The notes beneath the pieces are model-generated. The model had not been told where the DNA came from and did no database searches. It saw only the letters and a program-made list of their open reading frames with translations. Both the position numbers and the translations under genes were made by a program. Positions 1 through 64,000 of a stretch of 64,000 nucleotides of DNA are shown here, piece by piece. Position 1 is the first letter of the stretch, and each line of letters begins with the position of its first letter. The stretch lies in contig CM119270.1 in assembly GCA_051294375.1 (NCBI GenBank), positions 21,109,775-21,173,774 of the forward strand. Direction: 5' to 3'. This DNA is from Paraspadella gotoi. Taxonomy: Eukaryota > Animalia > Chaetognatha.

Positions 1-608
1 TGTGCAAGTTGCAGTCACTTTATTACCAGTACAATTAACATGATTGCAACAACATGAAAAAATCCCCACTGAATTAAAAATTACACACTATTACAACATC
101 CCACACTTGATGAGTCGCGGATTTTTAGCAGTGGCGTCGATTGTCGTGGAAACGGACAATACGATCCTTCAGTCTGTCTGTCTGTTTATAAAACGAGACG
201 GAGCCAGACAATGTCCGTCTATTTTCTCTTCGTTTTCTGTCAAAGATCGAGACGTTGCTCGAGGCACCGACGCTGAAAGATGGCGCTGACGACCACGACG
301 ACGACGAAGACGATGACGAAGAAGAAGACGACGACGACAACGATGCTGACGACGACACCGACGACAAGGACGACAACGACGATGACTAAAAAGACGACGA
401 CGATGACGATGTACTGTAGACGAGGATGATGAAAACGACGACGACGACTTGAACGACTGTAAAGACGACGACGATGATGAGGACGAAGACGACGACGACG
501 ACGACGACCAGTCAGCGAAAGTCAAAATGATTTATTTCTCCAAGATTCTCATCACATTTTCACCCTCTGGCGACCGACCTCAAAAAGTCGTGGTTGTTGT
601 TGTTATTG

Positions 609-633
609 NNNNNNNNNNNNNNNNNNNNNNNNN
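609..633. other. Assembly gap, 25 N (others: 15184-15208, 25637-25661, 27860-27884, 43580-43604, 59526-59550; 10 N at 15312-15321)
   Basis: Counted directly. The mirrored arm at ~4085-4130 spans this gap with essentially no missing sequence. Confidence 0.98.
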
Positions 634-834
634 TCGTTGTCATTTTTTTTCGTATCACGGTGACCGTCACGTGACCGTCACGTGACCGACAATCGAATCT
701 CGGGCGAAAAAATTTGTTTTCTTTTTTTTTTTTTTTTTTTTTGGGCGAGGACTTTGAGAGTTTTGGCGGTTCTCTCTTTCTCTCTCTGTCTCTGTCTTTC
801 TCTCTCTCTAATTCACTCTCTCTCTTTCTATCTT

Positions 835-871
<37 letters not shown>

Positions 872-917
872 TCTTTCTCTCACTATTCTCCCTCTCTGTC
901 ACTCTCTCTCTCTTTCT

Positions 918-989
<72 letters not shown>

Positions 990-1155
990 TTCTTTCTTTT
1001 CTCTCACTATTTCTCCCTCTCTTTCACTCTCTCTCTCTCTCTCTTTCTTATATTCACTTCTTTGCAAACAAGAATTCCTGATATAAATTCGCGGACGATC
1101 TTTAATCCTTATTAAAGTTATTTTAATTTTAGAACAGAATTCTCAATCTCTCTCT

Positions 1156-1230
<75 letters not shown>

Positions 1231-1417
1231 TCTCACCCTAACCGCAGCCCTTTTCCCCCCGGGGATCTTACACCCCGTGCCTGGGGGGCAGCGGACCCGA
1301 CGCTAAGTTCTGCCCTTTCCTTTTTAAGTTACATCCTTTTCACGAAAGACAAAGTGGTCGTCACTCTTAACATCCGGGTGATAGCGCCAGCGGGTGGGTC
1401 AAATTTAGGGGGGGGTT

Positions 1418-1484
<67 letters not shown>

Positions 1485-1516
1485 AGAGACGATTTAGTCC
1501 AACTTGGATTGAATGA

Positions 1517-1816
1517 ATGCGTAATAAAGAGGAAGATTTACGATAAGATTCCTCTACCTCATGAAACTCTTTCTTTTTTTCTAAACTTTTTCTAATTTTA
1601 TCTAATTTTTTTTTTTATAAATTTAATCCCAAACTTTTCTGTCAATCTTAAAACACGTAACCCTCTATGCGTAATAAAGAGGAAGATTTACGAGTAAGAT
1701 TCCTCTACCTCATGAAACTCTTTCTTTTTTTCTTTAAACTTTTTCTAATTTTATCTAATTTTTTTTTTTTATAAATTTAATCCCAAAGCTTTTCTGTCAA
1801 TCTTAAACACGTAACC
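1517..1816 (+). repeat. ~150-bp tandem duplication
   Basis: atgcgtaataaagaggaagattta...aaacacgtaacc occurs twice in a row here but only once in the mirrored arm (~2970-3130). Confidence 0.9.
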
Positions 1817-3460
1817 TCAACGTTTAAAGGTTTATTGGTTTTTTTTATTTTAAAAGTTAACGTTCCTTTTTGTGCCAATTTTACAGTTGGATATATTTTT
1901 ATTTTACAGTTAGCGCTTTGACATATACGTAAAGAATCGGACTTTTGTCATCGCTTGAAAAAGTGTCACTCGGTACTTAAAAATTTTATTTGAAGAAATA
2001 AAATTAATTAAGTTTTAAGTTTTTTTTAGTTTTTACCTTAAGATGAAATAAAATAATTAATTTTCTTTGATCTTTTTTCACCTTTTACCATCTTTTCTAT
2101 TCTTTTCTTTTCTTTTCTTTTTTTTATTTCACATTTTATCTTCTTGCAGACTCAGCTTCCCTTTTTTCTTTTGAGCCCATAATTTGACAGATTTTACATC
2201 ATTTTCACGTAGTAACTGTCTCTCTCTCTCTCTGTCTCTGTCTCTCTCTCTCTCTAAGCGCTGCGGCGGCGGTTGGGCGGTGTGCGGCGGCGGCGGTGAT
2301 TGTAACCTTTTTATGGTTCGCGCCTCTGTAAACCATAAAGCAGATGGGTGATAGAGAGGAGAGAGAGAGAGAAAGAGAGAGAGAGAAGAGAGAGAGAGAG
2401 TGAGAGAGAAGAGAGAGAGAGAGAGAGAGGAAAGAAGAGTGAGCGAGAGTAGAGCGCAGACGAGAGAGATGAGAGAGACAGAGTTTACTACCGTGTGAAA
2501 TTGATGTAAAATCTGGTCCAAATTATGGGCCAGGTCAAGAAAAAAGGGAAGCTGACGGTCTGCAAAAAGATAAAAAATGTGAAAATAAAAAAAAAAAAGA
2601 AAAGTAAAAGAAAAAAAAGAGAAAGAAAAGATGAAGAAAGTAAAGAAAGAAGATGGTAAAAGGTGAAAAGATGCAAGAAAATTAATTATTTTATTTCATT
2701 CTTAAGGTAAAAACTAAAAAAAAACTTAAACCTTAATTAATTTTATTTCCTTCAACATAAATTATTTAAAGTTACCGGAGTGACACTTTTTCAAAGCCCC
2801 GATGACAAAAAGTAGCTCGATTCGTTTATCGCTATATTTTCAAAGCGACATAACTGTTAAAAAACAAAATATATCCAACTGCTAAAATTGGGGCCAGCAA
2901 AAGAGCGCTAGGGATAACGTGTAACCTTTTAAAATAAAAAAAAACCAAATTAAACCCTTTAAACGTTGAGGTTAGCGTGGTTTAAGATTGACAAGAAAAG
3001 GTTTGGGATTAAATTTATAAAAAAAAAAAAAAATTAGATAAATTAAAAGTTTAGAAAAAAGAAAGAATGTTCTTCGATGAGGCGTGTAGGAGAATGCTTA
3101 TTCGTGAAGTCTCTCTGTTTATTTACGCATTCATACAAATTCCAAGTTGACTAAAATCGTCTCTCTCTTCTCTCTTCTCTCTTCTCTCTCTCTCTCTCTC
3201 GTTCTCATCACTCCTCTCCTCTCTCTCTCTCTCTACTCTCGTGCTCATCTCGCTCCCTCTCGACGCCCTCCCCCTAAAATTGACACACGCTCCCACCCGG
3301 GCGTATCACCCGGATGTTAGAGATGTGACGACACTTTGTCTTTCGTCGAAAAGGATGAATTAAAAAGGAAAGGGCAGAACTAGCGTCGGGTATTCCGCTG
3401 GCCCCCCCAGGGCGGGGTGAAGATCCCGGGGGGAAAAGGGCTGCGGTTAGGGTGAGAGAG

Positions 3461-3537
<77 letters not shown>

Positions 3538-3827
3538 GAGAGAGAATTAGAATTTGTTCTAAAATTAAAATAACTTTAAAATAAGATTAAAGATCGTCGC
3601 GAAATTTATATCAGGAAATTCTTTTGCAAGAAAAGTGAAATATAAGAAGAGAGAGAGAGAGAGTGAAAGAGAGGGAGAAAATAGTGAGAGAAAGAAGAAA
3701 GAAAGAAAGAAAGAAGAGAGAGAAGAAAGAAAGAAAGAAAGAAAGAAAAGAAGAAAGAAAGGAAAGAAAAGAAGAGAGAGAGTGACAGAGAGGGAGAAAT
3801 AGTGAGAGAAAAAAGAAAGAAAGAAAC

Positions 3828-3875
<48 letters not shown>

Positions 3876-4349
3876 AAGAGAGGAGAGTGAAATTAGAGAG
3901 AGAGAAAGACAGAGACAGAGAGAGAAAAAGAGAAACCGCCCCCAAAACTCCTCAAAGTCTCAGACCGCAAAAAAAAAAAAAAAAAAAAAAAAAAGAAACA
4001 AATTTTTTCGCCGCGAGATTCGAGTTGTCGGTCACGTGACAGTCACGTGTCGGTCACGGGGGCGTGGACGGTGCACGTGATTACGGAAAAAGAATGAAAA
4101 CGACAATAAACAACCAACGAACGAGACCACGATTTTTGAGGTCGTCCAAGAGGGGGAAAATGTGATGAGAATCTTGGAGAACATAAGATCATTTTGATTT
4201 CGCTGACTGGTCCTCGATCCCCGTCGTCGTCGTCGTCGTCTTCGTCCTGCATCATCGTCGTTCGTCATTTACAGTCGATTCAAGTCGTCGTCAGTCGTTT
4301 TCACATCATACCTCGTCTAACCACAGTACATCGTCATCGTCGTCGTCTT

Positions 4350-7300
4350 TTTAGTCATTCGTCGTTGTCGGTCCTTGTTGTCGGTGTCGTCGTCAGAGCA
4401 TCGTTGTCGTCGTCGTCTTCTTCTTCGTCATCGTCTTCGTGCGTCGTCCGTGGTCACGTCAGCGCCAATCTTTCAGCGTCGGTGCCCCTCGAGCAACGTC
4501 TCGATCTTTGACAGAAAACGAAGAGAAGAATAGACCGGACCAATTTTCTGGCCTCCGTCTCGTTTTTATAAACAGACAGACCAGACTGAAGGATCGTATT
4601 GTCGCGTTTCCATGACAATCGACAGCCAACTGCTAACCAAATCCGCTGGACTCATACAAAGTTGTGGGATGTTGTAATCTTGTGTAAATTTTTATATTCA
4701 GTAGGGATTCTTTCATGTTGTTGCAATCATGTTAATTGTACTGGTAATAAGTACTGCCAACTTGCGCAGAAAATACTAGTAAATAAAAAGTAAAAGTAAG
4801 TATACTCATTGAGTATTACTAAAGTAACATGAAAACGTGTACTCTTGGCTAAGGATATTTTTTTTCCCCGATAATGTTAAATTCTAGGCGTTTTAAGAAT
4901 GGTAAATTGTTTTTGACGACGGGTTTTTAAAATTATCACCCAATGTAATAATTCTAGAATAAAATTTAAAAAAGAAAACTTATCTTTTTACACAACAATT
5001 TTAACTCGAATCGCGTCGACTGTTCCGAGTTACTTCCGACTTAAAATTAATAAATTAAATAATAATTTTTTTTGCCCCGAGCGATATTCCTTTCCTAGAT
5101 TTTTTTCGAATTTTCATTATGCCTTGGGTTGAGGCTATTTTAATTCAACTCTCTCCAAAAATCTACAGTTGTCTTTTTAATAACTAAATTTAAATGCTAA
5201 AAATCTTATAAATCTTTTAAAAATTCAGAACGGTATTACGTAATTTAAAAAACTAAACTATAAAAAAAAAAAAAAAAAAAAATACGAGTTTTCTCTCAAA
5301 TTAATGAGACAGGTTTTTTTTTTTTCACTTTAACTCAGACGATGACATCGAAACTTGATTTCCAGATTCATCACAGAATGTCGGATCTGGCCCACGATCA
5401 TTAGCGATATTAATTATTTAATTTTATTAATTCAAGTTAATTAATTAATTAGGCAGTTAATTATTTATTTAAATAATTTTGAATTAAATGACAACGATGA
5501 TGGCGATGACGACAATAATGCCCTGATAACGGTTGACTTCAATTGATTGATTGATGATTGATTGTTAAATAATTAATGAATTGATAAATAAATTGATTTG
5601 CTTAATAATTAATTTCATAGATAAATAAATTGATTTGATTGAATAATAAATTGATTGATTAATTGACTGATTAATTAATTATTTGCGGTTATTAATTGAT
5701 TATAATATTATATTATTATAGATATTATAAATTTCATAATCCTTGCATTTATAGTTTAATATAAAAGAAAAAAAAGCATAATTCAATTAGCGAAGCAGTT
5801 TTCTTTTTTTTTCATTTAAAGTCATTTCGGCACTCAAGACGATTGCATCAAAACTTTATTTCCGACTTATCACAGCAACTCCCTACCCACCCACGGGACA
5901 CGACGGACAGACGGACAGACCAGACAGACGGCGGACAGACGGACGACAGACGGACAGGACATATTATTATTTTTGCATAATTTATCATAAATTTCCGATG
6001 TTCTGACTTGATATAAGTGAATGCCAACATGAATGAAGGGGCGGCACCGACCGACCGCAAATGGATTAAGTAGAGTGGGATCTACCCCACAATAAGCCAA
6101 AAAAAAAAAAAGTAAAACCAAAATGAAAACAAATAGTTTAACTACTTACTAGTCGACTCGTTTATTGATTTCCCAAAAGCCGAATAAAACATTGAAAATA
6201 AGAATTTTAAAAAAAATTAACAGAATAAATAAACATTTAGCAGAATGGGAGATAGTGCTGACCTCTGCGGATTCGATCGATACATCTTTCTTTGGGCGTC
6301 AATCTCTCAGTACATCTTACGTTTTCGTCAACTAGTGCAGATGTCAGTGCATCTTCCGCGCCGACAACTATCGAGCCCGTGCAGCGCCGCGATATTTTTC
6401 TTCTCACGTCAGGTACGCAAACTTCTCTCTGCCTAGCCAGACGATCCCTTGGCCGCTAAAACGATGGGAATTGGACTCCGGTGCCAAGTTCTTCTCCCTT
6501 CGCGGCGCTCGGCACCTTGAGCGCCGTCAAATTGTCGCTATGGCCGCCCGCAGCCGTCGCCGTTATGCCGCTGGGCGACTACGGCCACCTTCGACTGGGC
6601 GCGGGACTTCTTCGTCGCCGTTCCGCTGATCATTGCGCCTGCAGCGCCGTGCGCCCGTCCCGGCGTCGTTTGATTTCTGCTGGGCGGCGGCGATGGCTGC
6701 TGGCGGGGATCGTCTGATAACGAGGCGAGGTTTATCTTTTGTGAGGGAAAACGACGACGCCAATCCACGCCTACGTTTCGCTCTCTTCGGCGGATTCGTT
6801 ACGATGGCGTCGCCTTATCTTTTTTGGCTTCTTTCCCCGCGTTATATGGTTATTATAAATTATAATAGAAATAAAAATTTAACGTTTTATAAATTTTGGC
6901 TACATTATGGCAACAGCCGGGTTGCCATCTGTGATGCCATTGGGATTGGGGCATCTACTGTTGGCTTCTGGGGGCTTCCGACCCTCAGTGACGCCTCCAG
7001 TCACTGGCGCGGTTACGCCTAGGACGGTCTCCGCTTTAACAAAACGCAGAGGGAAGTCGTTAGGATGTGGGATGGAACAGCTACGCCTGGATTGGTGTGT
7101 TTCCCTTGAAGCCATTGGATTTGGCTGACGGATTGGTGGAACGTGAGGCGGTGTGAATATACCGCCCATCAGTCATTAACTATTAGGATGGACCGGAGAG
7201 ACAAGATCAATAAAGTGAACGTTAAGTTTATATGAATTTTTTCTTAAAAAAACAAAGTCTTCACTTTAACTGAAATCCATGAACTATAGAACTTTAGTCG

Positions 7301-10300
7301 AAACAAAACAAACAAAGCAAACGTTTTTCTCCTTAACTCTTAATTTTAAGCAACGAAAAGAAAGTCCTTTACACAATAAATAAATATTTTAAAGAAAAAT
7401 GATATATACCGCATTTTTGGAAAATAAATAAGTCGCCAAAACTTTTTAAACCAACTTTTGACTTCTTTAAGTTAACTTAAAAATAATTAAAATCCGGAAA
7501 CAAATTATTGATATATTTGATAATCAAGTTTTAATGTATAAAAAATTTATTTGCAAGGAAATTTTTTTCATAATTCTATTTAGTTTTTATTAATTTACTC
7601 TGCTATTTCTAATCACACATTACTGTTAAAAGAGACCCACTTGAAAGCAGAAAAAAACTTTTTTACCCGCTAAATTATAAGCCTAGAAAAGTTTCTGAAA
7701 TTCGAAAAGGTTTCCGATGACTTATTAATTTTCCAAGAATGGTACATAACAAGAAATAATCATTTTAGGTCGCAACTTTCAATGCGTCAACCTCGTGAGC
7801 GGATTCGTCGTCCTCGCGTCAATCCTCGCCATCTGTTGGAGCGCCGAGATTCTCGGAGTCACCGATGGCGGCGTCACCTGATGATAGTGTTGGTATCGTC
7901 ACAACCGGCCGTTCATGTCAAAACGTCTATCGTACTCGCGCAACCAACTCGGCTGCGCAGAGTTGAGTCTACCGGCCGGGAACGCCGGTTTCACAACATA
8001 ACCGTCTTCAACGCCGGATGACCACACGGCGCTCATTCGCTGGAGAATACTTCGATGAGACTTTGAGCGAGGAAGAGACGTGGGCGGTCGTCGTTTCGTC
8101 GCCATCGTCGTCGTCGGGAGCTGTTTTTTAAATGGTGGAATAAAGAAGAGCGTAAGAGGATTAGGATTTCTTATTGTGTTATGTAGTAACTTAATGTGAA
8201 TATGTTAATGTAGGATTAATGTTAATGTTGATGTTAATTTTGTCGTTAATGTAGGATTTTAATTGTGTATAGTTAATGTTAATTCTGTTTAATTATTAAT
8301 TAAGAATAATTAACTAACTACATTTAATTAATTAATGTAGTTCAATTAACAAATACTTTGATTTGATCTAGATTTTAGCACTTTTACGGCAATTGTACTA
8401 CAATAATATAATTAGTAATAATAATAAATACAATTTGTTACCAAATAAAAAGTTGGAAACGTATTAATTCTTATTGAATTATTTTCTTTGGACTTTTGTT
8501 CTAAATATCACATTTTTCTTAAGTAATGGAAATTACCATTGATAAAATCACTAATTTTCAAAATAAATCACAAACTTTTTGTCATATCCTTTATTAAATT
8601 TTTTTTTACTGGTTTGTTTTTACTGCCCGATTGTCTATTTTATTATATTTTGAAAATATATTTATCCCTGGCTTCATGCAATTAACTGCACAAAATTTTC
8701 TCATCTTGCAAATATAGTAGTAACAAAATTAATTTATTCCTTTAAAATCGATGAATTTCTCCAGTTTGTTTATTGCCTGGGTGACTCGAATTGGTTGACT
8801 TAAAATAGGGAACGACGTATAAGTTAGTACTTAATTTCGATGTTTAAAATTTATGGATATTTAAGGTGACGTGCATGGAAAATCAAGTAAATCGAGTTTG
8901 TTACGTCATGAACGAGGACATTTTGGAACATCTGTGGTAACTGACGACGTGATTGTATCGAGATCCCGCCAGTCCGTGTATAATTATTAATTGGCCTTGT
9001 GGACCAATTAATTGGATTAATTGAAAATTCAATTTTAAGTGATAATACAAAATATTTTCTTTTTCCCTTTTCTAAATTTGGTTCTCATAATTTGGTTGAC
9101 TAATCTGATCCGTTTAAAATATCAAAAAGCCGAATGAATTAAACAAAGCTAGATTCATTCTTTATTCAGTTCATTAAATATTCAGAATACTTCGAGCTTC
9201 ATTTCCTCTTTAAAGATCAATAATTCAAAAGATGGGGCGAAGACTGAAAAGCTCAATAACTCCATTGGTCCGATTTCTTACGTGAGTTTCGATTGGAAAC
9301 GAGATTTATCTGACTTCGTCGTCGTCTTCGTCGTCGTCGTCGTCTTCGCCGTTATCATCTTCATTGTTTCGTCGTCAATTATCGTCCGTCCATCTTCATC
9401 GTCTTTGTTGTAATTTTCGTTGTGTGGTCATCGTCGTCGTTCGACTTTGGGCTTCATAGTCCGTGCATTGTCGTCGTTCGTCCGTCTGTAGTCGTTGTCA
9501 TTCTCTTAGTCTGTGCCGTCTTTCGTCGTCGTCATCGCACGTCGTCGTGTAGGCGTCGTTGTCGTCGTCGTCATTTTTGTCATCCTTTTTATGCGTTGTC
9601 GTCGTCATTGACCGCATTTGTCCGTTGTCATCCGTCTTTGTAGTCGTCATTGTACGACTTCCGTCTTCATCGGCAATTTGCGTCGTCGTCTTCATCGTCA
9701 TCGTTGTCTCTTTCGTCGTCATCGTCGTCTTTATATCGTCCTTTATCAGTCGTCGTCGTCTTTATTGTCGTCCCACTTTTTTGACGTATTCGGCTGATTT
9801 TTCGTTGACGAAACGATTTCCGGCCACAGAGGATTTCGCCGGCACGTAACGACCGAAGCCGGATGAAGAAGGGCGTCGTCCGTAGAGGATCTTCGGCGCC
9901 GGAAAAAAGGTCGGCCTTCATTAGTCATCACTTGGCGCCGGATCGCCGGTCGTCGTCAGTTTCCGTCGGGTGGTCGTCGTCGTCTGTCGTCGTCGTAATT
10001 GTGGGAGGCAAAAAATGTTCTATAGTTTCCGCGATGGCGCCATCTCCGGTCAGTGAATGATTCTACTGAGAGAATCTCATTATTTAATGTCGATTTATGC
10101 GATGGATTAATCGACGATTTTATTGGTTGGGTGTGTTGAGAAACTGACATTGGATTAAAAATGTACTCATTTAACATTTTTAAAAAACTTTTTCATTCCC
10201 GTTTATGAATGCATTATTTTTTTTTTTTTTGTTGCCAAAGTGGTTCAGAATCAGTTTTATAGGTTTCAGAGTAGGGTGTAGTCTAACTTCAGTGAGGTGG

Positions 10301-12190
10301 TTTAAGAAATTTAACTAAAGCACCTGTTCAAACGAAAAATTTAGATATTAAAGAAAATTTAATAGACAAAAGCATTTTTAATATTACTCTTTACCCCATA
10401 TATTAATCTTTTTGATATTTAATTATAAATAGGAAAGGCTAAAAACTTAAGGATTTTTAATTTTTAAAGATAAGATTCAGGTCAGTTTGCAAAAAGGTTG
10501 TCTACCCAAAGTATATTTTTTTTGATAATTTTTGATCATAAGGAGGTAAAAATATGAAAAACTGTTAATGGATCAAATCATCAAATTCATCATATCTTGA
10601 TAATTTATTATCAAAGTTTTCTTAATTTTTTAACGCAGAGAAAACAGAATAATTTTTGAAAGTTGTAGTTATATTTTTCATTAAAACTTTTATGCTCTAT
10701 TAGAATCCATCACAAAAAATGTTAAGAATTGATTTAAAAAAAATGTTATCATTATATTGTATATTGTAATTTTGATGAAGCAATAATAAAAGCATTAAAA
10801 TCGAACTTTTTTTTAAAAGAAAAATTATTTTTTAGCCTGAAAAGTAGACTTGAATACTAAAGTTTTGAACGGGAGAGGCGGACCGAGGAAGGAGCAGGGC
10901 GGTTAACCTGGAGACCCTTTTTCTAAATATAAACATTGTGGCCCCCCTATTGAATTAAATTTCATCATAGTAGTTTCGAGATTGCAAGTGAAGAGACGGT
11001 AATAATTGTTATGGGCGTTAGTGACGGAACAAAAAAAAATACGCAATTTTTTTCAAAACTATCTATTCCTTAAATCTTCTCTCGCTAATTGAATTTAATT
11101 AATATGAAATTGGTACAAACCCAATATAAAAATTATCCATTCATTTAATAATAAGCTATCTTGCCCACTGACCTTTGGGACAGGCTTTGTGTGGGTTTAA
11201 GGCCTCCATCATCTTTACAAGATAATGACATAGCAGGTTCCCCTGGCAAGGTTCAATCAAGACTCTCTCACAGTCCTCGTTTAATTCACTGCCCAGAGTT
11301 ACCTGGCTTCCCTATCAATGAAGTGGTATAAATATTTCAAAGAATGTTTCAATTTGTATGAAAAGACCACTGTCCCATTAATATATCATGTGTTTTTCGT
11401 TTACAACAATTAGTTGAAAACGTAACATTCAAAAGGGCCATACAGCATTAACAGAATAAACGCATATGTAAGTTTACAATTCATACAAAAATAATAAATA
11501 TTTAAAATTAACAGAACGAAAAAAGAAAGAAAAAAATCCACAATAAGCTGCGTGTGCGTTCATCCGTGTCCGTTCAATAGTGTGGGGAAATTGGAAATGT
11601 GAACGAGTGAATCATGAATGATCATGATGAAGAATAGCAACTAATGATTTTCAGTGTTAAAAGTATGAAAAAATAGTAATAACCTTACGCTTAAGTAATT
11701 AGATTATATGAATATGAACATGTAACAATATCCTTGGTTAAATAACGCATAATAATGGGTGATAGGTATATTATTATATAATGAGCGAAATAACTGTACT
11801 AATAACGACTTCTGACTTATGAACGAATGAATTTATGATTTTTGAATTTTTTTGAAGAAACGAATTCGCAATTTCTTCATTTTTCTTCGCAACATCCAAA
11901 AATTTCTATTTTTGGTAATTCAAGCCTAATCCAATGAAGACGTAAAAACGGCCCTGGGGCAGTGAAGTGGTTAACCTCTTCATCTCTTCTCTCTCTTCGC
12001 CGCGTCAAAGCGACAAACCAAACAAAGGGCCGACGACGAGTTTGTTTTTACAATCCAAAAACTCACGTGACCTGTGTCGGTCGACTTTGCTCTCATTTTG
12101 GTCGTGGACCGAAACCCCGAACCGCGAAACCGAAACCCGCGGGGGAACATTCGCTCTTCCTCCTTTCCCCGCTCTCCCAATTTCTTTAAA
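4350..12190 (-). CDS. Putative multi-exon gene, product unidentified, frames broken by indels
   Basis: GC-rich coding-like islands at ~11960-12190, 9770-10070, 7790-8120, 6250-6845 and 4350-4640, some with minus-strand AG acceptors. The cleaner mirror copy at ~130-390 (+) reads LFSLRFLSKIETLLEAPTLKDGADDHDDDED...stop. No continuous ORF can be built. Confidence 0.3.
5290..6095 (+). mobile_element. DINE-1/Helentron-like non-autonomous element, copy 1
   Basis: Homologous to 61786-62600, with a GACG/GACA microsatellite (~5897-5960) and a short hairpin plus aataa at the 3' end. Confidence 0.6.
6906..7200 (-). mobile_element. Structured SINE-like repeat, family B copy 1 (twister-bearing)
   Basis: Reverse complement aligns with ~60960-61234 (cgccagtgac...gtcac, ggtc..aagccc, agatgcc...ggcatcaca, 3' gccata). 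Serial hairpins keep their stems while loops differ. Confidence 0.7.
6954..7050 (-). ncRNA. Twister-like ribozyme, type P5 (family B)
   Basis: Minus strand reads GCGG-A-GA-CCGU-CCUAGG-CG-U^AA-CCGC-GC-CAGUGAC-uggaggc-GUCACUG-A-GGG-UCGG-AA-GC-CCC. P2 GCGG/CCGC, 7-bp P3, P4 GGG/CCC, T1 CCG/CGG, T2 GC/GC, P5 UCUGC/GUAGA. Predicted cut 7015^7014. One extra A sits before the conserved GA. Confidence 0.75.
11106..11349 (-). mobile_element. ~240-bp dispersed repeat, family A (twister-bearing)
   Basis: Reverse complement of the copies at 16694-16945 and 61500-61735. Confidence 0.85.
11157..11224 (-). ncRNA. Twister-like ribozyme, type P5 (family A)
   Basis: UAUCUUGU-AAA-GAU-GA-UGGA-GGCC-U-U^AA-ACCC-AC-ACAAAG-CCUG-UCCCA-AA-GGU-CAG-UGG-GCAAGAUA. 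Same core as 16817-16879 with homopolymer-type insertions. Confidence 0.65.
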
Positions 12191-12330
12191 AACGCGGTCT
12201 GTTTTAAGAGGATAGTTCATTTTCCATGGAAATTCAGTGTGGTAACTAGCAATCTTGACAGTTCCCCCCCCCCAGTAAATTTTTAAAAATAGGTTATTCA
12301 TTACAGTGAAGAACAGTAATTTATTGATAA

Positions 12331-12513
12331 GTTGTTAATCGACCGGAACCGTTCCAAGTATAAGCAGTCCCTGAGCTTCGGATCAGGCTGTAGCAACCGA
12401 GTTCACAGAGCGGGTTAAAACGCCCCGTCCCTCTAAAATGCTAGGCGACGCACGGGCTAGAACCCCGGACCTTTGGTTGGGAGGCGAATGACTTGCCTCC
12501 GGCAACAATGGCC
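12331..12513 (-). mobile_element. tRNA-derived SINE, family C, with twister body
   Basis: tRNA-like head with B-box-like GGTTCTAGCCC (12464-12454), followed directly by a twister fold and a short aacaac tail. Confidence 0.65.
12363..12442 (-). ncRNA. Twister-like ribozyme, type P5 (family C)
   Basis: AGCAUUUU-AGAGG-GA-CGGG-GCGUUU-U^AA-CCC-GC-U-CUGUG...UACAG-CCUGA-UCCG-AA-GC-UCAGG-GACUGCU. T1 CGGG/UCCG, T2 GC/GC, 5-bp P4 CCUGA/UCAGG, P3 CUGUG/UACAG, P5 AGCA/UGCU. Predicted cut 12417^12416. Confidence 0.8.
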
Positions 12514-13077
12514 GCTGATGAACACGGATGTGGGATTTTTAGTCACCATAAAGGCAATACAAAAAAATTTGAAATAACTTGGTATATATCACGCTCGTGA
12601 TATCAGGTGGTTAAGATAAAGATGAAGATTTAGAAACTTGTATTTTATTATCAAAAATGTCCTAAGATCCTGTAAAAACTTTTGTTTTCAGTAGCAGGCG
12701 ATGCTACTTTTTGTATGGTCATACAAACGAACTAAAGATTGATCATGAGTTCTCGCCAACATTAGTCGACTCGACGATCGACAATAGAAATGACAAAAGA
12801 CAGACGAAATAACTAGTAAATAAATTTGTCCCACGTGTGAGGACGAACATTAAGTAATGTCAAAAAATAAGAGGTGAAAAGACAGAAAATAATAACAGAT
12901 AATATAACATGAATAATAAATAAATTAAATAATAAATATAAAAGCTTGTTTATTGTCTTTTCTTTGTCGTTGTGTAGTTAATATTTAAAAAAAGATTGGG
13001 GAAATTTTATATCGAAAACACAACGGTTTTTAATTCATAAGATGGTAAGTACAAAATTTGTGCAAAAAGGAGAGAGG

Positions 13078-13129
<52 letters not shown>

Positions 13130-14599
13130 CAGAGAGAAGACAAATGAAATAGAAGCTTTGCCTCTCTTCTAATTTTCTCTCTTTCTCTGTCTCTCTCTCT
13201 CTCTCCTTTTCTCTCTCTCTCTCTCTCTCCTTCTTTTACACAATTTCGCCACCATTTCAAAACTTTTTAACCGATATGAAGACTGACTCTTAACCAAGAG
13301 ATCCGAAACAAGTATGTTTTGCCTATGTAAATAAAATTGTTGTTTAAATAATTTTCTAAATATAAAAACTTATATTTATATTAAAAAAAAAAGTGAGTCA
13401 GATTTAAGCGGCTTTCTTTGTTTTTAGAAAAATTTTTTTAAAAAACATAAATGAGTTAAAGAGGAAAAAACAAAATATTTTTTACGGCAAAATATCTAAA
13501 GTACAAAATAAAATTTAACCGAATTTAAGAGAGGGCTACTATATTTATTAAAAAAACTACGAATTAATATTCGACTAATGTAAATAATTTTCAAAGATGA
13601 ATAACTGCTAATTTGATTCCAAACTTTACTTCACTCTAGTGGGCAGTGTGGGTTTTATAATTTAAGTCCTTAAGGAATCGCGTAAAAACTCCCGTTCCTA
13701 ACGGCCCGATAAATGTTTCCTAATATATTCTTCACGCATTGATTCTGTTTTATTTAATTTTGCCTTGAACAAACCTCGGGCCAATCGACTAGAAAGCGCA
13801 TATTTAATATTTTATTTATATTTAAAGAGTGTCTCGCGGGTGCCGGTCCATGCAAGACACGACCGTGGGCGTGGGACTCGACCGAGATGATATCTGGCTC
13901 CTGCCTCGCCCGTTTCCCGCGAAGCGAAACAAGATTCGAAACTTTGAAGAATATCCCGATTATTTTTAACGGACGTTATACGCTTTTTATAACATAGCGT
14001 TGGTGGTTTACTTTTAAAGTCATTTACATTTACTTTAATTTACATTTTAAAGTCATTTTTAATCGTTTTTTAATCCCCACGTTTTTAGTCTTTTTAAACT
14101 CGAAAAATGAAAATCGTTAATTTTCACGTCGCAAATTTTATTTGTTGCTAATAACTTACTCACCGTTCCCAAAATCCTATACGTCTTGATAAAGACTAAA
14201 AGTCACCAATGATAAGTACAACGAATCGAGAGGGCTACGAACAAAGAGAGTGTGAAAACTACAAACAGTTAAAACTAAAAAAGTAGTAAGAAGAGTAAAA
14301 CAACATTTTTGATTATGTTAAATGAGTTAAAACACTTGGCTGTTGTTATAATTAGTCTACGTAAGTTCCTTCAATTATCTAACTCATGAGAAGAAGAACA
14401 ACTGGACGGAAAGATCAGAAAAATTTAGACATGGAAAATATAAATTGTTCACATTCATCTCAACATCAAGTCAAGCGTGAATCATAAGATAGTTTTCGAT
14501 TTAATATTGCGAAAGTTCACTCTTGCATCCCATGTAGGGGTAATAAACATAACAAATTTAAATGCCTGGAGAACAAAAAGTCGAAAAATACCTTTGTCT

Positions 14600-15180
14600 C
14601 ATACCGATGAAAGTTTTTTGTTTTTGACCGGAAACTTCATCAGGCCCAACAAAAGCAAGTAGATACCAAACTTAACAAAGAAGTAAATCGTAATTTTAAA
14701 CTATTTTTTCGGAATAAATTGCCGCTAGGCTTCTTTCCATCAAGTAACATACAGTGAAGAAGGTAAAAAAAGAAAGGGTAAATAAAAAAGAAAAAAGAGT
14801 TCAATTGAGCGTAAACCGAAGATAATAAAGATCTACTCCTCCATGTATATCTCCTGGAATGGGCTCATCGTAGTCCAGTCGCGTCTTGCACAAATCCGTC
14901 GATCTCTGATCTGAATTTGTCCTTTTATTCCCGGCTCCACGAATAACCCAATAAGGTTGGCCAATGGTAACGTGGCAACGCATACAAAAAAGCGACCCAC
15001 ACGCGCGCAGACCATTCTCATAGCAATCACTTAAGCAATCAAATCTGTGTGGCCGCGTCTCTGGTGAGGAATATGCAAATAAATAAATGGGAACCAATTG
15101 CGAGAAATTTTGTTGTAAATGTTTACCCTTGATTCACTGTGATCAACGTCTTCATTATGGTGCGGTTTGCGTAAATAATA
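14600..15180 (-). pseudogene. Degraded BEL/Pao LTR-retrotransposon pol fragment (peptidase A17-like region)
   Basis: Adjacent frames give ...VATLPLANLIGLFVEPGIKGQIQIR / DLCKTRLDYDEPIPGDIHG, resembling the BEL/Pao motif DPLG...K..LQxLCK..LDWDEP(I/L)P. Many stops and frameshifts. Confidence 0.55.
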
Positions 15181-15384
15181 TAANNNNNNNNNNNNNNNNN
15201 NNNNNNNNTTCAAAAGACGCCGTCATCCTCGGTCCCTTTTAGCGTGACGTCGTTGCCAGCGTCACTTCTCTTGACCGACGACTTCGTGACCGTAACCCGC
15301 GCCACTCTCCTNNNNNNNNNNCAAACAAAAAAGATAACCTAATCACAAGCTTACAGTACAAACTCATTAACGCGATTTTTGCCA

Positions 15385-15585
15385 CAACTTATAATCAAGA
15401 CCTTTCACAAATGCAATCGAGCCCGTAACTTTTGCCCGGCAATCAGGACCACCCACAAATACAGTAAGGCCCATAACATTCCGCAAAATAAAGACGACGC
15501 ACAAATACAATCAAGCCCAAAACACTCGCTGCAATCAAGACCACACACAAATGCAATCAAGCCCACAACCTGTAACACAATCAGT
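15385..15585 (+). repeat. ~45-bp degenerate minisatellite (about 4 units)
   Basis: Recurring caatcaagaccacacacaaatgcaatcaagccc. Confidence 0.75.
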
Positions 15586-16539
15586 TTTACCCACAACCTT
15601 CTCCACCGACGATTTCCATCCTCGCGCATTTTATTCAAAGGAATCGTTAAAACTTCCATTAACGGAAATCTACGACGACGACGGAGACGACGACGACGAC
15701 CACGACGACCACGACGATGACAATGATAACAGATGACAATGACGACGACGACGACGAAAACGATGTCGAAGATGAAGAAAAGGGCTACGATGATGAAAAA
15801 GACAACATCGTCGACGACCGAAAAAAAATGGCAACGAAGATGACAAAATTATGACAATGAGGACGACAACAATACGATAACTATTGGAGGCGGCAGAAAA
15901 GAAATAACGAACGACGACGACAACGACGATGACGACAACAACGACGACGATGTAAACACTTTGGTAAGGAATCTTGTTTCATCACTCACAAGGATGGTTT
16001 TCAACCCCACCTATCCATTCAGCTGAACTCATTGCCTCACAGGCCAAGAGAACATTTTGTTAAAATAATATCAAGACGCCTTTGTCTTCGCTTCCCTCTG
16101 TTCCAACCGTCCTGATTTACCGATTACCCCTTCCCACCCCGCACATCCGACCTTCCTTCTCTACGCCCTTCCCTATCCCTACCATCTTCCTCTCTTTCCC
16201 AGCTTATCCCTCGACTCGCTGGACAGATCCCGATGTCGCCAGGATCCTACAAGCCCTTTTCATTCTCTCGATCACGCGGAATTCACGCATTCGTCAATTT
16301 GTCGACTGATCGATTTCGCGGTAACCGATTTCGTGAGCGAAAGAACCGGCTACAACCTGGTCTGTATTAGAATCAGTGGAAGAAGTCACGTGATAAGAGA
16401 GAGAGGTACGAGTTACAGTAAATCGAGTTTGATGCTAAAAGTTCTAAAATGTTCGAGCGTTGACGTTAAAGGATCACGTCGTGAAGTGTGTACGGCTTAA
16501 AAAATTTATAAATTGTAATATTGTATTGATAGAGCCGGC

Positions 16540-16945
16540 TCCTCGGGAGTTTATTAAATCTTAGACAGGAAGAAGATCTCGATTGAAAGCTTGCAAAGAC
16601 TTGCTGTTTTGTGATCTTGTAAGATGGATGGATGACTTAACTTATTGTTTGAAGTCAAAAGAGAAGATAGATTATTTATTATCTTTTCACACATTTGAAA
16701 TATTCTTATAAATATTATGCTACTTCATTGTTAGAGAAGCCAGGTACTGGGGGAGTGAATAAACGAGACTGTGATAAAGTCTTGATTGAAAGCTTGCAGG
16801 GACCTGATTTTGTCATTATCTTGTAAGAGTGATGGAGGCCTTAAACCACCAAAGCCTGTCCAAAGTCAGGGGCAAGATAGCTTATTTATTAAATGAATGG
16901 GTAATTTTTCTATTAGATAAATTTTATATTGGTTGTACCGATTTT
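16540..16945 (+). mobile_element. Tandem pair of family A repeats (degenerate ~16540-16690, intact ~16694-16945)
   Basis: gattgaaagcttgca..gac...atcttgtaag...gatgga...cttaa...aagtca...aagatag occurs twice, about 200-205 nt apart. Confidence 0.75.
16817..16879 (+). ncRNA. Twister-like ribozyme, type P5 (family A, best copy)
   Basis: P5 UAUCUUGU(16817-24)/GCAAGAUA(16872-79); GA 16831-32; T1 UGGA(16833-36)/UCCA(16859-62); P1 palindrome GGCC; U16842^AA; T2 AC(16848-49)/GU(16865-66); P4 CCUG/CAGG; AA in L4. P2 (GAGU/ACC) is weak. Confidence 0.8.
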
Positions 16946-17654
16946 ATGCGCAGGTTGTCTGAAAGAGTCACGTGACTTAAAATTGATTGACACCTGGTTG
17001 CCAGTAATAAAAAGGCTGATGGGTAACGACTCCGGAAGGTAAGGGAATAAGGGGGAATGGGGTAAGGTATGTGGGTGCGTCGAAAAATCTCTCGATTCGG
17101 AGCGACGGAAAAACTTTGGATTTCTAAATAAATTTTTGTGGTCACGGAATATTTAATTAGTTTGATAAAGATGTTTATATTGTTAAATTGAACGTAAATA
17201 GGAGGGGAAAATTTCAAAGTCTGTTGGGCAAAGTTTCGGAGAAAGCTTATTGTAGTGACAGCAAGCTTATCATAGTGACGGGTAGCTTATCATTCTGACA
17301 GGAAGCTTATCATCGTGACAGCAAGCTTGGATTAGTTCCGTGAAGCAGCGAGCAAAAGCTTTAACGAATGGGACGCGATCTGCCAGATTTCTGTGGCAGA
17401 TTTTATTTTTTAGTTGCCAGATGTTTGTGAAATTCAAAGTGATAATTTGATTAATTCTGTCCATAGATTTTATTCGTTCTTTGTGAAGGAATTTTGTCAC
17501 AGAGATTGAGTGAAAGTTCACAGTATTTTTTGTGACGGCCTCACCGGAGAGCGGATGAGCCGTGAATGACAAATTGTGAATCGGTGAATAAACGACGCCG
17601 ACGACGCCTCGGGTTGAAAAGGTTTCTGGGCTTGTGGTGGACTGAAGGGTTTGG

Positions 17655-19557
17655 TTCACAGGTTCTTGGTGTCATCTTCATCATTCGAATTCACTAGTTC
17701 ATTGTCGTTTCTCTCAATGTTTACTTTCTATAAGAAGTTATTTCTTTTTCTTTGTCTTTTACAAGTTCTGGTCTTAGATCAATCTTCTCGCACTTTAACG
17801 ATTTCAGCCTTTGCGGTTATGAGAGATTCATTGTGCTCAACATTAGCCTTATTGTCCACCGCACCTTCCAATTCACTGTCTCCTACATTGTCCACAACGT
17901 TGGCGTCATTGTCCACCACATTTTCCGCTTTATTGTCTTCTACATTGTCCACAACGTTGGCGGCAATGTCCACCACTTCCTTAACGTTATTGTCCTCTAC
18001 ATCGTAAACAACATCGGGGTCATTGTCCACCACATTTCCATTCATTGTTCAAAACACCGACCACTACACTTCTTCTCCATCGCCCACAGTTTCGCCCACA
18101 GTTTCCTCCACTCATAACCACATCCGCGTCATAATCTCCAAATTCTCTTCCTCTTCCTCTCCCTATTCCCGTCACGCCAAAGTTCCATCTCGGCTTCGGC
18201 CAAAAGACGAATTATTTCCTCTCCTATTTTCTTGGAGTCTCCTTCAAGGTAGCAGGGTCGCTGGATGCAAGCGAGGCTTGCTTGGCTTCCTTAGCTGCCT
18301 TTGCTTGCTCACGTTGGAGCGATCTTCATTGGAGGCATCGTCGTTTTCATCTGCAACGCAGTCAACTCCTTCTCTTCATCCGTTTCCGAATTCTCCATGA
18401 TTGGTTCCAAAATCATGAAAGGCTCATTCTGCAATCGATTCTGTCGTTGATCTTCAATATGATTTTCATATAAGTCCTCCAGCCTGTTTCTCTCCTGCTG
18501 CTCCTGCTGTTGCTCATTTCCCTGCGGCTGCTGCTGTATTATTCCTCTCTTGAACAGTTTTGTTTTGTTTCCATCAAATCGAGTCTATTTAAAGATGCTG
18601 CAGATGATTTTCCAATTGATCCGCATTCACTTGAGTAATTTTCTCTCTTCGATCTTCGGACGATTCAAATGTGCCAGCTTCTTCCAAGTGCAATAGCTTG
18701 GCTTCATCCAAAGTCTCGATGGTTGAACACCGTTCATCTGCAACGGGATTTTTACCATCAACGGCTGCCATCCGCGATTGCCTACCATTCCCAACGCCTC
18801 TATCTGCAATCTCCTCCTCTCCACGGTCCCCATCGGCAATCGCCTTCACATCCACAACGTCCTCCATCTGCAATCGCCTCTCCTCTTCAAACGGACTCCA
18901 TCTGCAATCTCTCTCACATCCTCAACTCCTCCATATGCAATCGCCTCCAATCATCCTCTTCTCCTCCACCATCTCCCACAACCAACGACTTTCGATCTTC
19001 GATCAAATCCCTGACGACGGAGAGCGACTCAAGCCGCAGGACGCCGCAGCGCAGCGCCTCGAAGCTGCGTCGAATTTCGGGCGGAGAGGCGACGATTGAC
19101 TGTGGGACGGAGGGGTCGTTGGCGTTGGCGTTGTCGTTGGCGTTGTCGTCGTTGTTGGCGTTGGAGTTGGCGTTGTTTGAATCATCGTCGCGTCCTCCGT
19201 GTTCTAATTGACGCCAAAAGTTGATGGAAACGAAAGGCCGCCGCCCCGCCCGCCGCTGCTCTCTCCACCGCCCCCTCTCTCCCCTCCTTCCTCCCCTCTT
19301 CTTCTTCTTCCTCCTCCCTCTCGTCTCCACTTCGACTCTCTCTTCCTCGTCTTCGTCTGAATGAAAATCTCGTCGCCTCCGAGAAACCGAATCGAATCTC
19401 GGAGAGAAACTCTTCTATTTCTGGGGGAGAGATGGAGGAGGAGGAGGGAGAGGGAGAGAGAGAGGGGGAGAAGGGGGAGGAGGAGAGGTGGGGGTGGTGA
19501 GAGGGTGGCGGCGTGGTAGTCGTCGTCGTCGTCGTCGTAATTCTCCGGTTCTGACAT
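17655..19557 (-). pseudogene. Truncated, frameshifted inverted copy of the 33769-36117 ORF (probably an assembly duplicate)
   Basis: Same peptides in broken frames (MSEPENYDDD, FWRQLEHGG, ETLDEAKLLHLEE, VVDN repeats). It ends abruptly at a chimeric junction at 17654/17655. Confidence 0.85.
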
Positions 19558-22500
19558 CGCGCGTCGCTTGTCGAAGATCGACTTTCGAATTAAAGAAAGA
19601 AGGAAACAGATTTTTCCTTTTCTTTGATACGAAACATCGATTATTCGCTGTACGCGGTGTCCACTGTACAGCGAGGTGGATTAAAGCGGCGAGGGAATTT
19701 CGGTTGCGACGAGGAATGACTGCATTACAGTCGAGGTCGGTTTTAACGGCGCCGGGAATCGAAAGAGTTTTTTTGTATCCAAATCGATGTTGGAAAAAAA
19801 ATCTAATTTTGACGGACAAATTATTTTTAAAAGTTTGGGTTGTCCAGCTTTTAATCTGTTTAAAAAGAACAAATTAGTTAGTTAAAATTGTGATTAAAGC
19901 ACATTTATACAAGCTAACACTGTTAGTCCATTATGGTTTACTTTAGTTGATGGCGCAGGAAACTGTTCGTTGGTTTGACATGACACACTGATATTAAACA
20001 TAATTTTTAAACAATATTAAATGACAACTTGTTTCTTCAGAACTCGACAGATGTTCATTAATTGATTTGATTTCACGTAATTTTATTAGTCTGTATTTCT
20101 TTATCTTATTTATTTTTATTTACTTAATTCTTTATTCAAGGTTTTGTTTTGCTTTGGATGGTCAAATCTTGATCTTAACTACACGAATTTCGTTTATTCT
20201 TTCTTCAATAACCAAATGTTATTCTGATCGGATTCCGATTCTTTCTCGGCGCCGATATTTCTCTTTGCTCTGCGGCCGAGAGAATTAAAAGCCGGATTTT
20301 GATCGGCGGCCGAAAATCCTTTGACCGTGAATGGACCGGTGAATGGAGGTCACTCGAGCGAATGAATGGAATGAATGAATTCTCGGGACGGAGGAAGAAG
20401 GAATGCCGGTCAAAGAAAGATAACATCTCTGTGATTCGTCACAGTCACTCAAAGCGTCGTCGTCGTTGTTGTTGTAGTTTTTCACCTTCGAATCGCCTTC
20501 ACCTCTCACGGGCGAAAGAATTGTGAGGGGAAAAGTGAAAGGTGATCACTTAAGCTGTATTCATACTACTTTTATAATTTGTGACAAATGCTTCAGTCTG
20601 GTCATAACCGTCAATTTCTGTTTACTTGGGTCCGTTTATATGCTCTTCTTTTTCTGTACCGTTTCTTTTATCATCTCTTATTCGCTTTCTCTCTGTTTCG
20701 ATTTTGTTCCGTTCCGTTTCTGTTCTTTCGTTTCCGCTTCTGTTCATTTGTTTTCGCTTCTGTTCTTTTTAAATCCGCTTCTGTTCTGTTTGTTCTGCGC
20801 ATGAGCAGAAGCGCGCAATCCGCTTATTTAAGGGGACGCGTGATCGAAATTCGCCCGCGCAAAAATGAGGATAACGAATTTGCGAAAAAAAGTCACGAAC
20901 GCAAAGATGCAAATTAGTTAATGCGGATTAAAATTTTTTGCCCCTGATTTTTTTCTTAATCGAACCGTTTCTTCGTCCATTTGAAGCAAGAATGAAGAAA
21001 ATGAGAAAAATTAGAGATTAGTCTAGTTATTTTCTTTTTATAAGCAAATTTTTTTCTGGATGCTTTCAGTTTTAAAACTTCTATGAATTCAAAATTCAGA
21101 AAAGTTTTTTGTCTGTATATCAGTCAGGTTTTGTTAAATCATGAAAGAATCTAGAAAAATGCAAACTAGTAGATAAAGTAGATAAAATCTAATAATCTTG
21201 CATAATAAATACCTGAGAAATAAAAGTTAAGCTTAACTCAATTAAATATTTCACATTAATAAACATCCAAATACAAAAAAAGACAGAGCATTAAATCACG
21301 TAGTCAAAATGTCATCGATAATAAACATAAACGATTCTTTTTCTTTAGTTTTAAACTTCACAAAAACATAAGAAAATAAAGTCCCAGTGAGAGGCTGAGG
21401 CGTTTACCTCCTTCATTCATTCACTACTCCCTTAATTACTGCTAGTTAAAGGGTAGAGAAATATTCAAATTCGTCGGAGGTCAGACACCAGAAACTTTCA
21501 TTTTGCTCTCTTTATTTTTAGTCTCTCTCTCTCTTCTCTCTCTCTCTCTTCTCTCTTTCTCTTCTCTTCCCTTTTCACAGATATCAAACTGGGAGCAATA
21601 TTCTTCATTCTTTGTCCTGTCTTTCCAGTCGGCAGCAGCTGGATGCAAATTGATTGAAAGCATCTCAACCCACTCATGTCACCCTCCTTTAAAAATTCGC
21701 CCAAAAAATCTCGGATCGAATTTTAAAATTGAACTGAATCTTTAATCGAACGGTGAATCGTAAATTTGATGAACAAACCGTAAACCATGAAAAAAAAACG
21801 GTAAACGATGAATGCAAGAAAAATATATATATATATACAAACATAAACAATCTTAAACCGGATTCGGGTCCTTGTTAAAATCTCCCGCGGATGAGCGATG
21901 GCGACCGAAGCGGAAAAATACAAACAAAAAAAAGAAATTAAGAAAACGATTTATTATTAAGTTCGAGGAAAATTTTAATTTTTTAAAAATCGAAAAAAAA
22001 GTTACGGCTTTGTCGAAAAAAATAGAGTCGTTTTAAGTTTGTTGTTATTGTTTTTTATTTTGAAGGACAATAAATTGAAAAGAAAAGAGCAAAGAAAAGG
22101 AAAGGAAATTAGGACTAAACAAAGAAGAAGATAGAAAGGAAAGAATGGAAAAGAAAGAAAGAAAGAGAAAAAGAAAAGAAGAAAAGAAAGAAAGGAAGGA
22201 AGCGGATCGTCTCCAACCGCGCGATAAACGAAGACTCACATCGTCTTCTCTCTTTGACGTCGCGCGACATCTTTAATGACATCAGGAATGTTCAACCTCG
22301 ATCATGTCATCTCTCGTGACATCAGGAATGACATTACTAATGACATTCGAATCCCAAAATCGAAATGACATTGAGATGTGAATTGCCAATCGGTTATACG
22401 TGAGTCAGTGAATCCGTGAGACGTAAAACAACCTGATTCAACTCGAAGACGGGAAGGGAAAGTGAAATTCAGTTCGGACGAAACCGAGTTCCGAGACCTG

Positions 22501-24263
22501 GGCCGGGCTTGATCCGTTTTTAGGGGCTGGGGTTGGGCCCTGAGGGTCGGGCCTGAGCCATTAAGGGCTGAAGGGCAAGAGGAACATCGGGAGATCGAAC
22601 GGCTTCACTGCAGATTAATCAACGGGTATAATTAGGAGATATATTTGCTCAAAGAGATTTTTCTACAAATTGAATTTTTTCTTCTCTTCTTTTTTCGGTC
22701 GACAATATTAAATGTTTTTATTAATAATTGTAATGTTTTAAACGACGGATGGCAGCTTCATCTCACTCGTAATTTTTGGAGAAAGAAAACGCCCTGTGTT
22801 CTTTTTATGTCGTTGTTCACATTAGAAACAAAATTGTTATCTTTGTTATAATAATATTGTTATTCTTTCTTCTTACCTTTTTTTCCGCGCTTTTAAAAGG
22901 TGTTTTTCGATGAATTAAAATTGTCGTTTATACAAAAAAAACTTTTCATTGTTTAAAACGTCTTATTTTTTAACCATTCATCCCGTGCTCCGATTAATAA
23001 AACGGAACATTAAAGTAGTTTAGCGTTTTTCTCCCCCCATTTTTTTAGGCTTTAACTTAGGGATTACGGGTCTTTCTTTCTTTTTTTTTTTTGAAAAGGA
23101 TGTTTACATTGGCTTCTCTCTTTATGAACTGACAGCGAACTTCCTTATTAAAACTTTTCGATCTCTTTGGGAAAAAATTGAAAAAAGAAATGCAGGAGTT
23201 CGTTTTTAATTCTTTAGCGATGACGATGAAGATGACGATGACAAAAGATGACAAAGATGACGATGACGAAGATGAGAAGGTGACGACGAAGACGACGAGA
23301 CGACGACGATGACGACGACGATGACGACATGGTGACAGTGACACTGAAAAGTGATGACTACGAAAACTTTTTTTTAGAAAAATCACGACAATGACGATTT
23401 TGTTAACAACGAATATATATATATAATAATTTTAAACAGACAATAAAAATTGACGATTATGAAGACGACAATGATGACGAAGATGACAAATTTAAGAAAA
23501 AAACGATGAAATTATTATTTTTTTAGAAAAAAAAGAAAAAAAAGAGGACAAAGATGTCGAAGAAGATGATCAGGAAGAATAAGAAAGACGAAGTCGATAT
23601 AACGACACTGAATTCCGGAAGTTGACGACGACGACGACGACGATGACGATGACGACGACAATGACGACGAGATCGCTAGGAGGTGAAATTAGAGGAAGTC
23701 GTCGGTGATCAAGAGACGTGAATGAAGACGAACAACCGACGATGAGACGACGCGACGACGACGAACGCGACGACGACCACAAAGAGGCGGCGGCGCGGCG
23801 CGGCGTCGGCGGCGCGGCGGCGGCGGCGAAACGTCCTTCCAAAATTTGTCTCTTTTTTCCGGAAAAATTAAAAAAAAAAAGTATTTTTTTCTTCGACAAA
23901 AATGAATTTTGTTTTGTCGGGCAAAACTGAATTTTTTGTCGGGCAAACTGATTTTTTGTCGGCTAATCTCTCGACAGAGTTTTTAAGGCAGATCTCGAAA
24001 ATGATCGCGAGAATAAATCATAGTGACCGCCGATGACGACGACGACGACGACGACGACGACGATTACAATCGATGGAAGAGGAAAGACGGAGGACGACAA
24101 CGACCAACGACGACGATTGATGAGGAAGACGACGACGACGACGACGACGAGCACAATGTAAGTGGGAGGGAGAAAAGAAAATGGGCAGCGCATTCTTCCT
24201 TTGATGAGGCATGGGCATGGGAGTGAGAAGAGAGAGGTAGAGGGAAGAGAGAGAGAGAGAGAG

Positions 24264-24301
<38 letters not shown>

Positions 24302-25028
24302 GACAAGTGTAAATAGCAAACCAGGAGGCTTCCTTTTATTCCTTTATATTTTTTTCCTTCTTTTTCCCGAGTTTTCCCTTTTCCTCAGAAGAAAAGGTGT
24401 GTTTCCGATGTTCATGTTTTTTCGGTGTGGGGAATTGTCTTTTGGTTATTTGTGGTCGAATCAGCGTTTGTGGCCTCCTTTTGTTCTTGGTGTCACCGGT
24501 TTAAGAAAAACAGCCTTCTTTATCTTTCTTTTCTTTTAGGTTTGTCTTATCTTTTGTTTATCTTTGTCATTGTTAATGAGTGTGTCTTTGCATCGTTGTC
24601 TTTCTCTTTGGTCATTGTCTTTCATTTTGTCATCGACTTTGTCATTGTCTTAGTATTATTGTCAGTTTTCCGAATCGTTTTATTTGTTTCAAAAGTCATG
24701 AATGACGCCTTCGTCAGTCAGTCAAGAAAGTGTCATCTTAGTCGCGATGTCATAAAATGTCATTCTCATCGCTATCATCATATCATAAAATATCACCCGT
24801 GTTTCCGATCGTTAACGTGTCGTCGTGTCGTCGTCGTCTCGTCGTCGTCGCGTCGTTCGTCGTCGTCGTCTTCGTCGTCGCAGGTGAGTTTTCGTCCAAC
24901 TGGACTCTTTTTGTGACCCGAGGTGAGTCAGGCGGGTTTGGGTAAGTGAGATTTTCACTTTATTTCGACGTCTTTGTCATTGAATTCTCAGGTACAACAA
25001 TGTCATTATCGTGATCATCATCATTCAT

Positions 25029-25064
<36 letters not shown>

Positions 25065-25578
25065 GTCATCGTCGTCGTCGTCTCGTCATCGTCTTCATTA
25101 TCGTCGTCGTGGTCGACGTTTATTTTTATTTTTAAATTTTAATAGAACGCTCGAAATACTCTTGCCATTTTACTTGTTAGTTACTAACGATTTTCACTTG
25201 ATTGTTTTTCCTCATGTTTATTGTTCCAATCATGGTATATAGCTTTGTATTTAATCGAATTTTTTTTAAAATTTTTTTTCCGTGTCTACTGTTTCCTTTC
25301 GTGTTTTCTCTCTTTTTTAATTGCGAAAAACCCGTTTTTTTAAATTAGAAAAAATACAATATATAAAAATCGCGCAGACGAGGGATTGTATTATTTTAAT
25401 CCTGTTCTTAATAAAAAAATCAAATTAATGAGTTAGGACGTTCATCGATTAATGAGACCGATTTCTTTTAAACCTTCAATTAATATGGTTTTAATCTCTC
25501 ATCGACCCCATCATTCCACCTGCAATTTCCATTTCTCTCTCTCCTTCCTCTCTCTCTCTCTCTCTCTCGTCTCTCTCT

Positions 25579-25636
<58 letters not shown>

Positions 25637-25661
25637 NNNNNNNNNNNNNNNNNNNNNNNNN

Positions 25662-26113
25662 GTCGATTAGAATTAAAACCAATATTAATTGAAGGTTTAA
25701 AAGAAATCGGTCTCATTCGATGAGATACGTCCTAACTCATTAATTTGATTTTTATTAAGAACAGGATAAAATAATACAATCCCTCGTCTGCGCGATTTAT
25801 ATATTGTATTTTTTCTAATTTAAAAAACGGGTTTTTCGCAATTAAAAAAAGAGAGAAAACACGAAAGGAAACAGTAGACACGGAAAAAAACCGTGTCTAC
25901 TGTTTCCTTTGTGTTTTCTCTCTTTTTTTTAATTGCGAAAAACCCGTTTTTTAAATTAGAAAAAATACAATATATAAATCGCGCAGACGAGGGATTGTAT
26001 TATTTTAATCCTGTTCTTAATAAAAAATCAAATTAATGAGTTAGGACGTATCTCATCGAATGAGACCGATTTCTTTTAAACCTTCAATTAATATTGGTTT
26101 TAATTCTATCGAC
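25662..26113. repeat. Near-perfect ~450-bp palindrome with 7-nt A loop, beside an N gap
   Basis: gtagacacgg-aaaaaaa-ccgtgtctac at 25874-25900. The right arm is also a direct repeat of ~25280-25530. Confidence 0.9.
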
Positions 26114-26159
26114 CTCATTCCACCTGCAATTCATTCTCTTCTCTCTCTCTCTCCTTCTC

Positions 26160-26215
<56 letters not shown>

Positions 26216-26595
26216 TCTCTCTCCAAACCCTTCAGTCCACCACAAGCCCAGAAACCTTTCAACCCGAGGCGTCGTCGGCGTCGTTTTTCACCGATTCACA
26301 ATTTGTCATTCAGGCTCATCCGCTCTCCGGTGAGGCCGTCACAAAAATACTGTGAACTTTCACTCAATCTCTGTGACAAAAATTCCTTCACAAAGAACGA
26401 ATAAAATCTATGGACAGAATTAATCAAATTATCACTTTGAATTCACAAACATCTGGCAACTAAAAAATAAATCTGCCACAGAAATCGGGCAGATCGCGTC
26501 CCATTCGTTAAAGCTTTTGCTCGCTGCTTCACGGAACTAATCCAAGCTTGCTGTCACGATGATAAGCTTCTGTCAGAATGATAAGCTACCCGTCA

Positions 26596-26790
26596 CAGGG
26601 ATGTGGAGCCCGGAGGCCGGAGCCGGAGCTGGAGCCGCCGGGCCGGATTTTTTTTTTGCCGGAGCCGGAGCCGGAGCCGGAGCCAGAATTTTTATCTAGC
26701 CGAGCCGGAGCTGGAGCCGGAGCCGAAAAAAATTTTTGACCGGAAGGGAGCTGGAGCCGGAGCCGAATAAAATGCCCGGCTCCAGCTCCA
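26596..26790 (+). mobile_element. Left end of a hAT-like DNA transposon or MITE
   Basis: Starts CAGGGATGTGGAGCC followed by clustered GGAGCC subterminal repeats. It begins exactly where homology to the uninterrupted copy at 17275 stops. No right TIR is seen before the gap. Confidence 0.7.
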
Positions 26791-27404
26791 TAAAAATAAA
26801 ATTAAGATTAATAATTATCATAATTAAAAAAATATTTAAAAAATATAATATTGATTTTTTATAATTCATGAAAATTTTCAACTTACTTGTTTTACCTATT
26901 TACTATTTTCTATTTTTCTATTTTTTATTTTTTATAATTTTATAATACTCATATATTTATTATATATAAGATTAAGTAAATAATATAATTTTCTTTATTT
27001 TTTAATTCTATTAAATTTATTATAAAATACTTTCAATTTTTTATGAAGTAAAAATTTATCCCTGATATCGCTTTGGTTTACTTAATACAGCAGTCTGATT
27101 AAAGGCAAAGCTTTTCAAGTATATATTTTAAATAATAATAATACTAATAAAAGTTATTTTTCTTACTAATTTTTTTTCTTATTATATTACTTGCAATTTT
27201 TGTTACATATGGTTGAAACATATCTATTTAACAGATAAAAAATTAAATTACTTTAATATAATATTTTATTTTAACTTTTTAATTAATGAATCTAAAATAT
27301 ACGATAAAAACTTATTATATTAGTTTAACTTCTTTTCATTAATTAAGGAGATAACAGTTTTTTTATTTTGAACAACGATTTTTATATTGACAAAATTTTT
27401 AAGT

Positions 27405-27450
27405 CAGGATATGTTTCGGCTCACAAGGGTTAGAGCCTTCATCAGCATTT
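27405..27450 (-). ncRNA. Degenerate minimal type-I hammerhead ribozyme
   Basis: CUGAUGA-A-GGCUC-uaacccuugu-GAGCC-GAAA-CAUAUC. Core and stem II are intact, stem III has a C-A mismatch and stem I pairs poorly. Confidence 0.5.
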
Positions 27451-28090
27451 TTGAAATTCAACAATTTTTTCTCTGTTAATGTTAGTTTTGGAGAGAGAGA
27501 GAGAAGAGATTTTTCAACCAAAGAATAGGGTAAGAGACAGTGGCCGATGTGAGGACAGCTAACGGTGAGGACAGGGAAGAAGAAGCAAATTTGTGAAAAG
27601 TCAAAAGAGAGAAGGAGAGAGAGAGGAGAAAAAAATATTAATATCAATACTTTTGGTAATGTAAACAGAGATATAAGTGAAATAAATTAAATTAACAAAC
27701 TTAAATATAAACTAATATTTAACAAAAATAAATATATTAATTAGTTCTAACTAAATAATAAATAAAGTGAATTAAAGTAAAAATTTGGAAATGGAAGAAT
27801 AAGTGGTGAGGGATAGTTTAGTAAAGTGATAGTGAAAGTAAGTGTAAGAAGAGCTCAAANNNNNNNNNNNNNNNNNNNNNNNNNAAAAAAATTTAAAAAA
27901 TTCGATTAAATACAAAGCTATATACATGAATTGGAACAATAAACATGAGGAAAAACAATCAGTAAAATCGTTTAGTAACTAACAAGTAAAATGGCCAAGA
28001 GTATTTCGACGTTCTATTTAAAAATTTAAAAATAAAAATAACGTCGACCACGACGACGATAATGAAGACGATGACGAAGACGACGACCAC

Positions 28091-28132
<42 letters not shown>

Positions 28133-28274
28133 CACGATAATGACATTGTTGATCCTGAGAATTCAATGACAAAGACGTCGAATAAAGTGAAAATCTCACT
28201 TACCCAAAACCCGCCTGACTCACCTCGGGTCACAAAAGAGTCCAGTTGGACGAAAACTCACCTGCGGCGACGAA

Positions 28275-28320
<46 letters not shown>

Positions 28321-28932
28321 TTAACGATCGGAAACACGGGTGATATTTTATGATATGATGATAGCGATGAGAGATGACATTTTATGACATCGGCGACTAA
28401 GATGACACTTTCTTGACTGACTGACGAAGGCGTCATTTCATGACTTTTGAAACAAATAAAACGATTCGGAAAACTGACAATAATTACTAAGACAATGACA
28501 AAGTCGATGACAAAATGAAAGACAATGACCAAGAGAAAGACAACGATGCAAAGACACACTCATTAACAATGACAAAGATAAAGACAAAGATTAAGACAAA
28601 CCTAAAGACAAAGACAAAGATAAAGAAGATGACGGTTTTTCTTTTAAACCGGTGACACCCAACGACCACAAAAGGAGGCCCACAAACGCCGATTACGAAA
28701 GACCACAAAAGACCACAAAAGACCACAAAAGCCCACAACTCCCCCACAACCGAAAAATCCAATCAGAACATCGGAAATCCACTTCAAAATCCTTTTCTTC
28801 TTGAGAAAAAAAAGGGACAAAATCTGGGAAAAAATAGAAAGAAAAAAATATATAAAGGAATAAAAGGAAAGCCGACTCCTGTTGCTTTTCGGCTTACATC
28901 TTGTCGTCTCTCTCTCTCTCCCTCCTCTCTCT

Positions 28933-28967
<35 letters not shown>

Positions 28968-29875
28968 CTCTCCTCTCTCTCTCTCACCCTCCCATCGCCC
29001 ATGCCTCATCAAAGGGCAAGAATGCGCTGCCCATTTTCTTTCTTCCTCCCACTTTACATGTGCTCGTCGTCGTCCGTCGTCGTCGTCTTCCTCATCATCG
29101 TCGTCGTTGGTCGTTGTCGTCCTCCGTCTCTTCCTCTTCCATCGATTGTAATCGTCGTCGTCGTCGTCGTCGTCATCGGCGGTCACTATGATTTATTCTC
29201 GCGATTCATTTTCGAGATCTGCCTTAAAAACTCTGTCGAGAGATTAGCCGACAAAAAATCAGTTTTGCCCGACAAAAAATCAGTTTTGCCCGACAAAACA
29301 AAATTCATTTTTGTCGAAGAAAAAAATACTTTTTCTTTTTTTTAATTTTTTCCGGAAAAAAAGAGACAAATTTTGGAAGGACGTTTCCGCCGCCCGCCGC
29401 CGCCGACGCCGCCGCCGCCGCCGCCCTCTTTGTGGTCGTCGTCGTCGTCGTCGTCGTCATCGTCGGTTGTTCGTCTTCATTCACGTCTTCTTGATCACCG
29501 ACGACTTCCTCTAATTTCACCTCCTAGCGATCATCGTCGTCATTGTCGTCGTCATCGTCATCGTCGTCGTCGTCGTCGTCAACTTCCGAATTCAGTGTCG
29601 TTATATCGACTTCGTCTTCTTATTCTTCCTGATCATCTTCTTCGTCATCTTTGTCCTCTTTTTTTTTTTCTTTTTTCTAAAAAAATAATAATTTCATCGT
29701 TTTTTTCTTAAATTTGTCATCTTCGTCATCATTGTCGTCTTCATAATCGGTCAATTTTTATTGTCTGGTTAAATATTATATATACATATATTCGTTGTTA
29801 ACAAAATCGTCATTGTCGTGATTTTTCTAAAAAAAGTTTTCGTAGTCATCACTTTTCAGTGTCACTGTCACCATA

Positions 29876-29906
<31 letters not shown>

Positions 29907-31678
29907 TCGTCGTCTTCGTCGTCACCTTCTCATCTTCGTCATCGTCATCTTTGTCATCTTTGTCATCGTCATCTTCGTCATCTTCATCGTCATCGTAAAG
30001 AGTTAAAAACGGCACTCCTGCATTTCTTTTTTCAATTTTTCCCAAAAGATCGAAAAGTTTTAATAAGGAAGTTCGCTGCTCAGTTCATAAAGAGAGAAGC
30101 CAATGTAAACATCCTTTTCAAAAAAAAAAAAAAAAGAAAGAAAGACCCGTAATCCCTTAAGATTAAAGCCTAAAAAAATGGGGGGGAGGAAAAAACGCTA
30201 AACTACTTTAATGTTCGCTTTTATTAATCGAGAGCACGGGATGAATGGTTAAAAAATAAAGACGTTTTAACAATGAAAAGTTTTTTTTGTATAAACGACA
30301 AATTTTAATTCATCGAAAAACACCTTTTAAAATAGCGCGGGAAAAAAAGGTAAGAAGAAAGAATAACAATATTATTATAACAAAGATAACAATTTTGTTT
30401 CTTAATGTGAACAACGACATAAAAAGAACACAGGGCGTTTTTCTTTCTCCAAAAATTACGAGTGAGATGAAAGCTGCCATCCGTCGTTAAAAACATTACA
30501 ATTATTAATAAAAACATTAATCATTTGTCGACCGAAAAAAGAAGAGAAAGAAAAAATTCAATTTGTAGAAAAATCTCTTTGAGCAAATATATCTCCTAAT
30601 TATACCCGTTGATAATCTGCAGTGAAGGCCGTTCGATCTCCGATGTTCCCTCTTGCCCTCAGCCCTTAATGGCTCAGGCCCGACCCTCAGGGCCCAACCC
30701 AGCCCCTAAAACGGATCAAGCCCGGCCCAGGTCTCGAACTCGGTTCGTCCGAACTGGAATTTCACTTTCCCTTCCCGTCTTCGAGTTGAATCAGGTTGTT
30801 TTTACGTCTCACGGATTCACTGACTCACGTATAACCGATTGGCAATTCACATCTCAATGTCATTTTCGATTTTTGGGATTCGAATGTCATTAGTAATGTC
30901 ATTCCTGATGTCACGAGAGATGACATGATCGAGGTTGACATTCCTGATGTCATTAAAGATGTCGCGCGACGTCAAAGAGAGAAGACGATGTGAGTTTCGT
31001 TTATCGCGCGGTTGGAGACGATCCGCTTCCTTCCTTTCTTTCTTTTCTTCTCTTTCTTTCTTCTCTTTCTTTCTTTCTTTTCCATTCTTTCCTTTCTATC
31101 TTTCTTTCTTTGTTTAGTCCTAATTTCCTTTCCTTTTCTTTGCTCTTTTCTCTTTCAATTTATTGTCCTTCAAAATAAAAAAACAATAACAAACAAACTT
31201 AAAACGACTCTATTTTTTTCGACCAAAGCCGATACTTTTTTTTTCGATTTTTAAAAAATTAAAATTTTCCTCGAACTTAATAATAAATCGTTTTCTTAAT
31301 TTTCTTTTTTTTGTTTGTATTTTCCGCTTCGGTCGCCATCGCTCATCCGCGGGAGATTTTAACAAGGACCCGAATCCGGTAAGATTGTTTATGTTTGTAT
31401 ATATATATATATATATATATTTCTTGCATTCATCGTTTACCGTTTTTTTTTCATGGTTTTACGGTTTGTTCATCAAATTTACGATTCACCGTTCCATTAA
31501 GGATTCAGTTTCAATTTTAAAATTCGATCCGAGATTTTTTGATGGCGAATTTTTAAAGGGAGGGTGACATGAGTTGGGTGAGATGCTTTCAATCAATTTG
31601 CATCCAGCTGCTGCCGACTGGAAAAGACGGACAAAGAATGAAGAATATTGTCCCAGTTGTGATATCTGTGAAAAAGGG

Positions 31679-31719
<41 letters not shown>

Positions 31720-33342
31720 AAAAATAAAGAGAGCAAAAATGAAAGTTTCTGGTGTCTGACCTCCGACGAATTTGAATATTTCTCTACCGCTTTAACTAGC
31801 AGTAATTAAGGGGGGAGTAGTGAATGAATGAGAGGAGGTAACGCCTCAGCCTCTCACTGGGACTTTATTTTCTTATGTTTTGTGAAGTTTAAAACTAAAG
31901 AAAAAGAATCGTTTATGTTTACTTATCGATGACATTTTGACTACGTGATTTAATGCTCTGTCTTTTTTTGTATTTGGATTGTTTAATTAATGTGAAATAT
32001 TTAATTGAGTTAAGCTTAACTTTTATTTCTCAGGTATTTACTTATGCAAGATTATTAGATTTTATCTACTTTATCTACTAGTTTGCATCTTTTCTAAGAT
32101 TCTTTCATTGATTTAACAAAACCTGACTGATATACAGACAAAAAACTTTTCTGAATTTTGAATTCATAGAAGTTTTAACAACTGAAAGCATCCAGAAAAA
32201 AAATTTGCTTATAAAAAGAAAATAACTAGACTAATCTTTATTTTTCTCATTTTCTTCATTCTTGCCTTCAAAATGGACGAAGAAACGTTCGATTAAGAAA
32301 AAAAATCAGGGGCAAAAAATTTTAATCCGCATTCAACTAATTTGCATCTTTGCGTTCGTGACTTTTTTTCGGCAAATTCGTTATCCTCAATTTTTGCGCG
32401 GGCGAATTTCGATCACGCGTCCCCTTAAATAAGCGGATTGCGCGCTTCTGCCTCATTGCGCAGAACAAACAGAACAGAAGCGGATTTAAAAGAACAGAAG
32501 CGAAAACAAATGAACAGAAGCGGAAACGAAAGAACAGAAGCGGAAACGAAAGAACAGAAACGGACGGAACAAAATCGAAACAGAGAGAAAAGCGAATAAG
32601 AGATGATAAAAGAAACGGTCAGAAAAAGAAGAGCATATAAACGGACCCCAAGTAACAGAAATTGACGGTTATGACCAGACTGAAAGCATTTGTCACAAAT
32701 TATAAAAAGTAGTATGAATACAGCTTAAGTGATCACCTTTCACTTTTCCCCTCACAATATTCTTTCGCCCGTGAGAAGGTGAAGGCGATTCGAAGGTGAA
32801 AAACTACAACAACAACGACGACGACCTTTGAGTGACTGTGACGAATCACAGAGATGTTATCTTTCCTTTGACCGGCATTCCTTCTTCCTCCGTCCCGAGA
32901 ATTCATTCATTCCATTCATTCGCTCGAGTGACCTCCATTCACCGGTCCATTCACCGGTCAAAGGATTTTCGGCCGCCGATCAAAATCCGGCTTTTAATTC
33001 TCTCGGCCGCAGAGCAAAGAGAAATATCGGCGCCGAGAAAGAATCGGAATCCGACAGAATAACATTTGGTTATTGAGAAAAGAATAAACGAAATTCGTGT
33101 AGTTAAGATCAAGATTTGACCATCCAAAGCAAACAAAACCTTGAATAAAGAATTAAGTAAATAAAAATAAATAAGGATAAAGAAATACAGACTAATAAAA
33201 TTACGTGAAATCAAATCAATTAATGAACATCTGTCGAGTCTGAAGAAACCAGTTGTCATTTAATATTGTTTAAAAATTATGTTTAATATCAGGTGTCATG
33301 TCAAACCAACCGAACAGTTTCCTGCGCCATCAACTAAAGTAA

Positions 33343-33416
33343 ACCATAATCATTATGGTCCATTTAACAGTCTGTTAGTCTCATTATGATAATGAGACTA
33401 ACAGACTGTTAAATGG
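33343..33416. repeat. Two abutting perfect palindromes (8-1-8 and 28-1-28 nt)
   Basis: accataat-c-attatggt, then ccatttaacagtctgttagtctcattat-g-ataatgagactaacagactgttaaatgg. Confidence 0.95.
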
Positions 33417-33768
33417 GCTTTAATCACAATTTTAACTAACTAATTTGTTCTTTTTAAACAGATTAAAAAGCTGGACAACCCAAACTTTTAAAAATAATTT
33501 GTCCGTCAAAATTAGATTTTTTTTTCCCAACATCGATTGGATACAAACAAAAACTCTTTCGAATTCCCGGCGCCGTTAAAACCGACCTCGACTGTAATGA
33601 CAGTCATTCCTCGTCGCAACCGAAATTCCCTCGCCGCTTTAATCCGACCTCGCTGTACAGTGGACACCGCGTACAGCGAATAATCGATGTTTCGTATCAA
33701 AGAAAAGGAAAAATCTGTTTCCTTCTTTCTTTAATTCGAAAGTCGATCTTCGGACGAAGCGACGCGCG

Positions 33769-36117
33769 ATGTCAGAACCGGAGATTACGACGACGACGAC
33801 GACGACTACCACGCCGCCACCCTCTCACCACCCACCACCTCCTCCTCCTCCCCCTTCTCCCCCTCTCCCTCTCCCTCTCCCTCCTCCTCCTCCATCTCTC
33901 CCCCCAGAAATAGAAGAGTTTCTCTCCGAGATTCGATTCGGTTTCTCGGAGGCGACGAGATTTTCATTCAAGACGAAGACGAGGAAGAGAGAAGTCGAAG
34001 TGGAGACGAGAGGGAGGAGGAAGAAGAAGAAGAGGGGGAGGGAGGAGGGGGAGAGAGGGGGCGGTGGAGAGAGCAGCGGCGGGGGCGGCGGCGGCGGCCT
34101 TTCGTTTCCCATCAACTTTTGGCGTCAATTAGAACACGGAGGACGCGACGATGATTCAAACAACGCCAACTCCAACGCCAACAACGACGACAACGCCAAC
34201 GACAACGCCAACGCCAACGACCCCTCCGTCCCCAACAGTCAATCGTCGCCTCTCCCGCCCGAAATTCGACGCAGCTTCGAGGCGCTGCGCTGCGGTGTCC
34301 TGCGGCTTGAGTCGCTCTCCGTCGTCAGGGATTTGATCGAAGATCGAAAGTCGTTGGTTGTGGAGATGGTGGAGGAGGAAGAGGATGATTGGAGGCGATT
34401 GCATATGGAGGACGTTGAGGATGTGAGAAGATTGCAGATGGAGTCCGTTGAAGAGGAGAGGCGATTGCAGATGGAGGACGTTGTGGATGGGAGGCGATTG
34501 CCGATGGGGACCGTGGAGAGGAGGAGATTGCAGATAGAGGCCGTTGGGAATGGTAGGCAATCGCGGATGGCAGCCGTTGATGGTAAAATCCCGTTGCAGA
34601 TGAACGGTGTTCAACCATCGGAGACTTTGGATGAAGCCAAGCTATTGCACTTGGAAGAAGCTGGCACATTTGAATCGTCCGAAGATCGAAGAGAGAAAAT
34701 TACTCAAGTGAATGCGGATCAATTGGAAAATCATCTGCAGCATCTTTTAAATAGACTCGATTTGATGGAAACAATAAACAAAACTGTTCAAGAGAGGAAA
34801 ATACAGCAGCAGCCGCAGGGAAATGAGCAACAGCAGGAGCAGCAGGAAGAGAAACAGCTGGAGGACTTATATGAAAATCAGATTGAAGATCAACGACAGA
34901 ATCGATTGCAGAATGAGCTTTTCATGATTTTGGAACCAATCATGGAGAATTCGGAAACGGATGAAGAAAAGGAGTTGACTGCGTTGGCAGATGGAAACGA
35001 CGATGCCTCCAATGAAGATCGCTCCAACGATGAGCAAGCAAAGGCAGCTAAGGAAGCTAAGCAAGCCTCGCTTGCATCCAGCGACCCTGCTACCTTGAAG
35101 GGAGACTCCAAGAAAATAGGAGAGGAAATAATTCGTCTTTTGGCCGAAGCCGAGATGGAACTTTGGCGTGACGGGAATAGGGAGGAGGAAGAGGAAGAGG
35201 AATTTGGAGATTATGACGCGGATGTGGTTGATGGAGTGGAGGAAACTGTGGGCGAAACTGTGGGCGATGGAGAAGATGTAGTGGTCGGTGTTGTGGACAA
35301 TGAAGTGGAAAATGTGGTGGACAATGACCCCGATGTTGTTTACGATGTAGAGGACAATAACGTTAAGGAAGTGGTGGACATTGCCGCCAACGTTGTGGAC
35401 AATGTAGAAGACAATAAAGCGGAAAATGTGGTGGACAATGACGCCAACGTTGTGGACAATGTAGGAGACAGTGAATTGGAAGGTGCGGTGGACAATAACG
35501 CTAATGTTGAGCACAATGAATCTCTCATAACCGCAAAGGCTGAAATCGTAAAGTGCGAGAAGATTGATCTAAGACCAGAACTTGTAAAAGACAAAGAAAA
35601 AGAAATAACTTCTTATAGAAACGTAAACATTGAGAGAAACGACAATGAACTAGTGAATTCGAATGATGAAGATGACAACCAAGAACCTGTGAAACAGAAA
35701 GAGATCGTGACTCGTGAAAAAACCTGTGACGCTGATGTCAGAGAAGCGGATGTGAAAGTTGCTGAAAAAAGTGAATCGAATGAAGACATCGAAGATTCTG
35801 CCGAAGACGAGGCTGGGCAAGCAGAATGCAAGGATGTTGCTGAAAAGGATGTTGCTGAAAAGGATGTTGCTGAAAAGGATGTTGCTGAAAAGGACGTTGC
35901 GAACGTCGAAACCAGGGACAATGTCGAAGAGTCATCCTCAAGAGTTGCTGCAAAAGTCTGCGCGACGGAAGAACCAGTTGCGTCCAAAGAGGAAGTTGCT
36001 GAAGACCAAGAAATGGACGCCGAGAATTTGGAAAAGGAAGCAATGGACATGGACGTGCAAATACGAAAGCTCATTGAATCCGTCAACGCGTTGGTGCAGA
36101 AAACAAAGGAGGTCTAA
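33769..36117 (+). CDS. ~780-aa acidic low-complexity protein with RRLQME, VVDN(V/D) and KDVAE repeats; no recognised domain
   Basis: 2.35-kb open frame in an AT-rich background with codon-periodic repeats. Some segments are probably frameshifted (see findings). Confidence 0.75.
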   Translation: MSEPEITTTTTTTTTPPPSHHPPPPPPPPSPPLPLPLPPPPPSLPPEIEEFLSEIRFGFSEATRFSFKTKTRKREVEVETRGRRKKKKRGREEGERGGGGESSGGGGGGGLSFPINFWRQLEHGGRDDDSNNANSNANNDDNANDNANANDPSVPNSQSSPLPPEIRRSFEALRCGVLRLESLSVVRDLIEDRKSLVVEMVEEEEDDWRRLHMEDVEDVRRLQMESVEEERRLQMEDVVDGRRLPMGTVERRRLQIEAVGNGRQSRMAAVDGKIPLQMNGVQPSETLDEAKLLHLEEAGTFESSEDRREKITQVNADQLENHLQHLLNRLDLMETINKTVQERKIQQQPQGNEQQQEQQEEKQLEDLYENQIEDQRQNRLQNELFMILEPIMENSETDEEKELTALADGNDDASNEDRSNDEQAKAAKEAKQASLASSDPATLKGDSKKIGEEIIRLLAEAEMELWRDGNREEEEEEEFGDYDADVVDGVEETVGETVGDGEDVVVGVVDNEVENVVDNDPDVVYDVEDNNVKEVVDIAANVVDNVEDNKAENVVDNDANVVDNVGDSELEGAVDNNANVEHNESLITAKAEIVKCEKIDLRPELVKDKEKEITSYRNVNIERNDNELVNSNDEDDNQEPVKQKEIVTREKTCDADVREADVKVAEKSESNEDIEDSAEDEAGQAECKDVAEKDVAEKDVAEKDVAEKDVANVETRDNVEESSSRVAAKVCATEEPVASKEEVAEDQEMDAENLEKEAMDMDVQIRKLIESVNALVQKTKEV

Positions 36118-36384
36118 ACTGCCGACGCGTGGTTGTCATGGCAACGACTCTCTAGTGAATATACACTCTTGGTCTCATAATCAGGGAAATCAAGGTGGCG
36201 GTAGCCTTTTGGTAGCTTTTTTTTTCCTGGGGGCTTTCATTTTTTTTATTCCTTTTGTTTTTAGGAAGATTAATTTCTTAATGATTATGACTTTGTAAAA
36301 AAAAAAAAACTTTTAAATTTATTCTAAAGAAAAAAGACTTTGTATTTTTTTTTAAAACGTAAGCAATCAAGTCTTCCATCTGCA

Positions 36385-39173
36385 ATGGAGTCCCACTTCA
36401 TGTTTCCTGACGAAGTGAAGGCATACCTCGACAACGTCGCCCGCGGTCGCATGCAGATCTCCAACTACAGCATCAAGAAAGATCTGCATCAGGACAAATG
36501 CCTTCTCAATCTTTCCTTCACCAACGCGCCGGCCGCATTTCCGTCTGAGGTTTGTGATATGTTAGTGATATGTCAGTGAAAATAACAACGACGTTCCATG
36601 TCATTGTGACACGGAAAAGAATCTCTCCTTTTCCTCGAATTCTGACATAAAAAAATATCATAAATGTCACTAACAAAATGAAAATTCGGTTAAGAATTAT
36701 AATAAAGATTTAAACAGCTTAAGATTTTTGAGAATATTTGCGGTTTTTTTATTACCTTATTTTTTTTTTTTATTCATAACGAGATTACAAAAAGAGTGAT
36801 TAATCTCTCTATAGAAAATTATCATTGTCTTAGAATTTCTTTGACACGCGCTATGACCTCCCTTTGAGCTTATTACCCAAAAATGAGAAAAGGAAGAGAA
36901 AATATAAAAAAATTATGAAAAAAACCAAAATTGTTCTCACAAGTCGCATTTCAGAACAACTAAGGAAGATTTTGTGATGAAAACTTTGCATGAAGCGATA
37001 AATATTCTTTAAAAGTTCAGTAGACAGTATTTCTCCTTTCAATTAGAGTGGGACATAGTTTTAAAACTTTAATTTGTATGGATGAATTCGTGGCATTTCC
37101 CCAAATTCTCATTTATTTAATAACCCATTTAGAAACCACCCCTCATTATGAAAATGGTTCAATCAATTTAAAAATTATCCATTCAATTATTAAACTTTAT
37201 GACTTTGGGCAAAATAATGACAATAGCAGAAACAGATCAGTTTTCAATAAAGAATTACCTTTAATTACTAATTCTAATTCTCTCTCTTCGCCCATAATTC
37301 CACTCCTTCCTCTTCCTCCTCTCTCCCTCCTCCCTACCCCCTCCCTCTCCCTCCCCCTCTTTCCTCCGTCCTTCCCTCCCTCTCCCTACCCCCTCTCTCC
37401 TCCCCCTCTCCTACCTGGCTCTTCTCCTCCTCCCCCTCCCCTTCCCTCCGTCACTCCCTCTTCTCCCCTACCCCTCTCTCCCCCCTCTCCTTACCTGGCT
37501 CTTCTCTCCCTCCCTCCCCCTCCCCTTCCCTCCCTCACTCCCTCCCCTTCCCTCCCTCTCCCACCCCACCCCTTTCTCCCCCCTCACCCCCACCATCCTC
37601 CAAGGTCCAAGACTAACCTCGACAAAATCTCCGCAGGCAACCTTCGCGTCTCCGACTACGACATTCACCGCGACGTCAAAAAGGGCGACGGTCGAGGATG
37701 AGTTTGGCGCCGCCTCCGCGAACGACGCCGCGAATCGAAGGCGCGGGAAGCGGCGTCGCCATTCCGGCCATCGGCTTCGGCAGCGGCGTCATCGGCGTCA
37801 CGAGCGAGGACGCCGAATTCACGAAGCCCTTTTCCGATTTCGAGTCGGCGTCGACGAGAGATTTCGACGTCGGGACGCCGGTGGGGCAGCTATTGGCAAA
37901 TCCGACGCCGGAAAAAGCGGCGCCGGTCGAAGAAGAGATCAAGGATCCGGTGGAGAGAATCAAAGAGGCCGTCATCGATTTGAAGGAAAAGAAAAAAAGA
38001 AAAGAGGGAATCATCGAGTGGCTTTTGAAAGAATTGAAAGAGAAAGAGACGACAACAACGACGATCCCCGTTGTCGAGGAAACCGTCGTCGTCAAACCGG
38101 ACGCAAACAACAACGTGGGAGAAGAAGTCAAGCAGGTCTCCGAGGCGCCGGTCGAGAGGGTCGTCCCGAAGACTCTGCCACCGCCGCCGCCGCCGCCAAC
38201 AACGCCGAAGCCACCGAAATCCCCTGGACCGCCCACGCCGCCAAAACCGAAACGCCACGAAATGGCGACGATTGCGGCGCCGGTGGGCGTGGCGTCGGTG
38301 GGCGTGGCCGACGACGACGTCGACGGCGCCATCGACGATCATTTCGAATTCTTGTCGTTGGAGGAAGAAGACCTTGTTCGCGTTGACGAAGGAGTTGAAT
38401 ACGACGCCGCCCTCGACGCACTGGAAACGGTCGTCGCGGAAATCGACGCCAACGACGGCGACGCGCTGCAGCGGACGCAGGAGTTGCAGCTGCAGCCGCA
38501 GGACGTCCCGCAGAATTCCAAGCAGTTGCTGCGCCGGCAGCAGCAGCTCGACGCGGCGACGTCGACCAACGATTTGCTGAAGAGGAAATCGCTGGAGTTG
38601 CTGGAGAATGATGGGGTTGGGGTGGAGGATGTTGAGGAGGAGAAGGAAGAGGAGGTGGAAGAGGAAGCGAAGGAGGAAAGGAAGGAGGAAGAGAGGGAGG
38701 AGGAGGAAGAGAGGAAGGAGGAGGAAGAGAAAAAGGAGGAGGAAGAGAAAAAGGAGGAGGAAGAACCGGTCGTCGAACCTCCAAAGCCGAAGAAGAAGAG
38801 GAGGAAGTCGAGTCTCTTGAAGGGAGTCTTGGGAAGTTTGTTCGGCCGAAAGAAGCGTCGGTCTTTGTCGGGCGGAGAGGAGACCGACAGTCGGGCAAAG
38901 AGTATGACGTTGCCCGCCAGATTGGACGGAGCGGCGGTGATGAGGGTGGAGGGTGGAGGGAGGGAAGAGGAGGAGGGGGTCGTGGTGGGTAAAGGGGAAG
39001 AGGAAGAGGATACGGAGCAGCCGCAGCAGCAGCTGGAGCCGGAGCAGCAGCAGGAACATCAGTGGCCTGAGGTGCAGGAGCAGCGACAGGAAAGCTCTCC
39101 GGAGACGCAGCGCCGCAGCGAAAGTGTAATCGTCCCGTTTCGATTGCAAAAGGACAAAATGAACATCGCGTAA
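36385..39173 (+). CDS. Two-exon gene (36385-36549 + 37605-39173): tandem ~45-aa N-terminal domain followed by a Pro/Glu/Lys-rich disordered region
   Basis: Donor GAG|GTTTGT and acceptor ccAAG|GTC after a pyrimidine tract, phase 0. The splice joins FPSE|VQD to form a second copy of the exon-1 motif. Needs about 3 single-base indel corrections at 37615-37697. Confidence 0.7.
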
Positions 39174-40763
39174 ATTTTGATGAACAGCGAGTAGATGCTG
39201 ATGAAGTCCGAGTCGATTAATGAATAGCAAGTAGATGTCTATGTGTAGCGAGTAAATTGATGAATCGTGAGTTGATGAGGATGTATAGCGAGTAGAAGAT
39301 GAACGGAGAGTAGATTTTGATAAACAAACTTGTAAATGTTTATCAATATTAGGTTGTGTCGATATTTAACTTAACAACGCTATTATTATCGGGTGGAGTA
39401 TGCATACCTAGTCTATCATTACCTAAAAAGCATTATTATTACACTATCTACACTATATACATTGGCATGTTGTGCTTTAATCCGGTCTTATCTTTAACGA
39501 GTCTCTTGTGATGCATGATTTTTTTTTTTCATGTTAATTTTTTTTTTTAAAGTAGGAAATTTGGTTTGAATCGCGCTAAGTCACGTATTGCTACGTCATA
39601 ATTAGTTATTATATATCATTCGTTTTTTTTATTGTTTATTTTCTTCGAACAGTTGAGACGAACAATAAATACTTATCACAATGATTAGTTGATCAATTAT
39701 TTATTACCTTCAAGAATAAAAGTTATTAAAATTGTAATAATTTAAAGCAGCTTAGAAATGTTTTGCTCGCATCAATTCTATCTGAATTATTGCACCGCGT
39801 TTTTGGTTATATACTCCACATATCGCTAATCAATATTGTAGACATTTATATATAATTAGTATTCAGTCCTTTTAAGGCAACTCAATTGTTAGTCGTTCGT
39901 CTTAAACAAACCTTCTTAACATTTTGACTTTTAAAAGCGGCCCAGTAAAGAGAACCTTTGTTCAAACAGATATCTATTTTTGTCCCGGGCTTTCTGATCA
40001 CCTTTTGTTTGTTTTTTTCCCCATTGTTATTTGTTACTTTTTATCGTTTTGTGTCTACTAACAAACCCGCGGCATTTTAACTAATCTTTTCCCCCAATTG
40101 TTTTTCTTCTGATTGCTCGTCGAATTAATGGTGTAATTCAAATTGTTATTTTATTAATTAATTAATAAATTTAATTAAATTTGTCGATCGGAAATAATCG
40201 TTTCATTTGAGACTTCATCCTTTAAATATTCGAACCTTCAGATTATTTTTTTTATTTTTATTTCAGTTTGTAATTTTTTTTTAAAGAAACACCTGGATCT
40301 ATTGGAATCGAAAAAAAAGGGAATAAAAGTAAAAGAAACGATATCAGTGAATGAGACAATGAAATGAAATGAAATGAAATGAAATGAAAGAGACAATAAA
40401 AATATTTTTAAATCGAAATAAAAAGAAGATATTTTTGTTTAATTTATCCTAATTTTTTTTTCTCATCGTCGCCAAATTTTTACGGAACGAATCACATTTC
40501 ACCAATGACATTTTTTTTAATTCGGCCGCAATGTCGTGAACTCTCTCGAGGAGAAAGGGAGTAAATGGAGGGAGAGAAAAGGGAGAGAACAGAGAGTGGA
40601 GAGAAGAGAGAAAGAGAGAGTAGGAGAAAGAGGAGAGAAGCGAGAGAGAGGGAGAGAGGGAGAGAGAGAGAGAGAGAGAGACGAGAGAGAGAGAGAGAAG
40701 AGAGAGAGAAGAAAGAAGATAGAAAGAAAGAGAGAGAGAAGAGATGAGAGCAGAGAGAGAAAT

Positions 40764-40795
<32 letters not shown>

Positions 40796-40839
40796 AGGGA
40801 GTAGAGAGAGAAAAGAGTGAGAGAGAGAGAAGGAGAAGA

Positions 40840-43100
40840 GAGAGAGCAACAAGAGCGCATGACGGTGGTCAACAGCGAAAATATTTCTCTCTTAATGAAT
40901 CAGGACTTTTTTTCATTGAGACCTCAAAGAGTCAAGCGGACCACACATAATGTCCACACCATTAATTTCCAACACACAATTTTTCTGATTGGGATTTAAT
41001 AAAAAAAAAAAAAAAAGAAAGCGACGCTAGGGCATCCCGAAGATTAATGAAGTTTTTAATTATTTAGTTATTGATAATTTGAAATTTAGTCTCTTACCAT
41101 TTTTTTGATGATGATTATTTAAAATAGATATTCGCTCCGCGCTAAAAAAAATCCGAAGAACCGACGGGTTCTGATTAATGTGGTTTCCTCGCAATTTGTC
41201 ACTATAGCGCCAGTAAATATACAAAACCAGGATATTTCTAAAACTCAGTGTTTGTGCTATCCAACGCCCCGAACAAGAAAATCCATACAGGTTTGACTAA
41301 AAATACTGAAAATAATACACGGCGCTTATCTGAATTCTTTTTAATTTTTTCATTTTGCGATATTTACTGTTTAAGTCAAATAAAATATACAGCAGTCATG
41401 CACTTGATTTCGATTCGTGGTTTAGCCTAACTTTCAAGCAATAACGAAAAATAAATGACCTCATAGTAAGAAATAATAGCAATAATCAATTTTTTTTTCA
41501 AAATTTGTTTCTTTGTCTTCTACTGTTCTTTGCAAACATGTCCTTAAAATTATAAAAAATAAATTACTAATAAACTACAATTCTTAGTACATTTCGTTCC
41601 GGAACAAAAATTCATTTATATCATAGTTCAATATGAGCTTTGAAATAACTCATTTCTTTGCAGATTTACCCCTTATGATAAAAAACCTTGTATTATAATA
41701 AAAAATAAAACCAATAATTACCTACAGCTACATGCATTAGCGTGTATTAAAGAGTGTAGTGCTCTTTTTTAATAAAAAAGTTATAGTTAATATAGCTAAC
41801 GGGCTTATGCAAAGTGTTAATTTGCACGAAGATGACAAAATTAAAAAATTGATAATATAGCCTTTTAACCTATAGTCATAGTTTTTAAATCAGCCGAACA
41901 AAGTGAACTCCTAATTTTCATATTTAATCATATGATTTTTTAACGTCCTACATGGAATTTTTACTTTTTTTTGTTTTCAACAAAATGATAATTCATTACC
42001 TTTATTAATTATAAAAATTTGATGTATAGAAAATTTTGTTTATATCAAAACATAATTCAATCTTTTCTCTTTCATAATCTATATTTATTTATTTTTTATA
42101 ATACAGCCAAGTGTAGTTTAATTTAATTTCAAAAGTATAGGTTATACTTTTGACTAAATCCGATATTCCAAAGATTTTAAAAAATCCGTGAAATATGTTA
42201 AAAACATTATATACATGAAAAGATGCCCCATAATGATGGCTTAATATGATACCAGTCTCATCGTTCTATCATTTGGTTTTCAAAAGATATATTAAAAAAA
42301 TCAAATTTTTTTTTACCAATTAAGACACCTCAGCCAAAGCTAAAAAAAATTAAGTGTAAACCAAAGAGAAAACTTTGTTTATACGAACGCAGAATTTTTT
42401 AAAAATTGGGCTACAGCCGGCGTGGGCGAAAATGACCACCATTATTTTTGATAGATATTTTTCCAAACGCGGGGTCAAATTTATTGCAATTACATCCATA
42501 ATATTACGATCTATTTCCTATTCATGAAATGTTAAAAGATAAATTTAAGAATAACATTTATAAAAAGCACCAGATTAACTTGCCGTAATCTAATCAGTAA
42601 TTTGTAAATAAAATAAATCAAAATTGTTTAATTAAATCGGAGATTGCTGATGATGTATAATCTCTTGTAAAACTTTTGCATATTTCGAATAAACATAATG
42701 CTTTAAAAAAAATATAATCACTAAACGAGATAAAAAATCACAAAAGGGTATAAAACGAAAAAAAACCCATTAAATGATGAGAGAGAGAAGGAGAAGAGAT
42801 GGAGAGAGAGAGAAGAGATGGAGAGGAGAGAGGAGAGAAGAGAGAGAGCGAGAAAGTGTGTTTCGTATTTAAAATTTCGGTTTGGAACGATCCATAGTCT
42901 CTACTTCGATCTGTCTCTTCGATCGCGGGTCACAAGTTCAGTCTCATCTTCGCTTGACGGGAAACGACGACAACGACGCGACGAACGACGACGACGACGA
43001 CGACGACGAGAAAGAGGTGGATTTAATTAATTTAATGAAAAGAATAAAGATGGATTCCCGCTGTTGTATCCTGCCTTAATTTCGAGCTTACTCTCTACTC

Positions 43101-43131
<31 letters not shown>

Positions 43132-43141
43132 AGAAGGAGAG

Positions 43142-43196
<55 letters not shown>

Positions 43197-43504
43197 GAGA
43201 GCAAAACTTTTCACCTTTCAGGTTTGATCCAAGTTTTTTATTTTTATTTTTCATTTTGTTCATTTAATTTTTTTTTTTTTCAAATTTGGGTCAATGTCCC
43301 TTAGGCGATTTTTGGAGAATGTGGCATCGAAAGAATGGAAGGGAGATAAGGGTCTTGAAGGGAACGGGTTGGATTTTGGAAGAGGTCATCGAGGCAAGAT
43401 GTTTAATTCGCGGGTGATCGTTTTATGTCCTCGGAACTTTTTCTTTATTTGTCGATATTCTCCGTGGTGTGAAAATATTGTTTCACCGAAGAGAGAGAGA
43501 GAGA

Positions 43505-43540
<36 letters not shown>

Positions 43541-43766
43541 AGAGAAGATGAGAAAGAGGAGAGAAGAAGACGAGAGAGANNNNNNNNNNNNNNNNNNNNN
43601 NNNNCCGAGGACATAAAACGATCACCCGCGAATTAAACATCTTGCCTCGATGACCCTCTTCCACAATCCAAACCCGTTCCCTTCAAGATCCCTTATCTCC
43701 CTTCCATTCCCCTTTCGATGCCACATTCTCCAAAAATCGCCTAAAGGGACATTGACCCAAAATTTG

Positions 43767-43802
<36 letters not shown>

Positions 43803-43866
43803 AAGATGAAACAAATGAAAAATAAAAAATAAAAACTTGGATCAAACCTGAAAGGTGAAAAGTTTT

Positions 43867-43910
<44 letters not shown>

Positions 43911-44043
43911 CTTCTCTTCTCTCCTCTCTTCTCTCTCTCTCTCTCCTCTTTTGATTAGAGAGGTAAGCTCGAAATTAAGGCAGGATACAACAGCGGGAAT
44001 CCATCTTTATTCTTTTTCATTAAACTTAATTAAATCCACCTCT

Positions 44044-44083
<40 letters not shown>

Positions 44084-44197
44084 TATCCCGTCAAAGCGAA
44101 GATGAGACTGAACTTGTGACCCGCGGATCGAAGAGACAGATCGAAGTAGAGACGTATGGATCGTTCCAAACCGAAATTTAAATACGAAACACACTTT

Positions 44198-44253
<56 letters not shown>

Positions 44254-44680
44254 AGCTCTCATCTCTCATCTCTCTCATTAATAATGTTTTTTTTCGTTTT
44301 ACCTTTTGTGATTTTTTATCTCGTTTAGTGATTATATTTTTTTTAACATTATGTTATTCGAATATGCAAAAGTTTTTTACAAGAGACTTATCATTCATCA
44401 GCAATCTCCGTTTTAAATAATCATCACAAAAAAGGTTAAGAGACTAATTTCAAATTCAAATAACTAAATAATTAAAAACTTCATTAATCTTGGCATCAGC
44501 GTCGTTTTTTTTTATTAAATCCCCAACAGAAAAATGTGTGGTTGGAAATTATGTGTGGACATTATGTGTGGTCCCTTTGACTCTTGAGTCTCAATGAAAA
44601 AAGTCATCGATTCATTAAGAAATATTTTCGCTGTTGACCACCCGTCATGCGCTCTTTGTTGCTCTCTCTCTCTCTCTCTC
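40840..44680. repeat. Inverted duplication around gap 43580-43604: 42638-43434 vs 43605-44410 and 40840-41124 vs 44411-44680
   Basis: Reverse-complement identity. The right arm lacks 41125-42637. Confidence 0.9.
41125..42637. mobile_element. ~1.5-kb AT-rich presence/absence segment (possible TE insertion)
   Basis: The mirrored arm joins ...tatttaaaa directly to cggagattg... (44410/44411). No clear TIR or TSD. Confidence 0.45.
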
Positions 44681-45117
44681 TCTTCTAGATCATAATCCCC
44701 TCCTCTCCTAATTCCCACCGTTTAAAAACTCGTTATATGATGAAGAAGGGGGAAGAGGAGGAGGAGCAGGAGCAGGAAGAGGAGGAGCAAGACGAAAAAC
44801 ATTGTAATGCGGAAGTAAGAAGAGGCGCGTGAAAACCGGAAGTGAGTCAAGATATCACCGTCCAGACTTCACTTCTGTCGGGTGAGTTTTTTCACGCTTC
44901 ATCGATTTCCCAAGAATCACTGGCGAAGAATTCTCTCTCTGCCCTTCCCTTCACGATCCCACTCTCTCCAAAATTCACTTCCATTTCCTCGCGAGACTCA
45001 CAATCTCACAAGAACCAAAACGGATCAAAGACAAGTGCAAATCCCGCCAGAATCGTCAAACGCTGATTGGTCCCCAGGGAATCCGATGGAATCGGAATCG
45101 GCGCCACAATTTTTTTT

Positions 45118-45500
45118 GGCTCCGTTTTCCCAAAGCCCCCCCTCTCCATTTCTGTTGCTTTATCACAGAATCTTAGTATTTAACCTAAATATATTCTTAA
45201 GTTTAAAACCTAATCTTTAACCCTTTTCCTTAACCCAAATCTCAAACTCTAACCTAACATTTAACCCTTATCCTTAACCCAAATCTCAAACTCTAACCTA
45301 ATCCTTAATAAAATAACCATAAATCCTTAATTTCTAACCCTAACTCTAATCCTTAACTTAATCCCTAACCCTCACCCTAATCTTAAACCCTAATCTTTAA
45401 CTTAATCCCTAACCCAAACCCCTAACCTTATCTTGAAACTTAAAAAATTAACCTAATTCCGAATTTAAGATGAAATTGAGCGTTCTGGGAAAATAAGGCC
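45118..45500. mobile_element. MITE-like element with internal degenerate (CCCTAA)n
   Basis: Imperfect TIRs ggctccgttttcccaaagcccc / gagcgttctgggaaaataaggcc, flanked by T-runs. Related to 53654-53890. Confidence 0.55.
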
Positions 45501-46487
45501 TTTTTTTTTCTCTCTCTTTTTTTTTGTTTCACAATTTTTTCACATTTTAGCCTGACTTTTAGTTTACTTTTAGTTTTCGTAGACGAAAAAGTAAATTAAA
45601 AATCATTTGCACTCATTTTTTAAAAAAATAATATGAATCGCGCCTGTAACTTTTTTAGCTAAAAAAAAATACCTTTAAGCTAAACATAAAAAATCCTCTT
45701 CAATCCAAAAAAACATTTATGAGATTTAGAGATTTATTTTTTCCTGATCACATTCACGCGGTCCGCTCCTTCGTGACTCTTTCATGGCCTCACCTGATCA
45801 CCTGATCACCTGATCACCCGGAAATCATCAGCTCGTAATCGAACTCGAACAGATCACCGCCTCTTCACTTCACCTCCCTTCGATTCAACCACCACCCCCC
45901 CCCCCTTTGCCACCCCCCCCAGCTCAGAACACTCCGGGTCGTTAACTCCTTTTTTTCTATTTTTACGATCATCGTGTTGTCGTCGTCGTTTTCGTCGTCG
46001 TGGTCGTTTTCATCGTTGTCTTCGTCGTCGTCAACATCGTCGTGGTCGTTATCTTCGTCTTCGTCGTCGTTGTCTTCGTCGTTGTCGTTGTCGTCGTTTT
46101 CTTAGTCGTATTTGTCGTCTTCGTCACGTCTTTGTCATTTTACTAATACTATTACTATTTTCAGTTACTATCTCATTCACCCATATTTTAATCTTTTTCT
46201 TAATCATTATCCTAGTCTTTTTCATCGTCATCTTCATTATTAATAAATTTTATCATTGTCATTCTTTTCATCTCGTCTTTGTCATTAATGTTCTCTTCGT
46301 TGTCGTCGTCGTTTTTCTATTTTTTGTTTTTCGTTCAAATCGAACCATTTATGTTGGCTCTTTGTTTTGATCGTCGTCGTCGTCGTCGTCGTCGTCGCCC
46401 TTCGCCCTATCGATGAAGGAGGAAGAGGAGGAGGAGGAGAAAGAGGAGGAGGAGGAAGTTTTCTTTCGAGATTACGCCTTTTTTAGA

Positions 46488-46534
<47 letters not shown>

Positions 46535-47273
46535 TACGACGACGACGACCAAGGAAGCGCCTCACGGTGAAAAAACTAACGAATCTCTCACTCGATGGGT
46601 GATCCCCTGATGCTCTGATCGCTCGATCCGTGATCACCCCGAATTATTTTTATTTTTCATTTTTCGGTGACGAAGTAAAAATTTTTTTAAACTTTTTCTT
46701 TTTTTTCAATTTAATAAACGGATTGAATTAGCGTCAGTTTTGTTGTCAATATTTCTAATAATTGAATCATTTTCAATCTTTGTAGATCGAAACGTTATTT
46801 TATAACGAACTTCATGGTGAACGTCCTCGCAACGCAAACCAAAATTAAAAAAAAAATTCCAAACGAACTTTTAAAGTTAACTTCTTTGTCAACTTCGTTA
46901 ATTGAAGTTTAATTTAAAATTAAGCAACGAACCTCCGTCCCGATTAAAACATACTTCAAATAGTTAAGATAAGAAAAACCTCCAAATAAGTTAATATTTT
47001 GCAAATATAATCTCTAGTGATCTCCACCAAATTAAATCTCGTATTTCCTTCCAAAATCTTCAGTCTATCGTCAGCGAGAAAAACGAAGGAAATAATTAAC
47101 TAATAATTTCCTCCAATTGTTAATAATTTATTACTAGTTAAAAATAACATTATAATTGTGCATTAAAAAATGACATCATGAACATGTGAGGCTTCAATCA
47201 ACGAATCATAAACCAATAAAGTGAACAAACTCTTAAAAAAAGGCGCCGGTTCCATCGCCTCAAAACCGGCGTC

Positions 47274-50200
47274 ATGGAATTCCTCTTCTACGCGGCGTCT
47301 TTATCGGCGCTCTTCGCCCTCCCTTTCGTCATATCCTGCCTCCTCCTCTTTCTCCTCCCAACCGGCGTCGTTTTCAAACGCTGGTCCATCGCGGCGCTTT
47401 TTCACCCATTTCTCTCTCGCGATTCCTTCGAAGGGGCGCCGTCCTTTTGGTTCGATCGACGCCGAGTCACGTTCGACGGTGCCGGCGGCGGAGCGGCGTC
47501 GCCAGGCGGGAAAAAGCGGCGCGGGCGGCGCTGCTGTGGCGGCGGCCGAAGCGGCGTGGATTTTTGGACGCCACTTTCGTTCTGCGCATGCGTCGTTTTC
47601 AGTCTTTCTTTCTTCGTCTTCGCCAGAATTTGGTTGTTCGACGCCGCGGATTTCTCTGCGGCGTCGGCGGCGGAGTCGGCTGCTGCCGGGTGGGATTGCT
47701 TTGGAGACCCTGGGATGCAGTGGACGGATCCGGGTAAGTTTTAAATATAATTTTAGTCGCTAAAAATGATATGTAGTTTATAATCATATTACGTTATCCT
47801 TATATCATTTTAATCACGTATCAGATTTTTTTCATGCTTCCACAGCTAAATTTTAACATAAATGTTAGACAAAATAAAAAACACATAAGTCTATACTGTA
47901 TATCGCATCCCAATAGTTCAAGAAAATTAAAACTTTGATCTCTTCACGGCTTTTTCTTTTTAAAAAACTAAATTGTAATTTTCCTTGTCAAAAGAAATTA
48001 TCTTCGGATTTTAAATTTGTGTTTACCTTCTTTTTAACAAGAAGGTGGCAGCGACGACGACGATAACGACTATGACGACGACGAAGAAGATAACAATTAA
48101 AATCTTTTCTTTTTGCCTCCCTCCCCCCCCCCCGAGTTCAAAACCGTGAGAGAGTGAAGAAGATGGACAGAAAAGGAATATAATGACATTTATTTTTAAA
48201 AAGAACCGAAAAGTGTTCTCCCCACTTTTGGCATTAGGAACCGATTTATCACCCTTATTTGTCGTATTGGTCATAAGTTAATAACAATATTTCATTAATC
48301 ACATTGAGCTTACAAGGGTCAACAAGTAATTTTTTTTTCTGAACATACATCACGGTAAATTAGACCTTTTGATCGTGAACATTGTCGATTACTGTGACCC
48401 AATAAATAATCCAAGAAAACATAGAATTTTTTTTTTATTTAAAAAAAACACGATGACAGTGACATTGCACTGTGATACAATAAATTGACCTATCAAGACA
48501 TCATTTAAAAATACTTAAATTTCGGTAACGTATGATATGTCATTGTTATTTATTTTAATTTGATCATTTCTTGGTTGGTGCGTTCTTTAATAAATAAATT
48601 TTTCTTGCTTTAATCTATATACTTGGAAATAAACATAAGCATTAATAATACCATAAAACAACATTACTATACTTAATTATTATAATCACGACCATTGCAC
48701 AAACCGACGCCCGTAAAAAATCTTTTAAACTTCACATGAATTACTGCTATATGCAAATTAAAGCAAAAGTAATTTTTTTAAAAAAATTTCTTACAATTAG
48801 GAATCAGCGGAAAATCCTTCGACAACAACTACAACAAACCTTCCGCTTCCTCCAAACAAACGACGATGACGAAGACGACGACGAAGACGACGACGACGAA
48901 ATCTTCACCCTCCCCCACCCCTCCCCCCTTCCAACCCGTCTCCAACGCAACCATCTCCGCCATCGCCGCCGCCGAAATCGATCGGCGCCTTCGACTCTTT
49001 CGTCGACGCACCTTCGAGGAGATGGAGGACCTCAGCCGCACCGCTGCCGCGCTGGAGTGCTCCAAGCTGCTGAGGACGACCACCACCCTCGCTCCAGCCG
49101 CTACTCCAGCGACAACGGCGTGCGCGACTTGCTGGAGCGAGGCGGACATCGCTGCTTTGATGATGAAATTCGCTCAGAGCGGCGGACCGAGGGACGGTGG
49201 GGGTGATACTGTGGGGAGAGGGAAGAGAGAGGCTGGAAGCGAATTCACTGTGGGGAAGGGAAAGGGAGAGGCGGGAGCTGAAGTCACTGTGGGACGGAGA
49301 AATGGAAAAGAAGGAAAAAAGCTGAGAAATGACAGTGATAACAATGATAACAATGACGCTGACATTAATGACACCGTCTCTCATCACAACAAAAGAATCG
49401 AGAGAGCCGCCTCCTCCTCCTCCTCCTCCTCCTCCTCCTCCGCCCTCGACAACCTCTGCTGTCGCCGCGCCGTCCGCTGCTGGCGCCTGCACCCGACGCC
49501 GGACGACGCCGTCCTCGGCTTGGCAGCCGCTGCGGCGCTGCAGTGGGTCATGACCGGCGCCTTTCACTTCGTCTCCTTCGTCATCATCTCGACTCTGCTC
49601 CGCGCCGACGGAAAAAGCGGCGTCTACGCGCCGGGACGGACTTCGGCTACGGCGACGGCGACGCCGTCGTCATCGTCCGTCACGGCGTCGTCGTATCCTC
49701 GCGACGACGACGACGACGAAGATTCGCGACGTCTCGTCAAACGATCATCAGCGCCATCTACTCTATTTCGAAAAGTCGTCCTTCCTCTCGTCTTCGTCAT
49801 CGTCGTCCTCGTCGTCGTCGCCGCGCCGCCGCTGCTCTGCGAGACGGCGCCGCTGACGACGCCGGAGACGATTCAATGCGTCGTCGTCGTAGTGGGCGTG
49901 ATTGTCTTCGGCGTGGCGGCGTTGACGTTTCCGTGGGAAGAAGGGATGATGGAGGAGAGTCACGTCTGCTGGTGCGAGAAGAAGAGTGATGGAGTCGTGC
50001 TGGGGAGATATCAGGTGAATTTGATGATGATGGGGCTGGGGAAGCCGTAAAGGCTGGGGAGCATCGAATTCTCAAATTCTCACACCGTCTATATGAGAAT
50101 AAAATCCAATTTAGGTTTCATATTGAAATCGCTGTCTCCTTACTCAAACGGGAGATACAAATACGAAAAAAATACTTAAATGTACTTCGCTATTTTACAT

Positions 50201-51702
50201 ACAAATTTTATTCCAATACAGAGCAAGCTCACTTACGGGAAAAGATAAAATTTTGCCCTACAAAAAATATTTTTGATCGTAATTGTTATAGATGAATCGG
50301 GGTCGCTTAAGTTTGCGTGTAGCCTTGTACTCTTGCCAATATCAATTTCCTTTGAATACAAAGGGTCACTAAAAACTTTTCTCTTCATTTTTTAAATTAA
50401 ATCGCGGACGCTAAAGGTTCCGTCTCGTTTTCAACTAACATAATCGATAAAATAGAAAAAAAATTTTAACTTCAATATGCAAATGAGATTAAAAAATATT
50501 TTCGTCTCCATCAGGTCTCTACGAGCAGCAATTACTACCAACTCCATTTCGGCATCGACGATGACGACGACGACGACGTCGCCAAACCTCCTCGCCCAAC
50601 GTCTTCGAAATCCACGTGCGACTGTCACTCAACGCCCCCTCCGACTCGAACGCCCGAAAAACTCCAACGCCACCACCAGCGCCACCTGCAGCGACATCTG
50701 CACCGGGCGCCGCAAAGGCCGGTGTCCAAAGAGACGCCGTCCTCGTCAGGCGCGTCCCTCGTCAAAGACGGCGCCGTCTCGCCGACGCTGGCGGCGACGC
50801 TGCCGACGTTAGCTCTGCCGGAGTTCGGCGAGATTCGCAAAGACTCGGAATTGTCGTCGTCGTCGGCGTCGTCGTCGGCGGCGTCGTCGTCGGCGGCGTC
50901 GTCGGCGGCGTCCTCGACGACGATCAACTTCGGGGACATCGGGACGTCGACGATGGAAGGAAGGTTGACGGAAGACTTGAAGGAGGAGGTGTTCCACCGA
51001 GGAGGAGGAGGAGGAGGAGGAGGAGGAGGAAGGGAGGATGAGAGGCCGAATTCTTTGGAAAGAAATTCCAACGAGACTTTCATCGTTTACGACGAAGACG
51101 AGACGCCGACGGGTTGTGAAGCGCCGGAGAAATTCTCGGCGCCTGAACGTTGCGTCACGCCGGTACCCTACGGCGCCGGGATGGCATTCACGGCGCCGGA
51201 TCTGCCGAATGGAATCGAAGATCGAGATTCGACGCCGGAAGAAATGACGCCGCCGCCGACGCAGCAGGGATTCATCGTCGCCGAACATTCGACGCCGTCG
51301 CCGCCGCCGAGAGCAGCGCCGCCGCCGCCGCCGATGAGGCTAAGCGACGCCGTCTGCCCGCTGCTGTCGCCGCTAGACGGCGCCGTCCCCGCGGCAGCAC
51401 CGGCGTCCCCTGCGTCGAAGCGGCGTCAATTTCCCGACGAAATCATCGCGGATTTGAGTCGAAATTCTAAATTTCTCACCAACGGAGTTCGTGACTTTGG
51501 AGACGATAACGACGATCCATGGCGGTTGCTAAGAGACGCCTCTGTTGCTAAGGAGACGCGACGACTTTACGATGACGACGACGACGCGCGCGTCCAAGCG
51601 TTGGCGCTGAGGAGAGTCGAGGTGGCGCCACGAGCGCCGGAAGTCAGGACGGAGTTTCCGCCGACACCGGGAGAAGATATTTTGCACATGATCAAACTCT
51701 GA
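47274..51702 (+). CDS. Three-exon gene (47274-47733, 48801-50014, 50515-51702), 953-aa multi-pass membrane protein with a long disordered C-terminus
   Basis: Donor G|GTAAGT with acceptor aattAG|GA (phase 1) and donor CAG|GTGAAT with acceptor catcAG|GTC (phase 0). The exons total 2862 nt in frame. About 5 hydrophobic segments and a Cys/Thr-rich loop. Confidence 0.8.
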
Positions 51703-51711
51703 ATTGGTAGA

Positions 51712-51774
<63 letters not shown>

Positions 51775-52608
51775 ATCTTTTTCAAGTGTTTGCTTTACTT
51801 GATTCGCTTTAATCCAATTTAAATATTTTTTCTTCGAATTTTCTTCTTCGAAAATCGAAGTGAGAAAAAAAAAACCGCAAAAAATTTTTCCCCCTTTCTC
51901 TCCTTAATTATATTCATTGTAAAATTGAATTTCATGACCAACTTTACTTTTTTTTTGTTCGCAGAGGTGAAGTCTGAAGATGTCACAGTCTGATTTTTTT
52001 TTGTCTATTACAAAAATGTATTATTCTTCTGTTTTTCGTTTCTTTATGATTTTTAAGTTCATTGCGTTGTTTTTATAAATATAAAATAAAATACGAAAGT
52101 TTTTTACAATGTTTAACTGTTTGAGAGAGATTCTAGGTTATAGACCCCGAAATTCTTTGGGATTAAATTCAATGGAAAAATTTATATCCAAATAATTCAA
52201 GGCTGTCAATATTTATAGGACAAGAGAAATATATAGTAAAAGATTTATCCGAGTATTATTACAAAATGCAAATTAGATTCTGAGAAATAGATTAAGAATT
52301 TAGATGCATTGATAAATAATTTTTTTCTCTGACAGTTTATTCTTAAACTAAATTAAAGCTAATTAATATATTTCTTTTTCAAAAACTAACTCAATTAAAA
52401 AATCGAACAAGAACGCGATTTTATGACAATCAAAACGAATTTGAATTAACTTCTTCATGATGCACATTTTTTTTTCAAATAAATAAACTAGATTAACCGT
52501 TAATTTCAAAAGCGCAAATTAATTTTTATTTCTACGGAGAAAAAATGACAAAAAAAATCACTTCTACATCAAAAACAAAAAAATAAATGAAACAAAATAT
52601 GAAGCGCG

Positions 52609-52666
<58 letters not shown>

Positions 52667-52906
52667 ATGGAGGAAGAATAGAAATAATTAAAAGAAAAGA
52701 ATGTTTTGTTTTTCTAAATTAAGAAGAAACAAACAAACAAAAGAGAAAGAGTGAGAGTAGAGAGAGAGAGAGAATGGAGGAAGAATAGAAATAATTAAAA
52801 GAAAAGAATGTTTTGTTTTTCTAAATTAAGACGAAAACAAACAAACAAAAAGAGAAAGAGAGATAGAGAGAGAGAGATTGATTGAGTGGGAGAGAGAGAG
52901 AGAGAT

Positions 52907-55900
52907 TCATTTATAAGTCGTCGTCTTGAGGCATTTGTCCACAATGACTGGCAGAGTGATGTCATCCAAATCCGATGCTTGAATCTCCAAATTTCCTGTC
53001 GTAAATGAAAAAGAAAAATAAATTCGGATGAAAGTGAATAAATAAATAAATAAATGTAAAATATATTTAAAAACATCGAGGGCAGGACTCCTACGGCGCC
53101 GCTACCCGTGTTTCTCTCTCACTCTCTCTCTTTTAAATTACTTTTTAAGCCTTTTTTTAAATACTTTTCGGGAATTTTTATTTTTATTTTCGGTGTTTGA
53201 ATGGATTTTTTATTTGTAGGTCGTCGTGTTCAAACACTTGGAAATGACTTCAGGCAAAACCAGCTCTTCTAAGTCTGAAGCCTGAATCTCAAGGATGCCT
53301 AAAAGGGGTGTTTTTTTTGGGGAGGGGGTTTGTTGTTTTTTGTTTTTTGTTTTGTTTCGTGGGGAGGAAAACGGATGAAAAAAAAAACAAATTCGAGGTT
53401 TGGGAGAAAATGAAGGAAAAAAAAAAGAATGAAAAGTAAATTAGAATGAGATTGAACTTTAAGCGACGATTATGGATGCAAAATACGTAAACAAAAATAA
53501 AGATGAGCAAAGTTATGACTGTGAGAGGGCGTAGCAATCACTTGGGTGAAATAAATGAGCATCGGCAGGCAGGAGGAGTTCTTCACGATGATGAACGACT
53601 AAGAACTTGAATTCGGAAATCGCCAAGAAGGGTCCTCAGGAAACAAAGGTTTTCCGGCACTATTTTTCAAAAACGCCCTTTACCAAGTTAATTAATTAAG
53701 ACCCGTACTCTTTGTAATCTTAAACTTTATCTCCTGACCATAAACCTTAATCCCTAATCCGAAACTATATTCATAACTTTATTCATTAATCTACAACGTA
53801 ACTTTTATATTTTACCCAAACTTTTAAATAAACTATTGATTTATCTCTCAATTGAGACTGAATTCGGGGGCTTTTGGAAAATACGGCCGGTTTTCAGGCA
53901 TTCAAAAACAGAAGATCTTTTTTTCGTCTTTGGAAGAAAGAAATTAACCTTGAGGATAGCAACATATTAAATAACGACAGTGAAGAAACAAAAAAGTAGC
54001 GTGCCCGAACTGAAACGTTAATCTACAAAGATGTCGCTAATGTACAGGTTTGACATAACAAAAGAGCAACTAATTCGACGACAGGGTCACAGAAGTTTAC
54101 TTTTTATAATTTGCATGTCATCTTTTTAAATATTTTTTTTCATATTTATTTATGTGGGATTCATTATTTTTTTCTTCTCGCAAGACAAATCGAGGCTTGT
54201 ATCAAATTTGTTTGAATTTTTGGTTATTTCCGCTTTTTTTGCTTTCTTTTGCTTTCTTTTGCTTTCTTTTGCTTTCTTTTGCTTTCTTTTGCTTTCTTTT
54301 GCTTTCTTTTGCTTTCTTTTGCTTTCTTTTGCTTTCTCTTCATCAAACCACGATCGTATTTTCAAAAAGAAATATTTTGTAAATATTTTTAGTTTCGTTA
54401 AAAAATGCTTTTTTTTTTTCTATGCGTTTATCTTTTTTATTATTTTTGTTTATTCTTTGTTAATATTTGTATTTATGTTTATATTTATATTTTCGCTTTT
54501 GTTTCTATTTATATTTTTTTTTCTTCTTTTGTTTTTCGCTCACCGACGAGTTTGTTTTTCAACGCGTCTTTGGACGACGCGTACAGCATTTTTTTCTTGA
54601 TGTTCGCTTCGTCCGGACAAAATACGATGAAAGTGAGTTTGTTGCGGTGTCCGCCTTCCGAAGTCACGTACCGAATGTCGTAGCAAGCGTAGCGACAATC
54701 GCGTTGCTCCTGTACCGACTGCAGGTAGCTGTAGGAGCGAAGGGAAGAGCAGTGATGAAAGGTTGTCATAAAGGTTATGACAGTGACAACAAAAGGAAGT
54801 GAAATACTTTGACCAAGAGGGTGGTTGTGAAAAAAAAAAATGAATTACTGTGCCATTTTCTCCTCCAAACCTCCAAAAGGGTGAGTAATCGGCTTGCGTG
54901 GTCGGGTCCACGCCGCAACCCGGATTCTCCAACACTTTGTCCACAACGATTTGCTTCAAGTTGTCGCTCAATTTGAAGATACAGTATTTGAACTTGCGCT
55001 TTTGTTTCATTTCCTCGTATCGATCGACGCATTCGTCCGCCACCTGGACTCCGGATTGCTGAAGAGGAAAACGGGAGAGTGGGAAACAAAAGGCAATCGG
55101 TTTGAAAGTTGATATTACAAGGTTTTTTTGTTTTTTTTTAATACAAAAATTTCAAACTCAAACAATAAAAAATTATTCGAGAATTGAGAAGAATTTTAAA
55201 AAAACTTCGCTTGAGATCACGTGACTTCAAGTTTCTTAAAAATCCTAATTAAAATCTAATTCAAGTTATAAATTATGATCTGAAGCGAAGGGATTGAGTT
55301 AAGACCTTGAGACCTTTAGTCCCTAGGTTAAGACCTTGAGACCCTAGGTTAAGACCTTTAGACCCTAGGTTCGTAAATTAAAAAAAATTGCACAATTGCT
55401 TGGTAGTTAAAGGCTGTCTGCTTGGATTACGGTACAAACGAATGTCAATATGACACTCAACTATAAACAATGACCTTGATAAGTGCAACAATTTACGTAA
55501 ATATTAATATTAATTCGACGGAGAAAAATCACAAATAATATGAGAAAGAAATAGTTTTCAGTGCTGATGAACGAGGATCTGTTTTTGCCGGCGAAATCAT
55601 TGCAGATCATTGCCGATCGTTGCAGCGCTTCTTCAACAAAAATTTTGAGCTCTACTGTTGGTGAATTGAGCTCAACTGTTTGTCAGTTTAGCCCAACTGA
55701 CGAATAATGAAAAATAAAGACTCTTTCTCGATTGCCAAGGCGTTGTTGAATAACATTAGGTTACATTATTTATTATCATTTCTCTTTAATCTTCCGTGAT
55801 ATAAATTTCAAAGTAAACAACGCTTCAAATTAACTGTGTTTGTCTGCGAGTTTACTAAAAGCACAATATTCCTTCAAGGTTCCTTCAAGATTCCTTCAAG

Positions 55901-56028
55901 GTTCCTTCAAAGTGTCTTCAAGGTTCCTTCAAGGTTCCTTCAAGGTTCCTTCAAGGTTCCTTTAAGGTAATTCAACCATAATTTATGTTAATTTATGATA
56001 ATTTCTCGAATTCCCCACCTACCGGCAT
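52907..56028 (-). CDS. ADF/cofilin family actin-depolymerising factor, 155 aa (exons 56028-56023, 55058-54871, 54728-54544, 52995-52907)
   Basis: MPQSGVQVADEC...KYCIFKLSD..QIVV...CRYACYD...KLTFIVFCPDEANIKKKMLYASSKDALKNKLVG..EIQASDLDDI. All junctions are GT-AG and in phase, total 468 nt. Confidence 0.95.
53210..53298 (-). CDS. Alternative (proximal) last exon of the ADF/cofilin gene
   Basis: ccccttttAG|GC then GILEIQASDLEELVLPEVISKCLNTTTYK-stop. 89 nt, same length and phase as the distal exon GNLEIQASDLDDITLPVIVDKCLKTTTYK-stop. Confidence 0.9.
53654..53890. mobile_element. MITE-like element in cofilin intron 3
   Basis: TIRs ccggcactatttttcaaaaacgccc / gggggcttttggaaaatacggccgg, TTTT on both flanks, internal taaccc-like repeats. 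Confidence 0.6.
54241..54336. repeat. 10-bp minisatellite (GCTTTCTTTT) x ~9.5
   Basis: Read directly. Confidence 0.95.
55869..55968. repeat. 11-bp minisatellite (CCTTCAAGGTT) x ~9 in cofilin intron 1
   Basis: Read directly. The unit contains the quasi-palindrome CCTT-C-AAGG. Confidence 0.9.
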
Positions 56029-56810
56029 TTTTGAGTTAGGAATTAAATTAGTTTCTTTTTTTTAAATTTTTCGTTTAATTTTTGTTTTGTTTGTTTATTT
56101 ATGTCACCGACAGGCGCGCGGAAATCGGATGAGGAAAAATAGAGGGAATTATCTGCGCGCGAGATGTAGAGAATCTGATTTTACAGTATTTTTTTTATTA
56201 TTATTAAATCGAGTAGAAAAAAAGTTTTCTTCTCTTGTTCTTCTTATGTTTTTTTTTTTTTTTTGCTGACCTCTCTTTCTCTTTTCTCTTCTCTCTTCTC
56301 CTCTATCTATCTCGCGATTTTCACCCGCGCGTGATCGAGACGCAGGGGAAAATAAAACTATTTTTAAATTCAAGGGTTTGATATAAGTTTGATAACAGTT
56401 AGTTGATACTTGATAGTTGATAGGGAAGCGAGGTACTTAATTGTGAGATTCATAACTAATGAGAATACTTTGTAAAAAATTCGAAGTACTTATAAGCAAA
56501 TGGCCTTCTTCTATAAAATGATACAATTAATAAGTAACCCTATGTATATTTATCAAACTATTCAATTCTATTAATTATTACTTTATCGAAATTGAAAATG
56601 AAACTTTATTTCCCCCTGAATTATCCCCCACCCCGCGTTTGAGCTTCGCTCCCGACGCTGTCGGCTTCCAAATTCTATTTTTAGATATTTTTTTTCGGCG
56701 AGATGATCGGCGATCCTCCTCCTCCTCCTCTTCCTCCTCCAGACATCATCGACGCTCCCTTCATCTCCGGATCTCTTCACGATTTTCAAGCTCGATCACT
56801 TTCACGTGAA

Positions 56811-56857
<47 letters not shown>

Positions 56858-57145
56858 TCTCTCACTCTCTACCCCTCCCTCTCTCTGGCCCTTTATCTTC
56901 TCTCCACGCTCATCGAGTATATCCTATGCTGGAAACCGGGCCGCGCTAAATCGATGACGTAGCTATGATTTTGCTGCTTTAGGGATTGGTTCTAACCATT
57001 CTAAAACAGTTGAGAGCAAAAAAATAAAGACAATTATGTAATCTGCTCGATCTTTTTTCCATTGAAGGATTTGAGTATCACCTTTCCAGATATTTGTAGG
57101 TTTCAACCCCTCTTTCTTCAATCTCTAATCATAAATAATAAAAGA

Positions 57146-57213
57146 GTTACCATCGGGATTCGATCCCGAGTTATTTGCGTCACTCTCACCGTCTTTACCA
57201 ATGTCGCCACGGC
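57146..57213 (-). pseudogene. tRNA-like sequence (SINE head or tRNA pseudogene)
   Basis: A-box-like TGGCGACATTGG and T-arm TCGGG-ATCGAAT-CCCGA. The anticodon arm does not pair. Confidence 0.5.
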
Positions 57214-58685
57214 GAAATTTTACAATAAAGATATTCCAACTTATTACTTATAATTTCTAGCATACTAGTAAAACAAATGAACACTGTTAATCAACTCCTA
57301 CAGGTTGAACTAGTAGTAGTATTGTGCTTACTAATAACAGTAACTTACCAAAGTCAATTCTTTACTTCTTCACAAAGACTCTCTATTGTTAACAACTGGT
57401 TAATCTATTTTGGTTCCATGTAGTTTATTGTCTTATATTATTGTTAATGAATTAATCTACCATTTTGTTGTTGCATATAGATATTGTAATTGCTTGATAG
57501 TAAAAGCAGTGAATATCTATATGCTTTGATTATTTTATTAAGGTCACCATTTTAAGTTGAACAAAATAAGACTTTGTTCCTGGAAACTTTTATCATAGCA
57601 ATTAAGCTATTATTAATGAACTCATCTGCAATGCCAGCTGGCGTGGCAAATTGACGCAACTCTTCAACGCCATCTTAGATGCCTATAAGTCAATTCGCCA
57701 CATATTACTTCATTAATTGGAGTTTCAGGGGTTTCAGACAAAAGTGACTGGGTTTTAGATCTTAGGTCTTAGATATTAAGTCAGCAGGTAACAAATGATT
57801 GCGCGATTTTCATCCTTCTTGCATGACATTGGTACAATGGTACAATGGCACATTGGCATAATGATACAATGGTTCTCTCGACAATTTATAACCCGAATGC
57901 GTTTTGATCAAAGAAGTGTTTGGATTAGTTGAGGTGCTTGACAATATGTTAGCCAAACGCGATTGCCTCTGAAGAGAGACGTACCAATGCCTGCGCTATT
58001 ATTTCCTGGGTAAGTCGACCAAATGTATACAAAAAAGGAAAATCTTTCTGCAAAGGTTTTAAAAGTATTTCCTCTCGCTCTTCCTGATTCACTTCTTTTT
58101 TCTTCTTCTTCTTCCTGCCTTTTCTTCTTCCTCTTCCACCTTTTTCCTATTTTTCTTCCTCCCTTTTCTTCTTCCACTTCCTCCCTTTTCTTCTTCTTCT
58201 TCCTCCCTTTTCCTCTTCTTCTTCCTCTTTTTTCTTCTTTTTCTTTCTTCCTTTTCTTCTTCATTTTCCTTTTCTTTTTCTTATTCCTCTCTTTTTTCTT
58301 CTTCCTCCATTTATTCTTCTTCCTCCCTTTTCTTCTTACTCTTCCTTCCTTTTCTTCTTATTCTTGCTCCTTTTTCCTCTTCTTCTTCCTCCCTTTTCTT
58401 TTTCCTCTTCCTCCCTTTTCCTCTTCTTTTTCTTCCCTTTTCTTCTTCCTCTTCTTCCTTTTTCCTCTTCTTTTTCCTCCCTTTTCTTCTTCTTTTTCCT
58501 CCATTTCTTTTTCTCTTCCTCGCTTTTTCTCTTCTTCTTCTTCCCTTTTCTTCTCCCCTTCCTCCTTTTTCCTCTTCTTCTTCCTCCCTTTTCTCTTTCC
58601 TCTTCCTCATTTTTCCTCTCTGTTTTTCTTCCTCTTTCTCCTTTTTCCTTTTCCTCCTCAAACAAAAAAATAAAACACTTTAAAG

Positions 58686-61600
58686 ATGAAAGAATTATTT
58701 TTTGTGATTTTGAAGATCATTTTGAGCCTCACTGATGTCATCACTGATTTAAAAGTCACCACAAAATATCTTTATTCACAAATGAAGGAAATTGGAATCC
58801 TTTTAATGGTCATTTTAATTGGTCATTGTTTTATATCAGCAACATATGGAATATATACCATACATAAAAACCAGGAATATTTTTTTCGGATTTTAAAGGG
58901 AAAAATGTTCTAATTTTGTACAAGAACCATGATAATGGGGGCATTTAAGGATTTTAATATTTTTCTAGAACCACATCCTTATTGAGTTAAATTTTTAAGG
59001 TTATTTTCGGTTAGATTGTAATTCTAACTAATTTTTTTATAAATCAACAAAATCAAAAGAAAAAGTTTTAAAAGTACTTACAGCTCGAGAGCGGTTTTAG
59101 ATAGGAAATTATATCAGAAAACTAACATCTTTTATTTCTAGAACGATATCAAATAAGAACAACTTAATTTACTATTTTTCAATCACATCTTATTTTTTCG
59201 CGCCTTTTTCAATCACGATTTTTGCAATTTTTCAAAAAATAAAGATGAGCTAAATTTGTCCACTTTATGAAACCAGCTATAATGGCAGGAATGCGTTGTG
59301 ATAATTTAATCACGAGATACAAAATTAATAAGTGTTTTGCCTAATAATTAGAACATTTTCTTCAGAATTCTAAAGTGAAATGTCTTACAATATTATTCAA
59401 CCTTTTGGGTTTAGGATCATTTCCATTAATTATTGATCAGTATTTTGACAACCAAATATCAAAGAAAAAAAGAAATAAAATGCCAAATAAGTTGTTGAAA
59501 AAAACGTTTTTTATTACCAACATGGNNNNNNNNNNNNNNNNNNNNNNNNNATTTAATTCATAATTTTTTTGAAAGTTTTCCACACTGCACTGCGGAACGA
59601 TTGCAGGTTCAATTCTACTTGGACTGGAGCCTCAGACTCGCTTTGTATCGATGATACAACCCCAAAGTATAATTATATTACTTTTTAGTGGTCGAAAATC
59701 TACTCTATACAGAACGCAACCTGCTACAAATCTGTATGAGATGACAAATATCTCTTGCATGTGGCAGGGATGAGAATTCCTATGGTTCGCGACATGTTTT
59801 CTGTCTTGGCCAATTGATCATCAATATACTATGAATTTGTTTCAATTGCTTCTTCTACTTTTAGTTTGACTAGTTTGCCATAGATAATAGACACAGACTA
59901 TCTTTCAATCAAACAAATCTCAATTTATAAAAATTATTGATAACAGCTGGTTCATTTTTAGGTTTATTGCAGGGGCTGTTTGGAACTTTAATATCATTAT
60001 ATCTGGTATATATATACTCCCTAAACTTTTGCATATGGGTTCTTTTTTTGGCTCACTTTCACTGCTGAGGTTATTTACATTAGCTGAATTGATCTCTTTA
60101 GCAAAAAGAATTTTTTCATGCAATGCCAAAAATTTAAAAGTGATGGAAATATCTGAGTCATTTAACTTTATATTGCTCGCTTTTTCAATGTTATGGAGTA
60201 GCATTTTATTTTCATTCTTTTTTGCTATAAAAATCATGCACATTTTAGCAGGTAAATCGCATCAGGTTGTTCTGATCCTTTTGATCACAATTGAATGTAT
60301 ATTTCTAGTAATCCTTCAGTTAATCAGCTATTTGATGTATATTAAATAATGAATAAGAAATTGGTACAACCAATATAAAATTATCCATTCATTCAATAAA
60401 TAAAGCTACGTATATGGTGATCCTAAATTCGCCTCCCGTATAGCTTGGTGAAACTCCGCTCGTCCCGTTGGCTTTAGATAGCTTAGTACTTGTAAAAATG
60501 TTGTTTTTTTCCATGCCTCGAGGGTCGCCTGGTTTGATTAATCGGCCGTAGGTTGAACTGGATTTAACATGGAGCAAAAATTTTTAAATATCAAAAGTCA
60601 TAAATGTTTAATAAATGACGAATAAATCGTTAATAAATTTTTTTATTGTAGAGGTAAATAAATGGCAAAATTAGGTACTACAATAAAAACATGTAGAAAA
60701 TCCTTGGATTCCTTAAAAACAACAGTTTCCATCCAGCTGATCTTGTCCAGAGAACGAATTATGATCGAATAACAAGTTACGAGGTTTTTGGCCGAAAAAA
60801 AGCCACGGAGAAGCGACTAGAAGGTGACAAGACTGGTCTGAAAAAGTCAACTAAAGGACAAGGAAAAAATCACCAGACGCGGGTCACAAAATCTTTCAGA
60901 TCTCGTTCAACAACCGTGCGTTCCGGGTTCAATCCAACAGTCACTCTGAGCTTGGTCACCCAAGGTGCTGTCTTGAGGGCGGGCATGTGTGGCAATCCTA
61001 AATTCGCCTCCTGTATAGCTGTTGAAATTCACCTCGTCCCATTGGCTTGGACAGCTAAGTACTCGTTCACCAACTGTGAGTTCTGGGTTCCCCTCACGGT
61101 CATGCTGGTTAAATTAGATGGTGTCAGCATAAAAACGCCAGTGACATGGGTGTGGTCACAGCAGGTCCAAAGCCCAAAGCGCAATTGTCGGGAGATGCCT
61201 CACACCCGGGCATCACACATGTCTCCCGGCCATACTATCTTGCCTCTGATTTTAGACAGATCTTTGGTTTCTAAGGCCTCTATATGAATAATTTAAAATG
61301 AGTTTATTAATACATAATATACAGTTATATTACAGTATTATACACTGACTCAGCCTTCAAAGTCAGGGCAAGATAGCTTATTCTATAAATGAATGGATAA
61401 TTTTTTTTAATGGTTTTACCAATTTCATAAAATTAGCAGCTCCTTTATTTGATGCTGGACAGAGTTATAATATAGTATTCCCGAAGTCGCCTCCATTTTA
61501 AACATTCTTTGAAATATTATACCACTTCATTGATAGGAAGACCAGGTACTTCAAAGAAATGATATGAACGGAGATGTGAGAGAGTCTGATTGAAAGGCTT

Positions 61601-63268
61601 ACAGGGACCTGCTATGTATTAGTTGTAAGCAGTGATGGTCGCTTAAACCACCAAAGCCTGTCCAAAGTCAGTGTGCTAAAAATGAAGCTTATTTATTAAA
61701 TAAATGGAAAAATTTTTATATCGTATTCCAATTTCTTAGACAACCCAGTTTACAAAGATTTTAAACCATTCCTCACGCTTCCTTCAACAAGTTGAGCAAA
61801 AATGTCAGATCTGCCCTTGATTCATATCGGTAATTAATTAATAAATAATTAAATTATAAGTTAAATTAAATTAATTAATATATTATTAATTAGGCAATTA
61901 ATTAATTATCTTGATCTCAAATGTTTTAGTCTTTTTGTCACTAACCATGACAAAAGCAATGAACGACCATGAGAATAATGCAATATGACTGATTAATTAA
62001 TTATTTATTAATTCAATTGACTAATTGATTATTATTTTATTAATTACATCCTGCATTTACATTGATATAAAAGGAAAAGAAGCATAATCAATTTATGTGA
62101 AACAGGTTTTTTTGTTTTTCCATTTTAAACTCATTTCCACTAAGACGATTCATCGGAACTTGATTTCCAGCTTATCACACACTTTCCTACCCACCATTAC
62201 CCAAATCTCCAGGTCAATCGCCCCATCCACTCAGAGCAATAGGTGTCAAATAGTGAAATATATTTTTGTTTTTTTCCAATTAAAATCATTATCCACTTGG
62301 ACGGATTCCATCGAAACTTCATTATCAGCTCAATCACAACCTTCCCCTCGCAAACACAAAATTTTAATTCAAATTATTCCATCCAATCACAAGTAATTGG
62401 TGTTTTTTGCTAAAGGAGGGACGGATGAAGACAGACGACGGACAGACGGCACGATGGACGGACATCATTTTTTTTCAAACTTATCATAATTCGATGTTTC
62501 TGACATGATAAAGTGTGTGCCCGACAATATTGAGGGGCGGACGACGGACGACAAAGTGAATTATAGAGTCAGGGTCTGCTGATAGCAGATCGACTAATAA
62601 AAGGTACCGGGTTGGAGCTGGGGCTTTTTCGTTTAAGAATTAGAAAAAATTAAATTTACTGTTTAATCACCAAGGGACGACTAAAAAACCAGGTCGATAG
62701 GCAGGGGGAACCTTTGCATTGCCTTGCTTTAGACACTGAACAACCCTGATGAGAATTTTTTGCTGAAGCAATCAAGACCGTTATAATAGAAAAGCCTTAA
62801 AATTCCAGCCATGGGGTTTGCGCAAAATGATTGATTGTCGCCAACCAACGTTAGTTTTCTTATTGCGAAATAGAAAAAAGGGACGTAATTGCTTAATTAT
62901 TTTCACATCCAAGGAATCTATAATAAAACAATACAAATCAATAACTATAATTTTGATAATAAGCAGAATATATTATATCTTATAATAAAAAAAACAACCC
63001 AAACTCTCACATTGAATTATGTAAAACTTGGAAATACATGCTTAAATCCGACACATGACCTACAATTGCGATGGTTTTGATGGATATTCTGTTTGTCTGG
63101 CCTTTTTATTTCTACTTTATTGCAAGTTTAAAGAGACCCGTATTCAAAATGGTTTACTATTTTTTTGCTCAATTATTACGCAACTACTTTATATGCAACA
63201 TTTTAACTGGTACATTTATCATTGCAATTTGCGTATTTGTTACAAGAAAAAGAAAAGCACTTTGCTAA
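58686..63268 (+). CDS. Putative XK-related (Xkr-like) multi-pass membrane protein, fragmented
   Basis: Motifs in the expected order: LSLTDVITDLKVTTKYL (~58720), LFNLLGLG (~59395), FVSIASSTFSL (~59835), SLLRLFTLA (~60060), FKMVYYFF (~63145). The exon structure is unresolved because of a gap and indels. Confidence 0.5.
60409..61234 (+). mobile_element. Family B SINE-like insertion (partial copy ~60410-60490 plus longer copy ~60880-61234) nested in a family A repeat
   Basis: B-box GGTTCAATCC at 60926-60935; direct repeat 60420-60490 vs 60995-61063; flanked by CTA (60406-08 and 61235-37), which splits family A sequence aagcta|tcttgcc. Confidence 0.6.
61101..61183 (+). ncRNA. Twister-like ribozyme, type P5 (family B copy 2, partly degenerate)
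   Basis: AUUA-GA-UGGU-GUCAGCA-U^AA-AAAC-GC-CA-GUGAC...GUCAC-AGCA-GG-UCCA-AA-GC-CC. T1 UGG/CCA covaries with CCG/CGG of copy 1. P2 and P4 are weak. Confidence 0.6.
61500..61735 (+). mobile_element. Family A repeat (fragments also at ~60357-60408 and 61235-61280 minus, 61350-61428 plus, 56417-56437 plus)
   Basis: Aligns over its full length with 16694-16945. Confidence 0.85.
61620..61676 (+). ncRNA. Twister-like ribozyme (family A, partly degenerate)
   Basis: GCAGU-GA-UGGU-CGC-U-U^AA-ACC-AC-CAAAG-CCUG-UCCA-AA-GU-CAG. Confidence 0.55.
61786..62600 (+). mobile_element. DINE-1/Helentron-like non-autonomous element, copy 2
   Basis: Starts AACAAG, has internal duplicated units and a GACG/GACA microsatellite (~62420-62465), and ends in hairpin agtc..ggtctgc-tgata-gcagatc-gact plus aataa. 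Confidence 0.65.
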
Positions 63269-64000
63269 AATTTACCCTTTTTTCAAGTTAAAAACAAAAC
63301 ACCTTGACTTTATATAAAATTTACCTAAAAAGGAAGCGTTGGAATCCCAGTATTCTGTTAGCAAATTCGGAACCTCTACACAAATTTTTTTGGGATAGTA
63401 ATCGTAGCATTTTAAGTCAAACTGACTGGAAAAGTATTATTGTCATAATCCTGTTGGACCAGATGTCCTTCTTTCAATTATTCACCTGGTTTCCTCCCTT
63501 TCCATCGGATTCACGAAAGTCATATGGAGAAATTCTGCCTTCTCAAAATTCTCCGACATTGTGTTTAATTGCAAAAATCACGATTGTGAAAATTTGGAAT
63601 TCCATACTTGATACTTCGTCGAAATTGATACGAACTTTCTTTATTTAACTAAAAATTTTTCATCTCTTTAACTGTATCACTTTTCCAATAGGTAAAAGTT
63701 TATCAGCCTTTGTTTGGTAACAAGGAACCAATTTGTTAAATTTGATCATCAAGATTGTTTTATCATTGGTTCATTTTGGATATCTGCATTGGGATAAGGA
63801 AAGCAGAGCAATTTCAAGCGGCGAGTGGTTGGCTAAAGAACGTTGATAAGAATTCCTTAAACGATGTACCGCGAAAGGTTTGAGACTCTGGAAATGGCAC
63901 AACCCGTGATTATGAGTTCTTTAAGTTAGTCAGAGATTGTCATTTTATTGAAGAATATTGCGTCCAGGTTGGGCAAAAGAAAAAACCTCGTTAATGTGAC

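What the first reader, a model, noticed from the sequence alone, without database searches (positions are those of the whole stretch)
12331..12513. tRNA-headed SINE whose body is essentially a twister ribozyme
On the minus strand a tRNA-like head (B-box-like GGTTCTAGCCC) is followed within about 12 nt by the best-paired twister in the window and a ~30-nt tail. Cleavage at 12417^12416 would separate the Pol III promoter from the 3' end, which seems counterproductive for a SINE. Inference: cleavage may be conditional, may release a small RNA, or may limit amplification.
Basis: partly seen in the sequence, partly recalled or inferred. Interest (0 to 1): 0.75.

Follow-up and report, generated by a model that had tools for sequence, protein, structure and literature searches.

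The report
tRNA-headed repeat with compact twister ribozyme
This is a worn copy of an abundant short repeat in a eukaryote that pairs a tRNA-like stretch with a compact, predicted self-cutting twister RNA whose shape is kept in a distant sister repeat, and it likely spreads through cut-and-rejoined RNA circles rather than as an ordinary SINE.

Summary
The anatomy is real. On the minus strand a tRNA-like head (12515-12444) is followed by a type-P5 permuted twister core with both pseudoknots, the catalytic G and A, and the U^A site at 12417^12416. Contigs of six DNA runs show an abundant dispersed family whose majority letters repair this copy's broken stems. A sister family in the window carries the same compact twister (almost no P1, three-base P2), hits Rfam Twister-P5 below threshold and differs by seven two-sided pair changes, so the fold looks selected. 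The 16.8-kb sister copy, not this one, is the best paired. A plain SINE fits poorly: copies carry a ~35-base hairpin leader upstream of the promoter, and leader and tail share an inverted repeat. Best guess (0.4): it works like Schistosoma Sm-alpha and retrozymes, where a two-copy template is cut to unit length, circularised and copied; single copies would be dead ends. Tandem masters, RNA, cleavage and the partner enzyme are not shown; a Helentron-like DNA carrier remains a serious rival. Four literature searches found no twister-bearing tRNA-headed repeat. The scan has no look-alike of this sequence, but noted related ribozyme-bearing repeats in other genomes.

The parts
12331..12550 (-). 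whole element, one diverged copy of family F1 (about 220 bases)
   Evidence: depth steps and loose-end majority letters at both ends in six runs; ends uncertain by a few bases
12530..12550 (-). 5' leader with a hairpin (6-pair stem, 6-base loop in the family majority; damaged here)
   Evidence: loose ends behind 12523 in 12-125 contigs per run; fuzzy match at 12548
12519..12529 (-). left arm of an inverted repeat that pairs with the tail (9 of 9 in the family majority, read by hand; degraded here)
   Evidence: loose ends; not significant on the window copy (p about 0.39)
12444..12515 (-). tRNA-like head: acceptor stem 12515-12509/12451-12445, T-like arm 12468-12452, B-box-like motif 12464-12454 with one non-consensus base, weak A box, unpaired anticodon stem
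   Evidence: ARAGORN at 85% threshold; majority letters at 12450-12452 (91-96% of depth) restore acceptor 7 of 7 and T stem 5 of 5 (by hand)
12436..12442 (-). twister P5, 5' strand (pairs with 12369-12363)
   Evidence: 6 of 7 pairs here; majority G at 12438 (95-99% of depth) gives 7 of 7
12425..12432 (-). P2 3' strand (12432-12430), general-base G 12429, A 12428, T1 strand CGG
   Evidence: matches the G-A-N-G-G block of Rfam Twister-P5 and phage examples; no substitution of 5% or more listed
12418..12424 (-). 6-7 base loop in place of helix P1
   Evidence: sequence; phage P5 twisters with a full P2 mostly have a 6-9 pair P1; variable in contigs
12416..12417 (-). predicted cleavage site U^A
   Evidence: position in the twister core; cleavage untested
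12410..12414 (-). three-base P2 strand and T2 strand GC
   Evidence: three-pair P2 also in phage twisters L152 and L220, both above the Rfam gathering score
12388..12408 (-). added P3 hairpin (5 pairs here, 8 in the family majority; absent in the sister family)
12363..12387 (-). P4 (5 pairs), loop L4 UCCGAAGC (12382-12375) and P5 3' strand
   Evidence: highest summed depth of the 3' half
12331..12362 (-). tail, holding the right arm of the inverted repeat (12356-12347), then A/T-rich sequence
   Evidence: loose ends before 12359; the window differs from a contig of the same locus by 7 gaps in 77 bases (X1 record 1)
16682..16945 (+). sister family F2, best copy; compact type-P5 twister at 16818-16878, predicted cut 16842^16843
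   Evidence: Rfam Twister-P5 25.8 bits, E 0.0014, gathering 37.6; pairs
11090..11366 (-). sister family F2, second full copy (L4 disturbed by extra bases)
   Evidence: 84% to the 16.7-kb copy; alignment
61490..61740 (+). sister family F2, third copy
   Evidence: 80% identity and descriptor hit

Best explanation
This is one worn copy of an abundant, dispersed, non-coding repeat made of a hairpin leader, a tRNA-like head, a compact type-P5 twister fold and a short tail, and it likely spreads like Sm-alpha and retrozymes: a presumed two-copy template would be transcribed from the tRNA-type promoter, cut once per unit by the predicted ribozyme, rejoined into a circle and copied back into DNA by a borrowed reverse transcriptase. 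Shown: the anatomy, the high copy number, the repair of stems in the family majority, the fold shared with the sister family. Inferred: Pol III transcription, cleavage, the two-copy master, circularisation (the two cut ends would be held together by P5, P2 and T1, and carry the 5'-OH and cyclic phosphate that RtcB joins), and copying that starts at the tail. On this view the internal cut is not counterproductive: it makes the unit-length RNA that carries the leader and promoter along, and single copies such as this one are dead ends.
For: Seven two-sided pair changes in 14 aligned pairs of P5, P2, T1 and T2 between the family majority and the sister copy, none broken (six plus one broken pair for the window copy as it stands); shared oddities (6-7 base P1 loop, three-base P2 ending in C.A, same junction length). 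Rfam Twister-P5 hit on the sister; a model built only from seven phage twisters ranks the two sister copies and this copy first to third of 13 matches in the window, weakly (E 0.06-1). Features whose damage lowers cleavage (pseudoknots, general base, loop-side pair of P4) are intact, those that are imperfect (P1, P2) are tolerated in a test of about 2600 natural candidates (PMC11662667, passages). The leader upstream of the head is shared by copies. No copies were seen to start at the cut: loose-end majorities read through it and 0 of 3 clear 5'-truncated sister fragments begin there. Precedent for promoter-then-ribozyme units that need tandem copies (PMC6765202) and for RtcB circularisation of such monomers (PMC7229834, passages).
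Against: No head-to-tail joint among the 15 of 23 and 15 of 17 joints shown; all are deletions or empty-site joints, though contigs inside a high-copy repeat are too short for this test to be sensitive. Loose ends with median lengths of 174-255 bases in X4 run into unrelated flanks, so most copies are single. The one adjacent pair in the window (sister unit 16495-16681 directly before 16682) lacks about 45 bases of tail and may be a nested insertion. Fixed ends on both sides need an extra assumption for a circular template. Among the few contigs that span the middle, several break T2, one at depth 360 of 475 in X6 and one at 215 of 735 in X5, and many single-locus deletions remove the cut site. 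This copy is predicted to misfold. The sister head is not called a tRNA even at 65% threshold and its homology to this head is not significant (2894 of 5000 shuffles score as well). The pair comparison rests on two sequences and registers chosen by eye. The ends also resemble Helentron-type DNA elements.
Confidence: 0.4

Rival explanations
1. A non-autonomous rolling-circle DNA element (HINE, Helentron-dependent) read on the + strand, with subterminal inverted repeats and a 3' hairpin, carrying the tRNA-like stretch and twister as cargo.
For: In the family majority a perfect 9-base inverted repeat has one arm about 14 bases from one end and the other directly beside a terminal hairpin; flanks are A/T-rich; no TSD was seen. 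It explains the leader and the fixed ends. HINE features as described in PMC4067079 (passages).
Against: Arms are shorter (9 vs 12-15) and further from the 5' end (about 14 vs 2-4) than described; DNA-level movement does not explain why pseudoknot pairs and catalytic bases are kept across two families; inverted repeats in the sister copies are only borderline (p 0.04, 0.05, 0.89); no Helentron partner seen.
Confidence: 0.22
2. An ordinary LINE-mobilised SINE whose twister is slow or switchable, so that uncut transcripts are copied and cut ones give small RNAs.
For: tRNA-like head, A-rich sequence after the tail in the loose ends, 5'-truncated sister fragments with the 3' end kept, a hairpin that competes with the active fold, copies with broken T2 that seem to have multiplied.
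Against: The ~35-base (sister: ~60-base) leader lies upstream of where Pol III would start (established knowledge, recalled); no TSD and no LINE-matching tail shown; an element gains little from keeping a self-destroying fold.
Confidence: 0.2
3. Solo LTRs of a miniature LTR retrotransposon that combines a tRNA-type promoter inside its LTR (as Helenus) with an LTR ribozyme (as plant LTR retrozymes); the two LTRs supply the two cuts.
For: Majority ends read TG...CA with roughly symmetric A/T flanks (weak, by eye); the leader would be U3; Helenus LTRs hold tRNA-like sequence and occur as solo LTRs (PMC10886601, first part and passages).
Against: No primer-binding site, polypurine tract, paired LTRs or 4-5 base TSD seen; flank majorities differ between the two sides at the central base.
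Confidence: 0.12
4. The twister resemblance is chance or a long-dead relic with no part in propagation.
For: No Rfam twister hit for this copy; P1 missing; predicted misfolding.
Against: 3 real loci vs 0.01 per shuffled window and seven two-sided changes; Rfam hit on the sister.
Confidence: 0.06

Closest known systems
Sm-alpha / Sj-alpha SINE-like elements of Schistosoma (PMC6765202 and PMC2770079, passages read; original 1998 paper not held)
   Same: tRNA-derived Pol III promoter followed by a self-cleaving ribozyme in a short, very abundant repeat; cut lies downstream of the promoter
   Different: ribozyme is a type-P5 twister, not a hammerhead; tandem copies not seen here; hairpin leader and leader-tail inverted repeat
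Non-LTR retrozymes of animals (PMC7229834, passages read)
   Same: 150-450 base non-coding unit with one ribozyme; proposed circle made by RtcB
   Different: those are tandem arrays with type I hammerheads; here mostly single copies with fixed ends and a tRNA-like head; RNA not observed
Type-P5 twister ribozyme (Rfam RF02684)
   Same: order of strands, G-A-T1 block, U^A-A, 8-base L4, both pseudoknots
   Different: P1 reduced to a 6-7 base loop, P2 two pairs plus C.A, long closed P5, added P3; below Rfam threshold
T-variant twisters of the Perere-3 LINE (PMC8501958, passages read)
   Same: twister with imperfect P1 inside a eukaryotic retroelement
   Different: there the cut defines the 5' end of an autonomous LINE; here it is internal, downstream of a tRNA-like head, in a non-coding element
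HINE / DINE-1 non-autonomous Helentrons (PMC4067079, passages read)
   Same: subterminal inverted repeat beside a terminal hairpin, T-rich flanks, no TSD seen
   Different: shorter repeat further from the end; conserved RNA-level fold inside; no partner found
Helenus TRIMs (PMC10886601, first part and passages read)
   Same: tRNA-like sequence set inside a short repeat with sequence upstream of it
   Different: no paired LTRs, PBS, PPT or TSD shown; no ribozyme reported in Helenus (the word occurs once, in a reference)

Membership tests
Twister ribozyme, type P5 | general-base G, U^A-A site, 8-base L4 and pseudoknots T1 (3 pairs) and T2 (2 pairs) | tested here: met
   two-sided changes in T1 and T2 against the sister family
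Twister ribozyme, type P5 | P2 of four pairs and closed P1 hairpin as in the Rfam consensus | tested here: not met
   P2 two pairs plus C.A, P1 a 6-7 base loop; three-pair P2 occurs in L152, L220; P1 and P2 defects tolerated in PMC11662667
Twister ribozyme, type P5 | Rfam RF02684 gathering score 37.6 | tested here: not met
   no match for this copy; sister 25.8 bits
Twister ribozyme, type P5 | site-specific self-cleavage | not testable with these tools
   needs an in vitro assay
tRNA-derived SINE | dispersed, high copy number, non-coding, 100-600 bases | tested here: met
tRNA-derived SINE | tRNA-derived head with A and B boxes | tested here: inconclusive
   tRNA-like shape (majority letters) but sub-threshold; B box one mismatch, A box weak
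tRNA-derived SINE | head at the 5' end of the element | tested here: not met
   shared leader of about 35 bases upstream
tRNA-derived SINE | target-site duplications | tested here: inconclusive
   empty-site contigs join 12263 to 12555/12560 but also lack about 30 flank bases; window has indel errors
tRNA-derived SINE | tail shared with a partner LINE | not testable with these tools
   no genome held
Sm-alpha-like element / non-LTR retrozyme | head-to-tail tandem copies | tested here: inconclusive
   none among joints shown, insensitive test; one imperfect adjacent pair in the sister family
Sm-alpha-like element / non-LTR retrozyme | hammerhead ribozyme | tested here: not met
   no hammerhead match; the fold is a twister
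Sm-alpha-like element / non-LTR retrozyme | unit-length linear and circular RNA | not testable with these tools
   only DNA contigs could be laid
HINE (non-autonomous Helentron) | 12-15 base subterminal inverted repeats, 2-4 bases from the 5' end | tested here: not met
   9 bases, about 14 from the end (vs PMC4067079)
HINE (non-autonomous Helentron) | 3' palindrome and T-rich target without TSD | tested here: inconclusive
   terminal hairpin present; flank majorities A/T-rich; single sites not readable
TRIM solo LTR (Helenus type) | paired LTRs with PBS and PPT, 4-5 base TSD | tested here: inconclusive
   not seen in loose ends; a collapsed internal part could be hidden

The most novel reading that the evidence does not exclude
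A lineage of tRNA-promoter mobile elements, with at least two diverged families in this genome, uses a stripped-down type-P5 twister as a self-aligning cut-and-rejoin module: the ribozyme's own helices hold the two ends of the unit RNA together for circularisation, which lets the element carry its upstream leader and promoter through reverse transcription. It would be the first twister-based retrozyme and a natural counterpart of engineered twister-RtcB circular RNA systems.
Probability: 0.3. Interest if true: 0.8.

Novelty: new variant of a known kind. Interest (0 to 1): 0.6.

Why it matters
Twister ribozymes are widespread but have one documented genomic role, at the 5' end of Perere-3. A second role, inside a tRNA-headed repeat and in a permutation that cuts the element in the middle, would show that the Sm-alpha/retrozyme design arose again with another catalyst. 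The compact variant (no P1 stem, short P2) is missed by Rfam, so similar families may be overlooked. It also gives a short, easily tested natural substrate for how single copies with fixed ends relate to circular intermediates.

Tried and rejected
No genome held. No RNA holder listed. Other F1 copies in the window: none. A type-P1 reading that uses the downstream GAACGG was rejected: P2 and P1 do not pair. Whole-element folding is no better than shuffles (z 0.12). The majority-letter version was not folded; its pairs were read by hand from the tables. Summed contig depth is not a copy number, so only 'abundant' is claimed; the six runs are at most four samples of two studies and may include the window's own source. 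Host placement failed: cofilin relatives (87-92%) are unnamed environmental sequences. Pfam on 12 of 125 long frames found only cofilin; the rest were not scanned for a partner enzyme. The original twister and Sm-alpha papers were not held. Supplements were not read; Repbase-type consensus sets that might already hold this family could not be searched.

Full report
Setting. The window is eukaryotic, microsatellite-rich, with long inverted duplications and indel noise; no genome is held. A cofilin gene has 87-92% relatives among unnamed environmental proteins, so the host could not be named.

Observation. On the minus strand the B-box-like motif lies at 12464-12454, the first ribozyme helix starts 11 bases later, the U^A step is at 12417^12416 and a 32-base tail follows. 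Rfam finds no tRNA or twister here (only a mascRNA match at E 3.1 on the head). ARAGORN calls a tRNA-Gly(CCC) pseudogene at 12443-12513 only at 85% threshold, 1 of 7 calls in the window. By pairing, the body is a type-P5 permuted twister: P5 6 of 7, P2 two pairs plus C.A, T1 3 of 3, T2 2 of 2, P4 5 of 5, P3 5 pairs, and a 6-7 base loop where P1 should be. A fixed-motif descriptor matched 0 of 60 shuffled windows with P4 of 4 or more pairs and 2 of 60 with 3; a general one matched 3 real loci against 1 match in 100 shuffles. Both were written after seeing the sequence.

It is an abundant family. Six DNA runs of one organism hold it. 941, 2786, 1481 and 550 contigs laid in X1-X4, 1228 and 82 in X5 and X6, with summed depths thousands of times that of the contig of this very locus; the tool warns this is no copy number. 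Majority letters repair this copy: 12450-12452 (91-96% of depth) give a 7 of 7 acceptor stem and 5 of 5 T stem; 12438 (95-99%) gives P5 7 of 7; loose-end majorities give an 8-pair P3 (pairs read by hand). Part of the damage may be assembly error: a contig of the same locus differs by 7 gaps in 77 bases. As it stands the copy prefers a competing hairpin, with P5, P3 and P2 probabilities of 0.0, so it is not the best-paired twister and may not cut.

The element is longer than reported. Copies share about 35 more bases upstream of the head, with a hairpin, and in the majority a perfect 9-base inverted repeat links leader and tail (by rough count chance about 0.002; not significant on the window copy). 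Beyond both ends the majority is A/T-rich and roughly symmetric, which could be a target preference, short terminal repeats or an A-rich tail. Two contigs join 12263 to 12555/12560 without the element, showing an insertion into another repeat, but they also lack about 30 flank bases, so no TSD can be read.

A sister family supplies the strongest evidence. Three full copies (16682-16945, 11090-11366, 61490-61740), one more unit and four fragments lie in the window. They carry the same compact twister without P3. The 16.8-kb copy is the only Rfam match in its stretch (Twister-P5, 25.8 bits, E 0.0014, gathering 37.6). Against the F1 majority it shows two-sided changes in 4 of 7 P5 pairs, 1 of 2 P2 pairs, 1 of 3 T1 pairs and 1 of 2 T2 pairs, and keeps the C.A and the junction length. 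The 3' parts align better than all but 24 of 5000 shuffles, the 5' parts do not (2894 of 5000), and the sister head is not called a tRNA at 65% threshold. A model from seven phage twisters ranks sister, this copy, sister as its top three of 13 weak matches. Phage twisters with the same L4 and a three-pair P2 exist and pass Rfam's threshold (L152, L220). In PMC11662667 (abstract, passages, sections 33 and 35 read) defects in P1 and P2 were tolerated, while pseudoknot and general-base defects were not; that pattern favours activity of the majority type (my estimate 0.6) more than of this copy (0.3). That study's constructs are not this permutation with a 6-base P1 loop, so the transfer is an inference.

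Mechanism. A selfish repeat keeps a fold if the fold helps it copy (inference). An internal cut helps only if the template has two ribozymes. That is the logic given for Sm-alpha: Pol III promoter then hammerhead, tandem copies needed, single copies unable to propagate (PMC6765202, passage; tRNA derivation in PMC2770079, passages), and for animal retrozymes, whose monomers RtcB circularises (PMC7229834, passages). A cut-to-cut unit would carry tail, leader and promoter in one RNA, which explains the leader. Genomic copies run leader to tail and not cut to cut (loose ends read through the site; 0 of 3 clear truncated sister fragments start there), which requires rejoining at the cut. Against it: no head-to-tail joint among those shown (15 of 23, 15 of 17; insensitive test), mostly single copies, T2-breaking contigs at above single-locus depth, many internal deletions, and ends that recall HINE elements (PMC4067079, passages) although the repeat is shorter and further in. 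I give 0.4 to this reading, 0.22 to a Helentron-type carrier, 0.2 to a SINE with a slow ribozyme, 0.12 to solo LTRs and 0.06 to chance or relic.

Novelty. Searches for twister with SINE (8 papers, 5 listed), retrozyme/twister/tRNA/Pol III, twister with Penelope-like and non-autonomous and twister with short interspersed since 2021 gave no twister-bearing tRNA-headed repeat, judged from listings and the passages named; subscription papers and repeat databases were not covered. The one documented role is at the 5' end of Perere-3 (PMC8501958, passages). The scan's notes hold no look-alike sequence but related kinds in other genomes. Verdict: a real, new variant of a known design; it works like Sm-alpha by anatomy but fails membership (other ribozyme, tandem copies unproven), and is not a textbook SINE. 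Interest 0.6.

Noticed in passing
window 6960-7052 (-): A third, unrelated type-P5 twister-like motif with P2 4 of 4, P3 7 pairs, L4 UCGGAAGC paired to a compensated T1 strand, and one extra A before the general base; single in the window, no tRNA-like head seen.
   Followed up: partly
window 16495-16945 (+): Two sister-family units lie back to back; the first lacks about 45 bases of tail and the second has a 16-base duplication in its tail. Tandem dimer or nested insertion.
   Followed up: partly
window 12557-12660: The upstream flank is itself a moderately repeated sequence; contigs without the element join across it.
   Followed up: no
window 17300-25100 vs 26400-35600, and 770-1060 vs 3630-3930: Long inverted duplications at 87-100% with indel noise, as expected from amplification chimeras or mis-assembly.
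   Followed up: no
window 54509-55151 (-): Intron-split cofilin/ADF gene, 87-92% identical to unnamed environmental proteins.
   Followed up: partly
L152:98-154, L220:98-149: Phage type-P5 twisters with a three-pair P2 that pass the Rfam threshold.
   Followed up: yes
window 60417-60470 and 60995-61047: A diverged direct repeat of about 55 bases, seen by eye, around a 196-codon frame with no Pfam match.
   Followed up: no

What the first reader, a model, noticed from the sequence alone, without database searches (positions are those of the whole stretch)
16540..16945. Family A: tandem ~204-nt twister units as a possible circular-RNA 'twister retrozyme'
Two head-to-tail copies place predicted cut sites at 16638^ and 16842^, 204 nt apart. 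The 5' part can form a long hairpin (CAGGU/ACCUG, AGACU/AGUCU) and the element ends in a small hairpin (attggt-tgt-acc). No ORF and no tRNA head are visible. Established: metazoan non-LTR retrozymes are short tandem repeats with hammerheads that yield circRNAs, and twister leaves 5'-OH and 2',3'-cyclic phosphate ends that RtcB can ligate. Inference: the same strategy with twister. The upstream copy here is decayed.
Basis: partly seen in the sequence, partly recalled or inferred. Interest (0 to 1): 0.8.

Follow-up and report, generated by a model that had tools for sequence, protein, structure and literature searches.

The report
Twister ribozyme inside a jumping repeat
The two neighbouring copies belong to a very abundant, scattered repeat of about 260 bases whose better-kept copy carries a predicted self-cutting "twister" RNA; it likely spreads like the ends of Penelope-type jumping genes, and because the upstream copy's ribozyme is broken this spot is unlikely to release the proposed 204-base RNA circle.

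Summary
The twister is real as a fold; the 204-nt circle is not supported. The downstream copy (16682-16948) holds a type-P5 twister with the catalytic nucleotides, both pseudoknots and an 8-bp P5 helix (Rfam Twister-P5 25.8 bits, below its 37.6 cut-off). Predicted cut: 16842^16843. Its P1 is one A-U pair closing a palindrome (AGGCCU), the design of dimer-acting hammerheads. The upstream copy is about 65% alike, lacks the last ~50 nt and has a broken core, so only one cut site is credible. The family unit is ~256 nt, not 204. Eight pieces lie in the window; six end at the same 3' base, and 5' truncation is common. Contigs of public runs show thousands of copies, sharp ends, and head-to-tail joints only at about single-locus depth. 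That pattern, an inverted neighbour, and the cut lying ~87 nt before the 3' end match Penelope-like pseudo-LTR-plus-tail units with a twister in place of the hammerhead. No partner reverse transcriptase was found. Cleavage, expression and circles are untested. Verdict: new variant of a known kind, interest 0.58.

The parts
16495..16681 (+). Older, decayed family copy; lacks the last ~50 nt; twister core broken (relic U^A at 16638^16639)
   Evidence: nhmmer 16513-16680 = model 34-213, E 2e-7; 132 of 202 columns identical to the downstream copy; pairs lost
16682..16948 (+). Full-length family copy (model 1-256), placed directly behind the old copy
   Evidence: junction spanned by contigs in 3 of 4 runs laid
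16741..16806 (+). 5' stem-loop (CAGGU/ACCUG outside, AGACU/AGUCU inside); function unknown; not recovered as a consensus fold of 4 window copies
   Evidence: in the minimum-energy fold, z -1.3; consensus fold fails
16817..16879 (+). Type-P5 twister: P5 16817-24/16872-79; P2 16827,29,30/16845-47 with A16828 bulged; L1 16831-35 (general-base G16831); T1 16833-35/16860-62; T2 16848-49/16865-66; P4 16855-58/16867-70
   Evidence: Rfam RF02684 25.8 bits, below the cut-off; descriptor; 21 of 21 named pairs form; no variant of 5% or more at 16829-16871 in 4 of 4 runs
16836..16841 (+). Minimal P1: one A-U pair over a GGCC loop; the hexamer is a palindrome and can pair with a second copy
   Evidence: sequence; hairpin alone +5.6, self-duplex of 16835-16842 -13.9 kcal/mol
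16842..16843 (+). Predicted scissile bond U^A, 161 nt from the head and 87 nt from the 3' end once a local 16-nt duplication is discounted
   Evidence: cleavage untested
16832..16975 (+). 47-codon open frame starting inside the ribozyme; no relative found; may be chance
   Evidence: chance 0.02-0.07
16899..16930 (+). Local 16-nt tandem duplication in the tail, private to this copy
   Evidence: sequence confirmed by contigs 16906-17150 and 16886-17150
16928..16942 (+). Terminal hairpin, a few bases before the fixed 3' end
   Evidence: z -1.6; 3' end
11103..11370 (-). Solitary full-length copy with long-read insertion errors; used to map the family's ends
61492..61737 (+). Near-full copy (model 9-256); P5 and P1 decayed
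61349..61428 (+). 5'-truncated copy (model 172-256)
61235..61282 (-). Inverted fragment (model 155-203) about 70 nt from the next copy; keeps the palindrome; paired changes in T1 and P4, but no general-base G upstream and T2 broken
60355..60410 (-). 5'-truncated copy (model 199-256)
37148..37211 (-). Old 5'-truncated copy (model 179-256), weak match E 0.008

Best explanation
This is a dispersed, very abundant repeat of about 256 bases with a fixed 3' end and a predicted type-P5 twister in its middle, likely copied into new sites by the reverse transcriptase of a Penelope-like retroelement, and the 204-base spacing likely arose when a full copy came to lie directly behind an older, decayed copy. 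Shown: unit length, shared 3' end, 5' truncations, clustering with an inverted neighbour, an intact twister fold in one copy and a broken one in the other. Inferred: the unit is a 'pseudo-LTR plus tail', shed by an autonomous element or run by a non-autonomous derivative; reverse transcription starts ~87 nt downstream of the ribozyme and copies mainly uncut RNA back to its 5' end, often stopping early. Predicted: the ribozyme is slow as a single copy, because P1 is one pair and a rival hairpin (16813-16835) hides L1, and faster when two copies pair through the palindromic P1, as in double hammerheads. This locus would cut at most once and release no 204-nt monomer or circle.
For: Six of 8 window pieces end at model position 256, and the three short ones among them are 5'-truncated. 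Family-level depth stops sharply at both ends of the 11103-11370 copy in 2 of 2 runs with many contigs, and the head is about a third as deep as the body. Depth on both sides of the cut is alike (16775 against 16901, 4 of 4 runs within 1.4-fold), so copies do not start at the cut. 11,876, 10,015 and 3,574 contigs lay on it in three DNA runs; my rough bound is about 10^3 to 10^5 copies (the tool says depth is no copy number). Three gaps of 75 nt or less among 7 pieces: P 0.0002-0.0008, threshold chosen afterwards. An inverted fragment lies beside a cluster, and an opposite-strand joint is among the listed joints. Penelope-like elements show 5' truncation, partial tandems and adjacent inverted copies (PMC8557442 section 6); their hammerheads occur mostly singly, sometimes on opposite strands 100-700 bp apart, with palindromic helix III (PMC4209133 passages). 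In the anole element the cut is at +26, reverse transcription starts at +111 to +118 (85-92 nt later), uncut RNA is the main template, and it nicks AT-rich DNA including its own repeat (PMC11167929 passages). The common variant G16872A (4-21% of depth) turns a U-G pair of P5 into U-A.
Against: No reverse transcriptase or GIY-YIG frame among 105 window frames scanned, and no partner in any collection. Eleven of 14 distinct short motifs tried gave no useful match, and the rest chance matches, in the published Naiad/Chlamys consensus file. The 85-92 nt match rests on one element of another clade. The two adjacent copies differ in age, so this is not a classic partial tandem made in one event, and the tail-less end at 16681 is not a common end (depth holds to 11124). 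Twister P1 is dispensable in vitro (PMC5408937 passage; PMC11662667 section 32), so the dimer gate may not exist. P2 has 3 pairs and a bulge, not 4. The pseudoknot-free fold gives P4 about 0.1 and P2 under 0.001 probability. A 7-nt direct repeat at both ends of the unit is unexplained.
Confidence: 0.58

Rival explanations
1. True twister retrozyme, the reader's idea moved to family level: master copies sit in perfect tandem arrays that short-read graphs collapse, double cutting frees ~256-nt monomers that a host ligase closes, and dispersed copies are reverse transcripts of the circle opened at a fixed point.
For: A ribozyme in mid-element fits a permuted circle. The palindromic one-pair P1 mirrors axolotl retrozyme hammerheads (PMC7229834 passage). 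Size and 34% GC fit. The same 7-mer stands at head and tail. One contig in X8 joins tail to head 250 places back at depth 36.7, letters between unknown.
Against: Tail-to-head joints were seen only at 13.8, 14.6 and 36.7 depth against 6,800-94,000 at the head, at most 0.5%. 3' loose ends run into mixed AT-rich flanks. None of 8 window pieces has an intact neighbour. Circular folds do not beat shuffles (z -0.75 to +0.65). The joint test is weak for short high-copy contigs, and only 15 of 98 and 15 of 22 joints were printed.
Confidence: 0.2
2. SINE-like passenger of an RTE or other LINE, with the twister marking or trimming the RNA's 5' end as in Schistosoma Perere-3.
For: Fixed 3' end and 5' truncation fit target-primed reverse transcription. 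Truncated twisters at RTE 5' ends are reported (PMC8501958 passages; PMC7761336 passage).
Against: There the copy begins at the cut, next to a target-site duplication. Here the cut is 161 nt inside, both sides are equally deep, the topology is P5, there is no simple-repeat or poly(A) tail, and only 1 of 6 flank tests gave a candidate 8-nt AT-rich duplication.
Confidence: 0.1
3. The twister-like fold is an inactive relic or a chance match inside an ordinary repeat.
For: Below the Rfam cut-off; E 0.32 window-wide; short P2; only 1 of 5 aligned window copies keeps all pairs; covariation rests on 5 noisy copies.
Against: All core nucleotides and 21 named pairs are present; descriptor chance is 0.13 per 64 kb without counting the 8-bp P5; no variant of 5% or more in 16829-16871 while flanking parts of the unit carry several; P1, P2 and P4 flaws are tolerated in tested twisters.
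Confidence: 0.07
4. Non-autonomous Helitron/Helentron or other DNA transposon that captured a twister.
For: Small hairpin just before the 3' end; the 16682 copy starts with TC after an A; no clear target-site duplication. Helitron features are recalled, not taken from a call.
Against: The 3' end is not CTRR; no terminal or subterminal inverted repeat seen by eye in the aligned ends; the gradient of 5' truncation with intact 3' ends is a retroposition pattern; a conserved ribozyme has no role in DNA transposition.
Confidence: 0.05

Closest known systems
Type-P5 twister ribozyme (Rfam RF02684; features from PMC5408937 passages)
   Same: Strand order, U^A site, general acid and base, T1 with the A-A pair, T2, P4 with the G-C and U-A pairs, open P5 helix.
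   Different: P1 shrunk to one pair over a palindromic loop; P2 of 3 pairs plus a bulge; score below the family cut-off; sits in a high-copy eukaryotic repeat.
Hammerhead-bearing pseudo-LTRs of Penelope-like elements (PMC4209133, PMC11167929) and the hammerhead-less Naiad/Chlamys clade (PMC8557442)
   Same: Ribozyme inside a short terminal unit; weak palindromic helix just 5' of the cut; mostly single, 5'-truncated copies; inverted and adjacent copies; 3' end ~87 nt past the cut.
   Different: Twister instead of hammerhead; no RT/GIY-YIG frame found; no sequence link to published Naiad consensus ends by short-motif search.
Metazoan non-LTR retrozymes (PMC7229834)
   Same: Short, non-coding, AT-rich, thousands of copies; one-pair palindromic helix like axolotl HHR_Amex1.
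   Different: Twister, not type I hammerhead; no array of intact units seen; no unusually stable circular fold; circles untested; host not shown to be an animal.
T-variant twisters of Perere-3 (RTE clade), Schistosoma mansoni (PMC8501958)
   Same: Twister tied to retroposition, with a weak or borrowed P1.
   Different: Those are P1-type, and the cut is the 5' boundary beside a target-site duplication; here it is P5-type and 161 nt inside the copy.

Membership tests
Twister ribozyme, type P5 | Rfam gathering score 37.6 bits | tested here: not met
   25.8 bits; none at gathering
Twister ribozyme, type P5 | U^A site, general acid A and general base G | tested here: met
   U16842^A16843, G16831
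Twister ribozyme, type P5 | Pseudoknots T1 (3 pairs + A-A) and T2 (2 pairs) | tested here: met
   one paired change in T1 in one fragment
Twister ribozyme, type P5 | P4 (3 pairs + G-C + U-A) and open P5 | tested here: met
   G16872A keeps the pair
Twister ribozyme, type P5 | P2 of 4 pairs and a P1 stem | tested here: inconclusive
   P2 3 pairs + bulge, P1 1 pair; such flaws tolerated in tested twisters
Twister ribozyme, type P5 | Self-cleavage | not testable with these tools
   needs an in vitro assay
Metazoan non-LTR retrozyme | Tandem units each with an intact ribozyme | tested here: not met
   upstream core broken; tail-to-head joints at most 0.5% of head depth; collapsed perfect arrays elsewhere not excluded
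Metazoan non-LTR retrozyme | Type I hammerhead | tested here: not met
   twister; no hammerhead hit
Metazoan non-LTR retrozyme | 150-450 nt, GC under 50%, non-coding | tested here: met
   ~256 nt, 34% GC
Metazoan non-LTR retrozyme | Highly self-paired monomer | tested here: not met
   z -0.75 to +0.65 for 4 sense-strand circles, on error-bearing window copies
Metazoan non-LTR retrozyme | Linear and circular monomer RNA in vivo | not testable with these tools
   no raw RNA reads offered
Metazoan non-LTR retrozyme | Animal host | tested here: inconclusive
   cofilin relatives only in unnamed environmental sets
Penelope-like element (pseudo-LTR unit or non-autonomous derivative) | RT and GIY-YIG ORF, or a partner sharing the end | tested here: inconclusive
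   none in 105 window frames; whole genome not held
Penelope-like element (pseudo-LTR unit or non-autonomous derivative) | Fixed 3' end with frequent 5' truncation | tested here: met
   6 of 8 pieces
Penelope-like element (pseudo-LTR unit or non-autonomous derivative) | Partial tandems and adjacent inverted copies | tested here: inconclusive
   clustering P under 0.001, inverted fragment ~70 nt away, but the adjacent pair is of unequal age
Penelope-like element (pseudo-LTR unit or non-autonomous derivative) | Optional 30-40-nt tail | tested here: inconclusive
   upstream copy lacks ~50 nt, but no common tail-less end in the depth
RTE-type T-variant twister | Copy starts at the cut beside a target-site duplication, RT frame downstream | tested here: not met
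tRNA-derived SINE | tRNA head | tested here: not met
   0 tRNA in the window
tRNA-derived SINE | Pol III A and B boxes | not tested
   looked at by eye only; no clear box

The most novel reading that the evidence does not exclude
A dimer-gated twister: two copies swap halves through the palindromic P1 to form a double twister that cuts only multimeric RNA, the twister counterpart of the double hammerhead, and hidden perfect arrays of the ~256-nt unit turn it into the first natural twister retrozyme, carried by a hammerhead-less Penelope-like (Naiad-type) enzyme.
Probability: 0.2. Interest if true: 0.82.

Novelty: new variant of a known kind. Interest (0 to 1): 0.58.

Why it matters
If the best reading holds, a second ribozyme class has taken the hammerhead's seat in a Penelope-type terminal unit and arrived at the same trick: a weak palindromic helix just before the cut. 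That would suggest the design is selected by the retroelement's life cycle, not by hammerhead chemistry, and offers one answer to why Naiad/Chlamys elements lack canonical hammerheads. Nine full-text searches (open-access papers only) showed no paper on a twister in such a repeat or on a dimer-acting twister. The monomer-versus-dimer question is a one-week bench test. As a source of a 204-nt circle this locus is a negative.

Tried and rejected
No whole genome held. No relatives in viral contigs (3 scans) or prokaryote genomes; the single metagenome hit L001 is a chance match in a bacterial locus with no similarity to the window. No RNA holder listed among 15 runs. X8 and X11 are guessed RNA, held as contigs; X8 mirrors the DNA profile, so neither says anything on expression. 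The idea that the 47-codon frame (with a YIG-like word) is the start of a GIY-YIG protein: no Pfam match, no relative among longer proteins, and the one hit among 1.84 billion representatives, P0041, is a translated 52-residue repeat whose weak units add up: rejected. Reading the ribozyme as P1-type with the downstream GAUAG: T1 then has an A-C mismatch and no P2 forms; only the 61235-61282 fragment is ambiguous. A consensus fold of the 5' stem-loop from 4 copies failed. Host lineage from cofilin stayed open. Roth 2014 and Lunse 2017 are not held, and the supplement of PMC11662667 could not be read, so this twister may already stand in those lists. PMC11722881 has no 'twister'. Look-ups of earlier findings by place, by sequence and by the first word set were empty.

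Full report
Setting. The window is eukaryotic and no whole genome is held. It has 25-N gaps and kilobase inverted duplications full of indels, which points to noisy long-read gap filling; contigs of public runs confirm insertion errors in two of the copies. The only clear host gene found is a cofilin; its close relatives are unnamed environmental proteins, so the lineage stays open.

The ribozyme. Rfam gives Twister-P5 at 16828-16870 with 25.8 bits, below the 37.6 cut-off. Read by hand against the features in PMC5408937 (passages), the downstream copy has U16842^A16843, general-base G16831, T1, T2, P4 with its extra G-C and U-A pairs, a 3-pair P2 with a bulge and an 8-bp P5: 21 of 21 named pairs form. 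My descriptor, written after seeing the copy, finds it alone; 60 shuffles gave 0.13 hits per window. In 4 of 4 runs laid, no variant of 5% or more falls in 16829-16871; the two nearest are at the bulge (16828) and at a P5 pair that stays paired (16872). Among 5 aligned window copies, 6 of 21 pairs show a change on both sides, and 2 of 500 shuffles reach the covariation score; with so few, error-bearing copies this is weak. Against: the pseudoknot-free ensemble gives P5 0.43, P4 0.1 and P2 under 0.001, and a rival hairpin at 16813-16835 hides L1. Cleavage is untested.

P1. Only six bases separate L1 from the cut, and they are a palindrome. As a hairpin they cost +5.6 kcal/mol; paired with a second copy they give -13.9. 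[quoted passage not shown] In both ribozymes this weak helix lies just 5' of the scissile bond (hammerhead layout recalled). The palindrome is whole in 3 of 5 aligned copies. A double twister is my inference; P1 is dispensable in tested twisters (PMC11662667 section 32 part 1 of 2), so the monomer may well cut.

The pair is not a 204-nt cassette. The spacing is right and the junction is real: one contig spans it in each of 3 of 4 runs. But the upstream copy matches at 132 of 202 columns, has lost T2 and P2 and about 9 nt of its core, and stops at model position 213 of 256. One credible cut cannot release a monomer. The proposed circle folds no better than shuffles (z -0.75).

The family. A profile of three copies finds 8 pieces up to E 0.05 in the window; 6 end at position 256, three of those are short 5'-truncated pieces, and three are full or nearly full. 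On the solitary copy at 11103-11370 family-level depth stops at both ends in the 2 runs with many contigs, and the head is about a third as deep as the body. The 5' end is less certain than the 3' end: a drop in depth shows only that this flank is unique, but three long copies begin within about 15 nt of each other. Thousands of contigs lay on the element in each of three DNA runs; my rough bound is 10^3 to 10^5 copies, and the tool warns that depth is no copy number. Loose ends beyond the 3' end are mixed AT-rich flanks (24 of 1,063 and 16 of 209 rows printed). Tail-to-head joints appear only at depths 13.8, 14.6 and 36.7, at most 0.5% of the head's depth; 15 of 98 and 15 of 22 joints were printed, and perfect arrays would collapse into short contigs that this test can miss. 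Depth is alike on both sides of the cut, so copies do not begin there, unlike Perere-3 (PMC8501958 passages). Pieces cluster more than chance (P 0.0002-0.0008 on the 7 pieces then known, threshold set afterwards), and one is inverted. Only 1 of 6 flank tests gave a candidate target-site duplication. There is no tRNA head.

How it most likely works. These traits are those of Penelope-like insertions: 5' truncation, partial tandems, adjacent inverted copies (PMC8557442 section 6), with the ribozyme mostly met as a single dispersed motif. In the anole element the hammerhead cuts at +26, reverse transcription starts at +111 to +118, uncut RNA is the main template, and AT-rich DNA is nicked, its own repeat included (PMC11167929 passages). 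Here the 3' end lies 87 nt past the cut and the head 161 nt before it. I infer a pseudo-LTR-plus-tail unit copied from uncut RNA, with a ribozyme that acts mainly on multimeric transcripts; the finding is a full copy lying behind an older one. The partner enzyme was not found: no RT or GIY-YIG family in 105 window frames, nothing in the collections, no useful motif match in the published Naiad/Chlamys file, and no relative for the 47-codon frame that opens inside the ribozyme. I noted the Penelope analogy before seeing earlier notes of this scan that report P5-like twisters lacking P1 at Naiad ends in other genomes; they are unchecked leads, not support.

Rivals. A true twister retrozyme with hidden arrays (0.2) keeps the mid-element ribozyme, the palindrome, the 7-nt repeat at both ends and one tail-to-head contig in a run guessed to be RNA. 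An RTE/LINE passenger (0.1), a dead or chance fold (0.07) and a Helitron-type element (0.05) fit worse.

Novelty. Twisters at retroelement ends are known and so are dimer-gated hammerheads in repeats. Nine searches of open-access full text listed no paper on a twister retrozyme, a twister in a Penelope-type unit or a dimer-acting twister. Roth 2014, Lunse 2017 and the supplement of PMC11662667 could not be read and may list this motif. Of PMC7761336, PMC6765202, PMC10085705, PMC8782182 and PMC5680766 I saw passages only; of PMC11662667 also the abstract, outline, passages and section 33. Verdict: observation partly confirmed, interpretation partly supported, new variant of a known kind, interest 0.58.

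Noticed in passing
window 60415-60499 and 60990-61074: A second repeat (two copies, 74 nt at 84%) lying next to or near family A pieces; folds into a closed stem, no Rfam match, not a twister by my descriptors.
   Followed up: partly
window 1-4768, 17275-35696, 40847-44661: Three kilobase-scale inverted duplications with many indels, two centred near 25-N gaps; probably long-read assembly artefacts.
   Followed up: partly
window 54512-55151 (-): Cofilin exons; closest relatives (87-93%) are unnamed proteins of environmental collections.
   Followed up: partly
window 33643-36117, 37617-39173, 48782-50050, 50470-51702 (+): Long low-complexity open frames with no Pfam match.
   Followed up: no
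window 11103-11121, run X8: In the run guessed to be RNA, the loose letters beyond the 3' end (14 contigs, median 33 nt) are less A/T-biased than in X5 and are not the element's head; a shared downstream continuation, such as a parent element, is possible.
   Followed up: no
window 16582-16597 and 16785-16800: A 16-nt stretch is identical in the old and the young copy although the rest has diverged; it may be a protein-binding or structural signal.
   Followed up: partly
window 11358-11364 (-) and 11103-11109 (-): The same 7-mer stands at the head and at the 3' end of the unit; unexplained (terminal redundancy, target preference or chance).
   Followed up: partly
window 25779-25995: A ~217-nt near-perfect inverted repeat (Rfam MIR2646 126 bits, far below its cut-off) at the centre of the large inverted duplication.
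   Followed up: no

Follow-up and report, generated by a model that had tools for sequence, protein, structure and literature searches.

The closest described counterpart of the gene reported here is unc-60 of C. elegans, in which one ADF/cofilin gene gives rise to two isoforms by alternative 3' processing (PMC3469465). The unc-60 products share exon 1 only, exchange exons 2–5 and are about 30% identical (PMC3469465), whereas 126 of 155 residues are common to the two products predicted here; a preliminary description of our locus had stated that unc-60 makes its isoforms by a different scheme, and this is borne out. A likeness lies in the C-terminus: severing by UNC-60B needs residues near it (PMC3469465, PMC2963174), and mutations there remove severing but not G-actin binding (PMC2963174). 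The vertebrate non-muscle and muscle cofilins (CFL1, CFL2, destrin) likewise differ in their actin affinities (PMC2963174), but they go back to whole-gene duplication and have diverged along the whole chain. Invertebrates typically have one ADF/cofilin variant, splicing being unmentioned in the accessible text of this source (PMC4696841).

The architecture of duplicated last exons is itself common and already known. Tropomyosin, Cdc42 and KRAS (4A/4B) have such alternative last exons: their terminal exons are homologous, and the choice between them is made through the 3' splice site and polyadenylation. Terminal exons are treated apart from true mutually exclusive exons (PMC5740500). Our literature search for a tail-only swap in a cofilin gave only unc-60, most subscription journals lying outside its coverage; a conserved swap of this kind is probably undescribed so far.

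The last helix has been addressed with engineered alanine alleles. In the yeast allele cof1-22 (E134A R135A R138A), F-actin binding is reduced, tropomyosin binding is lost and the severing of tropomyosin-bound filaments is strongly impaired; the defect on naked F-actin is only moderate (PMC2572843). In fission yeast, adf1-M3 (E132A K133A) shows near-normal monomer binding with slower filament binding and severing and is synthetically lethal with the deletion of aip1 (PMC3206353); the triple counterpart failed to grow (PMC3206353, Table I). The gene analysed here carries two tandem duplicated last exons and probably makes two 155-residue cofilins, of which the one ending in exon 4A is predicted to be weaker on filaments.

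Results

Structure of the cofilin gene

The window, by which we mean the whole stretch of 64,000 nt that was analysed, contains an ADF/cofilin gene with two last exons, 4A and 4B (Table 1). Cofilin is the protein by which actin filaments are cut and recycled. All three donors have GT and all four acceptors AG, and exons 1–3 joined to either last exon give an open frame of 155 aa. Residues 1–126 are common to both predicted products, the last 29 are swapped, and 10 of the 155 residues differ. Exons 4A and 4B have the same length including the stop codon (89 nt), lie 214 nt apart and are in phase 1 like the exon-3 donor (54544/GTGAGC). The exon coordinates, lengths, phase, spacing, translations and codon examples of the preliminary description all agreed with our re-check. 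In the window exons 2 and 3 are single-copy and exon 4 is present twice, which is not the layout of unc-60.

Table 1. Features of the cofilin gene and of its candidate processing signals (positions refer to the window)
Feature	Position	Strand	Remarks
ADF/cofilin gene		-	three shared coding exons and two last exons, 4A and 4B
Exon 1, coding part (Met-Pro)	56023..56028	-	phase-0 donor GTAGGT; inferred from sequence
Exon 2, shared	54871..55058	-	188 nt; phase-2 donor GTTTGG; Pfam Cofilin_ADF E 5e-05
Exon 3, shared	54544..54728	-	185 nt; phase-1 donor GTGAGC at 54543; Pfam Cofilin_ADF E 1e-18
YGCY cluster	53465..53614	-	7 motifs; upstream of 4A acceptor region; candidate Muscleblind-type sites, speculative
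4A 3' splice region	53299..53456	-	156-nt AG-free zone, weak A/C-rich tract
Exon 4A, proximal alternative last exon	53210..53298	-	residues 127-155; TAG acceptor, TAA stop
Spacer 4A-4B	52996..53209	-	214 nt; 4A 3' UTR and 4B 3' splice region
Two AATAAA, candidate polyadenylation signal	53177..53188 (53188, 53182)	-	just after 4A stop; A-rich context
Exon 4B, distal alternative last exon	52907..52995	-	residues 127-155; CAG acceptor, TGA stop
AATAAA, candidate polyadenylation signal	52525..52530	-	about 380 nt after 4B stop

Both products are ADF/cofilins as defined by one ADF-H domain (PF00241) and a length of about 135–165 aa, with exons 2 and 3 scoring above the cut-off. The near-invariant cofilin columns S4, G5, K95 (the F-site lysine), K111, M112, Y114 and S116–K118, the latter forming the helix motif K-M-x-Y-A-S-S-K, are all conserved in the shared exons. 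The long actin-binding helix is encoded by exon 3, which is 87–92% identical to eight relatives. The relatives start with MP-A-SGV in the same register as exon 1, and one of them, P0168, apparently a genomic read-through, matches the interval of exon 2. Vertebrate cofilin genes likewise have a phase-1 last intron, in the corresponding glycine codon, as would suit an animal gene.

Two tandem homologous exons of equal phase, each with its own acceptor and stop, fit the layout of duplicated alternative last exons. Both end in stops and no common downstream coding exon follows, unlike in classical internal mutually exclusive exons. The preliminary description had spoken of mutually exclusive last exons; the two duplicated last exons stand, but the exact term is alternative last exons, because both are terminal.

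Two further observations concern the gene body. An insertion of about 10–13 residues relative to yeast and amoeba cofilins precedes the second helix (54871–55058, residues ~46–58) and is conserved in the relatives. Introns 3 and 1 hold short tandem arrays at 54237–54336, 55864–55968 and 55298–55381 (10-nt, 11-nt and irregular units).

Age of the exon duplication

Exons 4A and 4B are identical at 55 of 89 nucleotides. The same residue is encoded by 18 of the 28 whole codons, in 13 of these 18 cases by a different codon, and the stop codons differ as well. According to the Nei–Gojobori method synonymous differences are saturated (pS 0.88) at a pN of 0.24, which argues for an old duplication kept by selection. 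Under a random mutagenesis null at equal nucleotide distance, 37% of the runs stayed open, yet none of 200,000 was open with at least 18 identical residues; judged by the codons and by the conservation of both tail classes in the relatives, both exons are thus shown to be under purifying selection. No common sequence was found between the flanks of the two exons (local scores 32 and 17).

These data uphold the earlier view of an old, selected duplication, and the diverged exons, the unrelated flanks and the single copy of the body exons in the window likewise agree with the statement that 4A and 4B are not an assembly copy. An assembly fold-back was considered as their source and rejected: the fold-backs in the window are inverted and 84–98% identical, whereas 4A and 4B are direct copies with 62% identity.

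The inverted duplications themselves comprise 17275–25634 versus 25662–35693, 42628–43434 versus 43605–44420 and 4–1662 versus 2970–4765 (84–98% identity). At the centre of the first two of these large duplications lies a 25-N gap. All may be fold-backs produced in assembly or amplification, or else genuine palindromic repeats.

The two tails in relatives

Related proteins were collected by a search with exon 3, which gave 14 proteins, and by cluster look-ups, which raised the number to at least 58; two of the clusters (34 and 27 members) were represented by 15 members each. The proteins come from environmental assemblies, where they are encoded by intron-free frames on contigs of about 1–2 kb that we infer to be spliced transcripts. 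Among the at least 58 relatives listed, 41 carry an A or a B tail (19 A, 22 B), 16 are of a third type, C, and one has no tail.

Among the matches listed, 11 of the 21 distinct 90-residue bodies (41 relatives) occur with both A and B tails, so that the use of two tails expected from the preliminary description is seen at the protein level in the relatives. With the full 126-residue body the fraction is 10 of 22 among the matches listed, incomplete starts and P0023 being excluded. In the both-tail bodies among these matches the switch always falls at residue 127, which is the exon border, and the 11 bodies form eight groups at 97% identity and six at 95%.

In a tree of the tails the window's 4A groups with the A tails and 4B with the B tails, each label requiring one change (0 of 500 shuffles). 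With its 29 columns the tree gives modest support, the SH-aLRT values being 89 for the A group and a weak 43 for the B group, and no A or B branch is starred. The 4B tail is 100% identical to that of P0016 over its 29 aa. The window tails group with their own class though the window's body is only 79–84% identical to the relatives' bodies, which argues that the duplication predates the window species and these relatives.

The type C proteins (20 proteins with 7 distinct tails) are sister cofilins of about 60% identity and have a single tail class. Their tail resembles B (69%) more than A (59%) and shares D146 and K150 with B, which points to the B tail as the ancestral-like and the A tail as the derived form. 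Some type C proteins (P0013, P0058, P0316) run past the usual final lysine into W and unrelated residues and others stop there; an intron located at the stop codon, or yet another alternative end, may account for this.

Distances were compared by Mantel tests on the relatives among the matches listed. A-tail distances correlated with body distances (r 0.54, p 0.016), B-tail distances did not (r 0.11, p 0.26), nor did A with B distances (r -0.13, p 0.76); the B tails may be too invariant to track the bodies. Some tails recur on different bodies, and the tail of P0007 resembles a B/A mosaic. Chimeric assembly of environmental sequences can join bodies to tails.

A metagenome scan gave 17 loci, all of them distant cofilins (34–59%) from outside this lineage, and tblastn revealed a second tail exon at none of them; the tandem 4A–4B layout was thus not found in a second genome among these loci. 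In a FastTree analysis of cofilins, which was weakly resolved, the nearest named rows were a scallop and an annelid (local support 93, unstarred), which hints weakly at a spiralian animal. The scallop cofilin-like isoforms X1 and X2 (P0186, P0319) differ at the N-terminus through an alternative start, not in the tail.

What the tail swap changes

The structure of the B-type relative P0016 was modelled from an alignment of 146 rows (pLDDT 85.7). The model has a cofilin fold with the long actin-binding helix and a C-terminal helix, and Foldseek retrieved actophorin (E 1e-13), yeast cofilin (E 7e-13) and other cofilins. Residues 127–155 comprise a strand (129–133), a short helix (136–139) and the last helix (141–152), which position 140 directly precedes.

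Among the tails listed (12 distinct A, 10 distinct B) four columns do not overlap between the classes: 140 (V/L/M in A, T in B), 143 (E/D in A, the small hydrophobic residues V/L/A in B), 146 (S/A/K in A, D in B) and 150 (N/S in A, K in B). Column 128 is N in every B tail and variable in A among the same tails. The window conforms to both classes, with V140, E143, S146 and N150 in 4A and T140, V143, D146 and K150 in 4B. Net charge runs from -2 to -4 in the A tails and from -1 to -2 in the B tails, so that A is about two charges more negative among the matches listed.

In a gap-free alignment, positions 146, 147 and 150 correspond to yeast E134, R135 and R138, the residues exchanged in cof1-22. 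The acidic/basic pair at 146 and 150, the common form, is kept in 4B and lost in 4A, and K147 is kept in 4A. Of 132 distant cofilins, 88 have E/D and 13 have S/A at position 146; position 147 is K/R in 116 and thus the best conserved of the three, while position 150 varies widely (R/K in 56). Position 140 holds a polar or small residue (D, S, A, E, T or N) in 121 of these 132, and the hydrophobic residue of the A tails is therefore unusual. The 4A-type tails thus resemble cof1-22: at the counterparts of E134 and R138 they have S/A/K instead of D and N/S instead of K, respectively. However, cof1-22 and adf1-M3 are engineered alanine alleles, whereas 4A is a selected natural isoform that keeps the middle lysine and carries other changes too.

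The tail contacts actin. That the C-terminal helix belongs to the F-actin site had been called established, which agrees with the yeast mutants (PMC2572843, PMC3206353) but not with all structural sources. In the F-site list of chicken cofilactin (18–23, 86, 93–99, 130 and 132; PMC5945598, Suppl. Table 1) the last helix is missing; the alignment end-points would put residues 130 and 132 roughly where the swapped segment begins. For human CFL2, E151–K152 are placed at the interface and the text assigns residues 147–148 to the F-site, but one figure legend puts alpha5 in the G-site (PMC9018683). The structural basis of isoform-specific severing is described there as poorly understood (PMC9018683).

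Since the residues aligned with E134 and R138 are lost, position 140 is hydrophobic and the tail is about two charges more negative, 4A is predicted to be a weaker F-actin binder and severer than 4B; we give this prediction an even chance. The isoforms would likely, as proposed before, be tuned only in filament binding or severing.

Splice-site and 3' end signals

The 4A acceptor has a pyrimidine fraction of 0.55 versus 0.80–0.90 at the three other acceptors, and an AG-free zone as long as its own precedes only 19 of the 3,662 AGs on the minus strand. A branch-like CTAAT is found at 53444, 145 nt upstream of this acceptor. The 4B 3' splice region has a U-rich tract and an AG-free zone of 90 nt. 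Seven YGCY motifs, as found in the cluster upstream of 4A, were reached in 1 of 103 GC-matched segments and in 12 of 426 overall (shuffle p 0.005), the segment having been picked post hoc. YGCY is the Muscleblind motif, and binding upstream of an exon generally represses it (PMC13044900). The weak 4A acceptor and the YGCY cluster would fit a regulated proximal and a default distal exon.

Intron 3 and the spacer contain no RBFOX, Quaking-type ACTAAY, GTGTG or TGTGT motif. For the CUAAC-repeat and UGUGUG elements of unc-60 these parts offer no clear counterpart; they hold one CTAAT. Nor was a convincing docking–selector pairing detected, the inverted repeats being only low-complexity A/T or GA/TC pairs.

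An AATAAA lies downstream of each exon, but such hexamers occur often in DNA as A-rich as this; a third copy on the 4A side overlaps the 4A stop at 53214. Candidate 3' UTRs measure tens of nt to about 200 nt for 4A and about 380 nt for 4B. A donor-like GTGAGA at 53122 in the spacer could also create an intron in the UTR, between 4A and 4B. At 52652–52863, within the likely 4B 3' UTR, a stretch of 107 nt is duplicated in tandem at 90% identity and carries CT microsatellites.

Other open frames of the window

A Pfam scan of the 174 other open frames in the window gave nothing above the curated cut-off. An acidic, repetitive frame of 824 codons (33643–36117, plus strand; no Pfam family above cut-off) lies in a long inverted repeat, and its partial mirrored copy at 17655–19911 (minus strand) is broken into shorter frames. 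Long low-complexity frames of 518, 422 and 410 codons occupy 37617–39173, 48782–50050 and 50470–51702 on the plus strand and likewise match no Pfam family above cut-off. The last of these converges on the cofilin gene, stopping some 800 nt short of the candidate polyadenylation signal of 4B.

Discussion

To judge from the exons and from the relatives' tails, a two-isoform architecture of the gene is very likely. In the mechanism that we propose, the exon-3 donor would be joined either to the weak proximal acceptor of 4A or to the strong distal acceptor of 4B. If 4A is chosen, 3' end formation would take place in the spacer, and 4B would be cut off by polyadenylation or left untranslated in the UTR; if 4B is chosen, 4A would be removed along with the intron. 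Since each exon carries its own stop, only one tail would be translated and a special exclusion device would be unnecessary. Exon 4B would provide the default, ancestral-like form. The regulated form would be 4A, which lacks the acidic and basic counterparts of yeast E134 and R138 as well as the polar residue expected to cap the last helix and is about two charges more negative. A wider reading is that a whole marine animal lineage, possibly the arrow worms, toggles between a strongly severing cofilin and a natural 'cof1-22-like' one by swapping the last helix, in a tissue-specific manner and possibly under Muscleblind-type control; we offer it tentatively and hold it to be somewhat doubtful.

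We considered three alternatives. First, both isoforms could be made and differ mainly in the binding of partners (tropomyosin, AIP1, CAP, phosphoinositides) or of monomers rather than in the severing of bare filaments. The cof1-22 phenotype would suit this, with tropomyosin binding abolished and naked F-actin moderately affected (PMC2572843), as would the synthetic lethality of fission yeast M3 with the aip1 deletion (PMC3206353) and the grouping of alpha5 with the G-site in the CFL2 legend (PMC9018683). The same yeast mutants, however, also lower filament binding and severing (PMC2572843, PMC3206353), and we consider a difference mainly in partners or monomers unlikely.

Second, the switch could serve the 3' UTR, i.e. 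stability, localisation or translation, the protein tails being functionally near-equivalent. Alternative last exons always exchange the UTR, here with different candidate lengths, and 18 of 28 residues are common to both tails. The A class also drifts faster, with a mean p-distance of 0.17 versus 0.07 for the B tails and 0.11 for the body among the matches listed. On the other hand, four positions are class-fixed across bodies about 20% apart and the charge shift is consistent among these matches; as class-specific residues are kept, the tails are not expected to be equivalent, and a pure UTR switch appears improbable.

Third, that a single exon is used in this organism and the other is a recent relic, or that the relatives' pairs are chimeras of two paralogous genes, could draw on the chimerism of environmental assemblies, on tails sitting on different bodies and on the mixed Mantel tests, but it is very improbable given that neither exon is broken, each having an AG acceptor and codons under selection, that both follow one single body in the genome, and that the relatives' bodies are not sorted into an A gene and a B gene, 11 identical bodies among the matches listed having both tails with the switch at 127.

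The preferred reading, two cofilins that differ in the strength of their last helix on filaments, is in our view somewhat more likely than not and bears on a longer debate. Which residues are responsible for severing, monomer sequestering and tropomyosin sensitivity continues to be debated on the basis of engineered mutants and of paralogues with differences throughout the chain. 4A and 4B are a natural pair under selection whose 10 differences in 155 residues all fall in the last strand and helices; at four of these positions the difference is fixed across many relatives among the matches listed. The two proteins make a clean and cheap pair for assays and bear on the question of whether the last helix contacts filaments specifically. 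The reach is limited by the common architecture and the non-model organism. If the wider reading given above is true, the gene would add to the vertebrate paralogues and nematode unc-60 a third and minimal way of obtaining muscle and non-muscle cofilins, and would offer a natural ten-residue experiment on the role of the last helix on bare and tropomyosin-coated filaments.
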